IMG/VR virus record: IMGVR_UViG_3300050120_000152
Coordinates: 248,001 to 312,000 of that record
Reading direction: 5' to 3' (one strand)
Length of the DNA stretch: 64,000 nucleotides
In this document: positions 1 to 64,000 of the stretch, piece after piece
How the letters are laid out: each line of letters opens with the position of its first letter
Numbering within the stretch: position 1 is the first letter of the stretch
Program-made: the position numbers and the translations under genes
Notes under the pieces: generated by a model
Told to the model about the DNA's origin: nothing
The model's input: only the letters and a program-made list of their open reading frames with translations
The model's database searches: none

Positions 1-39
1 CTTGACACGCTTTGCCGGGAAATAATATATCCACACCTA

Positions 40-1743
40 TTAATTCTTATAATGACGATTTTCTCTACGAGTTTTGCCATCGTAGTGATGTTTACGAAAA
101 TGGTTAATAGGTGATGCAAACAAACTACCCACTTTCATCTTTTTATCGAAAATATATTGACATGCCAAACTACTTAATGTTTGTTCAAATATATGTTCAT
201 ACATGTCAGATAAAAATAGTTGATAGTTTCCTTTCTTATTGAATAATAAAGGCCAATTAGAATAATGAAATTCTCCTACCGCATATGATACCCCCTTATA
301 GGCTCCTGTGTAGTATATCTTGGTTTTCCAGCGTAGCTCATCACTTCCTTTATCATCGGGGAAGATTTCATCGCGTCTATGACTGGCAACATTCTTATAG
401 CCCCAATTGAAATGACAATCGCCAAAGACTTCAGTATGATTCAGGCGTAAGAAATCAAGTTCATTGTCTTCTAGTATTTCAATACTCTTTTGGAATAATT
501 CTGGGATATAGCGTACAAATCCATTTTTACATGGTTGACCTTTGAATATTTTACCTGATGAACTTTCAGCATAATCAGCATCATTATCACCATCGTTAAC
601 CAAAAGCATGTCGTCCTCAAAGAAAACCATGTACTTATGTTCAGATTTATCAAAATGCTTGGCACAAAATACTCGGCCATCGTTGATACCAATATTCTCA
701 CCTTCATGAATAACTTCAAACCCATACTCAGTGAATAATTTTGTATATTCTTTCTTTACCTTGGGGTCAGTTGAGTTATTGACCACATATTTTTTATGTT
801 TATCAAATTCTTTTGGATATGCTTTTTTAAAGGCATCGGCCCACATAGTAAACTGTTTCGGTAAATTATAAGTTATGGCATAGAATGCTAATGGATATTC
901 TGGATCGGGAGCCGTTACTTTGTTGGTCTGTAAATTTTCAAAGAACTTATACACTAATCCATTACCTTCAATAAATCGTAGATTATATTTTTTAGGGTCG
1001 CGATAGGTTAATAAAGTGAAAATACTTTCTTCTGTCCCCATGTAACCTGCGTTTAATGTTTCATTCAATAAATGGTAATAATTATCGTTGAATGCATTAA
1101 TGGCATCCTTGTTGCCGCCAAATATACCACCACGACATACATATTCTGTGTTACATCCCGCATATTGATTCATGGCAGCTTTTTTGAACCCATGTACTTC
1201 AACTTGACCATCATAGGGAAAGGCCACGAACATCATTTTATTAAGATGTGGCGTTATAAGTTTCTCAAAATCTTGATTAAAATAGGCATCAAGATTTACC
1301 GTATTTGCTAACCCGCCGTCTACCCACAGAAAGTACTTTGATGAGAATGGATTCGTCAATGATGCGTCATTTAACATAAATTGCTTAGACATTACTAAGG
1401 GATTATACAATTCCAATTTTGCTTGTGTACTACCCGCAAGCCATCCAGCTTGACCTAACCAGTCAGAATTTATCCGTATTTCTTGAGTTTTATTATAAAA
1501 TGGAAATTTGCGTAAATCATCAAGAGTTTTAATAATAACGCTAGTATTATCACGTTTTCTATGTTGCCATACCAACTCTTCATATTGTGGTTCAATATAG
1601 ATAATCATAGGAAAATCTAATTTTAATAATTTAGTAAAACATTCGAGATAATGATCGAAGGGTCGTTTCATATCACTGTCCATTTCCCCACGGCCAATGT
1701 TGAAAAGTCCTGTACAGATGGTTAGGTTTTGTCTTGTATTCAT
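40..1743 (-). CDS. Bifunctional glycosyltransferase: N-terminal WlaTC/HtrL(YibB)-family domain plus C-terminal GT2/GT-A-like domain
   Basis: N-term TICTGLFNIGR, YNPLVMSKQFML, YFLWVDGG, GGIFGG, GTEESIFT are HtrL-type motifs; C-term has NIGINDGR and YMVFFEDDM (GT-A acidic motif). Confidence 0.75.
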   Translation of the reverse strand: MNTRQNLTICTGLFNIGRGEMDSDMKRPFDHYLECFTKLLKLDFPMIIYIEPQYEELVWQHRKRDNTSVIIKTLDDLRKFPFYNKTQEIRINSDWLGQAGWLAGSTQAKLELYNPLVMSKQFMLNDASLTNPFSSKYFLWVDGGLANTVNLDAYFNQDFEKLITPHLNKMMFVAFPYDGQVEVHGFKKAAMNQYAGCNTEYVCRGGIFGGNKDAINAFNDNYYHLLNETLNAGYMGTEESIFTLLTYRDPKKYNLRFIEGNGLVYKFFENLQTNKVTAPDPEYPLAFYAITYNLPKQFTMWADAFKKAYPKEFDKHKKYVVNNSTDPKVKKEYTKLFTEYGFEVIHEGENIGINDGRVFCAKHFDKSEHKYMVFFEDDMLLVNDGDNDADYAESSSGKIFKGQPCKNGFVRYIPELFQKSIEILEDNELDFLRLNHTEVFGDCHFNWGYKNVASHRRDEIFPDDKGSDELRWKTKIYYTGAYKGVSYAVGEFHYSNWPLLFNKKGNYQLFLSDMYEHIFEQTLSSLACQYIFDKKMKVGSLFASPINHFRKHHYDGKTRRENRHYKN

Positions 1744-1792
1744 ATTATGATCTTCTTTGGATTAATTATTTATTTATTATACGTGAATTGCG

Positions 1793-2641
1793 CTACAATA
1801 CATCTTCGAAAAAAGTGCTAAAGGGTTTCATAGTAGATTCAAAGCAATCCCAATCTTCATGATACCACGTATCAAATTCATATATTTCAAATTTGTCAGG
1901 ATACTTTTGATATACTAAGGTAAAAATTAGTTCTTCGGGTAATAAGGTATTTTTTGATAAAATATAATTAACTATGTTATCAAACCCATCTTTTAAGAAA
2001 TTTATTGATGAATATGTTCCACCAAATAAACCGGCAACAATACTTCCGGGCAGGGTTTGCGTCTTTGAGTATAATTCTGGATATGAATGTTGTCTATTCG
2101 AACAATAAAATGTAAATAAATTATTATCACTTAGTTTATCTAGTTTATCAACTAGTTTATGAGTAAATATTAAATCATGTTGATGAGATTGTTCAACAGT
2201 ATCTATTGGATTTGATTTAAATCGTTTTGGTAATATTCCATTATGAGAAATTCCTGCATCAATCCAAAATATTTTATCGTTTGGATATTTTATTGCTTCT
2301 ATTTCCAACCAAAATATTTTTAACCACATTAATTCAACGCAACGATTCGTCCAAATATTATCCAATGCATATATTTCTTTATTAACATGTTTGAGTTGAT
2401 GAATCGCATCATGATATTTCATAGAATTTAATTCAAATACTTCCAAAGATACATTAGTTATGGTATTCTTGAATAAATATTCTTCAATTTCTGCTTTATC
2501 AACGGATGAAGTGTAACATAATATAGGTTCGCCCATTCCCGCTAAACATTTTAATGAAAATAAGTAATGATTATTTCTATTTAATCTTCCGCCATAAGGT
2601 GAATGATGTAATTCATTGTAAATTGCGGTTACAAATTTCAT
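1793..2641 (-). CDS. WlaTC/HtrL-family glycosyltransferase
   Basis: MKFVTAIY, LMWLKIFWL, IFWIDAGI, AGLFGG, PEELIFT; paralogue of the N-terminal domain of 40..1743. Confidence 0.72.
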   Translation of the reverse strand: MKFVTAIYNELHHSPYGGRLNRNNHYLFSLKCLAGMGEPILCYTSSVDKAEIEEYLFKNTITNVSLEVFELNSMKYHDAIHQLKHVNKEIYALDNIWTNRCVELMWLKIFWLEIEAIKYPNDKIFWIDAGISHNGILPKRFKSNPIDTVEQSHQHDLIFTHKLVDKLDKLSDNNLFTFYCSNRQHSYPELYSKTQTLPGSIVAGLFGGTYSSINFLKDGFDNIVNYILSKNTLLPEELIFTLVYQKYPDKFEIYEFDTWYHEDWDCFESTMKPFSTFFEDVL

Positions 2642-4972
2642 TTATGCATCCAAAAATTTATAACGACTGATATTTTCTATGGATGACAGTAATAAATAAT
2701 CATAATCTTTACCGATCTTACCCAAATCCATGTACCATAATAACATACCTTCATAATTGTTGAACATCCATTCAAGATTTTCAAAATTTCCGCAAAATAA
2801 TGCAGTGGTAGGATAATGTTCAATATCAAAATTGAATTTATTTTTGATATATTCTCTATCAAAAATACTGTTCATCTCTTTTTTTGATGTAATGACGATA
2901 CAATCATCGGTTTTTGCAAACTGAGATAATAAATCAACATCACGGGCGATATCATAAGCATATTCACGCTCATTCAATTCATCCAAGTTAACGAATAGAT
3001 GATACTTACTACGGTAATGATTTAATTGAATAACTTCTTTACACCAAAATAGTTTAACATATTTTGAAAATTCTACAGTAGAATTAGATTTAAATTCAAA
3101 ACGCTGTTTTAATCGCTGATCATAATAATGTTGATGTGGCTGAATCAAAAAATATTTAAATGATTTAGATTCAGGGAGTAAACTAACATACTTATGATAA
3201 TTATATTGTGGTATTAATAAGGTAAGGTTTCTATCGTCACGGATCAATTTTTTAATTTGTTCGATATCATAACTTATATCAATATCAGCGGTTTTAAATG
3301 ATAATACATAGATAGAAGTATCAGCTGTTAATTCACCTGCTAATTGATCGTCTTTTATTTTTTTGAATTTATTGCTACCGGGCTTTACTATCAATTTACC
3401 CTCAAAATAAACAGCATCTAATTCCGTATCGCGAAGAATTTTAAATGCGTCAGATAATCGGCTTAATATAGGTTTACCATCTACATTGAACGATGTATTT
3501 AATAGTACCCCATGCCCTGTAAATTTTTCAAGTTCACCTAATAGATCGTAAATCAATGAATTTTGGGCTTTGGTTACGGTTTGTAATCTTGCTGTATTAT
3601 CTTGATGTGTAATGGCAGGTAATCTTTCGCGCCACTCTTCTCTCACAGTAGCCACGAATATCATGTGCCGAGATTCTACACCTTCATCAAATTCAAAATA
3701 CTTAGTAGTATCCTCTAATCTTACCATAGGTGCAAACGGACGATACCATTCACGGTGTTTTACTTTATTATTAAGAATATCTTTCATATCACCTACCGGA
3801 TTACATATGATGCTACGATTACCCAAAGCACGAGAACCGTGTTCAGAGTTACCTTGAATCATACCAACGATATTACCTTCGGCAATAAATTGTGCTAATT
3901 CTTCTAGCTGGATATCTTCATATACTTTTAGATCATGTTCCTGTATATAAGTACCAAACTGGTTCTTATCAATAACAGGCGTGCCACTGTAGGTCAAATC
4001 TACTTGCTGTTCGGGATTCTGATACCATAATAATCCACCGGCTGCTATACCACAGTCATTGACGTTAGGTGGAACGAAAACCTTATTATTACGCAACTTG
4101 AGAAGCTTAGTATTTAATAACACATTGAGCGCACAACCACCAGCCATTGCGATTGGCATATCTGGATATTTGTTTAAATAAGGCTGCGCAAATTTAAAAA
4201 ATTGATTTTCAAATGCTTTCTGCGAAGTAGCTGCAATATCCCAAGCTAGTTGGCCTTCATATCGACTCGATTCCAAATCAAAATCATCAATTCCAATATT
4301 TTTAAATAATTCGGTTAGGGCTTCAAAGCGTACTTCAGCGCCACCTTGCACAGAGTTACCAATATAATTAAATTTTGAATAGAAGTGTTCGAAATGAGGT
4401 ACCCAATGATCACGAATAGTTCCGTAGGAACATAACCCCATAATTTTACCAGCATAGACCAAGTTACCGATGCTTAACGGTTCTTTTTTAATATCCTTAA
4501 GATAATCACATAAAATCATATATGGAAATCCTAAGTCTTGATTGAATTTATCAATCAATCGAATTCCATGTTGACGATTAGCATTATATACGTTGAAGTA
4601 CCCATTATCACCACCGCCGTCGAAAGTGAATATTAATGCTTCTTTATAGGGCGATTGATAAAATGCAGTTGCTGCATGAGCTGTATGATGGTCATAACCC
4701 AATGCTTCCTTGGTATGAAATTTTGGTTTTATGTGTTGAACATAATCTGTCAAATAAACATCCACATCACTTCTATCCGTAGTGGAAAGAAGATATTCCG
4801 TAATTTCATCAAATATTATTTGTGGATGTTTACTTGGCATATAAGTGGTTAAGCCGATATTCTTCGAATTTAACCATCTTTCAACTTCAATTACCCTATA
4901 TTCACCCTTATAATACATTGCTATTGCAGCATTATGTGATCCATAAGCAGATATTATCAATTTATCTTTCAT
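2642..4972 (-). CDS. NodU/CmcH-family O-carbamoyltransferase fused to a C-terminal degenerate HtrL-like domain
   Basis: HHTAHAATAF, DGGGD, AGGCALNV, PPNVNDCG (Kae1-like domain); GSRALGNRSI, KHREWYRPFAP, LLNTSFN (YrdC-like domain); about 230 aa C-terminal extension. Confidence 0.9.
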   Translation of the reverse strand: MKDKLIISAYGSHNAAIAMYYKGEYRVIEVERWLNSKNIGLTTYMPSKHPQIIFDEITEYLLSTTDRSDVDVYLTDYVQHIKPKFHTKEALGYDHHTAHAATAFYQSPYKEALIFTFDGGGDNGYFNVYNANRQHGIRLIDKFNQDLGFPYMILCDYLKDIKKEPLSIGNLVYAGKIMGLCSYGTIRDHWVPHFEHFYSKFNYIGNSVQGGAEVRFEALTELFKNIGIDDFDLESSRYEGQLAWDIAATSQKAFENQFFKFAQPYLNKYPDMPIAMAGGCALNVLLNTKLLKLRNNKVFVPPNVNDCGIAAGGLLWYQNPEQQVDLTYSGTPVIDKNQFGTYIQEHDLKVYEDIQLEELAQFIAEGNIVGMIQGNSEHGSRALGNRSIICNPVGDMKDILNNKVKHREWYRPFAPMVRLEDTTKYFEFDEGVESRHMIFVATVREEWRERLPAITHQDNTARLQTVTKAQNSLIYDLLGELEKFTGHGVLLNTSFNVDGKPILSRLSDAFKILRDTELDAVYFEGKLIVKPGSNKFKKIKDDQLAGELTADTSIYVLSFKTADIDISYDIEQIKKLIRDDRNLTLLIPQYNYHKYVSLLPESKSFKYFLIQPHQHYYDQRLKQRFEFKSNSTVEFSKYVKLFWCKEVIQLNHYRSKYHLFVNLDELNEREYAYDIARDVDLLSQFAKTDDCIVITSKKEMNSIFDREYIKNKFNFDIEHYPTTALFCGNFENLEWMFNNYEGMLLWYMDLGKIGKDYDYLLLSSIENISRYKFLDA

Positions 4973-4994
4973 TTATATATCTTATTATCTTCTA

Positions 4995-5002
4995 TATTTA
5001 TA
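4995..5002 (-). promoter_or_regulatory. T4-type late promoter TATAAATA upstream of the carbamoyltransferase/HtrL operon
   Basis: Exact T4 late consensus about 22 nt upstream of the ATG at 4972, same spacing as at structural genes. Confidence 0.65.
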
Positions 5003-5039
5003 TGCGCTTGTCGTAGATAATTCCATACAATATATCTAT

Positions 5040-5507
5040 TTAAGTCCATAAATATGATCTATAAGTGATGATATTATTTAAATGTGTAGTATCAATTTTC
5101 TTATATTCTTCTAGTAATACAAATGATAAATCATAATCATTTATAGCATGAGCTTCTTCATATTTAATATCACGAATCTTAGCCCAATTATAGGCATCGT
5201 TCATCGTATCAAAGATAAGCTTATTGCGTTCACGGGATAGGTCTTCAGTAGTCACATTATGATCATAATCTGAAGTATTATCATACATTTCATATAGATA
5301 TTTAAGTGATGTTTTTCCATCATCATTTTCCCAAAAATTAATCAAACACGCAAATGTAAGTGTTTCTATGAGCGTATCAATATCTTGAAAATGTTTTGGT
5401 ATTTTTAATGTTAACCATTTTTGTCGAGGATTTACTCTAGTTACTACAATATCGTACCATTGGCGGTTCCACCAATATGAGTTAAATAATAATTTAATAT
5501 TTTTCAT
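5040..5507 (-). CDS. Hypothetical protein
   Basis: 155 aa ORF co-oriented with neighbours; no recognised motif. Confidence 0.6.
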   Translation of the reverse strand: MKNIKLLFNSYWWNRQWYDIVVTRVNPRQKWLTLKIPKHFQDIDTLIETLTFACLINFWENDDGKTSLKYLYEMYDNTSDYDHNVTTEDLSRERNKLIFDTMNDAYNWAKIRDIKYEEAHAINDYDLSFVLLEEYKKIDTTHLNNIITYRSYLWT

Positions 5508-5611
5508 AAGTTATCCATTCTCTATAAATCAATTTTAAATCCTGTTTAGCTACAGAAACGCCACGCTACCAAATCAGCTGTTGAATATATTTCTTTATGT
5601 CGTGGTATTCC

Positions 5612-5641
5612 AAAATAAAAAGGTCAGATATAACTCTGACC
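5612..5641 (-). terminator. Intrinsic terminator after the GT60 gene
   Basis: Minus strand GGTCAGA-GTTATA-TCTGACC followed by TTTTTATTTT. Confidence 0.55.
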
Positions 5642-5673
5642 AGTTTATCATATCAAATCTAATATATCAATTA

Positions 5674-7059
5674 TTAATTTTCAACTATTTTATCAATCTT
5701 CTTCAACCAATCCTTCGATGCGCTGTGTGGCCATACGGTATATGTCTTAGCAATGCGGTCGGGGGGTGACATGTAAATGAAGCGATAGTCGATCCATTCA
5801 CCTTTCAGATATTCCTTAATTTCTGATGCAGATAAATCTTTTCGATATATTTCAGAGCCATACTCATCATGGCACCCGACATAGCAGAAATCATAATCAT
5901 CTATAATCATGACATTACCTTGATCGTCTAAGGTATTAAGATCATTCTTATGAATGCAAACTCTAATATCGTTTGATCGGGAAATAGTGGATTTCCACTC
6001 TTCAGCAGAATCATAAGTCTTATATCCTGTTAACGTTGGTTCAGTACGATCTAAAACGCATTGCTGAACACCGCGATATTTAAATGCTACACCAGAAAAT
6101 TCTTCATAATCCTTTACTGTTCGTACAGTACCAAACCCATATTTACCAAAATCTATCTGAGATTGATCTTCACCATCCATACCAAATAAAATACGATTGC
6201 GCTTATGAGAATTAACATTCTTTTCCCACCAATCTTCAGATATTTTACCTTTCTGTTTTTGTTGGGTTGTATGGTCATCCCACACTTTTACGCGGCCTGC
6301 CCGTGTATATTCATGCCAACATACTACAATATTGGGATGATATAAATCATATCCATGAGTATAAGCTCTTACGCCGATGGATACTTCTTCACCATGGAAG
6401 AAAAATTGTGGGTCATGCTGAACTTCTTCGGCAAATATTCCATCAGCGAATGCAAAATGTGCTGAATAAAATCTTGCATGTATAGGTTTTGTGCGAGTTT
6501 TCCAATCATCTATTGTTGATGGTCTTGTAAAATGGGTGCCTTCGGGAATAAATCTATCAAAATCCATTTTCCACGGTTCCTGAATACGAGCAGCTGGATC
6601 ATTCTGTGGATCAAAAGAAGATACATAAGCCGTCAATAGAGGTTTCGGGCTTACATCTCTTACAGATTCTAGCATGTCAATCAATACAGTATCCCAGCCC
6701 TGTATGAATCTATGATGTGAATCTAATTGTAGGGTATATTTTTCTTTCTTATAATGCTGTTGTATTTTGTTTCTAGCCCAGCATGCCCCATTCGTTTTTA
6801 AATAATGCAAGTCGATTAATTCAATTGTTGCGCCGTTTAAGGTAAGTACGTGTACGTCATCATCTAAAACGGTTTCAGAATTTACTACATCAAATTTTTT
6901 ATCAAGAAAATCTTCAATAGTTTCATCTGCGCCATGTTGCCAGCAAACTACTGCGCGAATTAACTCAGGGTGGTTAGCATTATTGATTAGATCAGTTAAA
7001 GTTGGGATTAACTGGGGATCTCTATAACTAGCGATTTGTACGAAAATTGTGTTATCCAT
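5674..7059 (-). CDS. GT60-family (Skp1-hydroxyproline / polypeptide) alpha-N-acetylglucosaminyltransferase-like protein
   Basis: TIFVQIASYRDPQL, GACWAR, YTLQLDSHHRF (DSH motif), FFFHGEE, RAYTHGYDLYHP, YGFGTVRT. Confidence 0.85.
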   Translation of the reverse strand: MDNTIFVQIASYRDPQLIPTLTDLINNANHPELIRAVVCWQHGADETIEDFLDKKFDVVNSETVLDDDVHVLTLNGATIELIDLHYLKTNGACWARNKIQQHYKKEKYTLQLDSHHRFIQGWDTVLIDMLESVRDVSPKPLLTAYVSSFDPQNDPAARIQEPWKMDFDRFIPEGTHFTRPSTIDDWKTRTKPIHARFYSAHFAFADGIFAEEVQHDPQFFFHGEEVSIGVRAYTHGYDLYHPNIVVCWHEYTRAGRVKVWDDHTTQQKQKGKISEDWWEKNVNSHKRNRILFGMDGEDQSQIDFGKYGFGTVRTVKDYEEFSGVAFKYRGVQQCVLDRTEPTLTGYKTYDSAEEWKSTISRSNDIRVCIHKNDLNTLDDQGNVMIIDDYDFCYVGCHDEYGSEIYRKDLSASEIKEYLKGEWIDYRFIYMSPPDRIAKTYTVWPHSASKDWLKKIDKIVEN

Positions 7060-7088
7060 TTTTATCCTCTATTTTTAATGGGCATAGT

Positions 7089-7124
7089 AAAATAAGAGTG
7101 TCAGATATCTGACACTCTTATTTT
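7089..7124. repeat. Perfect 36-bp palindrome (terminator/operator candidate)
   Basis: AAAATAAGAGTGTCAGATATCTGACACTCTTATTTT equals its own reverse complement. Confidence 0.85.
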
Positions 7125-7134
7125 GTGGGTTGCA

Positions 7135-7593
7135 TTACGATTTATTAGATTTTGGTGGGCGACCAGCTTTACGAGGGGCTGGGGCTGAAGCCTCTGTAGC
7201 ACCATACGGTGGCTGAGCTGCCTGTTGAGACACTGGTTGTCTCATTGGCTGAGCATCTGGATTAAGTCGGGTACGCTGCACTGAACCAGTACGATATAAG
7301 TTAGGTGCCATAATTTCACCAGAGCGAGTTTTTACTTTTACGAACTGGTGGAAATATTCTAATGCATTCACACCATTAGCAAGTGTAATCTGAGCGAATA
7401 AATCCCATGCCTCATAACGAGCAGCGTCACGGCGTGATAAAATCATACCAGCACGATTACGATCAATATCATCAAGATAGTCGGTACGGATAAAGAAAAC
7501 GTCACCGTTTACTTTGTTGTGTTTCAACACAATGACTTCATAGTCGATGCCATTGTTAAAAAGGTCTATAAGTGTTACATGTGGTAATGCCAT
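7135..7593 (-). CDS. Hypothetical phage protein, probably late-expressed
   Basis: 152 aa ORF with AGGAG SD; CATAAATA box at 7625-7632 (-). Confidence 0.7.
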   Translation of the reverse strand: MALPHVTLIDLFNNGIDYEVIVLKHNKVNGDVFFIRTDYLDDIDRNRAGMILSRRDAARYEAWDLFAQITLANGVNALEYFHQFVKVKTRSGEIMAPNLYRTGSVQRTRLNPDAQPMRQPVSQQAAQPPYGATEASAPAPRKAGRPPKSNKS

Positions 7594-7649
7594 ACGACTA
7601 TCTCCTAATTCTTCAAGTCAAAATTATTTATGGAGATAAAAAAATCGTG

Positions 7650-8522
7650 TCACGCTGTAAACGTCATTTTTTCCATATGCATGTCAAAATAATATAAGAC
7701 TTCATTAATATTTGATATAACATACAAACCGGGAGTGTCATAATATGATTGAAATTTCCTAGATAATAAATCACCCCAATCAAAATCGGGAGATATATGA
7801 TATAACTTAATGATTTGATTATTAGATTGTTGCAATTTCAATCTAAGATCAGACTCAAATTCATTCATTACCATAAACATATAAATGTTTGATGGCATAT
7901 CGGCATTACGAGCAATAACTAATATATTTAATTTGTTTTTTATGGCGATCAATTGATCGCTAATAGACGATCCAATCCAATCTTTCCATGATACCCAAAA
8001 CCCGCCTCGTTTGGGTTTGCCTGTATAAATGGTTTTACCATACACGAGGTTTGGCCATAATGGAATATTTGTAGGCAATTTATCCTGTCTGCCTAACTCT
8101 ACCCAAGCCTCTCTAGTTTTTAATTTTAATGATCGTGCATAATCTCTAGCATCATGAAATGAGCGATATATCTTTTTTGAATCGGGGAATGTATTATAAG
8201 TTCCAGTCCAATCGCCCCAAGATACCCATCCCTCGTTAACATAGGTTCTGGCGGGATTTTTTGGAATTCTTGCTGGAATATTCATATTCCACCAACGTAT
8301 AAAATCATTATGTGAGCCTAAACATTCACCCCGGACAATTGTTCTGGCTTCTTCGAAGGGTAATACAAATCTTGCTGGCCCACGTTTTTTGTTAGTTTTT
8401 TCTATTTTTACTGGTCTACCACTACGATCTTTGCGATTTCTGACCGTATTTCTAGGTCTACCAAAACCTGTTTTTTTGAGTTTTCGTCTGGGTTTTTTAA
8501 TTTCTGTAATTTTTTCGTTCAT
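7650..8522 (-). CDS. Basic protein with two phage-integrase-repeat-like units (putative nucleic-acid binding)
   Basis: Two units F.EAR...IP..P..Y...GWVSW.DW.G; Lys/Arg-rich N-terminus; no recombinase catalytic domain seen. Confidence 0.6.
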   Translation of the reverse strand: MNEKITEIKKPRRKLKKTGFGRPRNTVRNRKDRSGRPVKIEKTNKKRGPARFVLPFEEARTIVRGECLGSHNDFIRWWNMNIPARIPKNPARTYVNEGWVSWGDWTGTYNTFPDSKKIYRSFHDARDYARSLKLKTREAWVELGRQDKLPTNIPLWPNLVYGKTIYTGKPKRGGFWVSWKDWIGSSISDQLIAIKNKLNILVIARNADMPSNIYMFMVMNEFESDLRLKLQQSNNQIIKLYHISPDFDWGDLLSRKFQSYYDTPGLYVISNINEVLYYFDMHMEKMTFTA

Positions 8523-8562
8523 TGTTAATCTTCAAATAAATAATGTATAATATCAAGAATAT

Positions 8563-9078
8563 ATGGATCGCTTATCTAAATTTAGACAATACTCATTGGC
8601 ATTGGCCGAAACCGTCGATGCATGGCGAATCATTCCACGCTTAATGATTGTAGCTTACGGTGCGCTTGTGGTGAATCTTTATTCATGGTACAAGTCGATC
8701 CCGACCTTCATGCAGCAAAAATGTGATGCCGCCGTGCTACAGATATTTATAACAGGCGGAATGGCATTGCACGATGCTCAAGCGTTGGCATGCACCGTAA
8801 TCGACGTTGTAGGTGGCCCTACACCTGCACAATCTACTTTCGTTACAACCATCATAGGTTTATCAACTGGTATATTTGGATTGTATACTGCTACAGGTAA
8901 AAAATGGGAACAATTAGATTTTAATTATCATCAATTTAGCCAATTTGGCCCTCCCAATAATGGCAATTATAATGGCTATGATATTGATTCGGCGAAGCAG
9001 GGTGAAGTTGCTATGGGACAACCTGCAACACCGATTACCCCATCTAATACTCCATCTATTACCCAACCAGTGAGTTAG
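8563..9078 (+). CDS. Two-TM membrane protein, holin candidate
   Basis: DAWRIIPRLMIVAYGALVV and TFVTTIIGLSTGIFGLY hydrophobic segments; AATAAATA box at about 8535. Confidence 0.45.
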   Translation: MDRLSKFRQYSLALAETVDAWRIIPRLMIVAYGALVVNLYSWYKSIPTFMQQKCDAAVLQIFITGGMALHDAQALACTVIDVVGGPTPAQSTFVTTIIGLSTGIFGLYTATGKKWEQLDFNYHQFSQFGPPNNGNYNGYDIDSAKQGEVAMGQPATPITPSNTPSITQPVS

Positions 9079-10006
9079 TATTTAACATTTTTGTAAATGC
9101 CTTACCATTGGCAGAAATTCGTTCTAACTGATGCTTACCACAGAATTTTATAAATTGAATTAAATTAAATTTACCACGCGTTTCCATGGCTTTCTTAATG
9201 CAATTAATCATGATGGTTTTTATTTCTGTGGGTTGATTTCTTAATCCCATCAATAATAAATTCTCTTCAAATAATTCCTTAGTTTTATAATGATGTACCT
9301 TTAAATTGCCGTCATCGTCATATACTTCTACATCAAATTCGTGAGCCATAATATTAGTTAACTGAAAATTATCGCCAGCATAGGCTTCATCAATAGCTTT
9401 CTTACGTAGTCTAGGATAACTTGATTGTACATTATCCCCAATATCTCCACGTAAACATTTTTCAAACATGAAATGTTCATAATCGAAATTCCATTCTAAT
9501 AATGTTCGTTCTTTTTCTTTATCAGGTTCTATCAACTTTACATTAGGGTGATTCAGTAATTGCATAAAATCTTTATCGGAACTTATGATGACATGATTAT
9601 CATACGGATAGGCATCAACGAAACCCGCTACAAGATCATCACACTCAAGTAAGTTGTGTTTCAATACTATTAATGATGTATGATCCCGTAAATATTCATA
9701 AAATTCATTGATATGACTGTCAAATACTTCTAACTGTTCTTGTTCTTTTTTAGTAAGATTTTGTCTGCGTTGACCTTTATATTTTTTATGGCTAATCGAA
9801 GCATATTTGGTATATTCTTTTCTCCAAGAGTGGGAGTCGAAGATTGCCACAATTTCATCCGGTTGATATTTTTTATTTAAATATTGTAATGATGTTAGTG
9901 CCGAATGATGACACATACTGATTAATATGTCATCATGCTCTTTTATGTTGGCATAAAAAGTACGATACAACATATTTGATATATCAATTTCTAAATAAGT
10001 TTTCAT
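9059..10006 (-). CDS. rnh: T4-type RNase H / 5'-3' flap exonuclease
   Basis: DISNMLYR, FDSHSWRK, YKGQR, LECDDLV, SSDKDFMQL, LRGDIGDNV. Confidence 0.9.
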   Translation of the reverse strand: MKTYLEIDISNMLYRTFYANIKEHDDILISMCHHSALTSLQYLNKKYQPDEIVAIFDSHSWRKEYTKYASISHKKYKGQRRQNLTKKEQEQLEVFDSHINEFYEYLRDHTSLIVLKHNLLECDDLVAGFVDAYPYDNHVIISSDKDFMQLLNHPNVKLIEPDKEKERTLLEWNFDYEHFMFEKCLRGDIGDNVQSSYPRLRKKAIDEAYAGDNFQLTNIMAHEFDVEVYDDDGNLKVHHYKTKELFEENLLLMGLRNQPTEIKTIMINCIKKAMETRGKFNLIQFIKFCGKHQLERISANGKAFTKMLNTNSLVG

Positions 10007-10284
10007 TCGTTATCCGGTTCTTTACCCATATTCTCTTTAATCATATTACGCACATGTGCTTTTTCAAAAATAGTGAACAAATAACTTTCTATCACTTGTT
10101 CATCTGCTATACCTTTATATCCCTTATCACGTAGTCCCATAATGAATGCATTATTCCAGTCCATTTCGACTTCAATACCTTCAGCATCATCCTTTAATAT
10201 TTTCATATCAAAGAATGGTACTGGTGAAGCCTGTATTTTTTGTGTCTTTTTGTATTTAAAAAACTCTTTAATTGTCTTAAACAT
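10003..10284 (-). CDS. Hypothetical protein in replication operon
   Basis: 93 aa, 4-nt ATGA overlap with rnh start; EMDWN motif. Confidence 0.6.
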   Translation of the reverse strand: MFKTIKEFFKYKKTQKIQASPVPFFDMKILKDDAEGIEVEMDWNNAFIMGLRDKGYKGIADEQVIESYLFTIFEKAHVRNMIKENMGKEPDNE

Positions 10285-10296
10285 AGAAATCCTTGA

Positions 10297-11037
10297 TTAA
10301 TGTTCTGCTATTACATATATATTAAAGGAATTTACGTTCACTCTCAACGCACCCCTATCTGAAATTTGCACAGTTAACTTACCGTCTAAATCAGATGCTG
10401 CCTTAAATAGAGGTAAAATATACTTAATTTCATATTCATGGAAGAAATTTTGTTTGGGTGAATTGGGTAAAATTTCAAATGATTCTGAAACAATATGGTC
10501 AAATAGATCACCTTCTACGTCAGTAGTTTTGAAAACTACATTACCATTTTTTTCATTAGAAAATGATATTTTTGATGTGTTAATAGCTGCAAATGTTTTT
10601 TGCATGATTCGTAATGTATCATCAGAAATAATAAATTCATGACAAAATGGGTCAACAAATTTCTTAGGAGCCTTAATACGTAATGAGTCAAAACATGAAA
10701 ACTCAATTTTAGTTTTTTTATTAGCCATTTGTAGTTTTTTTACCATAACATCCCCATTATCTTTTTCTTTACCATCGAATGACATGGTAATGGGATCGGG
10801 CTCCAGAATGGCAATTCGTGTTCCCAAGGTCTTTACTCTTCCTATACCCAAGGAATCAAATTCTAGATTATCTGGAACATTATCCGTTTCAAGAATGAAT
10901 GTTCCTTTAGAATTATCCATAGCTTGTCCTCGTACAATACCCTTTTCTAAAGCTATTGTATCAATACCGCATAATGAACAGGTTTTAATCAATTTTTGTA
11001 TATATTTTAAAGTTGGTTCGCTTAGCTTTTCCATCAT
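10297..11037 (-). CDS. DNA polymerase sliding clamp (gp45-like)
   Basis: 246 aa clamp-sized two-domain alpha/beta pattern, C-term VQISDRGAL; directly downstream of the polymerase. Confidence 0.65.
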   Translation of the reverse strand: MMEKLSEPTLKYIQKLIKTCSLCGIDTIALEKGIVRGQAMDNSKGTFILETDNVPDNLEFDSLGIGRVKTLGTRIAILEPDPITMSFDGKEKDNGDVMVKKLQMANKKTKIEFSCFDSLRIKAPKKFVDPFCHEFIISDDTLRIMQKTFAAINTSKISFSNEKNGNVVFKTTDVEGDLFDHIVSESFEILPNSPKQNFFHEYEIKYILPLFKAASDLDGKLTVQISDRGALRVNVNSFNIYVIAEH

Positions 11038-11061
11038 TATTCTCGTTAGTTTAGTAGTATA

Positions 11062-13809
11062 TCAGTATTCGAACATTTCGTCTATCAATATGGTTTTGTG
11101 AGTTGGTGCATACTCATCAATAGCATCCAAAATGGATTGTAATGGTTTATCAACCAATCTATCTAATTGGCCTTTACGATCTACTAGTGGTGAAAAATGC
11201 TTTGTGAACCATTCCGGTGGAACCTTTGTATCAGTTGGCAATGCAATACTTTTGAATCTATCAAATTTCTTAGTTAAATAGTATGTTTTAATTTTCATAC
11301 CTGAAACAATTTTTGGAGATTCTTTATCATCATAAATTTCCAAACATTTATTATAAAACATTGCAGCAGCCACATGACCCGGCAATTTAACTTTAGGGCC
11401 ACCCGGAATTTGCTTATTAAATTGATTGGTATAATCTTCAATATTCTTGATTCCTTTAGGTAAACCAATAGAAGTAATCTTATCCTCAATTAGGATATCC
11501 TTATATGCGACAACTCGTTTTGCAATATCCTTCCATGGATTACCCTCTAGTAATTCTTCTACGAACCTAGTTAGCTTTTTGCTAATAGGTTTTGGTATGG
11601 TGGTTTTTTTGATTTGAAGCCCCATGACTTTCATTTTCGGTTTGTCTAACTTAACACCTTCATTATATAAAAGATGCATAACATAATATTTCTTTTTGAT
11701 GAAAATTGAATTATCAGCTATAACGTCCAATTCACCCTTAAGAATAGTATCGAACGTATCATTACACATTAGATATTCGCGAGAAAATGAAACAAGTTCT
11801 TCATTGACTATTGATGCAATAATTTTTGCAGCTTCATAAACCTCATCAATGTCGTCACCTAAATTAACATTATCCAATGAAAAGTAGGTAGAGTCGGTGT
11901 CATTGTAAATGATATTATCATCAGGGAATGTATAATCATCATTGAGATTTTGGGCCGATTGCCATACATGAACATTCTTTCTAGCAATAACGTTAGCTAT
12001 TATCATATTCATGAACATTAAAGCTTCTCTACCTGTTCTGGTAGTTGATTCGGCAATTCGTAAATCAAAAAATCTAAAATAAATGTTACCGATAGCTCCA
12101 TATGCAGAGTTTAATAAGATTTTTTTAATAAACTGTAAACGGTGATAATAATCATATTTTATCTTATATTCATCATATAATTTAACATCATTTTCTGCCA
12201 TCAATATACCTTCTCTGATCATCGGACTATTTTTGTCATATGATGGTGGATTAGGCTTATCTTTATATGAAAGAGTAATGTCTTTCATGAGATTTTTATG
12301 TTTCTTGGCTAAATTCTTATATTCTACGCGCTCTTCGTACCATTCTCGTAGAATATCAGAAATAATACCATTTTTGTTCTGATCAAATACTGTACCATTC
12401 GCGCTTAATGAACACTTTCTTGATTTTAATATATCTTTCCATTCATTGGCTAAATGCGTTTCAGATTCACCATCTTCTTTTATTAAAGTCAATGATTTAC
12501 TAGATTGCATGGTGATTTCTTCGTATGCCACGAAGTTATTATAAAATTGGCCTATGATGGTATCAGGACTGGCATTCAATGCTCTGATAATTGAAGGATA
12601 TAGAGATGAGAAGTCGATTGCTGCTACTTTCTTTTTCATACCCACTTTTGGATATGTAACTAATGCACCAGCAAACTTACCATTATCGGAAGAGTAATCA
12701 CGTTCCTTTGCATCAGGAACAATAAGATTTAGTGTATGGTGACATTTGTTATTAATAGTAGCTTCTACTACTCGGATAGTACCCAATACGTCATTCATTA
12801 ATACCGTGGCTGAATGGTACGTTGCAATAGCAACGCCCATATATCCAAGAACATCTTCAAAACCCTTCAATACCTCAGTATCTCTTACGTTGTATCTGCA
12901 AAATTTAGGGAAATCCTCATAATACAAATCGTACAATGATCCATCATATTCCAATTTGGTCATATGTGGTAAAATTTCTTCGGAAATGGCATCAAGAGTG
13001 AAGGATGGTCTAGTGGTAGTTTCAAATTTCTTGAACATCTCAAGATAGTCGATATGGACACGTCCAAAAATATCGACCTGTAAAGTTTTGCTGCCTTTGA
13101 AAATTTCCACTTCTTTGAGTTTAGGAACTGGAGCATTATGAAATGATAAACGATTAGCCATAGCCTCGCCATAGCGTTCAAGCATTCTCATATAAAGATA
13201 GGGAACGTCAAAGCCCGAGCTATTCCAACCACTGATGATATCGGAATTTTCTATTTCGTCAAGGAATCTCAACAAGAGTTCCTTTTCACTTTTACATACA
13301 ATAATTTCCGATAGTTCATGTAAATCGGCTGGTATGTCTTTCTTAGTCCATTTACCATTATCTGGTAGAATAACTAATAATATCATCTTGTCTAGATGGT
13401 GATGATATATTGATATTGCACTTACTGGTGCATAAGGATTTTCTGGTGAAGAGAAGCCACGATTGGGATCATAATCAACTTCTATGTCGAATAAGGTAAA
13501 ATTTAATTTGCCTGTTGGCTTACCATAATATTGCTCTGATAATACCTTGTAAATAGGATTAATATCTGACTCAAACATTTTAATATTACGATCATGATGA
13601 TCTTTTTTGGCTTCGTAAAACTCATATCCTGTAGAATATTCTAATTTTGATAATGATTTTCCGTTAATATCTTTGTATTTTCCATGCTTATCTTGTACAT
13701 AGAAAAAGTATGGTGCATCGTACATCTTAGTTTCAATTTTATTATTTTCACGTTCCCAAACAAGGACGCTTCTTTTATTTTCTGAAAGTGCTGCCGAAAT
13801 ATATGTCAT
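11062..13809 (-). CDS. Family B DNA polymerase (gp43-like)
   Basis: Exo motifs FDIE, GWNSSGFDVPY, YNVRD; pol motifs DFSSLYPSII, KILLNSAYG, YNDTDS, KKYY. Confidence 0.97.
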   Translation of the reverse strand: MTYISAALSENKRSVLVWERENNKIETKMYDAPYFFYVQDKHGKYKDINGKSLSKLEYSTGYEFYEAKKDHHDRNIKMFESDINPIYKVLSEQYYGKPTGKLNFTLFDIEVDYDPNRGFSSPENPYAPVSAISIYHHHLDKMILLVILPDNGKWTKKDIPADLHELSEIIVCKSEKELLLRFLDEIENSDIISGWNSSGFDVPYLYMRMLERYGEAMANRLSFHNAPVPKLKEVEIFKGSKTLQVDIFGRVHIDYLEMFKKFETTTRPSFTLDAISEEILPHMTKLEYDGSLYDLYYEDFPKFCRYNVRDTEVLKGFEDVLGYMGVAIATYHSATVLMNDVLGTIRVVEATINNKCHHTLNLIVPDAKERDYSSDNGKFAGALVTYPKVGMKKKVAAIDFSSLYPSIIRALNASPDTIIGQFYNNFVAYEEITMQSSKSLTLIKEDGESETHLANEWKDILKSRKCSLSANGTVFDQNKNGIISDILREWYEERVEYKNLAKKHKNLMKDITLSYKDKPNPPSYDKNSPMIREGILMAENDVKLYDEYKIKYDYYHRLQFIKKILLNSAYGAIGNIYFRFFDLRIAESTTRTGREALMFMNMIIANVIARKNVHVWQSAQNLNDDYTFPDDNIIYNDTDSTYFSLDNVNLGDDIDEVYEAAKIIASIVNEELVSFSREYLMCNDTFDTILKGELDVIADNSIFIKKKYYVMHLLYNEGVKLDKPKMKVMGLQIKKTTIPKPISKKLTRFVEELLEGNPWKDIAKRVVAYKDILIEDKITSIGLPKGIKNIEDYTNQFNKQIPGGPKVKLPGHVAAAMFYNKCLEIYDDKESPKIVSGMKIKTYYLTKKFDRFKSIALPTDTKVPPEWFTKHFSPLVDRKGQLDRLVDKPLQSILDAIDEYAPTHKTILIDEMFEY

Positions 13810-13825
13810 TAATTGCCTCTAATAA

Positions 13826-13851
13826 AAAAGCGCAGACTTCTCTGCGCTTTT
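13826..13851. terminator. Hairpin with U-tract in the polymerase leader
   Basis: AAAAGCGCAGA-CTTC-TCTGCGCTTTT, 11-bp stem just upstream of the pol SD (AGAGG). Confidence 0.65.
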
Positions 13852-13880
13852 AGTATGACACATGTTGTTCAGTTAATCAA
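13852..13880 (-). promoter_or_regulatory. Sigma70-type promoter for the polymerase/clamp/rnh operon
   Basis: TTGATT-N17-CATACT with TGn extended -10. Confidence 0.5.
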
Positions 13881-13883
13881 GAT

Positions 13884-14201
13884 TCAGTCTTCATCAGATA
13901 CCGAAGTAGTGGTATCGTTATTATTTGATACCATTATAGCTTCATAAGTATCTTCAATGGCAGTATGCTCTGCACTAACATCTTCAAAATTATGATCTGA
14001 AACGATTTTAGCAATCTTTGGAATGATTTTCTTCGGAATACCATAATCACTGTTGAGGGCAGTTACGAAACCTTTTAATACTTCGCGAGCATCTTTAATT
14101 TCTTGCTGTACGCCAGACATTTCATAAAAAATATCTCTAATTTTCTTCTTTTCTTTTGGATCAGATGGAAGGGTAAATCCTAAATCGACGGGCTTTAACA
14201 T
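13884..14201 (-). CDS. T4 DsbA-like dsDNA-binding protein
   Basis: 105 aa helical; EMSG..QEIKD.RE..K, DYGIPKKII.KIAK, IEDTYE pattern. Confidence 0.65.
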   Translation of the reverse strand: MLKPVDLGFTLPSDPKEKKKIRDIFYEMSGVQQEIKDAREVLKGFVTALNSDYGIPKKIIPKIAKIVSDHNFEDVSAEHTAIEDTYEAIMVSNNNDTTTSVSDED

Positions 14202-14224
14202 TTTATTTTCCTATAGTTAATGTT

Positions 14225-14848
14225 TTAATGAAACCAAGTTCTATAATCACCGGGGAAATCTGTTGGTTTATAGATAAAGGGATCTTTTGCTGTTACATGA
14301 CAGCGAATGCAATTCAAGTTTCCCAATGAAATTTCCGTAAAGGTATTTAAGAAATTATCATTAGCTGGAAACATGAGCATTGTTCCAGCTTTAGGTGTTA
14401 TTGTCAAGTTATGATTAAAAAATTCTAGCTTACCGCCAAAAGATTCCATCAAAGTATCCGTAATAGAAGTATCTTTTGAGGAAGATAAGAAAATCATGAT
14501 GGTAAAATCAATGTCTCTGGATTTTGTCCATTTACCGTTGAAATACATACCATTGTCTGGCTTTGGTGGTTCGCCAAGATAGCCTTCTGTCATCCATTCA
14601 AAATTAAATGGAGATAAATTTAGGGTAATGAAATTATAATAAACTTCGGCTTTATCTAAAAAAGTATCTATACGATCCATTAATCTAATTTCTGCTAATT
14701 GATTAGTTTTTAACGTTTTAATGGGATGGTTTTTAGCATCTCTATTAGGAATAGTATGTTTAAGATTTAATATAATATCCTCACATTCGTTAAATGAAAT
14801 GAAATCTTCTATTAGGATGAAGGGTGAGCGGCTTGGTTTCTGTGACAT
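14225..14848 (-). CDS. 2OG-Fe(II) oxygenase (prolyl-hydroxylase-like) fold, apparently lacking metal ligands
   Basis: IEDFIS..EC, FTIMIFL, FGGKLEF, PKAGTMLMFP; HxD appears as KPD and distal His as Asn. Confidence 0.65.
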   Translation of the reverse strand: MSQKPSRSPFILIEDFISFNECEDIILNLKHTIPNRDAKNHPIKTLKTNQLAEIRLMDRIDTFLDKAEVYYNFITLNLSPFNFEWMTEGYLGEPPKPDNGMYFNGKWTKSRDIDFTIMIFLSSSKDTSITDTLMESFGGKLEFFNHNLTITPKAGTMLMFPANDNFLNTFTEISLGNLNCIRCHVTAKDPFIYKPTDFPGDYRTWFH

Positions 14849-14875
14849 GTTAATAATTCTCTCATATGCTAAACA

Positions 14876-14904
14876 ATATTATCATATGAGAGAATCTATG
14901 TCAA
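14876..14904 (-). promoter_or_regulatory. Sigma70-type promoter
   Basis: TTGACA-N17-TAATAT with TGn extended -10. Confidence 0.65.
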
Positions 14905-14907
14905 CAA

Positions 14908-16938
14908 TTATGGTGGACATGTTCCCCACACTGGTTTTGGTTGTGTCCATGCTGGTGTATTTTGTTTGAAGCCTCCCGGTAAAGTTGGGATATTTGTAAC
15001 GCACCATCCAGATAAATTTTGATTAAATATAGAAGCACCATTAAACATTAATGTCATATCTGTTACATTATGTACATTCCATGAACCTATATTTTGATTA
15101 AAGCTTGTAGATGCGCTAAACATATTACTCATGGAAGTTACGTTGCCAGTATTCCAACCTGAGATATTTGCATTAAATGTTGCATTTCTAGCAAACATGT
15201 GAGCCATTGTAGTTACACTACTCACATCCCAACCTGAAATATCACCATCATAAATAGTTACATCCCCGAATTCATTACCAAACATATAACTCATATCTAT
15301 TACGCTACTGGTATCCCATGCGGTTAAATCCTGTGTAAATGCTGAAGAACCAGAAAACATGTTGTTCATGTCTGTTACACTACTCACATTCCAACCTGAA
15401 ATATCTCCATTAAATATTGTATTATTGGCGAACATATGATCCATAGCTGTAACCGTAGAAGTATCCCATGAAGAAATATCTCCATTAAATATTGTATTAT
15501 TGGCGAACATATTTGACATAGTTAATACATTATGGGTATCCCAACCTGAAATATCTCCATTAAACCCAGAACCGACAAACATGTAACTCATATCAGACAC
15601 ATTTCCAGTATTCCAACCTGAAATATCTTGATTGAAAGCACTTGCTCCTGAAAACATCCCATTCATGTTAGTTACATTACTAGTATTCCATGAAGAAATA
15701 TCTTGGTTAATTGTGCTGTCAGCAAATGTTCCACTCATCGAGGTTACATTACTGGTATCCCAACCTGAAATATCACCAGCGAACACCGTATTACCACCAA
15801 ATAACGAATCTATGTTAGTTATATTTGCTGATAATGTTGTCGGTACATCTGTTATATTACTAGAAATTGAGTAATAATTAATTATATTATTACCCCAATC
15901 AGTTATTGCCACGGTAGTACCTTCATCCATGTCGAAACCAATACTCACATAATTACCATATATTTTCACAGTATAATTTTCAATAGCATCATATACGTGA
16001 GAATATCCACTATCACATCCAACATCACCTTCCTCACCAGAGCCGTCTGGTATAGAATCTACATTTCCATCGCCCCAATCAATAGAAGCTGAGTTAGAAG
16101 CACCGCATCCATAAAATGTGCAATTTTGTATTTCAGTAAAGTCAAGAGTAAATGGGGTAGATGAACCAACTGATGGAGTAGGAGTTGGTACGTTTGCAAC
16201 AGGTAATTGTTTAACATCTATTATACTAAAATTATATGTCGTACCCTTGGCTGCTGGGAGTGCATAATTTGGGCTATCAAACAAGTAAACTTTAATTGTT
16301 CCACCAGATGTATTAGAAGTTGTTTTGAATGATGATCTAAAACTTCCGCTAAACTGTTCTTTTAAATTAAAGACGATAATGGGTGATCCATCTTGCAAAT
16401 CTAATTCTATTCTTATAAATTGGCAGGTGCCCTCATTAAATCTTACATAAAATTCATAAATTTGCGATGCTGATAAGTTTAATGGCGCAGTGAAATTAAC
16501 TGAACCATTATTATTAAAATTTGATTTAAATTGTAAGGAATTATCATTATTGATGATAATCGATCCATTGGTAGCTGTCCACATGATACCATCAGTTAAA
16601 TCTGGATAATTAGTGGCGGAACTTGAGGGGGTGGGAGTAGGAGTCTGGGTCGCTTTCGGTGTTCTGGTTATAGCTGGTGTTGGCGATGATGTAATAGTAG
16701 GAGTAGGAGTAACTAATCGCTGTTTAGCCAATTCGGCATAACTTAATAATGGATACAATTGTGAATGGGAATGGGTTTCGTTTAAACCAGTATCATCCAT
16801 TAAGACTTCATAGCTCATTTCATCATCGACTATGCCACTTACAATAGCCACTTTGCCACTACGATAAACTAATTCTATACTTAATACCCAAGCAAAATCA
16901 CCAACATTATATATGTATCCATGTATATTATAATTCAT
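14908..16938 (-). CDS. Probable virion surface protein: Thr/Pro linkers, PKD-like domain and BspA/DUF285 repeats
   Basis: About 10 repeats of F(N)xDISxWxTSxVTxMxxMF; SIDWGDG PKD-like motif; TPTPT tracts. Start placed at ATG 16938, overlapping the upstream stop. Confidence 0.8.
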   Translation of the reverse strand: MNYNIHGYIYNVGDFAWVLSIELVYRSGKVAIVSGIVDDEMSYEVLMDDTGLNETHSHSQLYPLLSYAELAKQRLVTPTPTITSSPTPAITRTPKATQTPTPTPSSSATNYPDLTDGIMWTATNGSIIINNDNSLQFKSNFNNNGSVNFTAPLNLSASQIYEFYVRFNEGTCQFIRIELDLQDGSPIIVFNLKEQFSGSFRSSFKTTSNTSGGTIKVYLFDSPNYALPAAKGTTYNFSIIDVKQLPVANVPTPTPSVGSSTPFTLDFTEIQNCTFYGCGASNSASIDWGDGNVDSIPDGSGEEGDVGCDSGYSHVYDAIENYTVKIYGNYVSIGFDMDEGTTVAITDWGNNIINYYSISSNITDVPTTLSANITNIDSLFGGNTVFAGDISGWDTSNVTSMSGTFADSTINQDISSWNTSNVTNMNGMFSGASAFNQDISGWNTGNVSDMSYMFVGSGFNGDISGWDTHNVLTMSNMFANNTIFNGDISSWDTSTVTAMDHMFANNTIFNGDISGWNVSSVTDMNNMFSGSSAFTQDLTAWDTSSVIDMSYMFGNEFGDVTIYDGDISGWDVSSVTTMAHMFARNATFNANISGWNTGNVTSMSNMFSASTSFNQNIGSWNVHNVTDMTLMFNGASIFNQNLSGWCVTNIPTLPGGFKQNTPAWTQPKPVWGTCPP

Positions 16939-17347
16939 TATTTTTAGCCAATTGTATGATTTCACCATCATTACAGGATATAGCTAATTTAAATTCTATA
17001 TTTTTGGTACCATCTTCAAAATTTATGGGAAGGGTTACGTGTGCTTCATTATCCATTTCACATAAATTGGTCATAATTTCTTTACCTAATAGTGATATTT
17101 TACCAGAACCACAAGCATTTTTCAAACTTTCATATGAGTCCACATATAAAACGTTATCAGAGCCATAGACCACATTAATAATAGGAGATTCGCTTAAACA
17201 ATCAATAGTAACTTTAGTTGATACTGTAACAGGCTCATCTTCTATTGCTTCCACAATAGAAGATTTAAATTCAACCTCAGAATGTGCTAAATCTATATTC
17301 TCGGTAATAATATATTTTAATAATTTTTCTAAATTTTCAAATTTCAT
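16928..17347 (-). CDS. Hypothetical protein, possible head-packaged
   Basis: Translationally coupled to 17347..18909; N-term ends KYIITE. Confidence 0.55.
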   Translation of the reverse strand: MKFENLEKLLKYIITENIDLAHSEVEFKSSIVEAIEDEPVTVSTKVTIDCLSESPIINVVYGSDNVLYVDSYESLKNACGSGKISLLGKEIMTNLCEMDNEAHVTLPINFEDGTKNIEFKLAISCNDGEIIQLAKNNEL

Positions 17348-18909
17348 TAATTTAGTCCATTATTTACGGCTGCTTGTCCATTGGGTGCACCGGGAGCGGG
17401 CTGTCCAGTAGGGTTTTGTGGGTTTTGCGGAGGTTGAGGGTTTTGTGGATTCTGTGGATTCTGGTTATTTTGTTGGGGATTCTGTTGATGTTTAGCTTCA
17501 TCGGCATTATATTGTGTAGTCAATTGAGCAGCCTTTATTCTAGCATTTAATTGATCAGTATCACATTGAAACATAGCTTTTTTGTAAGCTTGTGTTTCAG
17601 CATCATCAGTCGGAACTATTTTATATTTGTCCTGTAACTGAAGCTTTTGTTTTTGTAATGTTTGAACATTATCGAATTGATCTTCATTTAACATTTTTAC
17701 CGCATCCAATAGAAACGATTTTGATTCGAATGCTGAATCTCCACCATTCTGACCTTTGCTAACATTATATCGAGCTAATTCAGCATATTTCTTTGCTTCT
17801 TTTGCTTTTTTCTTTTGAGCTTCTACTTCTGCACCAACTCTAGCCAACTCTTCTTGACGTTTTACTTCATGATCAGACGCGATAGCTGACCATTCAGCCT
17901 GTTTGGCACGCGCTTCTTCAGCAGCGGCTTCAGCTTGGGCTTCTTGGGCATTGGCTTGAGCTTTAAGCATGGCTACAATACTCTTAAGAATTGATTCTTC
18001 GCCGTCACCTTCCGGTTCAGTACCAAAATCTTCTACATTATCGCCTTCACCATTTTCATCACCCATACCCGGATTTAGCTCGTCGGCAGCACCTTGTACG
18101 CCCGATTCCTGACCTTGTGTGTTAGGTTCTCCCATTCCGCCTATATCAGCCCCTTGGTCGTCCATCGGAGTACTATTAGCATCCATATTAGGCTGTTCTA
18201 AGGAATTATTATCGCCCATACCACCAGCGTCACCATCCATTTCATCACTACCGTCGCCAAATTGATCAAATGATTTGTCAAAACCCGCAGTATCATCGTC
18301 ATCGGGGCTTACACCAGTATCAGGCTCTTTTGATGCCATATCAGCATTATAAACTACATCTTTTGGAATGATAGGAAAATCCACGGTAATAATTTCAAAT
18401 TTATCTCTCAAATTATATAAAATTTCAGCAAGAGAATTACCTTGTAAATTGATACCATTTTTCTTATTATCTTTATTATCAGCTAATTGAACCGCAATGG
18501 TTTCTTCAAATTCTTTAGCTTGATCACCGCGCACAGTAATACGCATGATATTACCTTTATCATCTTCTACGCCATAAGAAACCACACCCACATCATTTCC
18601 TGATGATTCGGTATCAGCATTTTTCAATCGTGATACAATATCGTTCATATCAAAATCTTCATTGGTTCTTCTACGTAATAACCATGCTTTGAAACCAGTT
18701 TTTTTCTTTTTAGCTTTGACGCGATCAAGCTCTGCACGCATTTTGGAATATTTTTCTTCATCAGCCTTTTCTTTAGGCGCATTTGCTCTCCAAACATGTT
18801 CACTACTTTTATGTTCTCGGCGGCTGTCACCAGATGGATTAGCTGCTATTGATCCAGCGCCTATTGATCCACCCATTGCGGTTTCTTGTAAATATTTTTT
18901 GAAACTCAT
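17347..18909 (-). CDS. Acidic low-complexity/coiled-coil protein, probable internal head protein
   Basis: N-term MSFKKYLQE resembles T4 capsid-targeting peptide; D/E/G-rich middle; QNP repeats; CATAAATA at 18935-18942. Confidence 0.55.
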   Translation of the reverse strand: MSFKKYLQETAMGGSIGAGSIAANPSGDSRREHKSSEHVWRANAPKEKADEEKYSKMRAELDRVKAKKKKTGFKAWLLRRRTNEDFDMNDIVSRLKNADTESSGNDVGVVSYGVEDDKGNIMRITVRGDQAKEFEETIAVQLADNKDNKKNGINLQGNSLAEILYNLRDKFEIITVDFPIIPKDVVYNADMASKEPDTGVSPDDDDTAGFDKSFDQFGDGSDEMDGDAGGMGDNNSLEQPNMDANSTPMDDQGADIGGMGEPNTQGQESGVQGAADELNPGMGDENGEGDNVEDFGTEPEGDGEESILKSIVAMLKAQANAQEAQAEAAAEEARAKQAEWSAIASDHEVKRQEELARVGAEVEAQKKKAKEAKKYAELARYNVSKGQNGGDSAFESKSFLLDAVKMLNEDQFDNVQTLQKQKLQLQDKYKIVPTDDAETQAYKKAMFQCDTDQLNARIKAAQLTTQYNADEAKHQQNPQQNNQNPQNPQNPQPPQNPQNPTGQPAPGAPNGQAAVNNGLN

Positions 18910-18948
18910 TTGTTTATTCCGTTATATTTCATTATATTTATGCCCGCA

Positions 18949-19434
18949 TTATCTAAACAGGGTTTTTTCTGTAGCAATTATGAACTCTATACCATGCTGA
19001 CTACACCATGCAGTGGCTGCTGACCATTTAGCTGTATTAACAGCATATGCATAGTTTTCTTGAAGCTTTATTGTGGGTTTTTTGGATTTAGATGGTTTAG
19101 TTTGTTTTTCGGGTTTTATTTCAATTAATTGTCGTTTCTCATTACCATGAGAATCAATAAATTCTACATATATATCGGGGAAATAATTAGCTTTACGCAT
19201 AGAGGCTTTACCATTAACCAAAATAGGTTTCATATATGGTATGGGAAATGGTTCAGATGCCCAACCTATAATATGAGGATTTTCATCTAAAAAAATAAAA
19301 ACTCGTTTTTCCCATGATGATCTAAATATTATTTTATCGAAATCGCCAATATACTTATATGTATTTTTTGGTATAAAATAATTTGCATGATGAGAAGTTC
19401 TTGTTAATTTGGGTTTATTTAGGGATAATGCCAT
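18949..19434 (-). CDS. Head completion nuclease (gp4-like, TnsA fold)
   Basis: FRSSWE, WASEPF.IPY, YFPDI, LIEIKP.KQT, N.AKW.AA, F.I.TE. Confidence 0.9.
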   Translation of the reverse strand: MALSLNKPKLTRTSHHANYFIPKNTYKYIGDFDKIIFRSSWEKRVFIFLDENPHIIGWASEPFPIPYMKPILVNGKASMRKANYFPDIYVEFIDSHGNEKRQLIEIKPEKQTKPSKSKKPTIKLQENYAYAVNTAKWSAATAWCSQHGIEFIIATEKTLFR

Positions 19435-20386
19435 TAATAGCCTTTGAATCTGTTAATAAAGCATTGCTAGATGCTTGCCGAACCCAACTTGGTATTACAT
19501 CATTTAATGTTAATGGCGGTTTAGTTGTTGGAGCTATCACCACCGGATCACCATTACCATCTGTGGTAGATGGGTTTGGTGTAACTACATCACTATAAGT
19601 AATATTTACGGAATCGTATACGAAAGTTACTTCAACCATAGATGCCTCAGATTGCGACATATCTAAATCATCCAAATTAACGCTTAATATTTTTGGATTT
19701 AAATAATCATAAAATACCTGCTTAGCTTTTCCTGTATTAGCATGTTTATCATCTAGCATATGATGAGTAACACGCATAGCAGCAAATGGGCCTAGTGGAT
19801 TATCAGCATATGCACCAATTGTTATAGCACCATAATCTGCACCATCTAAATTGTCGGCTTCATCTTTACTGATTGATGATATTGGGCTTACATACCTAAT
19901 ATATTGTGTTACAATATTATGCGCTCTATTTACCACATCATCATAAAATCCCAATGTTACGGTACCATAATCCAGTTTGATCGCTACCTTAGTTCGTAAT
20001 CCATAAAAATTAACATCTTGATATGTAATATTTGGCTGCGGTCGAGTGGCACGTTTTAAAGCGAAAGCCATTTTTGTCATATCTTGATCGCCAGAATGTA
20101 ATAATTTTAATCCATCTCGCGGAAAGAATTGTACAGTAAATAAAAATTTTAATTTTGGTTGTTCATTCGTAGCAAACCCGTCAGGAATATCTGAGCCTAA
20201 TGCAGCAAAATCATTTTTATGGTTTTTAAATGGAGCAGTACTTGCCACAGAATTTTTTAACAACCTACGGGGAGCATATTCATTAGATGGTACGGTAACT
20301 CCCGAATCGTTAGTGATTGTATCATCAGGAGCATTAGCAGTTACATTAACTGGTGCTAAATTTGTTACATTAAGAATTGATGCCAT
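19415..20386 (-). CDS. Tail-tube-fold protein (gp19 paralogue)
   Basis: PKLKFLFTVQF, ATRPQ, YGTVTLGFYDD, DLDMSQSE parallel the tube protein at 21009..21620. Confidence 0.6.
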   Translation of the reverse strand: MASILNVTNLAPVNVTANAPDDTITNDSGVTVPSNEYAPRRLLKNSVASTAPFKNHKNDFAALGSDIPDGFATNEQPKLKFLFTVQFFPRDGLKLLHSGDQDMTKMAFALKRATRPQPNITYQDVNFYGLRTKVAIKLDYGTVTLGFYDDVVNRAHNIVTQYIRYVSPISSISKDEADNLDGADYGAITIGAYADNPLGPFAAMRVTHHMLDDKHANTGKAKQVFYDYLNPKILSVNLDDLDMSQSEASMVEVTFVYDSVNITYSDVVTPNPSTTDGNGDPVVIAPTTKPPLTLNDVIPSWVRQASSNALLTDSKAINGIIPK

Positions 20387-20930
20387 GTATTATTCCTGCT
20401 GCTGATTGTGCGATGACTCGTGCCTGTCTTAATAATGAGGTTGAATAATTTGATGATAGATAGGTTCCCTTTCTTAAATCTGATACTATCGCATCTACTA
20501 ATATATAAAAATTTTGTTGTAGCGTAGAGGATACCAAGTTTAATATTTGTGTTATTTGTAAATTGGTCAATACGATCAATCTTCCTTGATTATTTGTTAC
20601 AGTATTAAATGGGATAGTTGCACCATATAAAATAGTATTATTAAATACATCCGATGATAATTGCATACCAGTTACTACATTTGTATTTATTAATGTTAGA
20701 GACTGCATACCATCAGATATCGGGCCATTTCCATAATCAATAGCCATTTGGTTGATTAATATCAAGTTAGCCTGTTGAATTCCATTTGTCCGTGCTGTGC
20801 CAGTAATTACATTAGCAGTAGATAGAAAATTATTGGCTATAAATTGCGATAATGGTATAGCCTGCGTTCTATTAAAGAAATTGGTTGAAATTTGACCTAA
20901 ATTGTATTTTGGTAATAATACTGATGCCAT
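20370..20930 (-). CDS. Hypothetical virion-associated protein
   Basis: GAGGAG SD, GATAAATA box at 20947-20954, inside structural cluster. Confidence 0.55.
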   Translation of the reverse strand: MASVLLPKYNLGQISTNFFNRTQAIPLSQFIANNFLSTANVITGTARTNGIQQANLILINQMAIDYGNGPISDGMQSLTLINTNVVTGMQLSSDVFNNTILYGATIPFNTVTNNQGRLIVLTNLQITQILNLVSSTLQQNFYILVDAIVSDLRKGTYLSSNYSTSLLRQARVIAQSAAGIIHGINS

Positions 20931-20954
20931 GGCTTACTCCTCATAATATTTATC

Positions 20955-20989
20955 AAAAATAAAGCCGCCATTCTGGCGGCTTTATTTTT
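20955..20989. terminator. Intrinsic terminator after tail tube gene
   Basis: AAAAATAAAGCCGCCA-TTC-TGGCGGCTTTATTTTT, 16-bp stem. Confidence 0.8.
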
Positions 20990-21008
20990 ATACCATACGA
21001 ATATAATC

Positions 21009-21620
21009 TTAAAAAGCACCTTGTGCAGGATGCGCTCTAAGAGTAACACCAGAAAGTTTCTGTCTTGCATGATCAAAGCTTACTGTTAAATTAATTTTAA
21101 CTGATTCGTTAGCAGCATAATCCAAATCAGTATAATCAATATTTTCAATCCAGCAACCTTCTACCGACCATGATTCGAACACGGTTTCATTACCATCTAA
21201 CATATCAATTCGAATAGCGAATTTATATAATTCACCAGCCGCACTAGCTGGCAATAATGCACTTGGAAATTGTGAAATGATGTTTTGCTGTGACTCTAAT
21301 TGATTTTGTAATGCTTGAGAAACATTACCACCTGTATCATCTTCAAAAACTAAATTCATAGGATCGAAACTATGCTTACCAGCAATAAAAACTTTTGAAT
21401 TATAACGATCTAATGTAATTTTTTCAAAACTTAATTTAGGGCGAGAAGCTGTGATAGCTTGCACAGTTAAGAAATCAGCATCCAATGAACCGCCACCGTT
21501 ATAGGTACCGTTAGCTCCACCACCAATACCGATAAAGGTTACGCGCCATCTATTCTTTAATTTGGGTTGAAATATACCCATATTGGTACCATCATTACCA
21601 ACGTCACTTAAAACTGCCAT
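21009..21620 (-). CDS. Tail tube protein (gp19-like)
   Basis: QPKLKNRWRV, SRPKLSF, AGKHSFDPM.L.FEDD, W.VEGCW, LDY, FDHA; own promoter and terminator. Confidence 0.85.
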   Translation of the reverse strand: MAVLSDVGNDGTNMGIFQPKLKNRWRVTFIGIGGGANGTYNGGGSLDADFLTVQAITASRPKLSFEKITLDRYNSKVFIAGKHSFDPMNLVFEDDTGGNVSQALQNQLESQQNIISQFPSALLPASAAGELYKFAIRIDMLDGNETVFESWSVEGCWIENIDYTDLDYAANESVKINLTVSFDHARQKLSGVTLRAHPAQGAF

Positions 21621-21647
21621 TAAAATTCTCCAGATGTAATTTCATAT

Positions 21648-21655
21648 TATTTATA
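21648..21655 (-). promoter_or_regulatory. Late promoter TATAAATA (tail tube)
   Basis: Exact T4 late consensus about 27 nt upstream of ATG. Confidence 0.75.
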
Positions 21656-21758
21656 CTTGAAAAAGAAAATTCTTGGTAAAAGCCTCGTTTTAAAATATGT
21701 AAATAGTTATATTTCACGATGAAACCGATAAATATCTATAACTATAATCTGGTATCAT

Positions 21759-22496
21759 ATGCAATCCTTCAAAGCACATCTGTTAAACGAACTGTTAAAT
21801 GTCAAGCCTATTGAAAATGAGGCATTATTGACCTTAAGAAAAATTATTGATATGATTGATGATGGTCATGTTGATTATTCTACTGATAAAATTAAAATAA
21901 ATGTGGGTCGATTGATTAAAGATAAAAAATATAATAATCTAAACATTTATATACTTAAAGGTAAAAAAAGTCCGCGTATAGGACGGCATATAGAAACAGA
22001 AACTCATGCCATATTTTTATATTCTGAGAGATTGCCAGCAAGAGAAAAAATTGATGATTTCTTATCTGATCAAGAACGTACATCATCATTTAAATTACTA
22101 TTTAAAAAATTCTTCAATGATGCAGTATTTGATGATACTGATAAAGAACAAGATTCATCGTATGAAAAGAAAGCTAATTTGAATACTAGAAAAAGCTTTG
22201 AAAAAGCTTATATCGAGTTAGTCAATAAATTAAATAACCATATCGGTAAATATAGCTCCGCTAAAGGCGATCTTGATGGACGTATTGAAAAATCTAATCA
22301 CGATTTAGGTCATAAAGAAATATTAGGTCTTAGTTTAAGCAAAATCAAGCATGATATGATTGGCAATAGCGTCGAAGAATTCAAATCTAAAGCTATTGAT
22401 ATGTTTGGTAAAGAAAATTATAAATTATTAGATAAAGAATTCAGGGATAAATTGGATTCACGCTTAAATGATTATTACGAACATAAAATAAATTAA
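21759..22496 (+). CDS. Hypothetical, probable head-packaged protein
   Basis: N-term MQSFKAHLLNE; GATAAATA at 21727-21734. Confidence 0.55.
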   Translation: MQSFKAHLLNELLNVKPIENEALLTLRKIIDMIDDGHVDYSTDKIKINVGRLIKDKKYNNLNIYILKGKKSPRIGRHIETETHAIFLYSERLPAREKIDDFLSDQERTSSFKLLFKKFFNDAVFDDTDKEQDSSYEKKANLNTRKSFEKAYIELVNKLNNHIGKYSSAKGDLDGRIEKSNHDLGHKEILGLSLSKIKHDMIGNSVEEFKSKAIDMFGKENYKLLDKEFRDKLDSRLNDYYEHKIN

Positions 22497-22500
22497 TTGA

Positions 22501-23316
22501 TTATCCTGTAGGAAAATCTGGAATTTTATCCACATCTACGATAGTAATATCTATAGATTGTGAAGGATCAATAATACCTTCTTGTATAGCATCTAGTAAT
22601 GACTTATTATTTTGTAATATATCCAATCTAACATGAATAGATTTGATAAAGTTATCTTTGAAATCAATAGGTACCTGTAACCATGCATAGCAACTGAATA
22701 CCATACTACTCATGTTTATTTTTCTATCATTCCCTGCTGGATAATTTTCTTCAAATCCAATGTTTTCTAATGTCAACACTGTAATTTTACCACCATCAAA
22801 GGGATCATCGCTTGTTTGAATTTGTAATGATGGGTCAAATGCTGTTAATATTTGTTCGAATATTTGGAATTTTTGCATATCATTTGATGTGAAAATATTC
22901 AATTCGAACGCTAATTTGTAAGGTTGTGGTGTACGTCTGTACATAACTTTCACACCATCAGGTAACGCAGCACCGCGAGGTAGAAATGATCTACGTGATA
23001 CTGTTGCGGTACCCTTACGACGTTCTGGGGCTGGTTGAATATCGGCCAATTTGCAAGAGAACATAGGTAATCTAAGTGGTGAGTTTTGAGTTTGTCCGGC
23101 AATAATAGAATCTACTACTCTATCTACACCACCATACCGAATAGGAACTTCTATAAAATTATTCTGATTATCAAAATCATTCTGACCTATTTTTACATTG
23201 AAAACGCCAAACACGGCCATAAATTGTGTAATATATGACACTAATTGTTCATCATACCAAAAATTTTTGAATGCATCATCAAAATAAGGTTTATGTTCTT
23301 GTATTTCTTTAGTCAT
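22501..23316 (-). CDS. Tail sheath stabilizer / tail terminator (gp15-like)
   Basis: FWYDEQL..Y..QF...F, VPIRYG, RLPMFS, PQPYKL.FEL.I, QIFEQIL..FDPS. Confidence 0.8.
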   Translation of the reverse strand: MTKEIQEHKPYFDDAFKNFWYDEQLVSYITQFMAVFGVFNVKIGQNDFDNQNNFIEVPIRYGGVDRVVDSIIAGQTQNSPLRLPMFSCKLADIQPAPERRKGTATVSRRSFLPRGAALPDGVKVMYRRTPQPYKLAFELNIFTSNDMQKFQIFEQILTAFDPSLQIQTSDDPFDGGKITVLTLENIGFEENYPAGNDRKINMSSMVFSCYAWLQVPIDFKDNFIKSIHVRLDILQNNKSLLDAIQEGIIDPSQSIDITIVDVDKIPDFPTG

Positions 23317-23340
23317 AAGTTATCATCTTCAGTATATTTA

Positions 23341-25497
23341 TTAAGTGAATACGCCGCCAATGTAAATACTAAAATCGCTAGTCTGCGTAATACAATCAAC
23401 GAGGTTATTCAGACCTATATCTACGAAAGTACTATCCATTATACCAACCGAAGTTAAACGTGCAATATAATTATGCACATGACTCCCTATTGCAGTGAAG
23501 TCGCCACCAATATAAATCTTACCATCAATAACTGTTTGATATAATATTTTAATATACCCATTTACATCTATATCTATAAATGATGAGTCGAGTGTGCCGT
23601 TAGAATTTAATTTCGTTAAATAATTGTAACTATTGGTTCCTGCTGCGGTGAAATCACCACCTACATAAATTTTTGCATCTGCGGTTTGAATGATTGAATA
23701 TACATCATTATTCAAATCTAAATCAGTAAATCCAGTATCAACGGTTCCATCCGAATTTAATCTAGCAATATAATTGCGTGGTATTGATCCAATAGAGGTA
23801 AAATTACCTCCCAAATATATTTTTCCATCCGCCGTTTGATAAATGCAATTAATAGTTGAATTAAAATCAATACTCATAAAACTAGTATCTAATGTTCCAT
23901 CAGAATTCAAGCGAGCAAGATAATTATATGGGATTGATCCAATTGAGCTAAATGATCCTGCAACATATATTTTACCATCAGCTGTTTGATAGATATAATT
24001 TAATGAATTATTAAAATCTATAGGCATGAATGATGTGTCTAATGTACCATCGTAATGCAGTCTTAGGATATAGGTATAAGATAATGAACCATGTGATGTA
24101 AAATTACCTATAACATAAATTTTGTTATCTGATGTTTGGATAATGTCAATAACTGTGCTATCAACATCTAAACTCACATAAGATGTATCTAATGATCCAT
24201 CATAATTTAATCGGTCGAACAATGCCCATGCTGGCGATGATGAATCGCCATTGAAGAATGCTCCCCCAAAATAAATCTGTCCATCGGTAGATTGTATGAT
24301 AGCGTCTACTTGACCATCCAAAGAAAGATTAGTATAACCACGATTTATCGTACCATCTATATTCAATTTAGTCATATAGCCAGCTGCAACAGGTGGGGTT
24401 GATGTTGGTGTAGGAGTTAATGTAGGACTTACTGTGATGGTTGGTGTAATACTTGGCGTAACTGTAATTGTGGGAGTAATACTTGGCGTGATCGTAATTG
24501 ATGGTGTTGGGGTTGGGGTTGGTGTTGGCGTAAGTGATGATCCCGGTGCAGGGGTTGCAGATGGGGTTATTGATGTTGTTGGTGTAATGGTACGAGTTAC
24601 GGTTGGCGTAGGTGTTAGTGTCCGAGTTACTGTTGGAGTTACTGATATTGATATTGTAATTGTTGGTGTGTTAGAAATTGTTGGCGTTACACTCGGTGTA
24701 TCGGAAATAGTTGGGGTAACAGTCGGTGCTGGCGTTGGAGTAGGTGTTTCGGTAGCCATTGGTGTAACTGTAATAGTTGGTGTTATTGATATTGATCCAG
24801 TGACCGATGGGGTAACTGAAATAGTCTGCGTGACTGTTGGAGTCATCGTTGGAGTTGCAGTAGCTGTCGCGGTCATAGTTGGAGTAATTGTTACAGTTTG
24901 TGTTACTGTCAATGTAACGCTTGGTGTAGGCGTTAAGCTTTGTGTCAATGACACACTAGGGGTCAGTGTATGGGTAGGTGTTGGTGTAGCCTGTGGTGTC
25001 TTAGATGGCGTCACAGATACTGTTGCCGTTGGTGTTAGTGTAGGAGTTGATGGTATTTCAGATGAGGTTGATGGAGTTGGTGTAGGAGTTGGAGTCAATG
25101 AGGTTGATGGAGTGATGTTTACTGGTACTAAGGGATCGAGTGCTGATCCAAAATATAATATATTTGCCGTGCCAGTGCAATTACCCAAACGACCAAAATC
25201 CAGCCATATATTATTACTATCAATATAATTTATAATAGGTTCTATTTTAGTTAAAATATTATTAATATCGTTGATGAAAACATTGATGAATAACTGATTA
25301 GAGTTATTTCCATGAAATATTTTCCAAATAGTTGCGGGAACCGTCTGAACATGCTGTGTAGCATGTTCAAATTGTTCAAAATTTTTATCGGTGTTTATTA
25401 CTCTACCTAAATTTTTATCTAATAATAATTTTTTATATTTACTAAATCCACCGGCTATAGGAGTCACTGATGTAGATGGTGTAATTAAGTCATTCAT
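23341..25497 (-). CDS. Probable virion fibre/appendage: long Thr/Pro mucin-like stalk plus delta-60 (DUF5122-like) beta-propeller
   Basis: About 245 aa TP tract, then about 7 repeats Q.DGKIYxGGxFT...YIARLNSDGTLDTSF. Confidence 0.75.
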   Translation of the reverse strand: MNDLITPSTSVTPIAGGFSKYKKLLLDKNLGRVINTDKNFEQFEHATQHVQTVPATIWKIFHGNNSNQLFINVFINDINNILTKIEPIINYIDSNNIWLDFGRLGNCTGTANILYFGSALDPLVPVNITPSTSLTPTPTPTPSTSSEIPSTPTLTPTATVSVTPSKTPQATPTPTHTLTPSVSLTQSLTPTPSVTLTVTQTVTITPTMTATATATPTMTPTVTQTISVTPSVTGSISITPTITVTPMATETPTPTPAPTVTPTISDTPSVTPTISNTPTITISISVTPTVTRTLTPTPTVTRTITPTTSITPSATPAPGSSLTPTPTPTPTPSITITPSITPTITVTPSITPTITVSPTLTPTPTSTPPVAAGYMTKLNIDGTINRGYTNLSLDGQVDAIIQSTDGQIYFGGAFFNGDSSSPAWALFDRLNYDGSLDTSYVSLDVDSTVIDIIQTSDNKIYVIGNFTSHGSLSYTYILRLHYDGTLDTSFMPIDFNNSLNYIYQTADGKIYVAGSFSSIGSIPYNYLARLNSDGTLDTSFMSIDFNSTINCIYQTADGKIYLGGNFTSIGSIPRNYIARLNSDGTVDTGFTDLDLNNDVYSIIQTADAKIYVGGDFTAAGTNSYNYLTKLNSNGTLDSSFIDIDVNGYIKILYQTVIDGKIYIGGDFTAIGSHVHNYIARLTSVGIMDSTFVDIGLNNLVDCITQTSDFSIYIGGVFT

Positions 25498-25521
25498 GTT
25501 CTATTTTCGGTTTAAATATAT

Positions 25522-28500
25522 TTATGTTGGTGTTGGAGTTAAGGTAATAGTAGGAGTTACTGTGACAGTAGCTGTTAATGTTGGTGTAATAGTAGGTGTT
25601 ACTGTGGCAGTAGCTGTTATGGTTGGTGTGATTGTAATAGTAGGAGTGACAGAGATTGTGGGTGTTATGCTTGGAGTGATTGTAATAGTAGGAGTGAGGG
25701 TGGGTGTTGGCGATGGAGTAATACCTACACCAGAAATAGCTTCATAATGTGCAAAAATACTATCATCGGTCAATGCTGCCCCATAAAATGAGAAATTATC
25801 TATTCCACCAACAAAATTGTTGATGCTTGGAATATAGAATGGTGAACCACCTATATTAATACCATAGGTATTTGAAAATAAATTATTTCCTGTAACTGGT
25901 ATGGAAGTTTCTTCTATACCATTCACAAAAATACACATTTCGTCATTCATTCTACGACATGTTATGACATAGGATGAACCATCTGCAGATGTAGTTGATT
26001 GTATTTCGGCGGCTGGGAAATCTGTGGTTGCTATTCTAAAAGCAAATTTTCCAGTCGATGGATCAATAGCTAATTGCATTTGTGGTTGTTGTGACGATGT
26101 ATTATATGGAATATACACCAACATTGGAATAGCAGCATGTTGCTCTGCAGTAGTAGCATTGGTAGTTATTTCAAAAGTAAAATCGCCCGGAATATCTAAG
26201 AAACTACCATATGTACCTAATACCATATTATTTTGAGTGAAGTCATTATTAAACAATATTGATCTTACCGATCCTGCAATCAATCCCGGCTCACCCAATG
26301 TTATATTACCATTATAATAACCATTATTGCCATATAGCGAACTATCTAACGCTGTAGATGTAGCTAAATCGTCAAACTTATAATAAACTAATGGATTATC
26401 ATTCATTACAGCAGAGTCATACATGCTGATAGGCACTGGTGATAATGTTGGTGTGATGGTTGGTGTAATAGTAGTAGTTATTGTTGGTGTAATTGTAGGT
26501 GTTGGTGTTGGAGTATTAGTTGCCATAGGTGTTGGAGTATTAGTTGCGGTAGGTACTGGTGTTCCTGTGGCTACTGGGGTTGTTGTAGGTGTGATAGTTG
26601 TTGTAGGTGTGATAGTAGTAGAAACTGTCAACGATATTGTTGGGGTTAGCGACGGCGTCACGGTTACGGTTGGCGTAATAGTTGTAGAAACTGTAATAGT
26701 AGGTGTTATACTTGGTGTTGGTGATGGTGATGGTAACGGTGGCTGTGTTGGAACTGCAATATTATCAGCAATATCACATGCTCCACCCGGAAGAATATTA
26801 TTGATAATAGTAGTAGGATTAATATCAGACACATTAACATTTTGTGAAACGTCAATAGCAACCCACGAAGTTTTGAAAAAATCTGCGCTATTTTTCTTCA
26901 AACTCATTGCATCATTAAATGCCGCAAAATAAATGTAGTTAATATTAGATATATCAAAATTATCATATATTACATACATGGTATTAACAATGTTATTAAT
27001 ATTATCAAAATTATTAATAGCTAAAAATGAGTTTATATCAATGTTTATAAAATCTTGTGTAGGATCATTTAAAATACTTTGAATGGTAGCCAAAGTTAAG
27101 CTAGATGATGTAAATATTTGTTCAACACCCATACCATATTTGGTATCAGTACCATAGATATTATCAAATAATATTCTATCTAATGTGGGTAACGTTATCG
27201 TAGTATCAATGATTTTATTAGAAACCGGGTATCCTACCAATGCTGATATTAATTTTTCCCATAGATATAGATCGATTTTCTGTGATTGATTTTTTCTAAA
27301 CATTTTCCATTCATAATGAACATTTTTTAATGCTAATGGTGATTTAACCGGATTTGTGGTTGAATAATCGTAAATATCACCATTTATTGGCATTCTATCT
27401 CTTAAAGTAAAATCACGAGTAAATCTAAGCGCATAACGATTATCATCATTTACTAAGCCCTTTAGACCGCGAATGATCATTTTATTGAATCTAGCAGGTA
27501 AATCGTAAGCTGCACCATCAAATACATCACCAAACACAATGCCATATCCATCATCATTGTAACGCATTCCCGATAATATCATATATGGGTTTGGGTTAGT
27601 AATCAAATCGGATTGCGCCTGTATGATTGTTGATTGATAATTGCTAGTATTAGTAATGGTTGTCGGTGAACCGTTTACCCAGAAATAATAATACGGTACT
27701 AATGCACCATTTGTATTGCTTACGACATAAGTGGTAGAGTATGGGGTATCATACTTATAAACCATATTGGTAATGTCATCAGCGGTGGGGATAGGTGCAG
27801 GTAGCACTACTGTAATATAATCTTGTATATCAGGTTTATTGATCTGTCCCGGTAATAGTGCACCATACATATAATCGTAAAAATTATATAGTGTTAAATC
27901 CACACTCAAATCATATGTACCGTTACGATATATATTTACACTTCCTGAGAATGGAACTACGGTGGTTGTTTGAATTAATGCAGCTAATATACTAAATCGT
28001 TGATCTGAAACTTGATTCCAATTAGGATTTGTTATAGAGCCTTCATTATAATATAGGTTAACTATTGGGGTACCAGAGTTTGGATACTGCGAAGTATACT
28101 CTGATGGAGGGACTAAAGATTCCGTCCATTGATATAAGTTCAGTTTACCAATATTCGATAATTTACCCCAATTAGCTATTCTATCATTAATATTAGGAAA
28201 TACGCCATGATCAAAATATGGGATATAATCAAGTTCAGTAGTATCCATCCAAACTTTACCAGCTTTATATTTTAACCATACATCATTATAAATATTTCCT
28301 GTAAAATCAATTGAATAGGTTGCTGGATCATATGCAGTCTTTATGTCAACTAACGAATAGGCATATTGATCATGTTGATTTAATGCGGGATTCCATATAG
28401 CAATTTGGTTAACGATTACGCCCGCAGTCTTATCTACAAATACTGAAGAATTTTGCGCATTATAGTTATAGATCAAACAACTTATTTGGACATTATTTAA

Positions 28501-31500
28501 TATAGTTGGATCGGTCGAGAACACCACAACTTGATTATTGATCATGGTATAATCTTGCTGATTAACTAATGATTTAGTATTCCCATTGGCATCCAAATAT
28601 GTAATGATAACGCCATCATAAATATCACCCAATGATAATATAATACGAGAATTTATATATAATAAATCGCTTTCCTGTAATGATATAATTTGTTTTACTG
28701 ATGCATTAAAGAAATATGATTGATTGGGGGCTATTTTATTTAATACATCGGGCTGATCCCACCATCGGGTATTATCGGTTAAAGCAATTCCAGTAAACGT
28801 ATCATCTAATGCATTTTCATCTGGTGCAATAAACTCTGCTCTAAACTCTGCTCCTATAGAATCGGAACGTTTTAATTTTAATTCAATATAATCTTTTTCT
28901 TTAGAATCGCCAAATCTAGCTAATTTATATACCCAGAATTCATCTAGAGTGGCTTTATTAAACAAGCTTTGGTTAGTATAGGCATCTATAGCTAAGTTTG
29001 TGCCTTTATTCTTAATCATACCACGCCAAAAAATGAAATCAGATTTTGAATTTACATTCAAGTCCGCCATATAATCTGATTGACCAGAATATCCCAAAGA
29101 CTTTCTTACTTCTTTAATTAAGGGTTTAGATTCTAATACGTTATAGGTATCATACATGTAACGTAAATCGGTCACTGCAGATTCAAAGTTTTGCATTAAA
29201 TCATCATTATGTATAATGAATCCGCCTGTATTTGGTCTTAATGTCATTCCGGGCTGGCGATTGAATTCTACAAAGAAACGTGGAGTTCTTAAACCCAAGA
29301 AAGAATCATATATTAAATTGTTTGAAACGGAATAATTATTTAAGGATAAAATATGTTCATATGCATCAATGAAAGCATGTATTCCGGCAATATATGATGG
29401 AAATGCTGAAATGGTATTTGATATAATTTGTTCGTTCGTTAATGATATTTGACTATATTCATCATGACGAAGTACCATCAATTTATCATGCGTTAACATT
29501 TGACCATACTGATTATATATTCTTTGATTAGTTAAAATATCATTACGATCATTACCTATCACATCAGATAAAATACCTTGACTATGATTTATACGCATAG
29601 CTTTTTTATAAGGATTTATTAAAAATTGTGGGTAATTTATTTGAGGTCTATAAATTTTGAATGATGATATGCCCGATCCTGATGTACTAAATGGTATAAA
29701 GATGCCCGCTAATGCATCGGAATTGGTATAAGCTAACTGAAAACCCATTCCATCAGATGATGGAATGACATAATAAGGAACGAACTGCTTTAATGGATTA
29801 TCAAATGGTTGTGGTAGTATTGAAGCATCAGATGCTGTTATCACTACTCGTTGCGCTTTATTGATTTGTGCACTAGGAATTGAAACATTAGAATCAGTAT
29901 ATAGAAATCGACTATTTACATAATCAGATTTTATTTGATATTCAAGATCGGTAGTTTGTTGTGATGTTGAAAGGACGTATAACCAATCGATAAAATATTC
30001 TATTTCTAATTGCCAATCATTTAATCTTCCAGTATTAGGATCAGAGTTATCAATGTCTTCCGTCATTGTTGAGAACCCGATGCTTGCTAGATAATCGGAA
30101 TATCCATCAATAAAATCTATCATTTGTTGTATATTTGTAATATACAACGGTTGAGAGGCATTTATAATGGTTCTAGTATCTGAGTAATGCTTTCTCCATG
30201 AGGTATTAACAGCATTTCCACCCAATGCTTTGAAGGTGGTTTGAATACGTCCTACAAATGGTGCAGATAATGATGTAGTCAAAGGTGTTATAGCACCCTT
30301 ATTAGCTAAAGCTGCATCAGGATTATTACTCAAGGAAAATGAATAATTATCCAATCTAATAAGATAATATGGAATGAATTCGTTAAATGGTGCAGGTAAT
30401 GCCGTATCAGTTGTTAAATATAATTCGGTTCCCGTTACCCAATCATCAGGTAATGTTCTACGAACAGATGGATAGATTTGCCCATCTATGGTATCAGAGG
30501 TTAAAGTTATAGTTTCATTGACAAATATTTTTGTTGATGAGTTAGCAATATCATAATAAATTGATTTTATTGTGTATGTACCGTTGAACTGTGTCGAATG
30601 GTTGATGACAAATGAAGTTCCTTCGACAAATGAAGTTGTTAAATTACCACTCAAATCAAAATATTGTTGGAATAAAAATCCAGTGTTAATAGATGCTGAT
30701 ATACCAGCATAATTATCATGTAAAGTAGAAAATAGACCATTATCATTGATGGTGATAGTTGTGTTTGCCTGAATGACGATATTTCCGTTACTTAAGTAAG
30801 CTGATGCCGCCGTACCTAATTGGTCATTCAATGTTATAATAGCTGCACTAATTGTAGGAGCATTAGTAGTATTTAATGTTAATATAATTGAATCAGAGCC
30901 GATACTAATTGATGCGGTATATGACATTGTACCAATATAGTTAGTCGAATTACTTAAATCAGCAGTTTCACTATAATTTATAGTTGAAATAGTAGCAGGG
31001 GTAGCAATACCAGCATCAATAATATCATATACGGAAATTTCAAATACCGGATTGCCAGTCAAAGATTTAAACCCAAAGTTTTCTTTTGGATAATATAAAA
31101 TATTGGTATTTGTGGGCGATGTTGATCCAAATTGTACTGTCCACCCTGTACCTAAATTACGTGTTTTTGAATATTTTGATGGTGAATTTAATACAGTACC
31201 AATCAATGAATCAAAACTTATATCATTGAATCCAAATGTTTTCTTTACATTTATTGTATAATCTTTGTTTGTAATATCAAAATTTTCATTATCGATATTT
31301 AAAGATGGGGTATCAATATATGAACCTATTAGATAGGATAGTTGGGTATCCCATGTTTTCCAATATGATCTGAATTGTGATGCCTCGCCATCATAACCAT
31401 GATATCTATTATAATTAATGTACCATTGATTTAAGCCGTTAGAATAGAAAGCTTTTCCATTAGCATCAATGTCACCATGGAAAATAGTATCTTTATGAGA

Positions 31501-34500
31501 AAATACTCGTTTTGTGGTATCATCTACATTTAAGCAATTTATCTTTTGTAATTTATTACCATTAAACGTCTCATAATTAAAATTAATAGGATCAATCTTA
31601 AATGATACTATCATCTGATCGTACAAATATTGCGCAGAAGTCTTCCATTCCCATTCATTGGGGTTTCCATCACCAAATGTATAATCTACATTTGGTGTGA
31701 TAATTTCCTGATTTAAATTGGCATCATATGGTGTTCTAATTTTTGCGGCCGTAGTATTCGCACTATTCCAAAAGGGTGGTAATAAATCATCAGGATTATA
31801 ACCATCTAATGTAGGAGTAGCTGCCATATTTACTGGTATGTAAAGATATGTTATTCCAGCTTGGCCTACTAATCCAGAGGACATATTACCATTAGGTAAT
31901 ATTTTACCTGACGGTACTGTACCATTGATAATATTGTTCCACATGAAACCATTCCAATGTCTTATACCAGTATTGTCGTGGTATATAGAATCCCACCATG
32001 TTGGTTTATCTTTATAATTTTGTAATTTCCACGGCTCAAGGTTTGGATATGGGGTTTGGTATAATTTGGTGTACAAACTTTGGTAGCTAGATGCTAAATC
32101 ATGTGACACGTTTCCTGTAACTGGATGTTCTTGAATTGTTGTAAATTCATAGTTCCATGTAAATGCATTGTTTGTTCTGAAATATGTATTCGTCAATGGA
32201 GTAGCAATATTACTATATGATGCCCATGCCCCAAATTGAGTGGCATTTAAATTTATAAATCTATTATTTGTATTATTTGTAGTAGCGTCATATATTAAAT
32301 TATCGTATATTGGACAAGCATCATACAAATTCTGTTCAACTTGTAACATGACATTAGCTAATATTTGATGGAAATCTACCAATTCCCATATAGTTGAAGT
32401 TGCTAATCTATATAATTTTCTAGTTTTTGCAACTGTATTAACACGAATTATTAAACTCCCAAATGACACGCCATTTGGAAATGGCGTGTCATCTGACGAG
32501 ACGGTTTGCTGAATTATACTAACCTGTTGTAATAATGTAGCAAAAAATAATTGAATTACTGATGGTTGAAGAATAATGTCCTGAATATGTCCATCATGGC
32601 ACGATACGGCATTTAGTTTTAATTTATCGTCAAATAAAGTGTAACAAACTTTCTTTTCAGCTAAACCAAAATAGGGAAGTGTTGCAACCCAATTTTCCAT
32701 ACCAACGCCAGTAGATTGATTATAAGTTGTGCTATCGCCAAACCATTCATTAAATTTTTCGTTTGATTTGTAAATGGTTATTAACAAATTATTTAAATAT
32801 GTTTGAAAAGATGATAGCGATGTATATGAAGTTTGATTTACTAATGATGATACAATATTTTTTATATATTCTTCTTGAATGAAATTATATCCATTTAAAT
32901 ACTGATCATGGCCGAATTGTATCAATTGTAGCGGGTTTACATTATTAACTAATGTAGATGATATAGATAAATCCATCCCATTATTATGTTCTTTAATTGT
33001 ACCACCTAATCCATAATTTATATTATCACTTAAATGAATTTGATTGATGTTTGTAGAATTTGGCACCCCCGGTACTTTTTGTGCTAAAATAATACTATTA
33101 AAATGTGATAGACATTCAGACAAATTAATATCTGATCTAAGTTGATGATCAATATTATAATACCATGGATTAGGCAATTCCCATGAACCATCAGCTAATA
33201 ATTGTGGAACATATTGCTCATTGTTTAATCCACGTTTCCATATAGTTTGCAATGGATAATTTGGTTGTGAAAAGTTTTTATATGAATATAATTCACCTGT
33301 ATCTGGATTAGATAGTTCTTGTACAAACCCATAATCATTCGTTAATGTATTATTGACGATTCGCTTAAGAATATAATTATTAACGGGATAAGTTTGATCT
33401 TCACGATATGTAAATATTCGCGATGCTATGGTTTCGGCCTTTCCTTCTACATCATATACAGTAAACCAAGGGTAAATATTAGTGGTATCCTTGCTTTGTT
33501 CAATTTTTCTAAATGATGTTATATTCAACAATTCATACGGAATCGTAGGGTCTACTAGGTTAGCATTAGTAACCATAGTTACAGCACGACGGCCAATATC
33601 ACTCAAAGCATATTCGCCCAGTTCAATACGGAGTAAATCATCTTTACCTAACGATACTGATTGGTCAAAAATGATAGTACCGACATAATCAGGGTAAATA
33701 TCGGATCGGCTATCTTGATAATTACCGTATTGACGAATATTATTAATATACACCCGAAGATCGCCTTCCTGATAGTCATCATAAAGAACTAACTGATGTA
33801 AGGAATTGTCAAATCTAATAGCAACACCAATATTATAATCATTTATATAAGAGAATGTCTGCCACATCAAACCGACATTGGTTTCATAACCTGCTCCTAT
33901 ATTAGAATAGGATGTTACGAAGACTTGTAACATGGGGTTAGGTACTGGTGCAATACTTGTTGCAGATACATCTTTAACACCGTAGAACATCCAATGTTTA
34001 TCATAACCCAACCATTGATCACCGGCTACTGTTTTTTCTGGCCCAACGGAAGACCCAACCGGAATATCAAATGGATTTGCTATATTCACCGTTAATGTTA
34101 TATAGGATTGATACATTGAGTTAGGAGTTTGCTGGGTATAGGCTACATTGGATACGACATAATATCCATTATTACCTACTGTACCCGATATCTTTATTCT
34201 TGAACCAATGGCAATATCATTGGTAACATTACCTAATGAGGGTGCCAATAAAATAGTATTTTCAGTTACAAAAATATAAGCCGGATTCAATGGATCGATA
34301 TTAGTGATATCTGAAATTTCAAATAATGTTGGTTCGAAAATAGTGTCGGAATAGATGTTAGATGTTAATGTTCTATATTTCCAATTATAAGTCGTTAATG
34401 ACGTTGTAGATAGCTCTAGGAATGGATCGAACTCTATGATAGGTAGTTGTGCGCGAATTTTACCAGAGAATGACTGTAACTCATTCTTATGAACCCACTG

Positions 34501-36021
34501 ATTGCTTGCTGACCATGGATCGGTTTGCGTTAATGACAATTTATATCGTTGATGTGCCGCTTCAACTAATAATGAAATATGATATACTTGTGGCACCCAA
34601 TCGTGTCCAGACCATTGCATAATTACATCATTCACCGAATCTATCCATATTTGATAGATTGTGGGGAACGATGGCGCAGTTGCACTTACGAGATAATCAT
34701 ATATGGTTTGTCTTACGATAGTGTAATGTAAATCTTCTTTAGTGAACATACGAATAGCGGCATCAACACCAATAAAATTATGTTGCACGGAAATAATGGT
34801 ATATGATCCGCTATTAGCACCATTAGTTAATTGTAAAATATCTCCCGGTCTGATTTCATTTGTAATAAAATCATAAGTAGTATCGTATATACCATGATTA
34901 CCTAAGAAAGAATACCCGTTGGTTGAACTCAATAACGGCAAATTCCTATCCCAGATTAATGATCCTAAATTGATATCATTCCACATGGAATTATATTGAA
35001 TAATAGAATCATCTGTGATGGAATTATATTCAGCATCCGCCAATGATGCCATAGGCATCATTGAAATTGTATGCCATGCGTCTGCGGCTGCAACAAGTTG
35101 ATTTACTATAATCTTTGTACTATTAGTAGAAACATTGAAGGTTGATGTAGTAGTAGACCATAACGTATCATAAATGATATTAGATTTGGTTAAAAATATA
35201 TAATCTTTAGTAAATATTTCACTTAAATCTCCCGCAACTATGAATGAATTATCATTACCTGTAGACAATATAGATAATCCAAAATTACACATTCCGGTGA
35301 ATGTACTTCCATCCATATTATTCAATACACTAATTTGTGTTAAGCCTGTGGTAGGATTTAATGATATGGATGATATTTGATTAATCGCTGAGCCTGTAGT
35401 ATTGTTGTTTTGAGTCAATAATATATAATCATATGCCTTGAAAGACGATAAAATGTTTCCTTGGACAGTTATGTTAAAAGAATCGAGTTGGGTAACCGCA
35501 AATACTGGATTGACCTTGTTTATAGTATTTTTATATTCTGTACTTCTACCCAATGCCCAATTAGTTTCATTTTTTATGGTTATATAATCGGGAACATCAT
35601 TAATATTGGGAGAATTCCAATAATAGTCTTGATAATTAATTAATTTATCAATGTCGATAGGTGGCGCATAGTTAAATTGAAGAGTTTTACCCCATTCATT
35701 AAATTGGGTAATATCTACATCAAGTCTAGACAAACGTTGTAAATAATCTTGAAAAGTTAAATATGCTGTTTCGGAACCTACGGCAACAGATGCCACCGGC
35801 TGTAACTGTTCAGTCTGACGATAAATTGTTTTTTCTATGATTTGCTTTAATGGATTATTTGGATCAACATCACCGATAATACCAACAACATGTTGGTATT
35901 CATCCTTTGTTAAAAAACGATTGAACAAATTTTCATTTATATTTTTAAGAAAAGCCGACTGAAGTTGCGCTGGCAGATAATCATTTAAATTTGTTCGTTG
36001 CTTTGTGTAATCACTCATCAA
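25522..36021 (-). CDS. Giant baseplate wedge protein (3499 aa) with C-terminal TP tract, LamG-like domain, TP tract
   Basis: Follows gp6-like gene; N-term PPIDIDKLINYQDYYW; FFKTSW near end of core; NPLVYYKFDD...GGIDNFSFYG.AL LamG-type domain. Confidence 0.75.
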   Translation of the reverse strand: MMSDYTKQRTNLNDYLPAQLQSAFLKNINENLFNRFLTKDEYQHVVGIIGDVDPNNPLKQIIEKTIYRQTEQLQPVASVAVGSETAYLTFQDYLQRLSRLDVDITQFNEWGKTLQFNYAPPIDIDKLINYQDYYWNSPNINDVPDYITIKNETNWALGRSTEYKNTINKVNPVFAVTQLDSFNITVQGNILSSFKAYDYILLTQNNNTTGSAINQISSISLNPTTGLTQISVLNNMDGSTFTGMCNFGLSILSTGNDNSFIVAGDLSEIFTKDYIFLTKSNIIYDTLWSTTTSTFNVSTNSTKIIVNQLVAAADAWHTISMMPMASLADAEYNSITDDSIIQYNSMWNDINLGSLIWDRNLPLLSSTNGYSFLGNHGIYDTTYDFITNEIRPGDILQLTNGANSGSYTIISVQHNFIGVDAAIRMFTKEDLHYTIVRQTIYDYLVSATAPSFPTIYQIWIDSVNDVIMQWSGHDWVPQVYHISLLVEAAHQRYKLSLTQTDPWSASNQWVHKNELQSFSGKIRAQLPIIEFDPFLELSTTSLTTYNWKYRTLTSNIYSDTIFEPTLFEISDITNIDPLNPAYIFVTENTILLAPSLGNVTNDIAIGSRIKISGTVGNNGYYVVSNVAYTQQTPNSMYQSYITLTVNIANPFDIPVGSSVGPEKTVAGDQWLGYDKHWMFYGVKDVSATSIAPVPNPMLQVFVTSYSNIGAGYETNVGLMWQTFSYINDYNIGVAIRFDNSLHQLVLYDDYQEGDLRVYINNIRQYGNYQDSRSDIYPDYVGTIIFDQSVSLGKDDLLRIELGEYALSDIGRRAVTMVTNANLVDPTIPYELLNITSFRKIEQSKDTTNIYPWFTVYDVEGKAETIASRIFTYREDQTYPVNNYILKRIVNNTLTNDYGFVQELSNPDTGELYSYKNFSQPNYPLQTIWKRGLNNEQYVPQLLADGSWELPNPWYYNIDHQLRSDINLSECLSHFNSIILAQKVPGVPNSTNINQIHLSDNINYGLGGTIKEHNNGMDLSISSTLVNNVNPLQLIQFGHDQYLNGYNFIQEEYIKNIVSSLVNQTSYTSLSSFQTYLNNLLITIYKSNEKFNEWFGDSTTYNQSTGVGMENWVATLPYFGLAEKKVCYTLFDDKLKLNAVSCHDGHIQDIILQPSVIQLFFATLLQQVSIIQQTVSSDDTPFPNGVSFGSLIIRVNTVAKTRKLYRLATSTIWELVDFHQILANVMLQVEQNLYDACPIYDNLIYDATTNNTNNRFINLNATQFGAWASYSNIATPLTNTYFRTNNAFTWNYEFTTIQEHPVTGNVSHDLASSYQSLYTKLYQTPYPNLEPWKLQNYKDKPTWWDSIYHDNTGIRHWNGFMWNNIINGTVPSGKILPNGNMSSGLVGQAGITYLYIPVNMAATPTLDGYNPDDLLPPFWNSANTTAAKIRTPYDANLNQEIITPNVDYTFGDGNPNEWEWKTSAQYLYDQMIVSFKIDPINFNYETFNGNKLQKINCLNVDDTTKRVFSHKDTIFHGDIDANGKAFYSNGLNQWYINYNRYHGYDGEASQFRSYWKTWDTQLSYLIGSYIDTPSLNIDNENFDITNKDYTINVKKTFGFNDISFDSLIGTVLNSPSKYSKTRNLGTGWTVQFGSTSPTNTNILYYPKENFGFKSLTGNPVFEISVYDIIDAGIATPATISTINYSETADLSNSTNYIGTMSYTASISIGSDSIILTLNTTNAPTISAAIITLNDQLGTAASAYLSNGNIVIQANTTITINDNGLFSTLHDNYAGISASINTGFLFQQYFDLSGNLTTSFVEGTSFVINHSTQFNGTYTIKSIYYDIANSSTKIFVNETITLTSDTIDGQIYPSVRRTLPDDWVTGTELYLTTDTALPAPFNEFIPYYLIRLDNYSFSLSNNPDAALANKGAITPLTTSLSAPFVGRIQTTFKALGGNAVNTSWRKHYSDTRTIINASQPLYITNIQQMIDFIDGYSDYLASIGFSTMTEDIDNSDPNTGRLNDWQLEIEYFIDWLYVLSTSQQTTDLEYQIKSDYVNSRFLYTDSNVSIPSAQINKAQRVVITASDASILPQPFDNPLKQFVPYYVIPSSDGMGFQLAYTNSDALAGIFIPFSTSGSGISSFKIYRPQINYPQFLINPYKKAMRINHSQGILSDVIGNDRNDILTNQRIYNQYGQMLTHDKLMVLRHDEYSQISLTNEQIISNTISAFPSYIAGIHAFIDAYEHILSLNNYSVSNNLIYDSFLGLRTPRFFVEFNRQPGMTLRPNTGGFIIHNDDLMQNFESAVTDLRYMYDTYNVLESKPLIKEVRKSLGYSGQSDYMADLNVNSKSDFIFWRGMIKNKGTNLAIDAYTNQSLFNKATLDEFWVYKLARFGDSKEKDYIELKLKRSDSIGAEFRAEFIAPDENALDDTFTGIALTDNTRWWDQPDVLNKIAPNQSYFFNASVKQIISLQESDLLYINSRIILSLGDIYDGVIITYLDANGNTKSLVNQQDYTMINNQVVVFSTDPTILNNVQISCLIYNYNAQNSSVFVDKTAGVIVNQIAIWNPALNQHDQYAYSLVDIKTAYDPATYSIDFTGNIYNDVWLKYKAGKVWMDTTELDYIPYFDHGVFPNINDRIANWGKLSNIGKLNLYQWTESLVPPSEYTSQYPNSGTPIVNLYYNEGSITNPNWNQVSDQRFSILAALIQTTTVVPFSGSVNIYRNGTYDLSVDLTLYNFYDYMYGALLPGQINKPDIQDYITVVLPAPIPTADDITNMVYKYDTPYSTTYVVSNTNGALVPYYYFWVNGSPTTITNTSNYQSTIIQAQSDLITNPNPYMILSGMRYNDDGYGIVFGDVFDGAAYDLPARFNKMIIRGLKGLVNDDNRYALRFTRDFTLRDRMPINGDIYDYSTTNPVKSPLALKNVHYEWKMFRKNQSQKIDLYLWEKLISALVGYPVSNKIIDTTITLPTLDRILFDNIYGTDTKYGMGVEQIFTSSSLTLATIQSILNDPTQDFINIDINSFLAINNFDNINNIVNTMYVIYDNFDISNINYIYFAAFNDAMSLKKNSADFFKTSWVAIDVSQNVNVSDINPTTIINNILPGGACDIADNIAVPTQPPLPSPSPTPSITPTITVSTTITPTVTVTPSLTPTISLTVSTTITPTTTITPTTTPVATGTPVPTATNTPTPMATNTPTPTPTITPTITTTITPTITPTLSPVPISMYDSAVMNDNPLVYYKFDDLATSTALDSSLYGNNGYYNGNITLGEPGLIAGSVRSILFNNDFTQNNMVLGTYGSFLDIPGDFTFEITTNATTAEQHAAIPMLVYIPYNTSSQQPQMQLAIDPSTGKFAFRIATTDFPAAEIQSTTSADGSSYVITCRRMNDEMCIFVNGIEETSIPVTGNNLFSNTYGINIGGSPFYIPSINNFVGGIDNFSFYGAALTDDSIFAHYEAISGVGITPSPTPTLTPTITITPSITPTISVTPTITITPTITATATVTPTITPTLTATVTVTPTITLTPTPT

Positions 36022-36083
36022 GAGAATCCATCATTAGATTGTATGATCTATTTATTCACGGAAACTTAAAGTTTTTTCTGTGT

Positions 36084-38978
36084 TTAAAATTGTTGAAGCA
36101 TAGAAGGAGTCAGTGAAGTTACTATGTTAATATTATCTACTGATATACTTGGTTGAATAATTTCATTTTCCTTTGCATATACTTGAAACATATCACCGAA
36201 TATATGTGTGTTATAGGTTGGGACTAACACAATGGAACTTATATCATTTGGTAATGTAGTATGAATGTATGTTGCAAGTTCGGTGAAATAAAATGTTTGA
36301 CCAAATTCCCATTGATTGATATCAAAATATGCGTTGATAGCGTCTACAATAGCGGTCTTTACCTGATTATTGGTAAGTGTTGTATTTTGTGATCTTATAA
36401 CCTTAAACGATGCTTGCAAGGTGTTATTTGCGTTAGCACCAAATAATACTTTAATACTCCCCGAATGTAATATAATCTCATCACTAATCATTTTACTTTG
36501 TAGTAAATATCCATAATCATTTTTCAATTCAAATGGGGTAGGTGGGGTAGGTTGAATTAATATTTGCCCTGTTAACCATTGACGTAATAAATTATAATAT
36601 CCACGAGTAATTATATACGAATCTATTATATTCGATGGTGCCGGGTCAACCAAATGATAACGGGGTGTTCTATGCATCCATAAGAAATTGATATTCTCTC
36701 TACCCATCTCAACTTTCCATAGATTGGTACCAGCAGTTTGATCGGCATTATAGGATGCTACAGTAGCTGTCGAATATGGGACATATGACCATTCACATCC
36801 TGATACACACGCTCTATTAAAGTACACTAGTGTAGCCGGGGATATCAAATAAGATAATGTGACATAATCTGGTATACCATCACCATTAATATCGCCCGGT
36901 AATAATATTAGATCATTGATACTATCTAACCCTTTATTTTCACCTGTTTCATAGACATATTGACTAACAACATTTAAATTATAATTAGTAGTTAGTATAT
37001 GGTTATTTGGATCAGTGTTAGCAGATAAAACTACAATTTGGTCATAATTACCATTTAAAGTATCATAAGTGATAGTTTTAGCTTCAGTATTGGTAATCCA
37101 AAAATCCAATCCACTACTATGCATAATAACGCGTTTAGCTAGAAATTGTATATCCCAATAATAATCAGTTTGTGACTCTATAGAAATCCAATAACTTTGT
37201 GGTACTGTTAGCGAAACCTGCCATGTATTAGTAGGAACATCGTAGTTTAAATAAACTGTTTGTGGTAATGCATTAACCGCGTTAGATAATGCAGCCTGTA
37301 TTTGCATGGCTTCCAGTGTAGTAAATTGTGTGCGGATAAGTTGGGGTATAACACCAAATAGTAATGATTTTGTATAAAATTCATCTGTTGATAAAATAGG
37401 TTGAATATAGTTTGTAACCAATGCCATAGTTAAATTAACATTAGCGCCAAAATCTGGAGCAGGTAATGATCCGGGTGCTATTAACTTATCAACGGAATAA
37501 CTATTAAAATATATAACACCATCATCAGAAAACATTTTTACATTATCATAATATTCTCGTGGATCATGCCATTCAATATATTTTGAATCACCGGCAAATG
37601 TTCTATTAATAGCTCGTAATTTTAATATAGAATTATCTTGTAACATGAATTGATTATAATCTTGACCATTAACCATACGATCTTGAGTATAATATGCTGC
37701 TGGTGCTATTCTTCGGATATGTTCTATATCTTCTGATGGTGAAGCATTCTGGATAGAATCAACAAGTGAAAACGCAAATGTTAGTGTTTGTTTTTTGCCA
37801 TTATTGTCAGCATAGGCGATACTATTTGACATATTTTGAATAGCATTAGCAGGAATGACGGCATCACTATTTGCCGATATTCTTGACCATATTTCAAATG
37901 ATCCAGATGGAATAGCTGCGAAATTACCGTCACCAAATACTAATCTAAATTCATCATTATCTAAGGTTTCAATTTCATACTTATTCATGTTAGTATTAGT
38001 ATTGAAAATAATGTTTTGACCGTTGGCTACGTCAACCTGCATCCACTCGCCTGCACGAAGAGTACTACTACCATCGCCAACAATAATAGCACCATTAGAA
38101 TCGATATTATTTAACCATACGTCAGTATTATTAGAATTTTCTATCAAAACATCAAATGTTTGGTTTGGTGTTACACCATCAAATACAGTTGTAGTGCGCT
38201 GTAACTTCCCCTGTTTTGTAAAGAAAAAGAATCCAGTATTATCGGAGGCGTCACCAAGACCATCTGAAAGATATAGAATATTCGTACCTAAATTCTTTTC
38301 AGGCCGTTTTTCGTAAGGCCCATTAACATCCAATGATGCACTAACCAATTCCATTGGATAGGTAACCCCAGATACGTTTATATTATATGATATTACATTG
38401 TTATTTAATGGGTTATTATTTAATCCATAGAGTTCAAACACCACATCTTGTACTTGAATGCGATCTGATGGTAAAACTGAACCAAAATTTTGTGCTAATA
38501 CTCGATTGAGGACAATGAGAAATTGATCTTTCCATTGAGAATTGTTAGGATCATTCCATAAAATAGTAATATTGGTTAAATTATTACCACGAGAATCAAA
38601 TACCGATTCGGTAGTCGATATAGATGTAATTTTTACTAAACCTCTAGCTGGAATATTACGCGATGCATTGTATGATAATAATTTAGCTAATCGCAATACA
38701 GATTCTTTTCTATCTGCTTGAGTAACAATATTTTCGTGAGCATTCATATCTTGTCGATATGCTATCAATTCACCAACATAAGCAAATAATTCTAATATAG
38801 CAATAAGTTCTGAAGATTCAATATAATCATTAAAATCTTCTTCAGGATAATATAATTTCAAATAGTCAAGTAATGACTTTTTGATGCTATCAAAATCCCA
38901 AGCAGTAAAATTAATTTGTTGGAAGGCTGTGTAAGCCATTTCCCATGTTTCTGCTCGGTTAATTACTCTGGCTACCAT
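36084..38978 (-). CDS. Baseplate wedge subunit (gp6-like)
   Basis: DFDSIK..L..Y, FNDYIESS, ESVLRLAKL.SY, FGDG.F..IP, EDIEHIR..AP, TQDRMV..QDY. Confidence 0.88.
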   Translation of the reverse strand: MVARVINRAETWEMAYTAFQQINFTAWDFDSIKKSLLDYLKLYYPEEDFNDYIESSELIAILELFAYVGELIAYRQDMNAHENIVTQADRKESVLRLAKLLSYNASRNIPARGLVKITSISTTESVFDSRGNNLTNITILWNDPNNSQWKDQFLIVLNRVLAQNFGSVLPSDRIQVQDVVFELYGLNNNPLNNNVISYNINVSGVTYPMELVSASLDVNGPYEKRPEKNLGTNILYLSDGLGDASDNTGFFFFTKQGKLQRTTTVFDGVTPNQTFDVLIENSNNTDVWLNNIDSNGAIIVGDGSSTLRAGEWMQVDVANGQNIIFNTNTNMNKYEIETLDNDEFRLVFGDGNFAAIPSGSFEIWSRISANSDAVIPANAIQNMSNSIAYADNNGKKQTLTFAFSLVDSIQNASPSEDIEHIRRIAPAAYYTQDRMVNGQDYNQFMLQDNSILKLRAINRTFAGDSKYIEWHDPREYYDNVKMFSDDGVIYFNSYSVDKLIAPGSLPAPDFGANVNLTMALVTNYIQPILSTDEFYTKSLLFGVIPQLIRTQFTTLEAMQIQAALSNAVNALPQTVYLNYDVPTNTWQVSLTVPQSYWISIESQTDYYWDIQFLAKRVIMHSSGLDFWITNTEAKTITYDTLNGNYDQIVVLSANTDPNNHILTTNYNLNVVSQYVYETGENKGLDSINDLILLPGDINGDGIPDYVTLSYLISPATLVYFNRACVSGCEWSYVPYSTATVASYNADQTAGTNLWKVEMGRENINFLWMHRTPRYHLVDPAPSNIIDSYIITRGYYNLLRQWLTGQILIQPTPPTPFELKNDYGYLLQSKMISDEIILHSGSIKVLFGANANNTLQASFKVIRSQNTTLTNNQVKTAIVDAINAYFDINQWEFGQTFYFTELATYIHTTLPNDISSIVLVPTYNTHIFGDMFQVYAKENEIIQPSISVDNINIVTSLTPSMLQQF

Positions 38979-39001
38979 TTTGATCCTGAAATTAGTCTAA
39001 T

Positions 39002-39009
39002 TATTTATA
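39002..39009 (-). promoter_or_regulatory. Late promoter TATAAATA (gp6-like)
   Basis: Exact consensus overlapping the gp25 stop codon. Confidence 0.65.
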
Positions 39010-39382
39010 CGGAGCTACTAGCAAAATTAATTTGTATACTCATTTGATCGCTATAATTCAAATAAGTATAATATACATCGGCAAATACCATCAAAGCATT
39101 TTGATCATATAATGGAATGACTCGCAAATCTTGTAATTGTACGCGAGGCTCATTTTTAAATACTGTGGTGATATCTTCTTCAACTATATACACCGTAGTA
39201 TCATCCAAGGGATCAAACATAAGATCGGGAATGCTGGTGCCATAATTAAACATCATCACACGTTCCCCTCGGCGAGTGTAAATATTATTAAGTATATCTT
39301 GTTTAATAATATCCACATTTCGCATTATCAAATCTTTATTATACTGATATTGTAATGATGAAAATCCAACGTATGCGTCCAT
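39005..39382 (-). CDS. Baseplate wedge gp25-like protein
   Basis: IKQDILN.IYTRRGERVM..YGT.I..LMFDPLD, EPRV. Confidence 0.92.
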   Translation of the reverse strand: MDAYVGFSSLQYQYNKDLIMRNVDIIKQDILNNIYTRRGERVMMFNYGTSIPDLMFDPLDDTTVYIVEEDITTVFKNEPRVQLQDLRVIPLYDQNALMVFADVYYTYLNYSDQMSIQINFASSSV

Positions 39383-39411
39383 AGTATACTCTATAATCTA
39401 TTATTTATCTT

Positions 39412-39738
39412 TTATCTGCGCCAGAACTGACCGCGCGGTAAAATATCAATACCTTCAACACGATTAATAGATTTTGATGATTCACCGCCATCATCTACGA
39501 ATTGTGGATTGTGACTAGTATTATACTTACATTCTGGGTTAGGTGAATTTGCGGATGGGGTATCTCCCATCATAGTTCTAGGCCATGGTTCATGTGCGGG
39601 AACCCTATTAGTCCAAGGTGCAGCATCAGTAAAAGACAAACATGAAGGTGTTGCGGCAGTAGGCAGTACACCAGCATAGGATGAGCCTAAATTAATTGGA
39701 GTAAACCCTGTAACTACATTTTCATTTATGCTTATCAT
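39412..39738 (-). CDS. Small spike-associated protein (possible separated gp5 C-terminal/tip module)
   Basis: RVPAHEPWPR motif; own SD (AGAGGA), starts 2 nt after gp5 stop. Confidence 0.5.
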   Translation of the reverse strand: MISINENVVTGFTPINLGSSYAGVLPTAATPSCLSFTDAAPWTNRVPAHEPWPRTMMGDTPSANSPNPECKYNTSHNPQFVDDGGESSKSINRVEGIDILPRGQFWRR

Positions 39739-39740
39739 AA

Positions 39741-41885
39741 TTATCCTCTCACATGATCAAAGACTGTTAACGCTACCGGGTCAATAGATGGTATATGGAA
39801 TGGAATTACACATTCCATATTAACTTGTAATCCAGTAGTTATTAATGGTAATACAACTTCGAATGACGATGGTAAAGTAATATGTATATTTGCTAATGCT
39901 CCCAATGTTTGAATAGCATTTTCTGCATAGCTAACATAACCTTCGATTTCAGAAAGAATAGTAGATGATGGTATATTAAGTTCAGATAACACACCTATTG
40001 CCGTACTGATTGTACTTAATGCAGTATTGGCATAATAAGACAATGTATCTAACTGTAACCCATTTTCATTAAGTTTACCCAAAATACTACCTGCCCCACC
40101 CAATGTAGGCAATGACATATTTAATGATGTAGATATCATATGTATGTCATTAGTAGCTTGTAGCATTAATCCACCAGCGCTAAATGATAATGATGGTGCT
40201 AATGGATTACATGATATTGCGGATAATAAATTATTATCTCCCATAACCATATCGAATGATTCTCTGTTTTTAGCTACTGAAAATAAGTTACTTCCCGGAT
40301 CAGTAGGTGAGTTACTTGCTAATGTAGTATTTCCACCAGATTGTACGTCAAATGTTCCAGTGGTAGAAATGGTTACCGCAATATCAGTTACACCTATCTG
40401 ACTATTGGGCGATTTTATAATAACTTGTCCAGTTTCCGAATTACCGCCCACTGATTGTATGATAACATCACCACCCATAGATTTTAATACAAGATTTTCC
40501 CATGATGCTATATTCATGGTTCCTTCATAAGAATATATATTAACGTCAGATTTAGATGCCAACCAATATTCATCAATAGCAAACATGTTGGCTTTACCAC
40601 TAGCAGACATGTTATAATCTCCGGTTACTGATAAATTATAATGTCCATCATTTGTAATTATATCTATATCATTTTTAACTTGTGTGGAAAAATCACTTCC
40701 TACAGTTAAACAATAATTTCCACCTATTTCTGACATAGCATCACTCAAGCTCATTTGACGATATATCGTAGACAACAAATGTAAGTCATTTTGTGCTTGA
40801 ATTCTGACTTGACCAGATAATGGTGCTTCGGACATTTTTTCTAAACCATTATCAGTACCGGCGTAGATATACACGCCTTCTTTACCCTGAATTCGAACTG
40901 ATCCACCAGCATTTATATTAACATCCATATCAGAACTTAAAGATATTCTTCGGCTAGAGTATACGTCTACATTACCCGCAGAATCCATTTCCATCCATGC
41001 ATTACCCGTATTGGTTTTTACATAAATTCTATCATTAGTATCATCCATCAATATCATATGACCAGATGCAGAACGTAATTTAGTTCTACTATTAAAAATT
41101 CTATCATCCAAGGTAATAGAAGCAAATCCCGGCGAAGTCAATGCAATAACTTTAGATGCTTTGAACGATAATCCACCAAATCCACTCCAATCATACCCAT
41201 TTGATCCAACGATATCTTGATTGAATCCAAATTGTTGGGATTTGGCGATATCTTCTTGCATTTGATCTAAATATGACCCTTTATCGGGTGTTGGTGGTTG
41301 ATTAAGTGAACCATCTACTGCAGCAATAGAATAGTCTGCTATTCTAGCTTGCCATTCAGGTGAATTATTATTACCACCAAATGAGGCTTTAGCATTGTCA
41401 TATGCTGGCTGAATAGGTTTTCCCGCTGATGATAATGGGCCATCGGCAGACCCACCAGATGACCATTTAAACCGACCATTACCTAAAGTGTGGGTTTCTT
41501 GTTGATCATACATAGTACCAATCCAGTAGCGCCGACGAAGATCGCCGTCAATACATCCTACTAATACATTAGCCCCTACTTCGGGGATAGCCCAGAATCC
41601 ATAACTTACAGCACCAGTCGTAGTTTGACCATTACGCTCAAATGATGAGTTAGCAATAGTACCACCAAAGGGTGAGATATAAACTGCCCAAGGCAATTGT
41701 AATATTTTAGATGGATCATCGCCATGAGACGGACAAAATACTCTTAATCGACCTTGTTGTAAAGGATCATCCGTATCAACAACAATACCAGCGGTTAATG
41801 AAGTAGTAACATGAAAATAATCACCTTTATTATCGGTAGAATATCTTTTGTCTAAAATATCTAATAGTTCATCTTGGTTAATCAT
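39741..41885 (-). CDS. Baseplate central spike (gp5/VgrG-like: OB fold plus beta-helix), no lysozyme domain
   Basis: GIVVDTDDPLQQGRLRV, LPWA, FWAIPEVGANVLV, RSASGH.I.MDDT, beta-helix repeats. Confidence 0.85.
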   Translation of the reverse strand: MINQDELLDILDKRYSTDNKGDYFHVTTSLTAGIVVDTDDPLQQGRLRVFCPSHGDDPSKILQLPWAVYISPFGGTIANSSFERNGQTTTGAVSYGFWAIPEVGANVLVGCIDGDLRRRYWIGTMYDQQETHTLGNGRFKWSSGGSADGPLSSAGKPIQPAYDNAKASFGGNNNSPEWQARIADYSIAAVDGSLNQPPTPDKGSYLDQMQEDIAKSQQFGFNQDIVGSNGYDWSGFGGLSFKASKVIALTSPGFASITLDDRIFNSRTKLRSASGHMILMDDTNDRIYVKTNTGNAWMEMDSAGNVDVYSSRRISLSSDMDVNINAGGSVRIQGKEGVYIYAGTDNGLEKMSEAPLSGQVRIQAQNDLHLLSTIYRQMSLSDAMSEIGGNYCLTVGSDFSTQVKNDIDIITNDGHYNLSVTGDYNMSASGKANMFAIDEYWLASKSDVNIYSYEGTMNIASWENLVLKSMGGDVIIQSVGGNSETGQVIIKSPNSQIGVTDIAVTISTTGTFDVQSGGNTTLASNSPTDPGSNLFSVAKNRESFDMVMGDNNLLSAISCNPLAPSLSFSAGGLMLQATNDIHMISTSLNMSLPTLGGAGSILGKLNENGLQLDTLSYYANTALSTISTAIGVLSELNIPSSTILSEIEGYVSYAENAIQTLGALANIHITLPSSFEVVLPLITTGLQVNMECVIPFHIPSIDPVALTVFDHVRG

Positions 41886-44323
41886 GTTTTATCATCCGTG
41901 CGATATAATTGTAGAGATTGTGTAAAAAACGATCCAGTAATAACCGATTTTATTACTCCAAGATGATAATATCCTGTATAATAATATTGTAGCGGCATAT
42001 CTTTTGGTATAGTCAGGCCAATGCTATTAGATGGTTTAATATATACATCCAATTTTGCATACATTGGATAATATTCAGGGAATTTATAAAAATTTGGTGA
42101 GTCTGCATCTTCAGCAGATACCTTTATCGGATTTCTAAATAAATCTGATAATAAATTAGGATTTCCTATAATAGTAATATATAATTTTGATGTTTGTGTT
42201 AAGTTTGTTTTCACTAAATTATCTATTGATATTGGGCCATTAGGGCGCTCTAATCCAAAGTTTTTAGGATTAGCCATCCCTCTAACACCCGAATAAGCCG
42301 TATTAAAAAATCCTATATCAGGATTACGTTCTAACATGATCTGCTCTCTATTACCATAGATTGATAGATTATTGGTACTATTATTAGGTTGACTCATAAT
42401 ACCTAAATCAGTATCCGAAAATAATGACATTGATAATTTTATGATATCTCTATCTCTACCATTTTTTTGGTAAGTAAATTCTAATGGTTTAAAAAACCCC
42501 TCCCCAGTTCCCGGCCCAGAATCAGTAGTAGTGCTATTTAATGGTACAACATATTGTTTAATCGTTATATTAAATTCATATTTCGTGTCACACGTTTTGA
42601 CGCATGAAATATTACATTTATAGCTTTTTTGTAAGGATGAGGCAGAGATAGCATCATTACCCACTTGATTTGATAATTTCATTAAGTTATTAACTACTTT
42701 GGTAAGCATCTTACCGGGCTTAACTTGATATACCTTTATCCCTGATGATGTTTGAGATTGGTCAGGTTGTTCAAATGGCATATTTCTATTATCTATAATA
42801 TAGTCATTATAGATAGGGTCTAGATTTATATTATAATCTATAGGTAATATTCCATCAGATTTTTTTTGGTCATTGGGGATAAGCGAATCAACATAATTAT
42901 TATTTATAGATGCTAACCATTGTGATAATGTCGATGGTGGTGGTGATTTTAGAGCTTTCAGCGCTGCCTCAAGACCATTCATAACATCTTGAATAGTTTT
43001 CATTGTTTTATCACTATTTAATCTGCGGCTTCTATACCCATTTAACGCATCGTTTTTAGCCTTTATATCAATGTTTTGGTTTGATCCATGATCTAAATTA
43101 TTTTGTACTGGTGCTGGTTGATTCCCGGTAGGTGGTGGCAGACCACCGAATATAGCAGCTTCAGCAGCGCGACGATTTACTAAGCTTTGATTTACCTTAC
43201 CTCCAGAATATACATAATCATTAAATGCTTGTTGTGCACCATTATAATCACCTGAATTGAGTTTTGCTAATAATCCTTTATATCCATTAGCACCTACGTT
43301 ATAAGTTAAACTTACTAAGGCATCATATTTACCTTGGTCTAATAATACAGTAACCTTGGTACGTACAGCAGCTTGCGCCCATTGTAAATCTTCCAATAAA
43401 AATGCATCTGCTTGTGATTGATTAATCACATCACCCTCATGTACACCTTTTCGGTGACCATAACCAATAGCCCATGCATTTACATCCCAATAAGCCGTTA
43501 ATCGTAATCCTTCAAATTGTTTTATTAAATTTAAACCGGCATCACTTATCGAGAACGATGATGCTGGTTGACCATTATTAATAGTTACCGTTGGTGTAGG
43601 TGTTAATCCCGGTACTGGAGTTGGAGTTATAGTAACCGTAGGGGTAACGGTAATAGTTGCTGTTGGAGTAACGGTAGGTGTGGTTACATATGATTGGGCG
43701 CTTGCAATGTTAGCAGAGGTATTACTATCTTGATGAGTAATAGTCATCTGAAACATTTTTGAATAATTTGGTAATAATGAAAATGTATTATAATCTGCAA
43801 CATATAACATTGTATAAAAATTATTAATAGTATCGACATCATTATATGAATGTGTAAGATTATACATATGAAAAATTAGAGGTTTGATCGGTATAATTTC
43901 AGTTTTATCGTCATATGTAGTGCCAATGATATATGTTTTTAATGCAAATATAATATGTGTTTCTGATATATTTAATTTTGATGCGACCTGATCACGTAAA
44001 AAATTTTGAAAATATCCACCTACCGAATCGGTAATAGTTAATGCTCCCGTCATAGATGATGTTGATAAATCAAAAAATGAATGAAAGGAAAATTCATTTT
44101 CATGCGAATATATGATGAATGAATTATCGACAAACTCATTTACTACTACTATACCGGGTTGACCGCACCCAGTACCCACAAATTCTGTACCAGCTTTACC
44201 AATAGTATAATCTATTGTACTATTAACCGCATCAGAGGTAGTGGTAAATGCGACCAAAATATTTTTGATCACATAACTTCTATATTTCATTAACGGATTT
44301 TGTGTATCTGACGTATTAGGCAT
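41882..44323 (-). CDS. Baseplate hub (gp27-like) with inserted TP linker and GH24 lysozyme domain
   Basis: Upstream of gp5; C-term ITIIGNP, GYYHL..I.S.I.G..FTQ.L.L; internal GLNLIKQFEGLRL.AY.D..IGYGH...DALVSL.YNVG...L..RR.AEA..F. Confidence 0.75.
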   Translation of the reverse strand: MPNTSDTQNPLMKYRSYVIKNILVAFTTTSDAVNSTIDYTIGKAGTEFVGTGCGQPGIVVVNEFVDNSFIIYSHENEFSFHSFFDLSTSSMTGALTITDSVGGYFQNFLRDQVASKLNISETHIIFALKTYIIGTTYDDKTEIIPIKPLIFHMYNLTHSYNDVDTINNFYTMLYVADYNTFSLLPNYSKMFQMTITHQDSNTSANIASAQSYVTTPTVTPTATITVTPTVTITPTPVPGLTPTPTVTINNGQPASSFSISDAGLNLIKQFEGLRLTAYWDVNAWAIGYGHRKGVHEGDVINQSQADAFLLEDLQWAQAAVRTKVTVLLDQGKYDALVSLTYNVGANGYKGLLAKLNSGDYNGAQQAFNDYVYSGGKVNQSLVNRRAAEAAIFGGLPPPTGNQPAPVQNNLDHGSNQNIDIKAKNDALNGYRSRRLNSDKTMKTIQDVMNGLEAALKALKSPPPSTLSQWLASINNNYVDSLIPNDQKKSDGILPIDYNINLDPIYNDYIIDNRNMPFEQPDQSQTSSGIKVYQVKPGKMLTKVVNNLMKLSNQVGNDAISASSLQKSYKCNISCVKTCDTKYEFNITIKQYVVPLNSTTTDSGPGTGEGFFKPLEFTYQKNGRDRDIIKLSMSLFSDTDLGIMSQPNNSTNNLSIYGNREQIMLERNPDIGFFNTAYSGVRGMANPKNFGLERPNGPISIDNLVKTNLTQTSKLYITIIGNPNLLSDLFRNPIKVSAEDADSPNFYKFPEYYPMYAKLDVYIKPSNSIGLTIPKDMPLQYYYTGYYHLGVIKSVITGSFFTQSLQLYRTDDKT

Positions 44324-44325
44324 TA

Positions 44326-44661
44326 TTAATCGCTGGTCAAGTTATATAGGGTACGCGCATAAGATGGTAATATAAGAACGCTACCTACAGTAAGCTCTTC
44401 ATTGATATCTACAATATTATTATATTGTAATACCAGCCATTGAAAATCATCTCTACCATATAATTTATATGAAATTTTGTCGGCTCGGAATGCATAATCT
44501 GATGTTATAGTAAATTTTACATCGGTAATATTATCAGTAGGGAACGTAGCTTTATCCCAATATCCTAAGAATTGCCCTGATATTTCTGTAGTACCGCCAC
44601 GAACCATTCTACAGTTTTTATTATTTAAAGAACTTTTATTTTGATAGAGTTTAAATGCCAT
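44326..44661 (-). CDS. Baseplate wedge gp53-like (LysM-like) protein
   Basis: RADKISYKLYG...WLVLQYNNIVD, G.VL.LP. Confidence 0.8.
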   Translation of the reverse strand: MAFKLYQNKSSLNNKNCRMVRGGTTEISGQFLGYWDKATFPTDNITDVKFTITSDYAFRADKISYKLYGRDDFQWLVLQYNNIVDINEELTVGSVLILPSYARTLYNLTSD

Positions 44662-44667
44662 AATTAA

Positions 44668-45525
44668 TTACCATTGGGTCAAATTACCTTTTTTATAGTC
44701 AGCATATATAAATGATCCAAGATCATCACTGCTTCTTACTTCTTTAAGGACTATAGATACATTTTGTATAATAGGTACCCATATAGCTACTCCATTAATA
44801 TCTTTAGTGTTTATATAATCTATTTCTGATGAATACTCAACATTAAGAGATTGAATCATTACTGGAATACCTCGTATTACATTACCATAAGCAAACAATC
44901 TAAGAGTTTCAGGTTCGGCGCCACCAAGACCTTCGCCTTTCCCTAATACTGGCATTCTCCATGCCTTCAATGTATTTAAATATGTATTATTGGCCGTGGC
45001 TTCTTGCGCTGTTCTAGATATAAACTTAGCATTAATACTAAATGCCCTAGATGGGCTACCCATATAAAATACGATAGATGCTGCTGCGCGAATATCACCA
45101 ATATCTACTAATATTACAGTGCCTGCTTCTGACATATCTGGTGTAGCGTTAAATATTACTGACGAAAATAATGATGTACCCGTTTTACTATCATTTAATG
45201 ATGATACTGTATCAGTATGACCAAACGCATCACCCGATAATCCTATAGTACCCGTGCCAGTTCTACCCACTAATACTACTTTTTGGACAGCATTAGGGTC
45301 AACTGACGATAATGCTGATACTCGTGAAACATAATCTTTCGCGCTATCTGATATAGAATTTGCCTCTTGTTGGGGAGTAGACCCATTAAATGCGGTTCTA
45401 AGTTGTTGCGCCTGTGCTGCAGCTGTTTGTACCCCTACCCCTGCAGCAGCAACATTCACATTAGGCGTATTCGGGGATACCACTGGCTGAACAGCTGGTG
45501 TGGTGTGATCTATTGTTTGCGTCAA
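44668..45525 (-). CDS. Tail tube initiator-like protein (gp48/gp54-type), TTG start
   Basis: F.ATP..SE, R.FSINAKF, PETLRL.AYG, PV.I.SL.V.Y..E.DY; GAGGA SD upstream of TTG. Confidence 0.6.
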   Translation of the reverse strand: MTQTIDHTTPAVQPVVSPNTPNVNVAAAGVGVQTAAAQAQQLRTAFNGSTPQQEANSISDSAKDYVSRVSALSSVDPNAVQKVVLVGRTGTGTIGLSGDAFGHTDTVSSLNDSKTGTSLFSSVIFNATPDMSEAGTVILVDIGDIRAAASIVFYMGSPSRAFSINAKFISRTAQEATANNTYLNTLKAWRMPVLGKGEGLGGAEPETLRLFAYGNVIRGIPVMIQSLNVEYSSEIDYINTKDINGVAIWVPIIQNVSIVLKEVRSSDDLGSFIYADYKKGNLTQW

Positions 45526-45562
45526 AGTTCTTTCCTCATTATACTAATTCATATATTACCAA

Positions 45563-45615
45563 TATTTATATCGTTTATAGATACAATTTTCTTGCATGTT
45601 TTAGAAATATAAATA
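45563..45615. promoter_or_regulatory. Back-to-back late promoters TATAAATA (- at 45563-45570, + at 45608-45615)
   Basis: Two exact T4 late boxes driving divergent baseplate operons. Confidence 0.75.
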
Positions 45616-45638
45616 GTTTAACAAATGAGATATACCAT

Positions 45639-46484
45639 ATGACATCAGAAGTCGATCTACAACATAATCCACTTATTCATAAAATGATTAAATCCAATGC
45701 TATTCCCGGCACTGTGTTTAGATTACCATCTAAAGGTATCCCTTATACTAATGGAGAGTTGGCTGATGAAGTGTTAGGTGGTGAAATTTTGATTTATCCT
45801 ATGTCAACATTAGATGAAATATATTTAAAATCTCCTGATATGCTTTTCCAAGGTACTGCAGTTGAAAAAACTCTAGTTAGATGTTGCCCACAGATTATTA
45901 AACCTTTAGAGCTATTGGCTAAGGATGTAGATTATATCCTTACTTGTATGAGACAAGTATCTTATGGAAATATTTTAACTGTTCCATACGAATGTAATTG
46001 TCCAAAAGCTAAACCAATTGACCTACAAGTCCCTGTATCAGACTTTTTATCTAAAACTAAGACCATATCCGAAAAATCTTTAAAACAGCTTACCTTCACT
46101 CTTGATAGTTTTTTGATAAAGACTAAGTATGTGCGATTCGGACAAATGATTAAATTAAATCAAGAAAATCTTACTGAGGGTGATGAAGATACTCCAGATA
46201 ATATTTTTGATACGTTTATTAAAAATCTAGCAGCAAATATCGAATCCATTGATGCTATAGAAGATAATAATATTATTGTAGATTTCTTGAAAGCCCAGCA
46301 ACGGTCTTTCCAAATGTCTCTTCTTAAGAATATTCAAGATATCAATAATTGGGGGGTAAATTTTGAATATAAATTTACCTGTAAATATTGTGATAAAGTT
46401 AAAACGACCGCGATTGCATTGAATCCTGTAAGTTTTTTTACGGAACCCTCAAATCAGGAACCGGAGAGCAAAAGCGACGATTAA
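45639..46484 (+). CDS. Baseplate hub assembly protein (gp26-like)
   Basis: RLPSKG..Y, IYPMST.DE..L, D.DYIL...R.VSYG, C.C and CKYC, ends near SFF; start set to ATG 45639 downstream of late promoter. Confidence 0.8.
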   Translation: MTSEVDLQHNPLIHKMIKSNAIPGTVFRLPSKGIPYTNGELADEVLGGEILIYPMSTLDEIYLKSPDMLFQGTAVEKTLVRCCPQIIKPLELLAKDVDYILTCMRQVSYGNILTVPYECNCPKAKPIDLQVPVSDFLSKTKTISEKSLKQLTFTLDSFLIKTKYVRFGQMIKLNQENLTEGDEDTPDNIFDTFIKNLAANIESIDAIEDNNIIVDFLKAQQRSFQMSLLKNIQDINNWGVNFEYKFTCKYCDKVKTTAIALNPVSFFTEPSNQEPESKSDD

Positions 46485-46675
46485 AAAATGATCTTGAGGG
46501 TCAAAGTAGAAAATTATATAAATCAGGTGTAGAAATAATGTACTTTATGCGTGGCGCACTTAGTCGTGAAAGCATGTTGGATTTAACTTCATGGGAAAAA
46601 GATATATTGTCCGAATTCCTTAATGAGCGCATAGAAATTGAGATGCAAAAAAAGAATACCCCACCAATTTATTAA
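46439..46675 (+). CDS. gp51-like hub-assembly ORF, probably reached by -1 frameshift from the gp26-like gene (alternative ATG 46538)
   Basis: -1 frame: YGTLKSGTGEQKRRLKNDLEGQSRKLYKSGVEIMYFMRGALSRESMLDLTSWEKDILSEFLNERIEIEMQKKNTPPIY; not in ORF track. Confidence 0.6.
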   Translation, partial: YGTLKSGTGEQKRRLKNDLEGQSRKLYKSGVEIMYFMRGALSRESMLDLTSWEKDILSEFLNERIEIEMQKKNTPPIY

Positions 46676-46676
46676 T

Positions 46677-47372
46677 ATGAATATAGTAGCTATTGATCCA
46701 TCCCTAACCTGTTCAGCCTTAGTTGTAAATGATAAAAAATTTATTTACGCTAAAGAAGATTTGGGAATATCTGAAAAAACACAAAAAATTAAGAAATGGT
46801 TTGAGTTATGTGCACCATTCATTACCTATCGTTGGATAAATTATACAAAAAATATTATTCATTCAGAATCTGAAATATCTAAGTTAATGGAATATGATGT
46901 TATTACGGATAACATCATAAAAGATATATTATCTAATATTAACAAAGATGAAAAGACGATCATCGGAATTGAAGGATATAGTTATTCATCTGCAGCAGGC
47001 CCATTAATTGATTTAGTTACTTTTAGTACATTATTACGAAATAAATTATATAAACAAGTATCAACAAATATAAAAGTATTTCAGCCAGCATCATTAAAAT
47101 TGGAGGCGGCAAAACTAACTTATCCAGTAATAAGAAAGGGTGTGAAAGTCATAAAATTAGAATATAGAAATAATCAAGGTGTTTCTGGTGGTAAATTTAA
47201 AAAACCGGAAATGTTAATGGCATTGACTGATAATACTACTTTAATATGTCCATGGGTTGAGTTTTTAAGAGTTCATCAACAACTCATTATGGAACTGAAT
47301 ACGGTTCCTAAACCAATGGAAGATGTTAATGATGCCAAATTACTATATGAAATCCTAAAGAACCATAAATAA
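46677..47372 (+). CDS. RuvC-like Holliday junction resolvase
   Basis: IVAIDPSLTCSA, IGIEGYSY, P.SLK, EDVNDA; start set to ATG 46677. Confidence 0.75.
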   Translation: MNIVAIDPSLTCSALVVNDKKFIYAKEDLGISEKTQKIKKWFELCAPFITYRWINYTKNIIHSESEISKLMEYDVITDNIIKDILSNINKDEKTIIGIEGYSYSSAAGPLIDLVTFSTLLRNKLYKQVSTNIKVFQPASLKLEAAKLTYPVIRKGVKVIKLEYRNNQGVSGGKFKKPEMLMALTDNTTLICPWVEFLRVHQQLIMELNTVPKPMEDVNDAKLLYEILKNHK

Positions 47373-47393
47373 TTACAATAAGAATCATATAAA

Positions 47394-48581
47394 ATGGCTA
47401 CTTCTCAACAAATCTATAGTGAAATAAATTCAGCAATCAATCCTGAAAATTCTTCAAAGCGTCCTACTATGGCATGGATTGCTGGTACATTTAAGAAAGC
47501 CTATGATTTTGGTAGAATACAACGCGCTGTTGATGAACATTCTAAAGAACTTGATACAAAGACATTAGAAAATTTTATAAACACCTTAAAATTTAGAGAT
47601 ATTGCTGTAAAGAATGGTTTAATGACTAAAACTGATGAAGGTAAGTATGTAACCTCGGAAAGAGGAAATCGATTCATTCAGGATTTATCCAAAAATATTA
47701 AACAATGGGAGTCGATTAATGATCTTTCATTTAAACAGTTACGTGGTGAAGTTCAATCTGCAAAAGGTGAAGTAGATCAAGAATGGTATAATAACCTCCC
47801 TCCCGTTGAACAGCATGTCATTGACATTTATTCCAGATTGACTCCAAAAGAGTTTCATTTGTTGACTGGTCTTAAAAATGATCGAGATAACAAACAAAAA
47901 TATGTTAATCGTATAGAAACTCTTGAAGATAGTGATCCAGAATCTTATGCTATTTTACGAGATGCCGGAATTATTAACAATAAAAATCAAATAAACAATA
48001 CTTTACTATCAACATTCTTTGCTACATTGGCTAAGTATGATTATCGTCATCTTCGTTCATTCAATCGTAGTATATCAAGTAAATCTGATAGAATAGCTGC
48101 CGACAAAGGATTGGCACAAAATTATTTGAATCGTTCATTAGATAAAAATTCTCCACGTAACTCTGATATTGGTGTTAGAGCTAGGGAGTTCATTGAAGAT
48201 AGTAATGGATGCACTAAAAGTTGGATTGAGGCCATGGCAAAAGGGCCGGGTCAAGGTGTAAGATGTTCACAAGTGGATTTTGATGATTTGAGATTACAAG
48301 GTATAGTTACTACAGCGGCATCACGAGAATTAACTACTTTTGGTAAGCTTGTAGCTTCATTAATCAAAACGGGTAGGGGCATGAATTCGTTTGATGAAAA
48401 AGAACCGTTGAATTCTAGAATGCCAACTGGTGCTGTAGCTGATAATGATCGCCAGCGTCAACGATCTAAAATACTCGGTGGACGTAAGGCTGCATTTAAT
48501 GATAGAATGCATCGAACAAAAACAGAAGAATCTAAAAACCTTTCATTCAAGAAGTATCTCATCGAGCAGCAAGCTTCTTAA
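47394..48581 (+). CDS. Hypothetical late protein with winged-helix-like repeats
   Basis: Repeated L...G(I/L)...T..G segments; CATAAATA at 47364-47371; C-term SFKKYLIE. Confidence 0.5.
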   Translation: MATSQQIYSEINSAINPENSSKRPTMAWIAGTFKKAYDFGRIQRAVDEHSKELDTKTLENFINTLKFRDIAVKNGLMTKTDEGKYVTSERGNRFIQDLSKNIKQWESINDLSFKQLRGEVQSAKGEVDQEWYNNLPPVEQHVIDIYSRLTPKEFHLLTGLKNDRDNKQKYVNRIETLEDSDPESYAILRDAGIINNKNQINNTLLSTFFATLAKYDYRHLRSFNRSISSKSDRIAADKGLAQNYLNRSLDKNSPRNSDIGVRAREFIEDSNGCTKSWIEAMAKGPGQGVRCSQVDFDDLRLQGIVTTAASRELTTFGKLVASLIKTGRGMNSFDEKEPLNSRMPTGAVADNDRQRQRSKILGGRKAAFNDRMHRTKTEESKNLSFKKYLIEQQAS

Positions 48582-48631
48582 TTTCTTTTTGTTTTATTAA
48601 AAAAGGCATAATTAAATAATGTTAAATGCAC

Positions 48632-48660
48632 TTGACAGAATTAATTAATTCATATATAAT
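48632..48660 (+). promoter_or_regulatory. Perfect-consensus sigma70 promoter
   Basis: TTGACA-N17-TATAAT. Confidence 0.85.
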
Positions 48661-48830
48661 GCACTTGCTCTTCCAATAAATGCCTTCTATTAAAAGCCAT
48701 ATAATTTCAAATAGAACTTGTTTCTATTTGATATTTCGTGTAAGCGAAATATTATTTATTTCTATTTAATATTATACAATTATATTTTAATATTGCGTTT
48801 TTTGTTATATGTAACGCATTAACAAACGAA

Positions 48831-48859
48831 TGGCAAATAAATCCCAGATATGATAGCAT
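48831..48859 (+). promoter_or_regulatory. Sigma70-type promoter for the helicase
   Basis: TGGCAA-N17-TAGCAT with TGn extended -10. Confidence 0.45.
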
Positions 48860-48889
48860 GGCAATCCCTAAACTAGGTACTTAATTAGC

Positions 48890-50491
48890 ATGGCAACAGA
48901 AATACTAAATTATTGGCCGATGGCTAATTTTTCGCCTAGAGATTCACAGGTGAAAGTATTGGAATGGATTCAAGCATTACCACCAGAAAAAAAATACATA
49001 TTATGTGAAATACCTGTGGGTGGTGGTAAATCACCTATTGGTGTTAATCTATCAGCTTATCTAGCTAATTCATTAGGTAACGCATTTATTCTAACACCAC
49101 AGAAAATATTGCAGAAGCAATATCAAGACTCATTTCCAGAGAAAATGCTTTTTTCTCTATATGGAAAGAGCAACTACAAATGTGCACCAAAAGAAACGAA
49201 TTGCGATATTGGTTCAGATATCAAACCGAAGTGCGCCAGCTGCCCGCATAGAAATGCAATGATAACCGCACGCACATCACCTAACATTGTTCTTAATTAC
49301 ACATTAGGTCTTTTGTTATTCATGCTCAGTGCTGAATTAAAATTAGACAAAAGAAAGCTAATGATTTTAGATGAATGCCATACATTAGAACATCACTTGA
49401 CAGAATTCAAAGCTCTTCAAATAGGTGAAAAGAGATGCCGTCAGTTCAAAGTAAAATTTGTATGTCCTACGAATGAATATGAAGCTCTTGATTGGATTGA
49501 AACAGTTTATCATCCAGCAGTAGTACATGAATACACCATATTAAAATCAGTGGTGGAAGCTATCATGTCCCGATATGAAGAAAATGAAACCATGGATAAA
49601 GCAGATGCAGATGCTATCAATAAATTAAAAGATATTATCAGTCATTTGGATGTGTTAAATGACTATAAAGCATTAGGTATTCAAGAGCTAATGGAAAAAT
49701 ATGCTCTTATCCGTGATAAAACATTTTTTAAATTTAAGCCATTATATGGAAAAGAATTATTCGTAAAATACATGAAGCCTATGGCAGAACGATTCTTATT
49801 CATGTCATCAACTATTTTAGATAAAGATGCGTATTGTCGTGATTTAGGTATTCCACCAGAGGAAGCAGCATTCATATCCATTGATTCAGAATTTGATCTA
49901 GAAAACAGACCAGTTATTTACAGTCCTACTATGAAAATGACATTCGGTTGGGATAAAGACGATAAACGTGCAGATAGAAAAAGAATGATTGCCAAAATTA
50001 TTGAAATATGTAATTCACATAAAGAAGATTCTGGCGTTATTCATACGGGAAGTTTTCAAGTAGCTAAATGGTTAATTAGCGAATTGTCCGGCAAAATCCC
50101 ACAAAAAATAATGGAACATGGCCCAGATTCCGATTCCACTAGAGATGCAGTTATTGATGAATTTCAGAAGAATAATAATGCCGAACCTGCATTATTGATT
50201 AGTCCAAGTATTACCGAAGGACTTGACCTAAAAGATGATAAGGGAAGATTTTCTATTATAGCAAAAGTACCTTATCCTTATCTTGGCGATAATTGGGTAA
50301 AGCGTCGCCAAGAACTTTCTAAAGAATGGTATACAAGACAAGCAATGATTGGTATAATCCAAGCAACGGGTCGAGTAATTCGTACTAAGACTGATTGGGG
50401 ATATAATTACATTTTAGATGAATCCTTTGGGATGTTATCTAAAATGTATTCAAAGAATATTCCTAAGTGGTTCAAAGATTCGATAATGTAA
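48890..50491 (+). CDS. DinG/Rad3-family SF2 helicase with Fe-S cysteines
   Basis: PVGGGKS, GKSNYKC, C..C.H, ILDECH, MSST, EGLDL, KVPYP, QATGRVIR...DWG. Confidence 0.9.
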   Translation: MATEILNYWPMANFSPRDSQVKVLEWIQALPPEKKYILCEIPVGGGKSPIGVNLSAYLANSLGNAFILTPQKILQKQYQDSFPEKMLFSLYGKSNYKCAPKETNCDIGSDIKPKCASCPHRNAMITARTSPNIVLNYTLGLLLFMLSAELKLDKRKLMILDECHTLEHHLTEFKALQIGEKRCRQFKVKFVCPTNEYEALDWIETVYHPAVVHEYTILKSVVEAIMSRYEENETMDKADADAINKLKDIISHLDVLNDYKALGIQELMEKYALIRDKTFFKFKPLYGKELFVKYMKPMAERFLFMSSTILDKDAYCRDLGIPPEEAAFISIDSEFDLENRPVIYSPTMKMTFGWDKDDKRADRKRMIAKIIEICNSHKEDSGVIHTGSFQVAKWLISELSGKIPQKIMEHGPDSDSTRDAVIDEFQKNNNAEPALLISPSITEGLDLKDDKGRFSIIAKVPYPYLGDNWVKRRQELSKEWYTRQAMIGIIQATGRVIRTKTDWGYNYILDESFGMLSKMYSKNIPKWFKDSIM

Positions 50492-50503
50492 ACTCACAGT
50501 TAC

Positions 50504-50511
50504 TATAAATA
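50504..50511 (+). promoter_or_regulatory. Late promoter TATAAATA upstream of homing endonuclease
   Basis: Exact consensus 20 nt before ATG. Confidence 0.65.
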
Positions 50512-50531
50512 GATTAAATACGAGGTAAACC

Positions 50532-51398
50532 ATGTTAATCTATAAAATAACACATATGAATAGCGGTAAATCATACATAGGACTTACAACGCGTAAAACG
50601 GTATATCAACGATATAGAGAACATTTTTACGTTGCAAAACGTCATCATAATAAAAAAGGTAGTCCACATAAATTCAAAGATATTTTACATGAAGAAAATT
50701 ACGATAAATCTAAATTTAATGTTACTATATTAGATACGGCGTCAACTTTAATAGAACTTATTGAAAAAGAAGCTTATTATATAAAAAAATATGATACGGT
50801 TAATTCTGGATTTAATGTAGTAAATGGCGGAAGTGATACAGTGCATAGAGAGGCGGTATCTAAAGGATTGATAAAATATTGGGCAAATGTTGACGAAACC
50901 AAAAGACAAGAAAGAATAGATATACTTAAACATATGATATCAGAAAATAAAGAGAATTATGTCAATAGAGCAAAAAGTTTAGCAATCAAAAACTGTTTAC
51001 CTATAAAACTTATTTTATATGGGAATGAACACACATTCCAATCTTTATATTCTAATAATGGCTTAAAAAAATTTTGTGATATTAACAACATTAATTTTTA
51101 TGATTGTAAACAAAAGGCCAAGGGTACAATAGAGCAAGACCATGAAATCAAATGTTATTTCTTAGATATTAATGGTAATGAAATTAAATTTAATACAACA
51201 AGAAAAAAATTTGAAAAAAGTAAATATACAAAAACGAAATATAAATCTTATACTTTATTATCACCAAATAATAAAAAAACTGTTATTACTAATTTAAAAC
51301 AATTCTGTCATGAACATAGTCTGTGTATAAAAAATATATATGGAATATTAAACGGTAAAGAAAAGAGTCATAAAGGATGGAAAATATATAATGCTTAA
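50532..51398 (+). mobile_element. Free-standing GIY-YIG (Seg-like) homing endonuclease gene
   Basis: LIYKIT..SGKSYIG.T, R..EH, E..YI, GFN; C-terminal NL..FC..H.L...KGW DNA-binding module; very AT-rich; overlaps gp47 start. Confidence 0.85.
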
Positions 51399-52434
51399 TA
51401 AATGCGCAATGTTTACTGATATTCATTTTGGTGCACATAATAATTCAGAACAACATAACAAAGATTGTATAGATTATCTTGAATGGTTTGTGAATAATGT
51501 AAAAAGTGATTCAACTATAGATCATATTATGTTTTTAGGTGATTATTTTGAACATAGAGCAGCTATATCAGGTCTAACTTTAGATTATGGATATAGAGGG
51601 GCTAAAATGGTAAATTCATTAAATATTCCTGTATATTGGCTTACGGGTAATCATGATTATTATTATAGAAACAATAGAAATATTCACAATACATTTTCAT
51701 TTGAATCTTTATCTAATATTACAATAATAAACGATATAACTGTATTAGATGATGTAGGATCGCGTGGAGTAATAATGTCACCATTTTTATTTGAAGATGA
51801 ATATCCTCAACTATTAAATTATATGGAATATCCATATTTGTTTATTCATGCAGAATTTAAAGATTTCGTTATTACGGGTGATACTATTGTTAAAGAACAT
51901 GGGCCTGATCATAAATTATTTAAAAGTTTCAAACGCATTTTTTCAGGCCATTACCACAAGAGGCAGGAAAAAGATAATATTGTTTATATAGGTAATACAT
52001 TTCCTACATCATTTGCTGATGCTAATGATATTAAACGTGGTATGGCAGTCTATGAATATAAAACTGATAAATTGGAATTTAACGATTGGGGGGGTGCACC
52101 ATCTTATATTAAATGCAAATTATCGAAATTATTAGATCATCCAGATGCTATATTAAAACCAAAGGCTACAGTGAGATGTTTAGTTGATATTGATCTATCT
52201 TATGAAGAATCATTGGAATTAAAAGCTAGTATGATATCAACGTATAAATTGAGAGAACTTTCATTGGATGAAGGTTTTGATTTAAACTTCTTGATTGCAG
52301 GTGCCGAATCTGAAGATTGTGATCTTGAAGGTCAAACTATGGATAATGTTATTATTGAATTGCTGCAAACTGTATCATCAAAGGATATCGACAATAATAC
52401 TTTAGTCGAATTATATAAGGATTTAGTCATATGA
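51391..52434 (+). CDS. Recombination nuclease subunit (gp47 / Mre11-SbcD-like)
   Basis: FTDIHFG, FLGDYF, GNHD, FSGHYH, YIGN. Confidence 0.93.
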   Translation: MLNKCAMFTDIHFGAHNNSEQHNKDCIDYLEWFVNNVKSDSTIDHIMFLGDYFEHRAAISGLTLDYGYRGAKMVNSLNIPVYWLTGNHDYYYRNNRNIHNTFSFESLSNITIINDITVLDDVGSRGVIMSPFLFEDEYPQLLNYMEYPYLFIHAEFKDFVITGDTIVKEHGPDHKLFKSFKRIFSGHYHKRQEKDNIVYIGNTFPTSFADANDIKRGMAVYEYKTDKLEFNDWGGAPSYIKCKLSKLLDHPDAILKPKATVRCLVDIDLSYEESLELKASMISTYKLRELSLDEGFDLNFLIAGAESEDCDLEGQTMDNVIIELLQTVSSKDIDNNTLVELYKDLVI

Positions 52435-54686
52435 AAACCCCCATTCGATTAATATCAATATCCTTACGTAACTTCTTATCTTATGGTAACGATATAACTA
52501 CTATAAATTTGGAATTTACCAACCCTACGTTAATTGTAGGACGAAATTTAGACTCCACTACAGAAGGTGAAATAGATTCGAATGGTGCAGGCAAGACTAC
52601 CATTGTAAACGCCCTCGCATGGTGCCTTTATGACACCCCCATCTCTGATATCCCTCAAGATGCTTTAATTAATTTTATCAATAAGAAAAATCTTGAAATA
52701 ACTGTGATTTTCCAAAAAGATGGATATTTTTATAAAATTGTTCGGTTTAGAAAACATAAGATTTTTGGTGGTGATGGCATTCGAATCTATAAGTCTGATA
52801 AATCCGATTTTACTGATCATGAAATGGACAAAGATAAGGACATTGCTCATAGTAGCATCGCACAAGCTAACAAGCAGTTGGTACAAATTATAGGAATGCC
52901 TTTTGAGATTTTTAGTCGTATCGTTATCTATAGTGCTGGTAGTCCATCATTCTTCAAGTTGAAAACTACTTCAGCGTCGAATGAACCAAATCAAACAGAT
53001 ATTATGGAAGAGTTGACTGGTCTTACAGACTTAAGTAAGAAAGCCGATTTGCTTAATGATCGAATGAAAATAAACAAAAAAGAAATTGAATCATTAAAAC
53101 GTATCCAAGAAGAATTAGATAATCAAAAAGCTCAATATGAAACCAAAATAAATTCCATAAAATCAAGAATAGATCATTGGGAATCAGTAAAGCGTACAGA
53201 TATAAAGAATTTACAGAATAAAATAGAAAATCTATCAACTGTTGATTATGACTATCAGAAAGAGTGTTTAGTGGAATATGCTAATATTCAAGTTTCTATG
53301 ACTAAAAATCAAAGTGAACTATCACTTAACAAAGTAAAGCGTCAAAATTTAGCACAATCATTGAATTCTTCGATTAAATGGGTTGAAGATCATGATATTA
53401 AGCTTGAACAAATTAATGAAAAATTGAAAAAATTTGAAAATATAGATTTTGATACGGAAGAAGCGTTACTGATCAATATTGACGAAAGTACAACAAATGT
53501 TAAAGTACAGCGGGATTTGATGTTTGCTGAATCTGCTATTATATCTAATAATAGTAAAAAAATGTCAAAGAACGCTCAAGACCTTGAACATTTGCAGGAT
53601 AATAAATGTCCATATTGCCTGCAACAATTTAAAGACGTTGCAACAAAAATTTTAGAATTAGAAGCAGACAATGGTAATCTCTACACCGATAATGTGAAAC
53701 GTGAATCAGTGGTAAAAAAATATGTTGCATCAATAGAAGCTCTTGATGATGTAATCAAGCAGGCTCGCTTGATATTATATTTTAAATCAATGAGCGAGTT
53801 GAATAATTCTAGATCATCATTACATTCATTAAACAAAGAACTAGAAATTGTATCAAGTCAAATTAATCCATATGCCGATATTAATGCCGATGCATTAAAG
53901 CTACAAATTTCAACCATGGATAGAGAAATAGATAAGCTTGATAGCACTAATTCAAAATTAATGAATAATTATAATATTTTGAAAACGGAATTGATCTATG
54001 ATAATGAAGCTACGCTACTACAGGATGTACATAATCTAGACACCAATAGAATTGATTTGTCAAAACTTGAATCATCAGTCAATCCTCATACTGAAACGTT
54101 GGCTGATATGAGTGATATGTCGTTTGATGATAATAATTATAAAAAAATTGAAGCTCTCGAAAACACCGTTCAGCATCAAATGCTTCTACATAAATTATTA
54201 ACCAAAAAAGATTCCTTTGTAAGAAAGAAATTATTGAGTAAAAGTTTAATTTTTTTGAATGAACAATTGAAAAAATATTTGGATCGTTTGGGGCTTCCAC
54301 ATAAGGTGACATTCGTAGAAGATATGACAGCATCTATCAGCCAATTTGGGAATACATTACGATTTGGCAATCTATCATCTGGGCAGCAGGCACGAGTGAA
54401 TATAGCTTTAGCATTCTCATTTAGAGATGTTCTACAGAAGAGATATGGTAAAATATCATTCTGTATTTTAGATGAATGCTTAGATACTGGGTTATCTACA
54501 GCTGGTGTTCAGAAGGCAGCTAAATTTATTAAATCTGTAGCAGTTACCGATAAACTATCTATGTTTATCATATCCCATAAAGATGAAGTAATAAACACGT
54601 TCCCTAACATTATGGAAATAGAATTAGAAGGTGGATTCTCACGGATACTGCCTTGCAAAATAGTAGACATAAAAAGTGCGGCTTAA
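52431..54686 (+). CDS. Recombination ATPase subunit (gp46 / Rad50-SbcC-like)
   Basis: NFLSYGN, NGAGKTT, CPYC zinc hook, LSSGQ, ILDE.LD, ISH. Confidence 0.95.
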   Translation: MKTPIRLISISLRNFLSYGNDITTINLEFTNPTLIVGRNLDSTTEGEIDSNGAGKTTIVNALAWCLYDTPISDIPQDALINFINKKNLEITVIFQKDGYFYKIVRFRKHKIFGGDGIRIYKSDKSDFTDHEMDKDKDIAHSSIAQANKQLVQIIGMPFEIFSRIVIYSAGSPSFFKLKTTSASNEPNQTDIMEELTGLTDLSKKADLLNDRMKINKKEIESLKRIQEELDNQKAQYETKINSIKSRIDHWESVKRTDIKNLQNKIENLSTVDYDYQKECLVEYANIQVSMTKNQSELSLNKVKRQNLAQSLNSSIKWVEDHDIKLEQINEKLKKFENIDFDTEEALLINIDESTTNVKVQRDLMFAESAIISNNSKKMSKNAQDLEHLQDNKCPYCLQQFKDVATKILELEADNGNLYTDNVKRESVVKKYVASIEALDDVIKQARLILYFKSMSELNNSRSSLHSLNKELEIVSSQINPYADINADALKLQISTMDREIDKLDSTNSKLMNNYNILKTELIYDNEATLLQDVHNLDTNRIDLSKLESSVNPHTETLADMSDMSFDDNNYKKIEALENTVQHQMLLHKLLTKKDSFVRKKLLSKSLIFLNEQLKKYLDRLGLPHKVTFVEDMTASISQFGNTLRFGNLSSGQQARVNIALAFSFRDVLQKRYGKISFCILDECLDTGLSTAGVQKAAKFIKSVAVTDKLSMFIISHKDEVINTFPNIMEIELEGGFSRILPCKIVDIKSAA

Positions 54687-54700
54687 AGCCGCATTTTTTT
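54671..54700. terminator. Bidirectional terminator between convergent gp46 and gp55
   Basis: AAAAAGTGCGGCT-TAA-AGCCGCATTTTTTT. Confidence 0.8.
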
Positions 54701-54704
54701 CATA

Positions 54705-55220
54705 TTAACCCTCTTCCGGCCCTGCCGAAGCTACGCTTACATCGTAGGTGGGATCAAAACTCACATCCTGTACAGAATCATTTGAGGATACATGACTATC
54801 AAAATCATCGTGCCCATTACGATCCAAGAATGAGAATGACGGATTTTCTCCATGAGATATTAAAATTTCATCACGAATATCACGTTGCTTTCTTTCAAGA
54901 TTATCAAATTGAAAAAACGCATGTTTTATGGTTTGAGTAAAATATGCGAATGGGTTATCATATTTTTCAGCATTAAACCCTCGCCATACCTTAACAATGG
55001 TCAATAATGCAAAAGCTTGCATATCGTCATTATATGTATAATTAGAAAATCTACCTTTCATAGCGAACCGATGAGTTAATAACATTAACATTTTGGTTAA
55101 CTCATTTGTCATCTTATTTTGCTCATTACTTAATCGCAATTCTTTAAGTAAATCTGCATTGTTAATATAATTTTTCTTCTTTTTCGGTTTTACTTCGAAA
55201 TTGCTAGGAGTTTCAGTCAT
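54705..55220 (-). CDS. Late-transcription sigma factor (gp55-like)
   Basis: NYINNADL, FSNYTY.DDM, F..EK..NPFAYFTQ....AF. Confidence 0.9.
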   Translation of the reverse strand: MTETPSNFEVKPKKKKNYINNADLLKELRLSNEQNKMTNELTKMLMLLTHRFAMKGRFSNYTYNDDMQAFALLTIVKVWRGFNAEKYDNPFAYFTQTIKHAFFQFDNLERKQRDIRDEILISHGENPSFSFLDRNGHDDFDSHVSSNDSVQDVSFDPTYDVSVASAGPEEG

Positions 55221-55250
55221 TTATTGTTCTCTTTTTTAAACTTATATAAA

Positions 55251-55279
55251 AGATTAACATAACGTGAATGATATGTCAA
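55251..55279 (-). promoter_or_regulatory. Sigma70-type promoter for gp55
   Basis: TTGACA-N17-TAATCT with TGn. Confidence 0.7.
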
Positions 55280-55336
55280 ATATTTTATATAAGTTTATGG
55301 ATAAATATCACATATATTTCGGATATTTAGAACAAT

Positions 55337-58249
55337 ATGGCAGATTTAACTCCAGCGCAAGCAAAACAGCTTGGTCAATTATTACAACAAGTGATGGGTG
55401 GTTCAGGATTCGCTGGCTTCGGCGGTAATGCGAAAAGTTCAGCTATGCACAAATATGATAATGATGAAGGTGGCGGCGTTGACTTCACTAAAATGAAGAA
55501 TATTATTAAAAATAATAGTGATCTTGCCACACAAATGGGCGCAACCTATAAAGACCTTAATGCGAGAGGTAAAACTGTAGCAGGATTGTATAAAACATTA
55601 GAGGAAGCTACTAGATCACAGGGTAATATTCAGCGTAAAGCTGCTCAAAGTATGGCCGATATGATCGAAAAAACCAACGATGCCGCCAAAAAGTTAGAAC
55701 AAATTACTAGAATAGCAAGTAAAGCCAGTGAGAATCTATCTAGAAGTGAAAAAGTATTTGCTCAGCTTGATAAGATTGCAGCCGAACGCAAAAAATTAAA
55801 AACGATTATAACTAAACGTAGAAATAAGGGAGAATCGACTACTAGTTATGAGAATGAATTAAACACACATAACAAAGAGAATGCAACTAAGGAAAAAAAT
55901 CTTAGAGGGGAAGCCGATAAAATAATTAATAGTTTCAAATTATTAAATAAAGTTACAGGAACTCTTTCGGCTGGACAGGTTAAACAGTTATCAAGATTTG
56001 CAAAAATGACTGCTAATCAACGTAACAAGTCTGGTGTATTTGATACGGTAAGAAAAAGTGTAGAAGGTTTAGATGGGTCTACTAAAATTGCGGCTAATCA
56101 TATAATTACTAATTCGAAGGTTGCTGGCGAATCGTTGAAAGCTGCTGGACAAAGTGCAGTTGCATTTGGAAAAGTTTTGTTAACTATGATTCCCGGCATA
56201 TATGCCGGGCTTAAAGCCAATCAGAAATATAATGTAAAATCTTATAATCCTTTAGAATCTGGCTTAAGGGGTATGAGTGAGCAAGAGCGCGCTCAAGCTA
56301 TAGGCGAAAACCGAATTGGGTTGCGCGGCCTCGGCAGTGGAAATGAGGAGAAGGGGTTTACTAATACTAAGGCATTACAAGAAACTGCGCATATTTTTGG
56401 TGTGACTGGCGCAGCAGCATTGCAAAAAGCATTTGATTATCAGAAAATATCAATGGGGATGGGAGTTTCTACTAGTAATGTCAAAGCACAGCAACAACAA
56501 ATGTCGCAGATGCACGCTATGTCTAAAGCCGTTGGCAGCACTGACGAAGAGTTACAAGATTTTTATGCAACATTGAAAGATACCGGACAGCTTGCTGGTA
56601 TGAGTGCAAACATGTCTGAAAAGAATGATAAAGATCGCTCACAAGCAATAAATCAAGAAATTTTTCAACGTTTAGCATTGAATAAAGCTATGGGCATCAG
56701 TGTAGATATGTTAAAACGTCAGGCACAAGATGCCGTAAATTCAAGATATGCCGGATTAGCCAATTCTATAAAATCTGGATTGGGTGAACAGTTAAAAATT
56801 AAACAATATAATAAAGATAATCCTAATGATCAGATAAATCCGGCAGATAGCAAAAGAATGCAACAAATTAAAGCTGCTGGCGTTGGAGGAACTTCCCCAG
56901 AGGATCAGGCTTGGTATAATGCCAATGAATTAAAGATAGGCACATTCAGAACGGCTAAATTGGCCAAGGATCAGCGGGATTATCCACACGGTGGTAAAGA
57001 ATTTACGAAAGATTTAGTACAAAATCAGTATATGGGTGCACTTAACCCAAACCTTGCACAGGAAGATAAAGATTTTGCTAATGCTCAACAACAAGGTCAA
57101 GCACAAGGTAAAGATGCAGTACAAGGAGATTTCAGTAAAGTCATTCAGGATGCATCAACAAGTTTAAATGGCCCTACGGGGTTAACTGGTGCGGCAATGG
57201 ATGCAGCTCAAGCATTGGAAGGGTTAGCAAAATCTCCGCTCGGCGGTAGTGGTGGGGTGGCATCCTATATCGAAGGTGCTATTGCCGCTAAAGTTGGTGG
57301 CATGGTCACTAAATGGGGGGCCGGACAAATAGCTAAAAAATTAGGAACTAATGCGCTAGGAAAGGCTGCGGCAGATGTTGCAGAACATGGTGTTGCTGGT
57401 GCTCTATTGAAACATGCTGCCGGATATGTAGCCAGTAAAACTCCTGAGTCTATATTGGGTAAGGTTGCAGGGGGTGTTGCTGGTAAATTTGCAACCGGAG
57501 CTGCAGGGAATGTAGCTAGAGCAGGATTATTTAGTGGAATTGGTCGAGGATTACTTAAAACTGGGCTACGTGGGGGCGCTGGTGCATTGGGCGCATATGG
57601 GATAAATTCATTATTTGGTGGTGCAGATACTCTTTCAGAAGGTAATAAAGATTTAGGTTCCCGTATGTTGCGTGGCGGTGATGAAGTAGCTGACTGGGCT
57701 ATGGCAAGCGGTTGGAAACCCGCACAAGGAGTAGGATTAGCCTATAAAGGTGGGGTACGTACTGGTAATGCCATCCATAATTTTGGCTCCAAGTTTGACG
57801 GATATAAGGATTTTACTGATACGCTATTTGGATCAACTGTTGGTGGCGTTCAAGCGTTAATGGGTGGTGATAAGAGCGGATGGCATCAAGCAGAAAAGAG
57901 TGCTAATGAGTTAGCAGGAAAGCTTGGTCTTGGATATAATGATGATTCATTTCATTATAATGGTAAATCAGTAGATTCAGGAATATCTATTCCGGCTGAT
58001 GTAGCAGCATCAAAAATTAGTGATCTTACCAAACAATCGCTTGATGATGCCAATGATCCGGTAGCATTAGCTCGTGATCAAGAAACTATAAAAGTATTAA
58101 AAGCTATTGCCAAAGCTACTACCGAATCAAATGATAGAGATAAATCTAAAGATTTAACCCCAGAAACCCCTGATAATGTTAAAGGCTCGGGTTTCGCAGG
58201 TTATAATGGTCACTTGAATCAAGTCCATGCTGGCGCGTTCACTCGCTGA
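55337..58249 (+). CDS. Tape-measure-like protein
   Basis: 970 aa, helical/coiled-coil N-half, Gly/Ala-rich amphipathic C-half; GATAAATA at 55300-55307. Confidence 0.55.
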   Translation: MADLTPAQAKQLGQLLQQVMGGSGFAGFGGNAKSSAMHKYDNDEGGGVDFTKMKNIIKNNSDLATQMGATYKDLNARGKTVAGLYKTLEEATRSQGNIQRKAAQSMADMIEKTNDAAKKLEQITRIASKASENLSRSEKVFAQLDKIAAERKKLKTIITKRRNKGESTTSYENELNTHNKENATKEKNLRGEADKIINSFKLLNKVTGTLSAGQVKQLSRFAKMTANQRNKSGVFDTVRKSVEGLDGSTKIAANHIITNSKVAGESLKAAGQSAVAFGKVLLTMIPGIYAGLKANQKYNVKSYNPLESGLRGMSEQERAQAIGENRIGLRGLGSGNEEKGFTNTKALQETAHIFGVTGAAALQKAFDYQKISMGMGVSTSNVKAQQQQMSQMHAMSKAVGSTDEELQDFYATLKDTGQLAGMSANMSEKNDKDRSQAINQEIFQRLALNKAMGISVDMLKRQAQDAVNSRYAGLANSIKSGLGEQLKIKQYNKDNPNDQINPADSKRMQQIKAAGVGGTSPEDQAWYNANELKIGTFRTAKLAKDQRDYPHGGKEFTKDLVQNQYMGALNPNLAQEDKDFANAQQQGQAQGKDAVQGDFSKVIQDASTSLNGPTGLTGAAMDAAQALEGLAKSPLGGSGGVASYIEGAIAAKVGGMVTKWGAGQIAKKLGTNALGKAAADVAEHGVAGALLKHAAGYVASKTPESILGKVAGGVAGKFATGAAGNVARAGLFSGIGRGLLKTGLRGGAGALGAYGINSLFGGADTLSEGNKDLGSRMLRGGDEVADWAMASGWKPAQGVGLAYKGGVRTGNAIHNFGSKFDGYKDFTDTLFGSTVGGVQALMGGDKSGWHQAEKSANELAGKLGLGYNDDSFHYNGKSVDSGISIPADVAASKISDLTKQSLDDANDPVALARDQETIKVLKAIAKATTESNDRDKSKDLTPETPDNVKGSGFAGYNGHLNQVHAGAFTR

Positions 58250-58267
58250 CTATAGATACAATTAACA

Positions 58268-58275
58268 TATAAATA
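58268..58275 (+). promoter_or_regulatory. Late promoter TATAAATA (portal)
   Basis: Exact consensus 22 nt before ATG. Confidence 0.75.
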
Positions 58276-58297
58276 CTAAAATCGAAGAGATTGTACC

Positions 58298-60025
58298 ATG
58301 GCTAATCCAGAAAATGGAAAATTAACTAAAATATACAAAATCATAACACCGGAATCGCCGAGAACCAGCGTCACGGATAGTCAAGATTTAGCCGGTAATT
58401 ATGGGTTGTATGGTAATTATAGTTTTATGAACAAGTTGATGCAAGGCAGTTCTATGCGCTTGCAACGATATCGCGAATACGACATGATGGATGAAGATAC
58501 TGATGTGAGTAGAGCATTGGATATCATTGCCGAAGAAATTGTAGGTAATAACCCAAAATCAGATTTACCATTAATATTAAAAATTACTGCTGGCGAAGAA
58601 CAGCAAGTTAATTCTCGTACTGTAGTCACATTAAAGGCAGCATTAAATACATGGTGTAATATCCATAGATGGAATCGTAGACTTTATACTACTGTAAGAA
58701 ATACAATTAAATATGGTGATACATTCTTTTTTAGAAATGAAAAACCAAACCTACCTAATAAATATGTCAATCCTAAACACGTTATAGGTGCAGTTGTAAC
58801 AAAAACCGATGTTAATGATGTTAAAGGATGGCAAATTCAAACTGATTATGACAAAGCATCCCAAAATATAAACTTTGCCATTACAGGAAATTCTTCACAA
58901 ACTTATAATGTGGAAAACTACACCCCTGAAGAAGTTATACGATTTGGTTTGCATGATGATATGAGTGATGAAGCCCCATTTAGTCAATCTATTCTTAAAG
59001 CAGCATACAAAATTTTCAAACAAAAGCAGATGCTGGAAGATTCTTTATTAATTTATAGAATACAACGCGCACCAGAAAAACGAGTATTCAAGCTTGAAAT
59101 TGGTAATACACCACCACATCTAAAATCACAAATTTTAGAAAATGCTAAGAATGAAATCAAGCAACGTAAAATACCAACTCCTTATGGTGGTGGTAATCAG
59201 GTAGAATCCATTTATTCACCAATGTCAATGAATGAAGATTTCTTTTTTACAATGAAGAATGGTGTTGGGTCTACTGTAGAAACCTTACCGGGTGGTCAGA
59301 ATCTTGGTCAGCTTGACGATCTTAATTATTTCTATAGCAAAATGTGGAGAGCTTTAAGAATCCCTCAATCCTATATGGACAATGGAGTCGAAGGTGGCAC
59401 GCCATTCAATGATGGTAAGGTTGGCATAGCCTATCAACAGGAAATCAAATTTACGCTTTATATTGAGTCATTACAAGTACATTTTGAAGATATTCTTGAT
59501 AGAGAATTTAAAAAATTCTTACGTGATCAAAAAATAAATATTGATCCAACTATTTTTAAAGTTGTATTACCTGAACCATCAAATTTCAAAAAGTCTCGTG
59601 ATAATGAAATTGACCAAACATTAGTAGCTTTAGCAACATCTGCTGGTGCTATTGATTGGTTATCTAAGAGATATATCGCTATACATTATCTACAGATGAC
59701 TAAGGCCGATCTTCTTATTAATGAACGACAGAAAGCTGAAGAATTGGGTCTTGACCCTAATGATACTATTAAGAATATGGCTAAAATATATTCACCTGAG
59801 AATGCCGATTCTGGTGGTTATGATGGTGGTATGACTGGTGGTAGTGGAGGATCATCAGATTTAAGTGGTATGCCAGCTGATGATATAGGCGGGGATGATG
59901 ATGGTGCTGATACTGGCGAAGCTGGTACAGGTGAAGAAAATGCTAAAGGTAGTGCTAATAATGGTGCAGAAACAGGTGGAAATGCTTCAAAAGGACAAAA
60001 TCCTCCTAAGAATGGCAAAACATAA
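58298..60025 (+). CDS. Portal protein (gp20-like)
   Basis: YREYD.M, LEDSLLIYRIQRAPEKRVF, MNEDFF, VETLPGGQNLG.LDD..YF, AL.IP.S. Confidence 0.95.
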   Translation: MANPENGKLTKIYKIITPESPRTSVTDSQDLAGNYGLYGNYSFMNKLMQGSSMRLQRYREYDMMDEDTDVSRALDIIAEEIVGNNPKSDLPLILKITAGEEQQVNSRTVVTLKAALNTWCNIHRWNRRLYTTVRNTIKYGDTFFFRNEKPNLPNKYVNPKHVIGAVVTKTDVNDVKGWQIQTDYDKASQNINFAITGNSSQTYNVENYTPEEVIRFGLHDDMSDEAPFSQSILKAAYKIFKQKQMLEDSLLIYRIQRAPEKRVFKLEIGNTPPHLKSQILENAKNEIKQRKIPTPYGGGNQVESIYSPMSMNEDFFFTMKNGVGSTVETLPGGQNLGQLDDLNYFYSKMWRALRIPQSYMDNGVEGGTPFNDGKVGIAYQQEIKFTLYIESLQVHFEDILDREFKKFLRDQKINIDPTIFKVVLPEPSNFKKSRDNEIDQTLVALATSAGAIDWLSKRYIAIHYLQMTKADLLINERQKAEELGLDPNDTIKNMAKIYSPENADSGGYDGGMTGGSGGSSDLSGMPADDIGGDDDGADTGEAGTGEENAKGSANNGAETGGNASKGQNPPKNGKT

Positions 60026-60054
60026 TAAATAATAATTACCGAAAGGATGGATTG

Positions 60055-60342
60055 ATGGAATCGAAAGAATATTTAAAGCAAGTAGTTAATGCATTGGTTA
60101 ACGGCAATGAAACCGAAGCCAAAGAGATTCATCATGCCTATGTTGAGCAGAAATCTCAAGAATTACTTAAAGAAGATAAAATTTCTTTAAAAGGTGCTGT
60201 AGATTTTATCAAAAAAACAAAAGCTGCTATTGCAGCATGTGATCCAAAAGACATTGAAAAATTAAAAGAATTACGTCATACATTATCATCGGCTGAAGAA
60301 CAGTTTGAGAATGATGAAAATGAAAATGAGTTTGATAAATGA
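60055..60342 (+). CDS. Prohead core/scaffold-like small protein
   Basis: Between portal and protease; N-terminal helix similar to 60814..61365. Confidence 0.55.
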   Translation: MESKEYLKQVVNALVNGNETEAKEIHHAYVEQKSQELLKEDKISLKGAVDFIKKTKAAIAACDPKDIEKLKELRHTLSSAEEQFENDENENEFDK

Positions 60343-60608
60343 AAATTCAAGATGTGCTATCCGAGAAGTTTGATCCGAGTGATAGAGACTATCACAAACA
60401 GACGGTGGCAGTGAAAAATAGTTCAACTGCAAAATTACCAAATGCATTTGTAAATAAACATATTACCCCGGTAGCATATCGTAATGGTAATTCTGTGAAT
60501 GATGAAATTGGATTAGATTTTACCAGCCACGATTACACCAAGGATGAACCCATTGCCAAGGATGGCAAACCTAAAAAGAAAAAAGTAAAGGAAGATAGTG
60601 AGTCATGA
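60339..60608 (+). CDS. Small head-associated protein
   Basis: MKIQDVLSE N-terminus; ATGA coupling. Confidence 0.5.
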   Translation: MKIQDVLSEKFDPSDRDYHKQTVAVKNSSTAKLPNAFVNKHITPVAYRNGNSVNDEIGLDFTSHDYTKDEPIAKDGKPKKKKVKEDSES

Positions 60609-60799
60609 AAATTGGAAGTTTTAAAGAATATAGAAATTCAATAAAAGGTTCACCATATCATTACTTGGAAACCAATACAACAGAATTTGAACAAGCAGAA
60701 ATAAAGGATGGGTTAGCACCATCCGAAGACGAAAAAGATATCGAAAATAAGAAATCCTTATTACAATATTTATTATATGCTAATGCAGCCAACCAATAA
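60605..60799 (+). CDS. Small head-associated protein
   Basis: MKIGSFKEY N-terminus; ATGA coupling. Confidence 0.45.
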   Translation: MKIGSFKEYRNSIKGSPYHYLETNTTEFEQAEIKDGLAPSEDEKDIENKKSLLQYLLYANAANQ

Positions 60800-60813
60800 T
60801 TGAGGAATACAAT

Positions 60814-61365
60814 ATGAGTATGCAAGACGATCTAAAAACAGTATTTGATAGTGTAGTCAAGAAAGATGATGATGCAGCTTCTGCTGCATTCAGCGCCTAT
60901 ATTGATCAAAAATCTGTAGAAGTATTAAAAGGTTTAACTGAAGCAAAATTTAAATCACCCATTCAAATCAAGGGTAATGATGTATTCGTCAACGGTAAAA
61001 AGGTGGGTGGCGTCAAGCATAATGCTGAGGAAAATAAGGGATTGGAATATACCCCTACAGATGGTGAAAAACAGAAGTTTCCTAAGTTAGGCGATCTATA
61101 TACTCATTTGGGTAAAGAACATAAATTGAGTGAAAGCGCAACCGATTTGAAAGGTATTGTTAAAGATTATGAATCTGAAGTACAATCATTACCAAACCGT
61201 CCTAAGTTGTCTAAACTTAAAGCATTTAGTTCAGCTAAGGGCGCAGGTTTGGATGCCGATGGTGATCATGATGGCGAAGAAGATGGTGCAAGTGCTGATG
61301 CTAAGCGTGAAGCGCCTATCAAGAAATTAGTTGCAAAAGTAGACGCAGAGAAGAAGGTTAAGTAA
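60814..61365 (+). CDS. Prohead core protein-like
   Basis: GAGGA SD; LTE/LSE potential protease sites; directly upstream of protease. Confidence 0.55.
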   Translation: MSMQDDLKTVFDSVVKKDDDAASAAFSAYIDQKSVEVLKGLTEAKFKSPIQIKGNDVFVNGKKVGGVKHNAEENKGLEYTPTDGEKQKFPKLGDLYTHLGKEHKLSESATDLKGIVKDYESEVQSLPNRPKLSKLKAFSSAKGAGLDADGDHDGEEDGASADAKREAPIKKLVAKVDAEKKVK

Positions 61366-61994
61366 TGGAACTGTTGATTGAACACTATACCAGTTCTGAA
61401 GCTAACGTTATAACCGAATCAGCTAACGGCGGGAAGGATGTATATTTGAGTGGTAGATTTTTATCTGGAAATTTAAAGAACCGTAATGGTAGAATTTATC
61501 CAGTGAACGAAATCATGCAAGCTGTTATGTCTTTGAATGAAGGTATCCGCGAACATGGTTCTATTGCTGGTGAATTAGATCATCCAGCTAATCGTTTAAC
61601 CACAGAACTTAAATATGCTTCCCATGTTATTACTGAAATTCGTATGGATGGTGATAATGCTACTGGTAAGATGAAAATCATGAATACTCCTAATGGATTA
61701 GTTGTAAAAGAATTAATCCGTAACGGTTTTCGTCCTGATGTATCATCTCGCGGTGCTGGTAATGTTGGTTCTGATGGTGTAGTTGAAGGATTCCTGATTC
61801 AAACTATTGACATAGTTAACCAAGCATCTGGCATTGGATGTTCACCAGTATCTGTTTATGAATCATTGGAAGATAATAAATTTGGTCGTAGAGCAGTATC
61901 ATTGGCAGAAGCAGTATTAGAAGACCAAGCTGCACAAAAATATCTTATTGCCGAAGTGAAGCGATTCATGGATGCATTAAAATATAATAAGTAA
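61365..61994 (+). CDS. Prohead core protease (gp21-like)
   Basis: KNRNGRIYP, GELDHP, SHVIT, TPNG, VSSRG.G, DIV. Confidence 0.93.
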   Translation: MELLIEHYTSSEANVITESANGGKDVYLSGRFLSGNLKNRNGRIYPVNEIMQAVMSLNEGIREHGSIAGELDHPANRLTTELKYASHVITEIRMDGDNATGKMKIMNTPNGLVVKELIRNGFRPDVSSRGAGNVGSDGVVEGFLIQTIDIVNQASGIGCSPVSVYESLEDNKFGRRAVSLAEAVLEDQAAQKYLIAEVKRFMDALKYNK

Positions 61995-62015
61995 TACAAA
62001 AATGACAGACAAAAT

Positions 62016-62037
62016 AAAGCCCCTTTCGGGGCTTTTT
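62016..62037. terminator. Bidirectional terminator after gp21
   Basis: AAAGCCCC-TTTC-GGGGCTTTTT. Confidence 0.85.
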
Positions 62038-62038
62038 G

Positions 62039-62386
62039 TTATTCTATTTCCATAGATTCATCAGGCTCGCGTTCCATACCTTGAGAACCTTGTTGTCTGA
62101 AATTATCTCTAGCCTGACCCAAGTTTCTACGATCAACACTACCACCAAGCTTATTAGCATAATTTAATGCCATAGTACCACGTTCTGTAATATCTAAAGC
62201 GATATCATCAACTAATCCCAAAGCAGCTAAACCTTCAACTGCATCATGTGCTTGAGGGGAAGCATCATCAAAATTAAATTTATTTGATGCAATCTTTCTT
62301 AAAATACCAACTTGCAAGGGCGATAACTGTTTATATGCTAATACTGCACCACCACCATCTTCTGTTAAAACGTTTTGAATTTTCAT
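62039..62386 (-). CDS. Small winged-helix-like protein with capsid-targeting-like N-terminus
   Basis: MKIQNVLTE; LSPLQ..IL...L..LGLV.....ITERG. Confidence 0.5.
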   Translation of the reverse strand: MKIQNVLTEDGGGAVLAYKQLSPLQVGILRKIASNKFNFDDASPQAHDAVEGLAALGLVDDIALDITERGTMALNYANKLGGSVDRRNLGQARDNFRQQGSQGMEREPDESMEIE

Positions 62387-62420
62387 AATACTCTCCGATG
62401 TTATTATTTATTTGAGTTTG

Positions 62421-62485
62421 ATGATAAGATGAACATATTTTAATGTCAAGCACTTCTTGTAAAATGAAATTAATTATGTTAGACT
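62421..62485. promoter_or_regulatory. Divergent sigma70-type promoters
   Basis: Minus: TTGACA-N17-TATCAT (62449-62421); plus: TTGTAA-N17-TAGACT with TGn (62457-62485). Confidence 0.55.
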
Positions 62486-62554
62486 TGATAAGTTAATTAT
62501 GAAGTCGAAATATGTCTACAATATTAAAAATAAAAATAACAGCGAGGGAATTGG

Positions 62555-63121
62555 ATGACTTGTATAGTAGCTTTAAAAGATAAAAATAAAGTATATATGG
62601 CTGGTGATTCTCTTGGTACTGACCCAGTAACCTTACAGAAAACCGTGAGATTAGATGAAAAAGTTTTTATAAAAACTGATATGTTATTCGGATTTACTTC
62701 ATCATTTAGAATGGGACAAATTATACGTTATGTATTTGATATTCCCGAGCGAATGGAAGCTATTGGTGATATGGAATATCTTGTAGCACATTTTATACCA
62801 GCCTTGATAAAATGTTATGAAGACCAAGGATTCCTTAAAAAACCTGATGATAATGAATATCAAGGGGGGCATTTTTTGTTAGGATATCGTGGTAATTTTT
62901 ATGATGTTCTTGATGATTTTCAGATAGGCATTCCAACATTAAATTATGAAGCCATAGGATGTGGTGAAGATTATGCCAAAGGTTCAATGTATACCACAGA
63001 AACGTTGGAAGATAAACTAGATAAAAAACTAACCCCACAAAAACGCCTTACCATGGCATTAGATGCAGCATGCGAGCATTCTGCGGGCGTAGCAGCACCC
63101 TATATCATATTGAGTATATAA
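62555..63121 (+). CDS. HslV/proteasome-beta-like N-terminal-Thr protease
   Basis: MTCIVA...VYMAGDS, K, AIGCG..YA.G. Confidence 0.75.
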   Translation: MTCIVALKDKNKVYMAGDSLGTDPVTLQKTVRLDEKVFIKTDMLFGFTSSFRMGQIIRYVFDIPERMEAIGDMEYLVAHFIPALIKCYEDQGFLKKPDDNEYQGGHFLLGYRGNFYDVLDDFQIGIPTLNYEAIGCGEDYAKGSMYTTETLEDKLDKKLTPQKRLTMALDAACEHSAGVAAPYIILSI

Positions 63122-63657
63122 TGAATAAATTTACTGAAGTATTCTTGACAGAATCAAAAAAACCATCCCGAGTATTTAAAGCTCCTGTAAAAACGATTCT
63201 TCCGAAAGATGGAGTTTCTATATTTTTAGCTGGTTCTATTGAAATGGGCAAAGCCGAAGATTGGCAAACTAAAGTTACCAAATTACTTACAAGTCATTAC
63301 GAAAATATTTACATTTTCAATCCTCGTAGAGATGACTGGTCATCTGACTGGAAACAAGAAATAGAAAATAAACAATTTAACGAACAAGTTACATGGGAAC
63401 TATCCCATATTGAATCATCTACAATTATGTTAGTTCATTTTGATCCAAAAACCCAATCTCCCATTACTCTAGCTGAGTTGGGAATTGCTTGTGGTAAATT
63501 CCCCGATAAAGTGATAGTATCGTGCCCTGAAGGCTTTTTTCGTAAGGGTAATGTGGATATCATATGTCATCGTTACGGGGTTACACAGATTGAATCATTA
63601 GATGATGAATTAATTGAAGCTGTAGCAAAAAAATCAAACAAATTAAAGGAGAAATGA
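63121..63657 (+). CDS. Nucleoside 2-deoxyribosyltransferase-like protein
   Basis: IFLAGSI, WQ, NPRR, QV.WEL, SPITL.ELG, RKGNV; start set to ATG 63121. Confidence 0.8.
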   Translation: MNKFTEVFLTESKKPSRVFKAPVKTILPKDGVSIFLAGSIEMGKAEDWQTKVTKLLTSHYENIYIFNPRRDDWSSDWKQEIENKQFNEQVTWELSHIESSTIMLVHFDPKTQSPITLAELGIACGKFPDKVIVSCPEGFFRKGNVDIICHRYGVTQIESLDDELIEAVAKKSNKLKEK

Positions 63658-63658
63658 A

Positions 63659-63844
63659 ATTCCAATCCATATCTACCACTGCGATACAGAATCGTGTGAA
63701 GCACCAGAAGAAGAACGTTTAGTAAAATTTAGTAATGCTGAAGAACAGATATGTAAAGAGTGTGGTGCAATATTACGTATTATTCCTTCTTTTGGCACTT
63801 TTCATTTGAAAGGTCATTGGTGGAAAACGATGAAATCTTATTAA
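63659..63844 (+). CDS. FmdB-family zinc-ribbon protein with ATT start codon
   Basis: (M)PIHIYHCDTESC...ICKECG...FHLKGHWW; AAGGAG 7 nt upstream of ATT; in-frame stop upstream. Confidence 0.7.
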   Translation: MPIHIYHCDTESCEAPEEERLVKFSNAEEQICKECGAILRIIPSFGTFHLKGHWWKTMKSY

Positions 63845-63846
63845 TT

Positions 63847-64000
63847 ATGACGCGAGTATTTGCATTTGATGTTGATGAAACTTTAGACATATCGAATGGC
63901 CCAATTGGAGTAAAAGTAATTGAGCTTTTATATAATGCTGGTCATATTGTAGGTATTTGTGGAAATTTCCCACAATTTATACGTGAAGTACCTAATTGGA
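63847..64000 (+). CDS. HAD-superfamily hydrolase, truncated by window end
   Basis: MTRVFAFDVDETL (DxDxT motif I). Confidence 0.65.
   Translation, partial: MTRVFAFDVDETLDISNGPIGVKVIELLYNAGHIVGICGNFPQFIREVPNW

What the first reader, a model, noticed from the sequence alone, without database searches (positions are those of the whole stretch)
23341..25497. Lollipop fibre: about 245-residue mucin-like stalk carrying a delta-60 beta-propeller
A short N-terminal domain is followed by an almost pure T/P/S/V/I tract (about 24390-25125) and then a roughly 7-repeat propeller. Unmodified, such a tract would be floppy and protease-sensitive; dense O-glycosylation would make an extended rod. The tract is imperfect at DNA level, so composition rather than sequence seems selected.
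Basis: partly seen in the sequence, partly recalled or inferred. Interest (0 to 1): 0.62.

Follow-up and report, generated by a model that had tools for sequence, protein, structure and literature searches.

The report
Jumbo-phage fibre with Thr-Pro stalk
This gene encodes a tail-module fibre of a 340-kb phage: a small anchor domain, a 248-residue stalk in which every second residue is Thr or Ser, and a seven-bladed propeller head; the phage and its relatives also carry a protist-type enzyme that probably coats such stalks with sugar.

Summary
Window 23341-25497 (-) encodes a 718-aa protein with three parts. Residues 1-124 are a beta-sandwich domain, 125-372 are a T/P/S/I/V tract, and 373-718 are a 7-bladed delta-60 (DUF5122) propeller (AF2 pLDDT 92).

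It is a strict dipeptide polymer, [S/T]-[P/I/V/L/A], kept in one register for 248 residues.

The gene lies in the baseplate/tail module of a complete XacN1-like jumbo myophage, directly upstream of gp15. This position is conserved in relatives. The orthologues in the two closest relatives have the anchor and the tract but no head, so anchor plus tract is the conserved core.

The genome has 16 proteins with such tracts, and a GT60 polypeptide GlcNAc-transferase gene next to a carbamoyltransferase gene. GT60 and the tracts co-occur:
- all 8 GT60-positive records tested have tracts, and the GT60-negative relative RsoM2USA has none;
- 10 of 30 viral contigs chosen only for their tracts carry GT60.

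XacN1 virions contain periodate-Schiff-positive proteins (PMC5852040).

The best reading is an O-glycosylated stalk fibre. The fibre reading is well supported. Glycosylation is inferred, not shown. I rate it a new variant of known kinds.

The parts
25126..25497 (-). Residues 1-124. A conserved but unstructured leader (F-x-x-Y-K-K-x-x-L-D-x-x-x-G, about residues 17-32) is followed by a 7-strand beta-sandwich (residues 43-116). I read this as the fibre anchor.
   Evidence: AF2 residues 43-116 have pLDDT 83-97. An exhaustive HMMER search found only 13 relatives, several of them running straight into a T/P tract. BFVD gave 36 phage matches at E<=1e-3, including collagen-repeat fibre proteins, an Mtd_N protein and tail fibre proteins. 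The domain HMM also hits XacN1 ORF370 and ORF372, Xoo-sp13_332 and the RAS14 gene upstream of gp15, plus two more proteins of this genome.
24382..25125 (-). Residues 125-372: a 248-residue strictly alternating [S/T]-[P/I/V/L/A] tract, read as the stalk and the proposed O-glycan acceptor.
   Evidence: The same rule holds in all 18 tracts of this genome and in relatives.
23344..24381 (-). Residues 373-718: a seven-bladed delta-60 / DUF5122 beta-propeller head.
   Evidence: Thousands of bacterial homologues at 32-42% identity, and three paralogues in this genome.
22501..23316 (-). gp15-type tail sheath stabiliser, the conserved downstream neighbour.
   Evidence: PF16724 E 3e-31 and phrog_227. A gp15 homologue directly follows the anchor-tract gene in L020, L021, L026 and L027.
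25522..36021 (-). 3499-aa virion structural protein, the upstream neighbour. It has two tracts of the same kind (residues 3085-3205 and 3426-3499).
   Evidence: phrog_10938 E 4.5e-43; tracts.
5674..7059 (-). GT60-family glycosyltransferase (polypeptide alpha-GlcNAc-transferase family). It is soluble, and it is the proposed modifier of the tracts.
   Evidence: PF11397 E 1e-76 over residues 4-326. No hydrophobic segment. Invariant D113-S-H115 and D166-F-D168. Only 4 of 50,697 cultured phage records have a homologue, all from the XacN1 group.
2642..4972 (-). NodU/CmcH-type carbamoyltransferase, conserved next to GT60.
   Evidence: PF16861 E 1e-57 and PF02543 E 1e-24. It is adjacent to GT60 at 50-80% identity in XacN1, Xoo-sp13, RAS14 and G001. 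RsoM2USA has only a 28% identical distant one.
40..1743 (-). HtrL_YibB-family protein, possibly a second sugar-handling enzyme of the same island.
   Evidence: PF09612 E 3.4e-17. Its role is not tested.
41882..44323 (-). gp5-like baseplate hub lysozyme with a tract of the same kind (residues 205-257) just before the lysozyme domain.
   Evidence: PF00959 E 3e-35 at residues 268-388; tract.
14908..16971 (-). DUF285 (BspA-like repeat) protein with a tract at residues 82-127. It is another member of the anchor / tract / head design.
   Evidence: PF03382 E 1e-95.

Best explanation
The gene encodes a virion fibre of a complete 340-kb XacN1-like jumbo myophage. The N-terminal leader and beta-sandwich dock the protein onto the tail, either at the neck (gp15 end) or at the baseplate periphery; which one is not resolved. 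The 248-residue [S/T]-[P/I/V/L/A] tract forms an extended stalk of about 60-85 nm. The seven-bladed delta-60 propeller is an interchangeable head that binds some cell-surface ligand.

I propose that before assembly, in the host cytoplasm, the phage's soluble GT60 enzyme transfers GlcNAc from UDP-GlcNAc to the in-phase Thr/Ser residues (up to 113 sites, about +23 kDa). The sugar may then be modified by the adjacent carbamoyltransferase. The result would be a stiff, protease-resistant, hydrated mucin-like rod.

Shown: the architecture, the period-2 rule, the propeller fold, the genomic context, and the GT60-tract co-occurrence. Inferred: virion location, glycosylation, enzyme-substrate pairing, stalk length and head function.
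For: Architecture and fold.

Structural module: gp5-like hub, gp25-like and gp6-like wedge, a 3499-aa virion protein, then the target, gp15, tail tube and head closure.

Synteny: anchor-tract gene followed by gp15 in four other contigs.

Anchor fold: shared with phage collagen-repeat, Mtd_N-type and tail-fibre proteins, and with large tail-module proteins of XacN1 and Xoo-sp13.

Genome-wide design: 16 proteins carry tracts that join N-terminal domains to propeller, DUF285 or lysozyme domains.

GT60: full-length family match. The family initiates mucin-type O-GlcNAc on Ser/Thr-rich domains in protists (PMC8724618). T. cruzi gp72 has a similar PTVTPTP... glycan-bearing domain (PMC3630849).

Co-occurrence:
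- The T-P-T-x-T-x-T-P DNA pattern gave 29, 59, 23 and 47 matches in this genome, XacN1, RAS14 and Xoo-sp13, and 0 in GT60-negative RsoM2USA. The reversed-pattern control gave 0.
- Four more GT60-positive IMG/VR records gave 17-159 matches of the one-codon-longer pattern T-P-T-x-T-x-T-P-T.
- 32 of 80 GT60 loci have a strict alternating tract within 10 kb.
- 10 of 30 records picked only for their tracts carry PF11397, including 6 of the 8 records of at least 100 kb. Only 4 of 50,697 cultured phages have a GT60 homologue.

XacN1 virions show at least 2 periodate-Schiff-positive bands (PMC5852040).

No thymidylate-synthase-family hydroxymethylase was found in this genome, which weakens a DNA target for GT60.
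Against: - No direct evidence that this protein is in virions or carries sugar.
- The glycoprotein bands of XacN1 were not identified, and EM saw no fibres there.
- The co-occurrence is partly phylogenetic, because many records belong to one clade.
- Tracts also occur without GT60, for example in G005 (complete, 181 kb) and in a complete provirus.
- GT60 lies beside replication genes (PolB, 5'-3' exonuclease), not in the tail module.
- Anchor fold matches to solved structures are at noise level (best Z 6.6).
- The Tet/JBP search had no positive control.
- The propeller gives no clue to its ligand.
Confidence: 0.55

Rival explanations
1. Unglycosylated spacer. The tract is a Pro-Thr-type linker, as in bacterial cellulases. 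It is extended and protease-poor by sequence alone. GT60 then acts on something else: DNA bases, host envelope precursors, or other proteins.
For: Pro at every 2-10 residues plus beta-branched T/V/I, and almost no K/R or aromatic residues. GT60 sits beside PolB and an exonuclease. Some tract-bearing viral records lack GT60.
Against: The hydroxyl residue is kept at 113 of 124 in-phase positions, which a mere spacer does not need. There is strong GT60-tract co-occurrence, including a near relative that lacks both. XacN1 virions contain glycoproteins. No hydroxymethyl-pyrimidine route was found.
Confidence: 0.25
2. Ordered oligomeric rod. Three chains associate through the Pro/aliphatic face of the period-2 tract, with the Thr face outward. 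This would be a structured stalk analogous to the collagen-like stalks that follow the same anchor fold in other phages. It is compatible with or without glycans.
For: A single register without a slip over 248 residues puts hydroxyl and aliphatic/Pro side chains on opposite faces of an extended strand. The anchor fold recurs in front of collagen triple-helix repeats and in trimeric fibre proteins.
Against: Pro at 39% of one phase hinders regular sheet hydrogen bonding. Tract lengths vary freely among paralogues and orthologues, as expected of a linker.
Confidence: 0.15
3. Not a virion part. The protein acts inside or on the infected cell, for example as a decoy or a surface-modifying adhesin.
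For: There is no proteomic evidence for this phage, and bacterial delta-60 proteins are typically secreted surface proteins.
Against: No signal peptide is evident. The gene is embedded between a virion structural protein and gp15 on the same strand, with 21-24 nt gaps. The synteny is conserved, and the anchor fold is shared with fibre proteins.
Confidence: 0.05

Closest known systems
Protist mucin-type O-GlcNAc glycosylation by GT60 pp-alpha-GlcNAc-transferases (Dictyostelium, Trypanosoma cruzi)
   Same: Same enzyme family (PF11397 E 1e-76, full length). The acceptor-like domains are rich in Thr/Pro, and T. cruzi gp72 carries a PTVTPTP...-type domain with the same alternation.
   Different: This is a bacterial virus. 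The enzyme has no membrane anchor, so it would act in the cytoplasm rather than the Golgi. It has a 135-residue C-terminal extension of unknown function. Activity and acceptor are untested.
Mycobacteriophage virion glycosylation (Freeman et al. 2023, as cited in PMC12619734)
   Same: Phage-encoded glycosyltransferases modify structural proteins in the host cytoplasm.
   Different: There the glycans sit at the C-termini of capsid and tail-tube subunits and the enzymes are of other families. Here there are long internal acceptor tracts in fibre, baseplate and hub proteins, together with a GT60 enzyme.
Pro-Thr linkers of bacterial cellulases (e.g. Cellulomonas CenA/Cex); from my own knowledge, not checked here
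   Same: Alternating P-T chains that are extended, O-glycosylated in the native host, and join two folded domains.
   Different: Those linkers are about 20-40 residues. Here the tract is 248 residues (up to about 500 in relatives), with I/V/L sharing the non-hydroxyl phase.
Serine-rich-repeat adhesins of Gram-positive bacteria (GspB/Fap1 type); from my own knowledge
   Same: A long hydroxy-amino-acid repeat stalk is O-GlcNAcylated in the cytoplasm and presents a binding domain.
   Different: Different enzymes (GtfA/B, GT4), Ser-rich dipeptides, cell-wall anchoring. There is no sequence relation.
Phage fibres with collagen-like stalks, Mtd-type receptor-binding proteins, and T4 fibritin whiskers
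   Same: An N-terminal anchor of similar fold, followed by a thin stalk and a distal binding domain. The gene position before the neck genes resembles T4 wac (my own knowledge of the T4 map).
   Different: No sequence-family membership (no Pfam or PHROG hit for the anchor). The stalk chemistry is entirely different.
Bacterial delta-60 / DUF5122 propeller proteins (many are T9SS cargo of Bacteroidota)
   Same: The head domain is an ordinary member of the family at 32-42% identity.
   Different: Here it is fused to a phage anchor and tract. The function of the family is itself unknown.

Membership tests
delta-60 repeat / DUF5122 beta-propeller | Repeats matched by TIGR02608 and PF17164 above their curated cut-offs | tested here: met
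   117 bits against a cut-off of 76.5; 201.6 bits against 27
delta-60 repeat / DUF5122 beta-propeller | Closed multi-bladed propeller fold | tested here: met
   AF2 gives 7 blades, pLDDT 92.1, pTM 0.91. The best PDB matches are 7-bladed designer propellers, E 2e-10
Mucin-like domain | Long tract dominated by Ser/Thr/Pro | tested here: met
   48% S+T and 20% P over 248 residues
Mucin-like domain | Dense O-glycosylation of the tract | not testable with these tools
   Only indirect evidence: GT60 co-occurrence and periodate-Schiff-positive virion bands in XacN1
GT60 pp-alpha-GlcNAc-transferase (neighbouring gene 5674-7059) | Full-length match to PF11397 above cut-off | tested here: met
   259 bits against a cut-off of 21, profile positions 1-350 of 352
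GT60 pp-alpha-GlcNAc-transferase (neighbouring gene 5674-7059) | Metal-binding DxH/DxD motif of GT-A enzymes | tested here: inconclusive
   D113-S-H115 and D166-F-D168 are invariant in 5 phage homologues. Which one is catalytic was not established, and there is no solved relative
GT60 pp-alpha-GlcNAc-transferase (neighbouring gene 5674-7059) | Transfers GlcNAc to peptide Thr/Ser | not testable with these tools
   Needs an enzyme assay
T4-type tail fibre / fibritin families | Sequence-family match | tested here: not met
   No Pfam, PHROG or NCBIfam hit outside the propeller and a low-complexity PHROG
Phage fibre N-terminal beta-sandwich (Mtd_N-like / collagen-repeat fibre N-domain) | Fold similarity to N-terminal domains of phage fibre proteins | tested here: met
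   BFVD gave 36 phage matches at E<=1e-3, with TM by query about 0.4-0.54. The PDB matches are only at noise level
Phage fibre N-terminal beta-sandwich (Mtd_N-like / collagen-repeat fibre N-domain) | Sequence match to PF18454 Mtd_N | tested here: not met
   No hit at E<=0.01
Virion structural protein | Detected in purified particles | not testable with these tools
   The genome is metagenomic. The XacN1 proteome figure is not held as text

The most novel reading that the evidence does not exclude
A large, mostly uncultured set of phages, the XacN1-like jumbo myophages and at least one other lineage, runs its own mucin-type O-glycosylation system. A soluble protist-type GT60 enzyme, with a conserved carbamoyltransferase partner that may O-carbamoylate the sugar, would read a simple dipeptide code, [S/T]-[P/V/I/L/A] in unbroken register. 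That code is written into dozens of tail, baseplate and fibre proteins. The glycosylated tracts themselves, which have no head in the closest orthologues, would be the functional 'hairs' of the virion. Propeller and BspA-like heads would be swappable extras.
Probability: 0.4. Interest if true: 0.8.

Novelty: new variant of a known kind. Interest (0 to 1): 0.64.

Why it matters
Glycosylation of phage structural proteins is known from only a few cases. If the proposal holds, this would be a second, mechanistically different system.
- It has a recognisable acceptor code.
- Its enzyme family was previously tied to protist mucins.
- It has a cultured, testable model: XacN1, whose unexplained virion glycoproteins and 'missing' tail fibres it would account for.

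It would also give a rule for spotting glycan-coated fibres in metagenomic phage genomes. It bears on how jumbo phages present receptor-binding heads, resist proteases, or stick to polysaccharide matrices. The propeller itself is ordinary.

Tried and rejected
- DNA megablast of the region against 50,697 phage records: no match.
- Word search for the anchor domain among proteins of 395-1256 aa: nothing. The exhaustive search then found 13 small relatives.
- The search for related loci with gp15 alone: nothing.
- PDB sequence searches for the propeller and for GT60: nothing.
- Foldseek and VIA-align of the anchor against the PDB: only generic Ig-like matches at noise level. I draw no function from them.
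- Propeller fold search: generic 7-bladed propellers only, no ligand clue.
- XacN1 ORF369 and ORF370 against the target and the giant neighbour by BLASTP: only tract-to-tract similarity.
The docking site is therefore open.
- Literature searches for GT60 in phages: no functional study found. The 'moraphage' paper concerns another lineage.
- Tet/JBP search: empty, but without a positive control, so it is uninformative.
- gp15 search in four distant GT60-positive records: empty and without a control. It only suggests that these are other lineages.
- One mistaken call with too short a protein.
- Sequencing-run and read tools were not used. No other genetic code was needed.
- The idea that the tract is a recent slippage array was rejected: the longest exact repeat is 16 nt and codon use is mixed.
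Full report
**The sequence.** Window 23341-25497 (-) is a single open frame of 718 codons. It has three parts.
- Residues 1-124 are of ordinary composition.
- Residues 125-372 (window 24382-25125) are T 35%, P 20%, S 12%, I 8% and V 7%, with 8 charged residues and no aromatic residue or Cys within 125-372.
- Residues 373-718 match DUF5122 (PF17164, E 1.4e-60) and the delta-60 repeat (TIGR02608, E 2.3e-34), both over their curated cut-offs.

Seven repeats of about 50 residues are visible. AlphaFold2 on a 20-sequence alignment gives a closed seven-bladed propeller with pLDDT 92.1 and pTM 0.91. Its nearest solved structures are generic 7-bladed propellers.

It is a dipeptide polymer. One phase holds T or S at 113 of 124 positions. 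The other holds P (48), I (20), V (19), L (9) or A (8). The register does not slip once in 248 residues. The lag-2 autocorrelation of S/T is 0.80, against a maximum of 0.18 in 500 shuffles. Forty-five of 51 prolines follow a Thr.

At the DNA level the tract is indeed not a recent array. The longest exact repeat is 16 nt, all four Thr codons are used, and TRF finds only short local arrays. Selection therefore acts on the protein, and on a positional rule rather than on composition alone. The ACN/CCN codons explain the local GC rise and the skew peak. They also explain the spurious 'GVGV' ORFs on the opposite strand.

**Where the gene lies.** The window is bases 248001-312000 of a 340,344-bp IMG/VR virus record with direct terminal repeats, rated complete, at 34.7% GC. 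By gp15, its nearest cultured relatives are the jumbo myophages XacN1, RsoM2USA, Xoo-sp13, CM1 and RAS14.

All on the minus strand, the order around the gene is:
1. gp5-like hub lysozyme
2. a second hub-like protein
3. gp25-like wedge
4. gp6-like wedge
5. a 3499-aa virion structural protein
6. the target
7. gp15 tail sheath stabiliser
8. tail tube
9. head closure

. This is the slot where receptor-binding and whisker genes usually sit. The XacN1 authors found no tail-fibre homologues and saw no fibres by EM.

**The N-terminal domain.**
- Pfam, PHROGs and a word search found nothing.
- An exhaustive HMMER search of 1.8 billion representatives found 13 relatives. Most are 110-130-aa proteins, and several run straight into a T/P tract.
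- In two metagenomic contigs the homologue is followed at once by a gp15 homologue, at 61% and 47% identity.
- AlphaFold2 gives a confident 7-strand beta-sandwich for residues 43-116. The leader is conserved but unstructured.
- Matches to solved structures are at noise level.
- In BFVD there are 36 phage matches at E<=1e-3. They include collagen-triple-helix-repeat proteins, an Mtd_N protein and tail fibre proteins.
- A profile of the domain also hits XacN1 ORF370 and ORF372, Xoo-sp13_332 (annotated as a host specificity protein) and the RAS14 gene upstream of gp15. It hits two more proteins of this genome as well, one of them another propeller protein.

I read this domain as a reusable fibre anchor.

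**Orthologues.** In the two closest relatives the gene before gp15 has the anchor and a tract but no head.
- G001 (350 kb, GT60 77% identical): anchor plus a 316-residue tract that runs to the stop codon.
- G004: anchor plus a 219-residue tract and about 36 further residues.

XacN1 ORF369, in the same slot, has a 253-residue tract. The conserved core is thus anchor plus tract, and the propeller is an addition in this phage. This genome has three further DUF5122 proteins and several DUF285 (BspA-like) proteins built on the same plan. In all, 16 proteins carry such tracts, among them the hub lysozyme and the giant neighbour. Every tract obeys the same alternation: 71-98% in this genome, and 91-97% with 0-3 slips over 190-500 residues in relatives.

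**The glycosylation lead.** Window 5674-7059 (-) encodes a full-length GT60 enzyme (PF11397, E 1e-76).
- It has no hydrophobic segment, and it has invariant D-S-H and D-F-D motifs.
- GT60 enzymes initiate mucin-type O-GlcNAc on Ser/Thr-rich domains in Dictyostelium and T. cruzi (PMC8724618).
- T. cruzi gp72 carries its glycans on a PTVTPTP...-type domain with the same alternation (PMC3630849).
- Next to GT60 lies a NodU/CmcH-type carbamoyltransferase, and nearby an HtrL_YibB protein.
- The GT60-carbamoyltransferase pair is conserved in XacN1 (ORF334/ORF333), Xoo-sp13, RAS14 and G001.

**Co-occurrence tests.**
1. Among 50,697 cultured phage records, only XacN1, Xoo-sp13, CM1 and RAS14 have a GT60 homologue, at 58-61% identity. 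That is much higher than their gp15 identity.
2. A DNA pattern for T-P-T-x-T-x-T-P matches 29, 59, 23 and 47 times in this genome, XacN1, RAS14 and Xoo-sp13. It matches 0 times in RsoM2USA, which is as close by gp15 but lacks GT60. The reversed pattern matches 0 times everywhere.
3. Four further GT60-positive IMG/VR records have 17-159 matches of the one-codon-longer pattern T-P-T-x-T-x-T-P-T.
4. A GT60 profile finds 118 IMG/VR contigs. In 32 of the 80 loci kept, a strict alternating tract lies within 10 kb. There are none in 1.47 Mb of reversed sequence.
5. In the reverse direction, 10 of 30 IMG/VR records chosen only for three or more pattern matches carry PF11397 (E<=1e-48). That includes 6 of the 8 records of at least 100 kb. 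Four of these GT60-positive records were searched for a gp15 like ours and none was detected, which hints at other lineages (no control).

There are exceptions: one complete 181-kb record and one complete provirus have tracts but no GT60.

**Experimental support from a relative.** XacN1 virions contain at least two periodate-Schiff-positive proteins. The authors suggested that the phage glycosyltransferases make them, but they did not identify the proteins or link them to GT60 or to the tracts (PMC5852040).

**The DNA-target rival.** Phage glycosyltransferases often modify hydroxymethylated bases, and GT60 here lies beside PolB and an exonuclease. However, the genome has no thymidylate-synthase-family enzyme, the family that includes dCMP/dUMP hydroxymethylases. 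The Tet/JBP search was empty but had no control.

**Mechanism proposed.** The anchor docks the protein on the tail. The tract is glycosylated in the cytoplasm by GT60 on its in-phase hydroxyls, and the sugar is perhaps carbamoylated. It then forms an extended rod. At 0.25-0.34 nm per residue, 248 residues give about 60-85 nm (inference). The calculated mass is 76.5 kDa, and full occupancy would add about 23 kDa. The propeller serves as a distal adhesin of unknown specificity. Its relatives are mostly surface proteins of Bacteroidota and other bacteria, which is at best a weak hint about the host.

A trimeric ordered rod is a live alternative, because the period-2 pattern segregates the two faces and the same anchor fold precedes collagen-like stalks elsewhere.

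**Verdict.** The fibre reading is well supported by context (about 0.8). Glycosylation by GT60 is the best explanation but is inferred (about 0.55). The single gene is a new variant of known kinds: a phage fibre, a Pro-Thr linker and a delta-60 propeller. The wider pattern, GT60 together with a dipeptide acceptor code across many phage genomes, was not found described in my literature searches. It is directly testable in XacN1.

Noticed in passing
window 40-7059 (-): A sugar-enzyme island: an HtrL_YibB-family protein (40-1743), an unknown 282-aa ORF, a 776-aa NodU/CmcH-type carbamoyltransferase (2642-4972), an unknown 155-aa ORF and GT60 (5674-7059). The GT60-carbamoyltransferase pair is conserved in XacN1, Xoo-sp13, RAS14 and G001. 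This suggests a carbamoylated sugar.
   Followed up: partly
window 25522-36021 (-): A 3499-aa virion structural protein (phrog_10938) has two alternating tracts. A roughly 220-residue domain (about 3206-3425) lies between them, and the protein ends in a tract. No Pfam family matches anywhere in it.
   Followed up: partly
window 41882-44323 (-): The gp5-like baseplate hub lysozyme has an alternating tract (residues 205-257) as the linker just before the lysozyme domain. The tracts are therefore not confined to fibres.
   Followed up: partly
window 24434-25228 (+), 25391-25747 (+), 26423-26932 (+): Long 'GVGVGV' ORFs on the opposite strand of the tracts. They are antisense artefacts of ACN/CCN codons, not genes.
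   Followed up: yes
genome G000:C1:227958-240657 (outside the window; L014): A cluster of three more DUF5122 propeller proteins (746, 749 and 1050 aa, the last with about 13 blades' worth of repeats), a 718-aa DUF285 protein and a 300-aa tract protein, all on the domain-tract-head plan. It looks like a second fibre locus.
   Followed up: partly
L024 record (G003) 40109-42930, and L031:1-1812 (-): One related contig encodes tracts of about 500 to about 900 residues, with T-P-T-N-T-V-type units. One 502-residue stretch shows 97% alternation and no register slip.
   Followed up: partly
window 21759-22496 (+): A 245-aa Lys/Asp-rich ORF on the opposite strand is wedged between gp15 and the tail tube gene. 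It has no family match.
   Followed up: no
window 19415-20386 (-) and 21009-21620 (-): Two tail-tube-like genes (323 and 203 aa, both phrog_4542). The longer one has a Pro/Thr-rich C-terminal tail.
   Followed up: no
L018:21119-21346 (+) (Ralstonia phage RsoM2USA): The GT60-negative, tract-free relative still has a small stand-alone ORF matching the anchor domain profile (E 8e-9).
   Followed up: no
window 5674-7059 (-), residues 327-461: GT60 has a 135-residue C-terminal extension outside the Pfam domain. It is less conserved (31% invariant columns against 52%) but has an invariant D-x-D-F-x-Y-V-G block. It may be an acceptor-binding module.
   Followed up: no

What the first reader, a model, noticed from the sequence alone, without database searches (positions are those of the whole stretch)
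25522..26760. Giant baseplate wedge extended with TP, LamG and a terminal TP tail
After the FFKTSW core end come about 105 aa of TP tract, a LamG/ConA-like domain and a final 65-70 aa TP tract running to the stop codon. A terminal tract links nothing, so it cannot be a mere spacer; this supports a role as a modification acceptor.
Basis: partly seen in the sequence, partly recalled or inferred. Interest (0 to 1): 0.66.

Follow-up and report, generated by a model that had tools for sequence, protein, structure and literature searches.

The report
Mucin-like Thr-Pro tail on phage baseplate protein
A 3,499-residue virion protein of an uncultured XacN1-like jumbo phage ends in a 68-residue threonine/proline tract, and such tracts occur almost only in phages that also encode a mucin-type polypeptide sugar transferase (GT60), so the tail is probably a sugar-coated stalk; this has not been shown by experiment.

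Summary
The ORF at window 25522-36021 (-) has FFKTSW at aa 3048-3053. It is followed by a 111-aa Thr/Pro tract, a Laminin_G_3 domain and a 68-aa Thr/Pro tract that runs into a TAA stop.

TPTxTPT-coding tracts occur in 26 of 28 GT60-bearing phage genomes or contigs. These fall in two lineages, and one lineage lacks the giant protein. The tracts occur in 1 of 14 GT60-lacking ones. Within the giant-protein clade this is a single co-acquisition, not a statistical correlation.

RsoM2USA and other GT60-lacking kin end 13-40 aa after the core motif. In GT60-bearing kin the C-terminus is a fast-changing appendage of tracts and swappable modules, and at least five lineages end in a bare tract.

The three nearest kin carry a Cys-rich knob after tract 2. 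The free end here may therefore be a recent loss.

"Baseplate wedge" rests on synteny only. Glycosylation is inferred; XacN1 virions do contain PAS-staining glycoproteins.

The parts
25522..36021 (-). Giant virion structural protein, 3,499 aa. The conserved core is aa 1 to about 3088; the variable C-terminal appendage is aa 3089-3499.
   Evidence: phrog_10938 'virion structural protein'. About 40% identity over aa 503-3082 to XacN1 ORF325, Xoo-sp13, RAS14 and CM1. The PA5oct homologue is flagged ESI-MS/MS.
26863..26880 (-). FFKTSW motif (aa 3048-3053), which marks the end of the conserved core. A conserved Cys (C3082) follows at the core/appendage junction.
   Evidence: K-T-S is invariant in the alignment of nine orthologues.
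26425..26757 (-). Thr/Pro tract 1, 111 aa, (T-x)n. It links the core to the LamG domain.
   Evidence: The start of the tract (PSPSPTP) is conserved in XacN1, RAS14 and Xoo-sp13.
25729..26424 (-). Laminin_G_3 / ConA-like domain, 232 aa.
   Evidence: Pfam PF13385 E 7.3e-10. Atlas features 0.98. 54-63% identical in L027, L030 and L055. The AF2 model was too poor to use.
25525..25728 (-). Terminal Thr/Pro tract 2, 68 aa, ending at the TAA stop (25522-25524).
   Evidence: It aligns with tract 2 of L027, L030 and L055, which continue into a Cys-rich knob.
5674..7059 (-). GT60-family glycosyltransferase, 461 aa. It has no signal peptide, a DSH (DxH) motif, and an extra beta-rich C-terminal domain at about aa 340-461.
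2642..4972 (-). Nol/NodU-like carbamoyltransferase next to GT60.
   Evidence: PF16861 and PF02543. phrog_1601. The same neighbour is found in XacN1 (ORF333/334) and in most GT60-bearing kin.
40..1743 (-). HtrL_YibB-like protein, 567 aa, part of the conserved glycan cassette.
   Evidence: PF09612 E 3e-17. 54% identical to XacN1 ORF330.
23341..25497 (-). Next gene, 718 aa: a 120-aa N-terminal domain, about 250 aa of Thr/Pro tract, and a DUF5122 beta-propeller.
36084..39382 (-). gp6-like (964 aa) and gp25-like (125 aa) baseplate wedge genes directly upstream of the giant gene.
   Evidence: phrog_10646/219 E 2e-289, phrog_261, and PF04965.

Best explanation
The giant protein is a structural protein of the baseplate gene module of an XacN1-like jumbo myovirus. 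Its conserved core ends about 35 residues after FFKTSW. Beyond that point the family carries a rapidly changing appendage made of (Thr-x)n tracts and exchangeable distal modules. Here the modules are a LamG domain, probably for binding.

During assembly in the cytoplasm, the phage's own GT60 enzyme most likely adds GlcNAc to the threonines of these tracts. GT60 is a relative of the enzymes that start mucin-type O-glycans in protists and animals. The neighbouring Nol-like carbamoyltransferase and the HtrL-like protein may modify or extend the sugar. Glycosylation would turn the tracts into stiff, hydrated, protease-resistant stalks.

The last tract is such a stalk with nothing on its end. Either it lost the small Cys-rich knob that the nearest relatives still carry, or it works on its own as a sugar-bearing whisker at the rim of the baseplate.

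Shown: the anatomy, the enzyme family and fold, and the co-distribution. Inferred: that the tracts are the acceptor, which sugar is added, and what the free tail does.

For: 2. Acceptor-like sequence. The tracts have dense Thr at every second position, Pro nearby, and no charged residues. The glycosylated Thr/Pro domain of T. cruzi gp72 looks similar (PMC3630849).

3. Distribution of the TPTxTPT coding pattern.
- GT60-bearing clade members: 19-90 hits each (G000, G004, G007, G012, G049, XacN1, RAS14, Xoo-sp13, G001, G029).
- RsoM2USA, G042, G016-18 and G046/47: 0 hits.
- Further GT60-bearing contigs: 16 of 18 have hits. These include five complete 152-297-kb genomes that lack the giant protein.
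- Six GT60-lacking jumbo or T4 phages, 2.2 Mb in all: 0 hits.
- Reversed-pattern controls: 0-1.

4. GT60 is found in only four of 50,697 cultured phage records, and all four are XacN1-like.

5. XacN1 virions contain at least two Schiff-staining glycoproteins, and its authors proposed the phage's own transferases as the source (PMC5852040).

6. Bare terminal tracts of 56-267 aa recur on this protein in L028/29, L032/33, L034/36, L035 and L049/50, and nearly so in RAS14. They also occur on another protein of this genome (genome 239755-240657) and on one protein of the second lineage.
Against: - No glycopeptide data exist for any of these proteins.
- On the tree of the core, all GT60-bearing genomes form one clade. 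That gives one change and one independent pair, so no statistics are possible there.
- Whether the second lineage gained the pair of traits independently is unknown.
- The nearest kin have a knob after tract 2, so the free end may be an accident of domain loss.
- G012, G049, L048 and L067 have GT60 but no tract on this protein.
- GT60-lacking G050 has one pure (TP)n stretch.
- Pro/Thr linkers exist widely without glycosylation.
- GT60 also includes Skp1 hydroxyproline transferases, so Thr is not the only possible target.
- The carbamoyltransferase is also present in GT60-lacking RsoM2USA and absent from G012 and G049.
Confidence: 0.55

Rival explanations
1. The tracts are plain, unmodified extended linkers that also act as recombination joints for swapping distal modules. 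The terminal tract is simply what was left when the Cys-rich knob was lost, and it has no role of its own. GT60 serves another purpose.
For: - The closest kin L027, L030 and L055 have TP2 followed by a knob.
- Four different C-terminal architectures occur within one tight subclade.
- The L030 knob is 56% identical (E 5e-63) to the C-domain of another tract-linked protein of this genome. Modules therefore move across tracts.
- Most of the 16 tract-bearing proteins use the tracts between domains.
- G050 has a (TP)n stretch without GT60.
Against: - Tracts are absent from 13 of 14 GT60-lacking genomes but present in 26 of 28 GT60-bearing ones, in two lineages.
- Bare terminal tracts up to 267 aa persist in several lineages although any stop codon inside them would be harmless.
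- The enzyme's fold points to a polypeptide acceptor.
Confidence: 0.25
2. The tracts are modified on proline rather than threonine. A 2OG-Fe(II) oxygenase would hydroxylate Pro, and the GT60 would add GlcNAc to hydroxyproline, as the Skp1 Gnt1 branch of GT60 does.
For: - The founding member of PF11397 is the Skp1 HyPro GlcNAc-transferase, and like it the phage enzyme is cytoplasmic (family description).
- A 2OG-FeII_Oxy_3 gene lies at genome 66182-66508, E 1.7e-11.
- Pro fills 38-45% of the non-Thr phase.
Against: - The oxygenase is 190 kb from the GT60 cassette, and I did not test whether it co-occurs with GT60.
- This oxygenase family is common in phages for other reasons.
- The strictly conserved feature of the tracts is Thr at every second residue, not Pro.
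Confidence: 0.08
3. The alternating Thr/hydrophobic tail is a self-associating element. It would pair with the tails of neighbouring subunits or with another virion protein to form a fibre or a latch, independently of sugars.
For: The strict two-residue period, with Thr on one face and I/V/P on the other and no charges, is the pattern of an amphipathic extended strand. The protein is probably present in several copies per baseplate.
Against: - Proline every 4-6 residues disfavours regular sheets.
- Tract length varies from 56 to about 970 aa between kin.
- AF2 gave no confident structure.
- This reading does not explain the link with GT60.
Confidence: 0.07
4. The free end is an artefact: an assembly collapse or a sequencing error in low-complexity DNA of a metagenome-assembled genome.
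For: The region is compositionally repetitive, and I could not obtain read-level support.
Against: - The tract DNA is not a clean repeat.
- The stop is followed by ordinary intergenic sequence and by the start of the syntenic next gene.
- Independent contigs show bare terminal tracts.
- The record has terminal repeats and is rated 100% complete.
Confidence: 0.05

Closest known systems
Xanthomonas phage XacN1 ORF325 and its glycan cassette ORF330-334 (also Xoo-sp13, Stenotrophomonas phages RAS14 and CM1)
   Same: - About 40% identity over 2,580 aa.
- The same gene order: gp25, gp6-like, giant.
- The same junction, with a conserved Cys followed by PSPSPTP.
- GT60 at 58-61% identity next to a carbamoyltransferase, and an HtrL-like protein at 54% identity.
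- XacN1 virions stain for glycoproteins.

   Different: - XacN1 and Xoo-sp13 carry short PT tracts with Cys-containing repeats and a 110-aa end domain.
- RAS14 has a 55-aa tract plus 16 residues.
- None of them has the LamG domain or a tract that reaches the stop.
- The window's genome is AT-rich (34.7% GC) and uncultured.
Mucin-type O-glycosylation by GT27 ppGalNAc-transferases and GT60 pp-alphaGlcNAc-transferases of animals and protists
   Same: - Dense Thr/Pro acceptor-like tracts without charges.
(PMC8724618, PMC7185993.)
   Different: - Here the enzyme is encoded by a bacteriophage and has no signal or membrane anchor, so it must act in the bacterial cytoplasm.
- It has an unrelated beta-rich C-domain in place of the ricin lectin domain.
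- No sugar has been demonstrated.
Glycosylated C-termini of mycobacteriophage capsid and tail-tube subunits (Freeman et al. 2023, as summarised in PMC12619734)
   Same: Phage-encoded transferases decorate the C-terminal ends of virion proteins.
   Different: - Different phages, hosts and carrier proteins.
- As far as I know the transferase families differ.
- Those C-termini are short, not long periodic (T-x)n tracts on about 16 proteins.
- I did not compare the sequences here.
Pro/Thr-rich linkers of bacterial and fungal glycoside hydrolases (own knowledge, not tested here)
   Same: Extended, low-complexity, often O-glycosylated spacers between a catalytic and a binding module. Tract 1 fits this description.
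   Different: Tract 2 has no module after it. The strict period of two residues is unusual for such linkers.
T4 gp7 baseplate wedge initiator
   Same: Its position in the gene order, directly after the gp25-like and gp6-like wedge genes.
   Different: - No detectable sequence relationship (hhalign probability 0.2%).
- No PDB sequence match.
- The giant protein is three times longer.

Membership tests
Laminin_G_3 / ConA-like lectin-glucanase superfamily (PF13385) | Profile match above the curated threshold | tested here: met
   39.6 bits against a cut-off of 27.6, E 7.3e-10, profile positions 15-150 of 151. Atlas features 0.98, with all ten best hits in this family or clan.
Laminin_G_3 / ConA-like lectin-glucanase superfamily (PF13385) | Beta-sandwich jelly-roll fold | tested here: inconclusive
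   AF2 with a 4-sequence alignment gave mean pLDDT 34, with only partial strands at aa 234-328 of the segment. A PDB profile search found nothing.
GT60 polypeptide alpha-GlcNAc-transferase (PF11397), for the gene at 5674-7059 | Full-length profile match | tested here: met
   E 1e-76, 259 bits against a cut-off of 21, profile positions 1-350 of 352.
GT60 polypeptide alpha-GlcNAc-transferase (PF11397), for the gene at 5674-7059 | DxH metal-binding motif in place of DxD (shared with GT27) | tested here: met
   D113-S-H115 is invariant in 35 homologues. The motif is described in PMC7185993.
GT60 polypeptide alpha-GlcNAc-transferase (PF11397), for the gene at 5674-7059 | GT-A catalytic fold closest to polypeptide O-glycosyltransferases | tested here: met
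   [not shown]
GT60 polypeptide alpha-GlcNAc-transferase (PF11397), for the gene at 5674-7059 | Transfer of GlcNAc from UDP-GlcNAc to Thr/Ser (or Hyp) of a polypeptide | not testable with these tools
   This needs an enzyme assay.
Mucin-like O-glycosylation acceptor domain | Long tract rich in Thr/Ser and Pro, with low complexity and no charged residues | tested here: met
   63% T+P, 0 D/E/K/R, 0 F/W/Y.
Mucin-like O-glycosylation acceptor domain | Co-occurrence with a cognate initiating transferase | tested here: met
   26 of 28 GT60-bearing genomes or contigs have tracts, against 1 of 14 GT60-lacking ones. Inside the giant-protein clade there is only one independent contrast.
Mucin-like O-glycosylation acceptor domain | Glycans actually attached | not testable with these tools
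   The only evidence is indirect: Schiff-positive virion bands in XacN1, whose identity was not reported.
Interdomain Pro/Thr linker | Connects two folded domains | tested here: not met
   Tract 1 does connect two domains (core to LamG). Tract 2 ends at the stop, followed by a second in-frame stop. In L027, L030 and L055 the same tract does connect to a knob.
T4 gp7-type baseplate wedge protein | Sequence or profile homology to gp7 | tested here: not met
   hhalign of the 9-sequence family profile against T4 gp7 gave probability 0.2%.
T4 gp7-type baseplate wedge protein | Position after gp25 and gp6 in the baseplate module, and presence in virions | tested here: met
   Gene order. phrog_10938 'virion structural protein'. 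The PA5oct homologue is flagged ESI-MS/MS. Location within the baseplate itself was not tested.

The most novel reading that the evidence does not exclude
A widespread group of environmental phages runs its own mucin-type O-glycosylation system in the bacterial cytoplasm. The group comprises 564 IMG/VR contigs in at least two lineages, plus XacN1-like isolates. A GT60 enzyme, often with a Nol-like carbamoyltransferase, would coat (Thr-x)n tracts on a dozen or more virion proteins. Tracts that end freely, like this one, would be functional sugar-bearing whiskers of the baseplate, for adhesion or protection, rather than leftovers.
Probability: 0.35. Interest if true: 0.8.

Novelty: new variant of a known kind. 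Interest (0 to 1): 0.64.

Why it matters
Glycosylation of phage particles is known from very few cases. Mucin-type O-glycosylation is regarded as a trait of eukaryotes.

If these tracts are GT60 substrates, a large and common group of jumbo phages builds mucin-like stalks on its host-recognition apparatus with a protist-type enzyme. That would bear on several questions:
- how such phages stick to hosts, biofilms or particles;
- how their fibres resist proteases;
- where GT60/GT27 enzymes came from.

It would also give a simple genomic marker, GT60 plus (T-x)n tracts, for finding glycosylated virion proteins.

The idea can be tested directly, because XacN1, Xoo-sp13, RAS14 and CM1 are in culture and XacN1 virions already stain for sugar.

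Tried and rejected
- **Read-through or recoding that would fuse the giant gene to the next gene.** Both genes are in the same frame, but two stops (TAA, TAG) lie between them, and stop usage is that of the standard code. Rejected.
- **Near-identical DNA in cultured phages.** None found.
- **PDB sequence searches** with the giant protein, the gp6-like neighbour and the LamG profile. Nothing usable.
- **AF2 of the 452-aa C-terminal segment** with four sequences. Mean pLDDT 34, so I made no fold search.
- **hhalign against T4 gp7.** No relationship.
- **Independent-pairs test of GT60 against the tract on the tree.** Only one pair, so no statistical power.
- **Carbamoyltransferase as a strict partner of GT60.** Not upheld. 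It is absent from G012 and G049 and present in RsoM2USA.
- **Hint/intein-like reading of the Cys-rich knob.** Pfam gave no match for the paralogous proteins, so I dropped it.
- **Literature.** No paper in the held library links GT60 with phages or Thr/Pro tracts. I recall that Dictyostelium PsA carries GlcNAc on PTVT repeats, but I could not confirm this there. It is memory only.
- **Complex prediction.** Not used. An enzyme meeting a low-complexity tail is outside what that test can judge.
- **The large profile search.** Not used. The family scans left nothing open.
Full report
**What is there.** The window is bases 248,001-312,000 of a 340,344-bp virus record. The record has direct terminal repeats and is rated complete. 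It has 34.7% GC and ordinary stop-codon usage.

The ORF at 25522-36021 on the minus strand encodes 3,499 residues. FFKTSW lies at residues 3048-3053. It is followed by:
- a 35-residue junction with a conserved cysteine;
- a 111-residue Thr/Pro tract (3089-3199);
- a Laminin_G_3 domain (3200-3431; Pfam E 7.3e-10; Atlas features 0.98);
- a 68-residue Thr/Pro tract (3432-3499) that ends at a TAA stop.

The tracts contain no charged or aromatic residue. Threonine sits at every second position: in tract 2 it fills 88% of one phase and none of the other. The alternate positions hold Pro, Ile, Val, Ser, Leu or Ala. The enrichment is far beyond chance (binomial 3e-25 and 4e-40). At the DNA level the tracts are not clean tandem repeats.

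The next gene begins in the same frame eight codons downstream, but a second stop lies between, so the tract really is the C-terminus as encoded.

**What the protein is.** The gene follows a gp25-like gene and a 964-residue gp6-like baseplate wedge gene (phrog_10646, E 2e-289). It precedes a tract-bearing propeller protein, gp15 and tail-tube genes.

Its middle part matches phrog_10938, 'virion structural protein'. Its cultured relatives are XacN1 ORF325, Xoo-sp13, RAS14 and CM1 (about 40% identity over 2,580 residues) and RsoM2USA (28%). PA5oct, Atu_ph07, SCTP-2 and others are more distant. The PA5oct homologue is flagged as found by mass spectrometry.

A nine-sequence profile shows no relationship to T4 gp7 (probability 0.2%), and no solved structure matches by sequence. 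'Virion protein of the baseplate module' is therefore supported. 'Baseplate wedge' is an inference from gene order.

**The C-terminus across the family.** I collected 51 related loci from IMG/VR and four cultured orthologues. In all of them the conserved core ends at the same motif. What follows varies widely.
- 22 loci and RsoM2USA have no appendage and stop no more than 40 residues after the motif.
- L028/29 (265 residues), L032/33 (250-267), L034/36 (87), L035 (56) and L049/50 (68) have only a Thr/Pro tract that runs to the stop. RAS14 has a 55-residue tract plus 16 residues.
- The remaining loci have tracts followed by unrelated modules. One (L046) has a tract of about 970 residues.

The three nearest relatives of the window (L027, L030, L055; 70-72% identity in the core) share the layout tract 1, LamG, tract 2. 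They continue into a Cys-rich knob of 55-160 residues. The L030 knob is 56% identical to the C-terminal domain of another tract-linked protein of the window's own genome. The appendage is therefore a site of rapid module exchange, and the window's free end looks like the same architecture without its last module.

**The enzyme.** The gene at window 5674-7059 encodes a 461-residue protein that matches the GT60 family profile end to end (E 1e-76). It has the DxH motif shared by GT27 and GT60 (PMC7185993) and no signal or membrane segment.

GT60 enzymes start mucin-type O-glycans on Ser/Thr-rich domains in Dictyostelium and Trypanosoma cruzi (PMC8724618).

The gene sits in a cassette with a Nol/NodU-like carbamoyltransferase and an HtrL_YibB-like protein. 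The cassette is conserved in XacN1 as ORF330-334.

**Do tracts and enzyme go together?** In this genome 16 ORFs carry such tracts. The ones that can be named are DUF285 repeat proteins, DUF5122 propellers, a PKD protein, the lysozyme-bearing hub protein and the giant protein. These look like outer or fibre-like virion parts. One of the 16, at genome 239755-240657, also ends in a bare 50-residue tract.

I counted a coding pattern for TPTxTPT in whole records.

| Group | Result |
|---|---|
| Ten GT60-bearing members of the giant-protein clade | 19-90 hits each |
| RsoM2USA, G042, G016-18, G046/47 (no GT60 found; the last five are fragments) | 0 hits |
| G050 (no GT60) | 14 hits, all in one 550-bp pure (TP)n stretch |
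| Six other GT60-lacking phages, 2.2 Mb in all | 0 hits |
| Reversed-pattern controls | 0-1 hits |

GT60 occurs in only four of 50,697 cultured phage records, all XacN1-like. It is found on 564 IMG/VR contigs. A second group of these (45-48% identity) includes five complete genomes of 152-297 kb. They lack the giant protein yet have 4-59 pattern hits. One of them has a run of large proteins with up to nine tracts each, and one protein that ends in a tract.

**Limits of that evidence.** On a tree of the last 1,000 core residues, all GT60-bearing genomes form one clade (support 99). GT60 therefore changes state once and there is a single independent pair. Within this family the link is one co-acquisition that has been retained.

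The second lineage adds weight, but I did not establish that its origin is independent.

Four GT60-bearing kin have no tract on this particular protein. The two that are complete genomes, G012 and G049, carry many tracts elsewhere.

The carbamoyltransferase is not a strict partner of GT60. A 2OG-Fe(II) oxygenase in the genome leaves a hydroxyproline route open.

**Independent experimental hint.** The XacN1 paper reports at least two Schiff-staining glycoproteins in purified virions. It suggests that the phage's own transferases (ORF328 and ORF334, the latter being the GT60) make them. The bands were not identified (PMC5852040).

**Conclusion.** The most likely reading is that the Thr/Pro tracts, including the terminal one, are acceptors for the phage GT60 and form glycosylated, mucin-like stalks on outer virion proteins (confidence about 0.55).

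Whether the free-ending tail has a role of its own or is a linker that lost its knob remains open. Bare terminal tracts recur in at least five lineages and at lengths up to 267 residues, which argues that they are at least tolerated for long periods. The nearest relatives argue for recent loss here.

The main rival is unmodified linkers and recombination joints, with GT60 doing something else (0.25).

I found no description of this enzyme-tract pairing in phages in the held literature. That library is incomplete.

Noticed in passing
window 23341-25497 (-); genome 227958-238002 and 22722-25688: A family of fibre-like proteins shares one layout: a small N-terminal domain, a Thr/Pro tract, then a DUF5122 beta-propeller or DUF285 repeats. 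One member (genome 232641-234797) seems to begin with a 40-residue tract at its N-terminus, if the first start codon is used.
   Followed up: partly
L030:11960-12463 and genome 46113-47474 (L005:6113-7474): The Cys-rich 160-aa end module of a relative's giant protein is 56% identical (E 5e-63) to the C-terminal domain of a different tract-linked protein in the window's genome. Distal modules are exchanged between carrier proteins.
   Followed up: partly
G012:C1:22242-24563 and G022:C1:38136-40457: Two relatives encode an 897-aa protein made of two GT60 domains in tandem. These phages lack the carbamoyltransferase and have no tract on the giant protein.
   Followed up: no
L046 (IMGVR_UViG_3300049846_001486): The orthologue there carries a Thr/Pro-type tract of about 970 residues, the longest seen.
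   Followed up: no
L049-L054, L058, L059, L062: In these contigs the last 120 or so core residues plus the appendage lie in a separate short ORF (214-623 aa). The giant gene is therefore split or interrupted just before its end.
   Followed up: no
window 5674-7059, protein aa about 340-461: The phage GT60 has a conserved beta-rich C-terminal domain. It is not covered by the Pfam profile or by the ppGalNAc-T matches, and it stands where GT27 enzymes have their ricin-type lectin domain.
   Followed up: partly
window 24434-25228, 25391-25747 and 26423-26932 (+): Long plus-strand ORFs and the strong GC skew (0.31) at 24-26 kb are by-products of the ACN/CCN codons on the minus strand. They are not genes.
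   Followed up: yes
window 18949-19434 (-): A TnsA-like endonuclease gene (PF08722, E 7e-21) sits among the tail genes. It is possibly a homing-type mobile element.
   Followed up: no
G050:C1:224095-224648: This is the only GT60-lacking relative with pattern hits. It has a pure (TP)n repeat close to its giant-gene homologue, so a Pro/Thr stretch can exist without the enzyme.
   Followed up: partly
P0024 and P0080: Two GT60 homologues (60-65% identity) lie on one 108-kb contig filed under the bacterium Paraherbaspirillum soli. This may be a phage contig in a bacterial assembly.
   Followed up: no
window 36018-36021: The listed TTG start is probably one codon too early. Relatives begin at the equivalent of the following ATG.
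   Followed up: partly

What the first reader, a model, noticed from the sequence alone, without database searches (positions are those of the whole stretch)
46400..46675. Probable programmed -1 frameshift joining gp26-like and gp51-like ORFs
The gp26-like gene has an in-frame slippery heptamer T TTT TTT (46433-46439, Ser-Phe-Phe) 14 codons before its stop. The -1 frame is closed at 46400, open across the heptamer for 78 codons to 46675, fills the gap to the RuvC-like start, and encodes a gp51-like helix (MYFMRG...LTSWEK). Products would be 281 and about 345 aa. This parallels lambda gpG/gpGT and P2 gpE/E+E' tail chaperones, a mechanism not classically assigned to T4-type hub chaperones.
Basis: partly seen in the sequence, partly recalled or inferred. 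Interest (0 to 1): 0.72.

Follow-up and report, generated by a model that had tools for sequence, protein, structure and literature searches.

The report
Frameshift makes short and long hub proteins
A giant phage from peat makes two versions of its tail-baseplate hub assembly protein from one gene by letting some ribosomes slip back one base on a run of Ts, doing with one gene what phage T4 does with two (genes 26 and 51).

Summary
The gp26-like gene (45639-46484, Pfam PF12322) carries T TTT TTT at 46433-46439 in X XXY YYZ register. The -1 frame is closed at 46400 and open for 78 codons to 46675.

The site is far beyond chance. Of 100 non-identical relatives, all jumbo myophages, 95 keep T TTT TTY in register and 4 have G TTT TTT. 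All 93 with a complete downstream region have a 70-82 codon -1 ORF starting exactly at the slip site.

Positions 1-6 of the heptamer are fixed against codon usage, while position 7 is free (T or C). In 48 of 93 loci the -1 frame has no start codon near the slip site. In close relatives the overlap evolves synonymously in the -1 frame. A stem starts 5-6 nt downstream and co-varies.

Some phages encode the same long protein in a single frame, directly behind a second, short paralogue. These long forms, and T4 gp51, align collinearly with the predicted trans-frame product, and T4 gp26 ends at the junction. The window's genome has only one PF12322 gene.

Best explanation: programmed -1 ribosomal frameshifting gives a 281-aa gp26-like protein and a 345-aa gp51-like protein. 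I found it in no paper searched, and none of the 12 GenBank records examined annotates it.

The parts
45608..45615 (+). TATAAATA, a T4-late-promoter-like octamer 24 nt upstream of the hub ATG. A mirror copy on the minus strand at 45563-45570 faces the divergent 285-aa gene.
   Evidence: 10 copies in the window against 20.8 expected (depleted), two of them in this 113-nt divergent intergenic region. The promoter role is inferred from the T4 late-promoter consensus (own knowledge), not tested.
45639..46484 (+). Zero-frame ORF, 281 aa: the short (gp26-like) baseplate hub assembly protein. The folded domain ends at about residue 265. Residues 266-281 (FF plus the 14-codon tail) are predicted disordered.
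   Evidence: PF12322, E 2e-8, residues 71-267 on profile positions 41-218 of 219. (phrog_150); 65 homologues, all ending NPxxFF plus 0-15 aa. AF2 pLDDT 85.5, below 50 for residues 266-281.
46433..46439 (+). Slippery heptamer T TTT TTT (X XXY YYZ; Ser265-Phe266-Phe267).
   Evidence: 95 of 100 unique relatives have T TTT TTY in register; first Phe codon TTT in 99/100 (0.54 elsewhere in the gene), preceding codon NNT in 95/100 (0.47 expected), second Phe TTT 57: TTC 43.
46445..46501 (+). Predicted stimulatory stem-loop, 5 nt after the heptamer. The core is CCCUCAA (46446-46452) paired with UUGAGGG (46494-46500), enclosing about 40 nt.
   Evidence: MFE -15.1 kcal/mol, but z only -1.26 for the window alone; the same stem at +4 to +7 in 20 of 23 long-tail relatives, with compensatory variants CCAUCAA/UUGAUGG and CCCUCCGAUC/GGUUGGAGGG. 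Native arms average -16.8 against -13.0 kcal/mol for swapped partners, p 6e-5.
46482..46484 (+). Zero-frame stop TAA, ending the short product.
   Evidence: Tail length varies from 1 to 14 codons across the family.
46439..46675 (+). The -1 frame extension: 78 codons plus TAA, a three-helix domain (gp51-C-terminus-like). Together with 45639-46439 it gives the 345-aa long product.
   Evidence: tblastn hits that start inside the hub genes of XacN1, Xoo-sp13, RAS14 and CM1; the alignment is essentially ungapped from residue 1; 605 homologues; pLDDT 89.5, helices 9-37, 43-47 and 51-70; similarity to gp51.
46538..46540 (+). First ATG of the -1 frame (the start of the 45-aa ORF that gene callers would find), preceded by AGGTG at 46525-46529. 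It is a possible minor internal start, but its product would lack helix 1.
   Evidence: Gene callers called no ORF here in the close relatives L147 and L149.

Best explanation
The gene at 45639 encodes a PF12322 (T4 gp26/gp51-family) baseplate hub assembly protein and is decoded in two ways.

Most ribosomes read straight through and stop at 46484. This gives a 281-aa short form, whose last 16 residues are an unstructured tail.

A minority pause with tRNA-Phe in the P and A sites on U UUU UUU (46433-46439), helped by a stem-loop that starts 5 nt downstream. Both tRNAs re-pair one base back, and translation continues in the -1 frame to 46675. This gives a 345-aa long form: the same hub domain (residues 1-267) followed by a 78-residue helical domain.

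The two products correspond to T4 gp26 (short) and gp51 (long; in T4 genetics the 'catalytic' hub assembly factor). The frameshift therefore fixes a short:long ratio from a single gene, as lambda does with gpG/gpGT.

Shown here:
- the anatomy of the site;
- family-wide conservation of the site, the register and the -1 ORF;
- -1-frame selection;
- collinearity with single-frame long forms;
- a single PF12322 gene in this genome.

Inferred:
- that slippage is ribosomal;
- its efficiency, presumed low because U UUU UUU is a modest shifter in E. coli (PMC5009743);
- the role of the stem;
- the functions of the two products, which are extrapolated from T4 genetics.
For: (a) Register-specific conservation. 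95 of 100 unique loci have T TTT TTY and 4 have G TTT TTT. Heptamer positions 1-6 are fixed against codon usage while position 7 follows normal TTT/TTC usage. That is the signature of tandem tRNA slippage, not of a long homopolymer.

(b) The -1 ORF is 70-82 codons from the slip site in 93 of 93 loci and is closed 2-40 codons upstream. The +1 frame has a median of 8 codons.

(c) The protein alignment of the -1 product is essentially ungapped and conserved from residue 4 (L-K/R-S-G) onward.

(d) 48 of 93 loci have no ATG, GTG or TTG in the -1 frame up to codon +7, and the heptamer is kept even where an ATG exists. The small ORF is unannotated in RsoM2USA, PA5oct, Cassandra and RaK2.

(e) In relatives with 73-86% hub identity, codon changes in the overlap are synonymous: non-synonymous 3:2, 3:2 and 4:1 in the -1 frame, against 1:4, 0:6 and 0:5 in the zero frame.

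(f) Single-frame proteins of 320-346 aa have PF12322 followed by this domain. Their junction F-R-x-K-L...PEEI matches the trans-frame junction FF|R-x-x-L-L...PEEI of 121Q, RaK2 and Atu_ph07.

(g) In L154 and L155 that long gene directly follows a short PF12322 gene. T4 likewise has two copies, gp26 and gp51. The window genome, XacN1, GAP32, PA5oct and Atu_ph07 each have one.

(h) There is a downstream stem at +4 to +7 with compensatory changes.

(i) The AF2 model of the -1 domain is confident, and its helix 1 is encoded upstream of ATG 46538.
Against: - There is no protein, ribosome-profiling or reporter evidence for any member.
- The only runs holding this sequence are DNA and are kept as contigs.
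- For the window alone, the stem's stability is not unusual (z -1.26).
- The arms of the stem are also constrained by two reading frames, and the native-versus-swapped test is not phylogenetically independent.
- U UUU UUU is a relatively weak shift site in E. coli (PMC5009743), and the host here is unknown.
- In about a quarter of relatives an ATG (often ATGA overlapping the zero-frame stop) could start the small ORF on its own.
- One relative (L011) has no slippery heptamer but keeps the -1 ORF.
- An AGGTG lies 8 nt before ATG 46538, so a 45-aa product may also be made.
Confidence: 0.8

Rival explanations
1. The fusion is made, but by transcriptional slippage. RNA polymerase adds one extra U on the T7 run, and ordinary translation of that mRNA gives the same 345-aa protein.
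For: T7 to T9 runs (the window; RsoM2USA has T9) are known slippage-prone templates, and UUUUUUU is avoided in E. coli genes partly for that reason (PMC4066793). The protein product would be identical, so nothing in the coding analysis separates the two mechanisms.
Against: - 43 of 100 relatives have only six Ts (T TTT TTC). The seventh position follows ordinary Phe codon usage instead of being selected for T.
- Strict X XXY YYZ register and a stem at the canonical 5-7 nt spacing are features of ribosomal frameshifting.
- The contigs of the DNA run show a clean T7, but no RNA data exist.
Confidence: 0.1
2. There are two separate genes. The small ORF is translated on its own, from ATG 46538 (45 aa) in the window and from overlapping ATGA or other starts in relatives, and the T-run is only the codons for a conserved Phe-Phe.
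For: Phe-Phe is invariant at the protein level. 23 of 93 loci have an ATG within reach and 22 more have GTG or TTG. Gene callers and GenBank annotate separate small ORFs in XacN1, Xoo-sp13, RAS14, GAP32 and 121Q. AGGTG precedes ATG 46538.
Against: - It does not explain why the first Phe is TTT in 99/100 loci and the preceding wobble base is T in 95/100, when the same genes use TTC 46% of the time.
- It does not explain why the -1 ORF always opens before, and is conserved from, the slip site.
- It does not explain why 48 of 93 loci lack any start codon there.
- It does not explain why overlap substitutions are synonymous in the -1 frame.
- A 45-aa product lacks helix 1 of the domain.
- Single-frame fusions exist in other phages.
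Confidence: 0.07
3. It is an artefact or decay: a homopolymer sequencing error (the true run being T8, giving a single 345-aa ORF), or a recently broken gene.
For: Homopolymer runs are error-prone, and one extra T would fuse the frames.
Against: - The same split architecture occurs in 100 non-identical sequences from isolates and metagenomes made on different platforms.
- An independent assembly at depth 135 agrees.
- All 65 database homologues stop shortly after FF, and none is fused at a T-run.
Confidence: 0.01

Closest known systems
Phage T4 gene 26 (gp26, 208 aa) and gene 51 (gp51, 249 aa): baseplate hub subunit and hub assembly catalyst
   Same: - It is the same protein family: both T4 proteins and the window protein match PF12322.
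- gp26 ends 3 residues after its FF, at the position of the slip site.
- gp51 continues with an extension (FKLL-NPDEI...MIPAER...) that aligns with the -1 domain.
- So the short/long pair is the same.
   Different: - T4 uses two divergently transcribed paralogous genes and no recoding. Its FF is TTC TTT, and gene 25 starts at the stop of gene 26.
- The window phage has one gene and a frameshift.
- The gp51 extension is about 30 residues shorter, lacking most of helix 1.
- The newer Pfam model of gp51's C-terminus (PF28602) is not on record for the 74-aa small ORFs of two relatives.
Lambda gpG/gpGT, and P2 gpE/gpE+E', tail assembly chaperones made by -1 frameshifting
   Same: A -1 slip on a heptamer near the 3' end of a tail-morphogenesis gene yields an abundant short form and a rarer C-terminally extended form from one gene. 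In lambda the 30:1 ratio is essential and neither product is in the virion (PMC5009743).
   Different: - No sequence or fold similarity was detected: no Pfam or PHROG chaperone family, and no PDB match at E <= 0.001.
- The gene is not between the tail tube and tape-measure genes. It is divergent from baseplate genes and followed by a resolvase.
- The slip site is U UUU UUY, not lambda's G GGA AAG (own knowledge).
- Binding to a tape measure is untested.
Tandem short-plus-long PF12322 gene pairs in uncultured phages (L154, L155; long forms P0303, P0227)
   Same: The long form has the hub domain plus the same helical extension in one frame (E 1e-13 to 1e-17 to the -1 domain profile). The short form ends a few residues after the xFF/xFL motif.
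   Different: There are two genes and no frameshift is needed. The two hub domains have diverged from each other.
E. coli dnaX tau/gamma
   Same: This is the bacterial model of a -1 frameshift on X XXY YYZ with a downstream stem-loop that gives two forms of one protein in a set ratio (PMC5009743).
   Different: In dnaX the frameshift product is the shorter one, the site is A AAA AAG, and there is an upstream SD-like enhancer. No SD-like element was seen upstream of 46433.

Membership tests
Programmed -1 ribosomal frameshift site | Slippery heptamer X XXY YYZ in the zero-frame register | tested here: met
   T TTT TTT at 46433-46439 with the first T at codon position 3. It is conserved in register in 95 of 100 relatives, with position 7 free.
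Programmed -1 ribosomal frameshift site | A -1 ORF that overlaps the site, is closed shortly upstream, and is conserved as protein from the site onward | tested here: met
   It is closed at 46400 and open for 78 codons. The ORF is 70-82 codons in 93 of 93 loci. Residues are conserved from position 4. There is a -1-frame synonymous bias in the overlap.
Programmed -1 ribosomal frameshift site | Stimulatory RNA structure 5-9 nt downstream | tested here: inconclusive
   A stem lies at 46445-46501, starting 5 nt after the site. The clade shows compensatory variants, and native arms beat swapped arms (p 6e-5). However, the window's own z-score is -1.26, the arms are doubly coding, and the test is not corrected for phylogeny.
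Programmed -1 ribosomal frameshift site | Trans-frame protein actually made | not testable with these tools
   No RNA or proteome data exist for this uncultured phage. The public runs are DNA kept as contigs. The PA5oct omics paper does not mention a frameshift.
Pfam PF12322 T4_baseplate (gp26/gp51 family) | Match to the family model above its gathering score | tested here: met
   34.6 bits against a cut-off of 24.5, E 2e-8, covering profile positions 41-218 of 219. The fold matches BFVD 'baseplate hub (assembly) protein' models at E down to 6e-18.
gp51-type long form | C-terminal extension homologous to that of gp51 | tested here: inconclusive
   The direct profile-profile match has probability 76%, E 2.3e-5, over 36 columns at the very C-terminus of gp51. 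Single-sequence gp51 gave nothing. Indirectly, natural long forms link the two: E 1e-13 to 1e-17 to the -1 domain, and 85.5% with collinearity to gp51. This is supportive, but below the usual 95% level.
Lambda gpG/gpGT-type tail assembly chaperones | Sequence or fold similarity to known chaperone families | tested here: not met
   No Pfam or PHROG chaperone family was hit. There is no PDB sequence match and no Foldseek PDB match at E <= 0.001.
Lambda gpG/gpGT-type tail assembly chaperones | Gene lies between the tail tube gene and the tape-measure gene | tested here: not met
   The neighbours are a divergent 285-aa structural protein, a gp53-like protein and a gp5-like protein upstream, and a RuvC-like resolvase downstream. 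In Rak2-like relatives the divergent neighbour is annotated as tape-measure-like.
Lambda gpG/gpGT-type tail assembly chaperones | Short and long forms from a -1 frameshift near the 3' end | tested here: met
   See the frameshift rows above. This shows that it works like G/GT, not that it belongs to that family.
Lambda gpG/gpGT-type tail assembly chaperones | Binds the tape measure protein and is absent from virions | not testable with these tools
   No binding data exist. In the PA5oct record the neighbouring structural protein carries an 'ESI-MS/MS' note and the hub protein does not, which is only a weak hint.

The most novel reading that the evidence does not exclude
The PF12322 short/long pair (T4 gp26/gp51) is the T4-type functional counterpart of the lambda G/GT tail assembly chaperones. 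On this reading, the shared hub domain coats the tape measure or hub core, and the helical extension, supplied in small amounts, recruits the next component. The ratio is set by frameshifting in a large, ancient clade of jumbo phages (Rak2-like, PA5oct-like, XacN1-like, Atu_ph07 and many uncultured ones) and by gene duplication in T4. If so, a recoding-controlled two-form chaperone would be a general rule of long-tail assembly, reached independently with an unrelated fold.
Probability: 0.3. Interest if true: 0.8.

Novelty: new member of a known kind. Interest (0 to 1): 0.62.

Why it matters
Programmed -1 frameshifting in tail genes is a textbook feature of lambda-like and P2-like phages, but it has not been assigned to the T4-type hub assembly proteins. 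Three consequences follow.

- **Annotation.** The long protein is missing from the annotation of a whole clade of jumbo phages. None of the 12 GenBank records examined shows a joined CDS, and several do not call the small ORF at all.
- **Biology of T4.** It explains why T4 has two paralogues, gp26 and gp51. They are the short and long forms of one ancestral two-product gene, or the reverse.
- **An old question.** What gp26 and gp51 actually do in hub assembly has been unclear since the 1970s, and no structure exists. The finding recasts it as a question about a stoichiometric short:long pair. That question can be tested genetically in cultured relatives by making short-only and long-only mutants.

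Tried and rejected
- Pfam and PHROGs on the 90-aa -1 ORF gave no family.
- blastn of the region against phage records found no close relative, only a 77-nt patch in Xoo-sp13.
- hhalign of the first 18-sequence -1 alignment against the single T4 gp51 sequence gave probability 0.8%. A gp51 family profile was needed.
- The newer Pfam family PF28602 (gp51 C-terminus, seen in precomputed tables) is absent from the local Pfam copy. It is also not recorded for the 74-aa small ORFs.
- PDB sequence searches with the hub, gp51 and -1 domain profiles gave nothing credible. Foldseek against the PDB gave nothing at E <= 0.001, so no link to known tail chaperone folds could be made.
- Column-wise covariation counting (count of structure pairs) was not used. 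The 3' arm of the stem sits one nucleotide apart between clades (Leu CTT against TTG), so a gap-free column structure would misreport pairs. I compared duplex energies of native against swapped arms instead.
- Read-level inspection of the T-run was impossible, because both runs are kept as contigs only.
- The idea that T4 itself hides the same frameshift was rejected. Its FF is TTC TTT, and gene 25 begins at gene 26's stop.
- A literature search with five term sets found no report of this frameshift.
Full report
**What is in the sequence.**
The ORF list and the raw sequence show a 281-codon gene from ATG 45639 to TAA 46482-46484. Seven Ts lie at 46433-46439. The zero-frame codons there are AGT TTT TTT (Ser265, Phe266, Phe267), so the run sits in X XXY YYZ register, and 14 codons follow before the stop.

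The -1 frame has a TAA at 46400-46402 and is then open to TAA 46673-46675. The next gene starts at 46677. From the last T of the run the -1 frame reads 78 codons (YGTLKSG...MYFMRGALS...LTSWEK...PPIY). It contains no ATG, GTG or TTG before ATG 46538.

**Identity of the gene and the phage.**
- The 281-aa protein matches Pfam PF12322 (T4_baseplate) above its gathering score. The match ends at profile position 218 of 219 on residue 267, which is the second Phe of the slip site. It also matches phrog_150, baseplate hub.
- The neighbours are a divergent 285-aa structural protein, a gp53-like protein and an 813-aa gp5-like lysozyme hub protein. Downstream lies a RuvC-like resolvase.
- The window lies in a complete 340,344-bp virus record with direct terminal repeats. 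The public runs that hold it are peat metagenomes.
- Relatives of the hub protein in the phage collection are all jumbo myophages: XacN1, Xoo-sp13, RAS14, RsoM2USA, the PA5oct group, Atu_ph07 and the Rak2-like group (GAP32, CBB, 121Q, PBECO4, RaK2 and others).

**The -1 ORF is a conserved protein that starts at the slip site.**
- tblastn with the -1 ORF found XacN1, Xoo-sp13, RAS14 and CM1. The alignments begin inside the annotated hub gene.
- Reading those loci showed the same T7 run at the same N-P-x-x-F-F, in the same register, with the -1 frame open from there.
- More distant phages (GAP32, PA5oct, Atu_ph07, 121Q, RaK2, RsoM2USA) have T TTT TTC, or a T9 run, at the same place, again with an open, homologous -1 ORF.
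- Scans of viral and metagenome contigs added 122 loci.

Among the 139 loci that contain the 3' end of the hub gene, 100 are non-identical:

| Property | Result |
|---|---|
| T TTT TTY in register | 95 of 100 |
| G TTT TTT | 4 of 100 |
| No slippery site (L011) | 1 of 100 |
| -1 ORF from the slip site, where the downstream sequence is complete | 70-82 codons in 93 of 93 |
| -1 frame closed upstream | 2-40 codons before the site |
| +1 frame | median 8 codons |
| Zero-frame tail after FF | 1 to 14 codons |

All 65 database homologues of the hub protein end NPxxFF plus 0-15 residues.

**Synonymous-site evidence.**

| Position in the site | Observed at the site | Usage elsewhere in the same genes |
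|---|---|---|
| First Phe codon | TTT in 99/100 | TTT 0.54 of Phe codons |
| Third base of the preceding codon | T in 95/100 | 0.47 |
| Second Phe codon | TTT 57, TTC 43 | ordinary usage |

Codon usage predicts 26.7 loci with T TTT, and 95 were observed. Among 29 distant representatives, 27 have it, with joint P about 1e-16. Positions 1-6 of the heptamer are therefore constrained and position 7 is not. That is what tandem tRNA slippage requires, and it is not what selection for a long homopolymer would give.

**Evidence that the extension is not started independently.**
[quoted passage not shown] Another 22 have only GTG or TTG, and 23 have an ATG, often ATGA overlapping the zero-frame stop. 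The heptamer is intact in all 23 loci that have an ATG.
- Gene callers give the homologous small ORFs ragged starts, at profile positions 1, 3, 15, 19, 26 and 33. GenBank does not annotate the ORF at all in RsoM2USA, PA5oct, Cassandra and RaK2.
- In three close relatives (73-86% hub identity; L147, L148, L149) no start codon precedes the equivalent of ATG 46538. No small ORF was called in L147 or L149. L148's contig ends about 110 nt after the hub stop, and the callers list only a 20-aa end fragment there.
- In these relatives, codon changes between the slip site and the zero-frame stop are mostly synonymous in the -1 frame (3:2, 3:2, 4:1) and non-synonymous in the zero frame (1:4, 0:6, 0:5).
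- Across the family, codon-position entropy shows a coding pattern (second position lowest, third highest) in the stretch between the zero-frame stop and ATG 46538: 1.64, 1.15, 1.81.
- The AlphaFold model of the 78-residue extension is confident (pLDDT 89.5), with helices at 9-37, 43-47 and 51-70. A product starting at ATG 46538 (residue 34) would lack helix 1.
- The hub model (pLDDT 85.5) is ordered to about residue 265. The zero-frame tail is disordered.

**RNA structure.**
In the window a stem pairs 46445-46456 with 46489-46501, starting 5 nt after the heptamer. Its core is CCCUCAA (46446-46452) with UUGAGGG (46494-46500). The MFE is -15.1 kcal/mol, but the z-score is only -1.26.

In the clade with long zero-frame tails the same stem starts at +4 to +7 in 20 of 23 sequences. 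Variants keep pairing: CCAUCAA/UUGAUGG in the XacN1 group and CCCUCCGAUC/GGUUGGAGGG in L125. Native arm pairs are more stable than arms swapped between sequences (-16.8 against -13.0 kcal/mol, p 6e-5) or shuffled arms (-8.8).

The short-tail clade shows a weaker effect (p 0.001). There the zero-frame stop lies 1-2 codons after the site. RsoM2USA has a perfect 10-bp hairpin 14 nt after its T9 run. I treat the stem as probable but not proven, because the arms are doubly coding and the sequences are related.

**Rosetta-stone proteins and T4.**
- A profile of the -1 domain searched against 1.84 billion proteins found 605 hits. Seven of them are proteins of 320-346 aa with the domain at their C-terminus.
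- These seven are PF12322 proteins, that is, the long form encoded in one frame.
- In the two contigs recovered, the long gene directly follows a second, short PF12322 gene that ends a few residues after its xFF/xFL motif.
- T4 has the same arrangement in another layout. gp26 (208 aa) and gp51 (249 aa) both match PF12322 end to end, and gp51 has a 48-residue extension.
- A joint alignment shows the conceptual trans-frame products, the natural long forms and the gp51 family running collinearly through the junction (FF|RxxLLxxxPEEI, F-RNKL...PEEI, F-KLL-NPDEI) to a shared C-terminal motif (S/P-x-ER-x-hydrophobic). T4 gp26 stops at the junction.
- Profile-profile scores: -1 domain against the gp51 family, 76%, E 2.3e-5. 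Natural long forms against the gp51 family, 85.5%, E 5.7e-6, over 234 columns from the N- to the C-terminus.
- The window genome, XacN1, GAP32, PA5oct and Atu_ph07 each contain one PF12322 gene. T4 contains two.

**Interpretation.**
The simplest account is a programmed -1 ribosomal frameshift. It yields a 281-aa short form (gp26-like) and a 345-aa long form (gp51-like) from one gene. T4 and some uncultured phages obtain the same pair from two paralogous genes.

The frameshift efficiency is unknown. U UUU UUU is a modest shifter in E. coli compared with A AAA AAG (PMC5009743). That would fit a minor long form, and T4 gp51 is described as acting catalytically (record note; own knowledge of T4 genetics).

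The strategy parallels lambda gpG/gpGT, whose 30:1 ratio is essential (PMC5009743). I found no sequence or fold relation to those chaperones, and the gene context differs. The claim is therefore 'works like', not 'is a member of'.

**Rivals.**
- *Transcriptional slippage* would give the same protein and cannot be excluded for the T7-T9 members. It fits poorly with the 43% of relatives that have only six Ts, with the free seventh position, and with the spaced stem.
- *Independent translation of the small ORF* is possible in the quarter of relatives that have an ATG, and a 45-aa product from ATG 46538 (preceded by AGGTG) may exist. It leaves the heptamer conservation, the missing start codons, the -1-frame selection in the overlap and the single-frame fusions unexplained.
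- *Sequencing error* is excluded by 100 independent sequences and by an independent assembly at depth 135.

**Novelty.**
None of the 12 GenBank records inspected carries a joined CDS here. Full-text searches found no report. The large recoding review contains no instance of the word 'baseplate' in the 300,000 characters held.

The mechanism is classical. What is new is the gene family, the breadth of the clade, and the link to the gp26/gp51 pair. I rate it a new member of a known kind, with moderate-to-high interest.

Noticed in passing
window 45526-45638 (TATAAATA at 45608-45615 on the + strand and 45563-45570 on the - strand): The divergent intergenic region between the 285-aa gene and the hub gene holds two copies of the T4 late-promoter consensus TATAAATA, one facing each gene. 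The octamer is depleted in the window as a whole (10 found, 20.8 expected).
   Followed up: partly
window 46677-47372; L019 3285-3774, L022 3311-3759, L023 3151-3645: In the window and the XacN1-like phages, a RuvC-like resolvase gene follows the hub/extension gene. In Rak2-like phages (GAP32, 121Q, RaK2) an endonuclease VII gene occupies that side instead. Two unrelated Holliday-junction resolvases therefore sit at the same locus.
   Followed up: no
L011 3282-3301 (IMGVR_UViG_3300002055_000003): This is the only relative without a slippery heptamer (GCA CTC TTT TCC TAA), yet it keeps an intact, conserved 76-codon -1 ORF. How the extension is expressed there is unexplained.
   Followed up: partly
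L043, L065, L068, L096 (ends of the hub genes): Four relatives have NNG TTT TTT ACN TAR: six Ts with a G at heptamer position 1, and a stop one codon later. The P-site tRNA would re-pair with a first-position mismatch.
   Followed up: partly
L018 2268-2330 (Ralstonia phage RsoM2USA): The slip site is a T9 run. A perfect 10-bp hairpin (CTCGTGATTA-tcatc-TAATCACGAG) follows 14 nt later. About 1.4 kb after the hub gene carries no annotation in the record.
   Followed up: partly
L154 820-2744, L155 1959-3790: Two uncultured phages carry tandem PF12322 genes, short then long. The short gene of L154 still ends with TCT TTT TTC AAT GAC TAA, possibly a relic of a slip site.
   Followed up: partly
L019 2480-3285, L022 2474-3311 (GAP32, 121Q): An unannotated gap of about 800 nt lies between the small ORF and the endonuclease VII gene in Rak2-like phages.
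   Followed up: no
window 41882-44323, minus strand: An 813-aa gp5-like hub protein has a lysozyme domain and a Thr/Pro/Val-rich repeat linker (TTPTVTPTATITVTPTVTITPTPVPGLTPTPTV).
   Followed up: no
L023 1-1855 (RaK2 ORF088) and its equivalents in L019, L020, L022: In Rak2-like and PA5oct-like phages, the gene divergent from the hub gene is a large virion structural protein. In RaK2 it is annotated as similar to a tail tape measure protein, which bears on the chaperone analogy.
   Followed up: no
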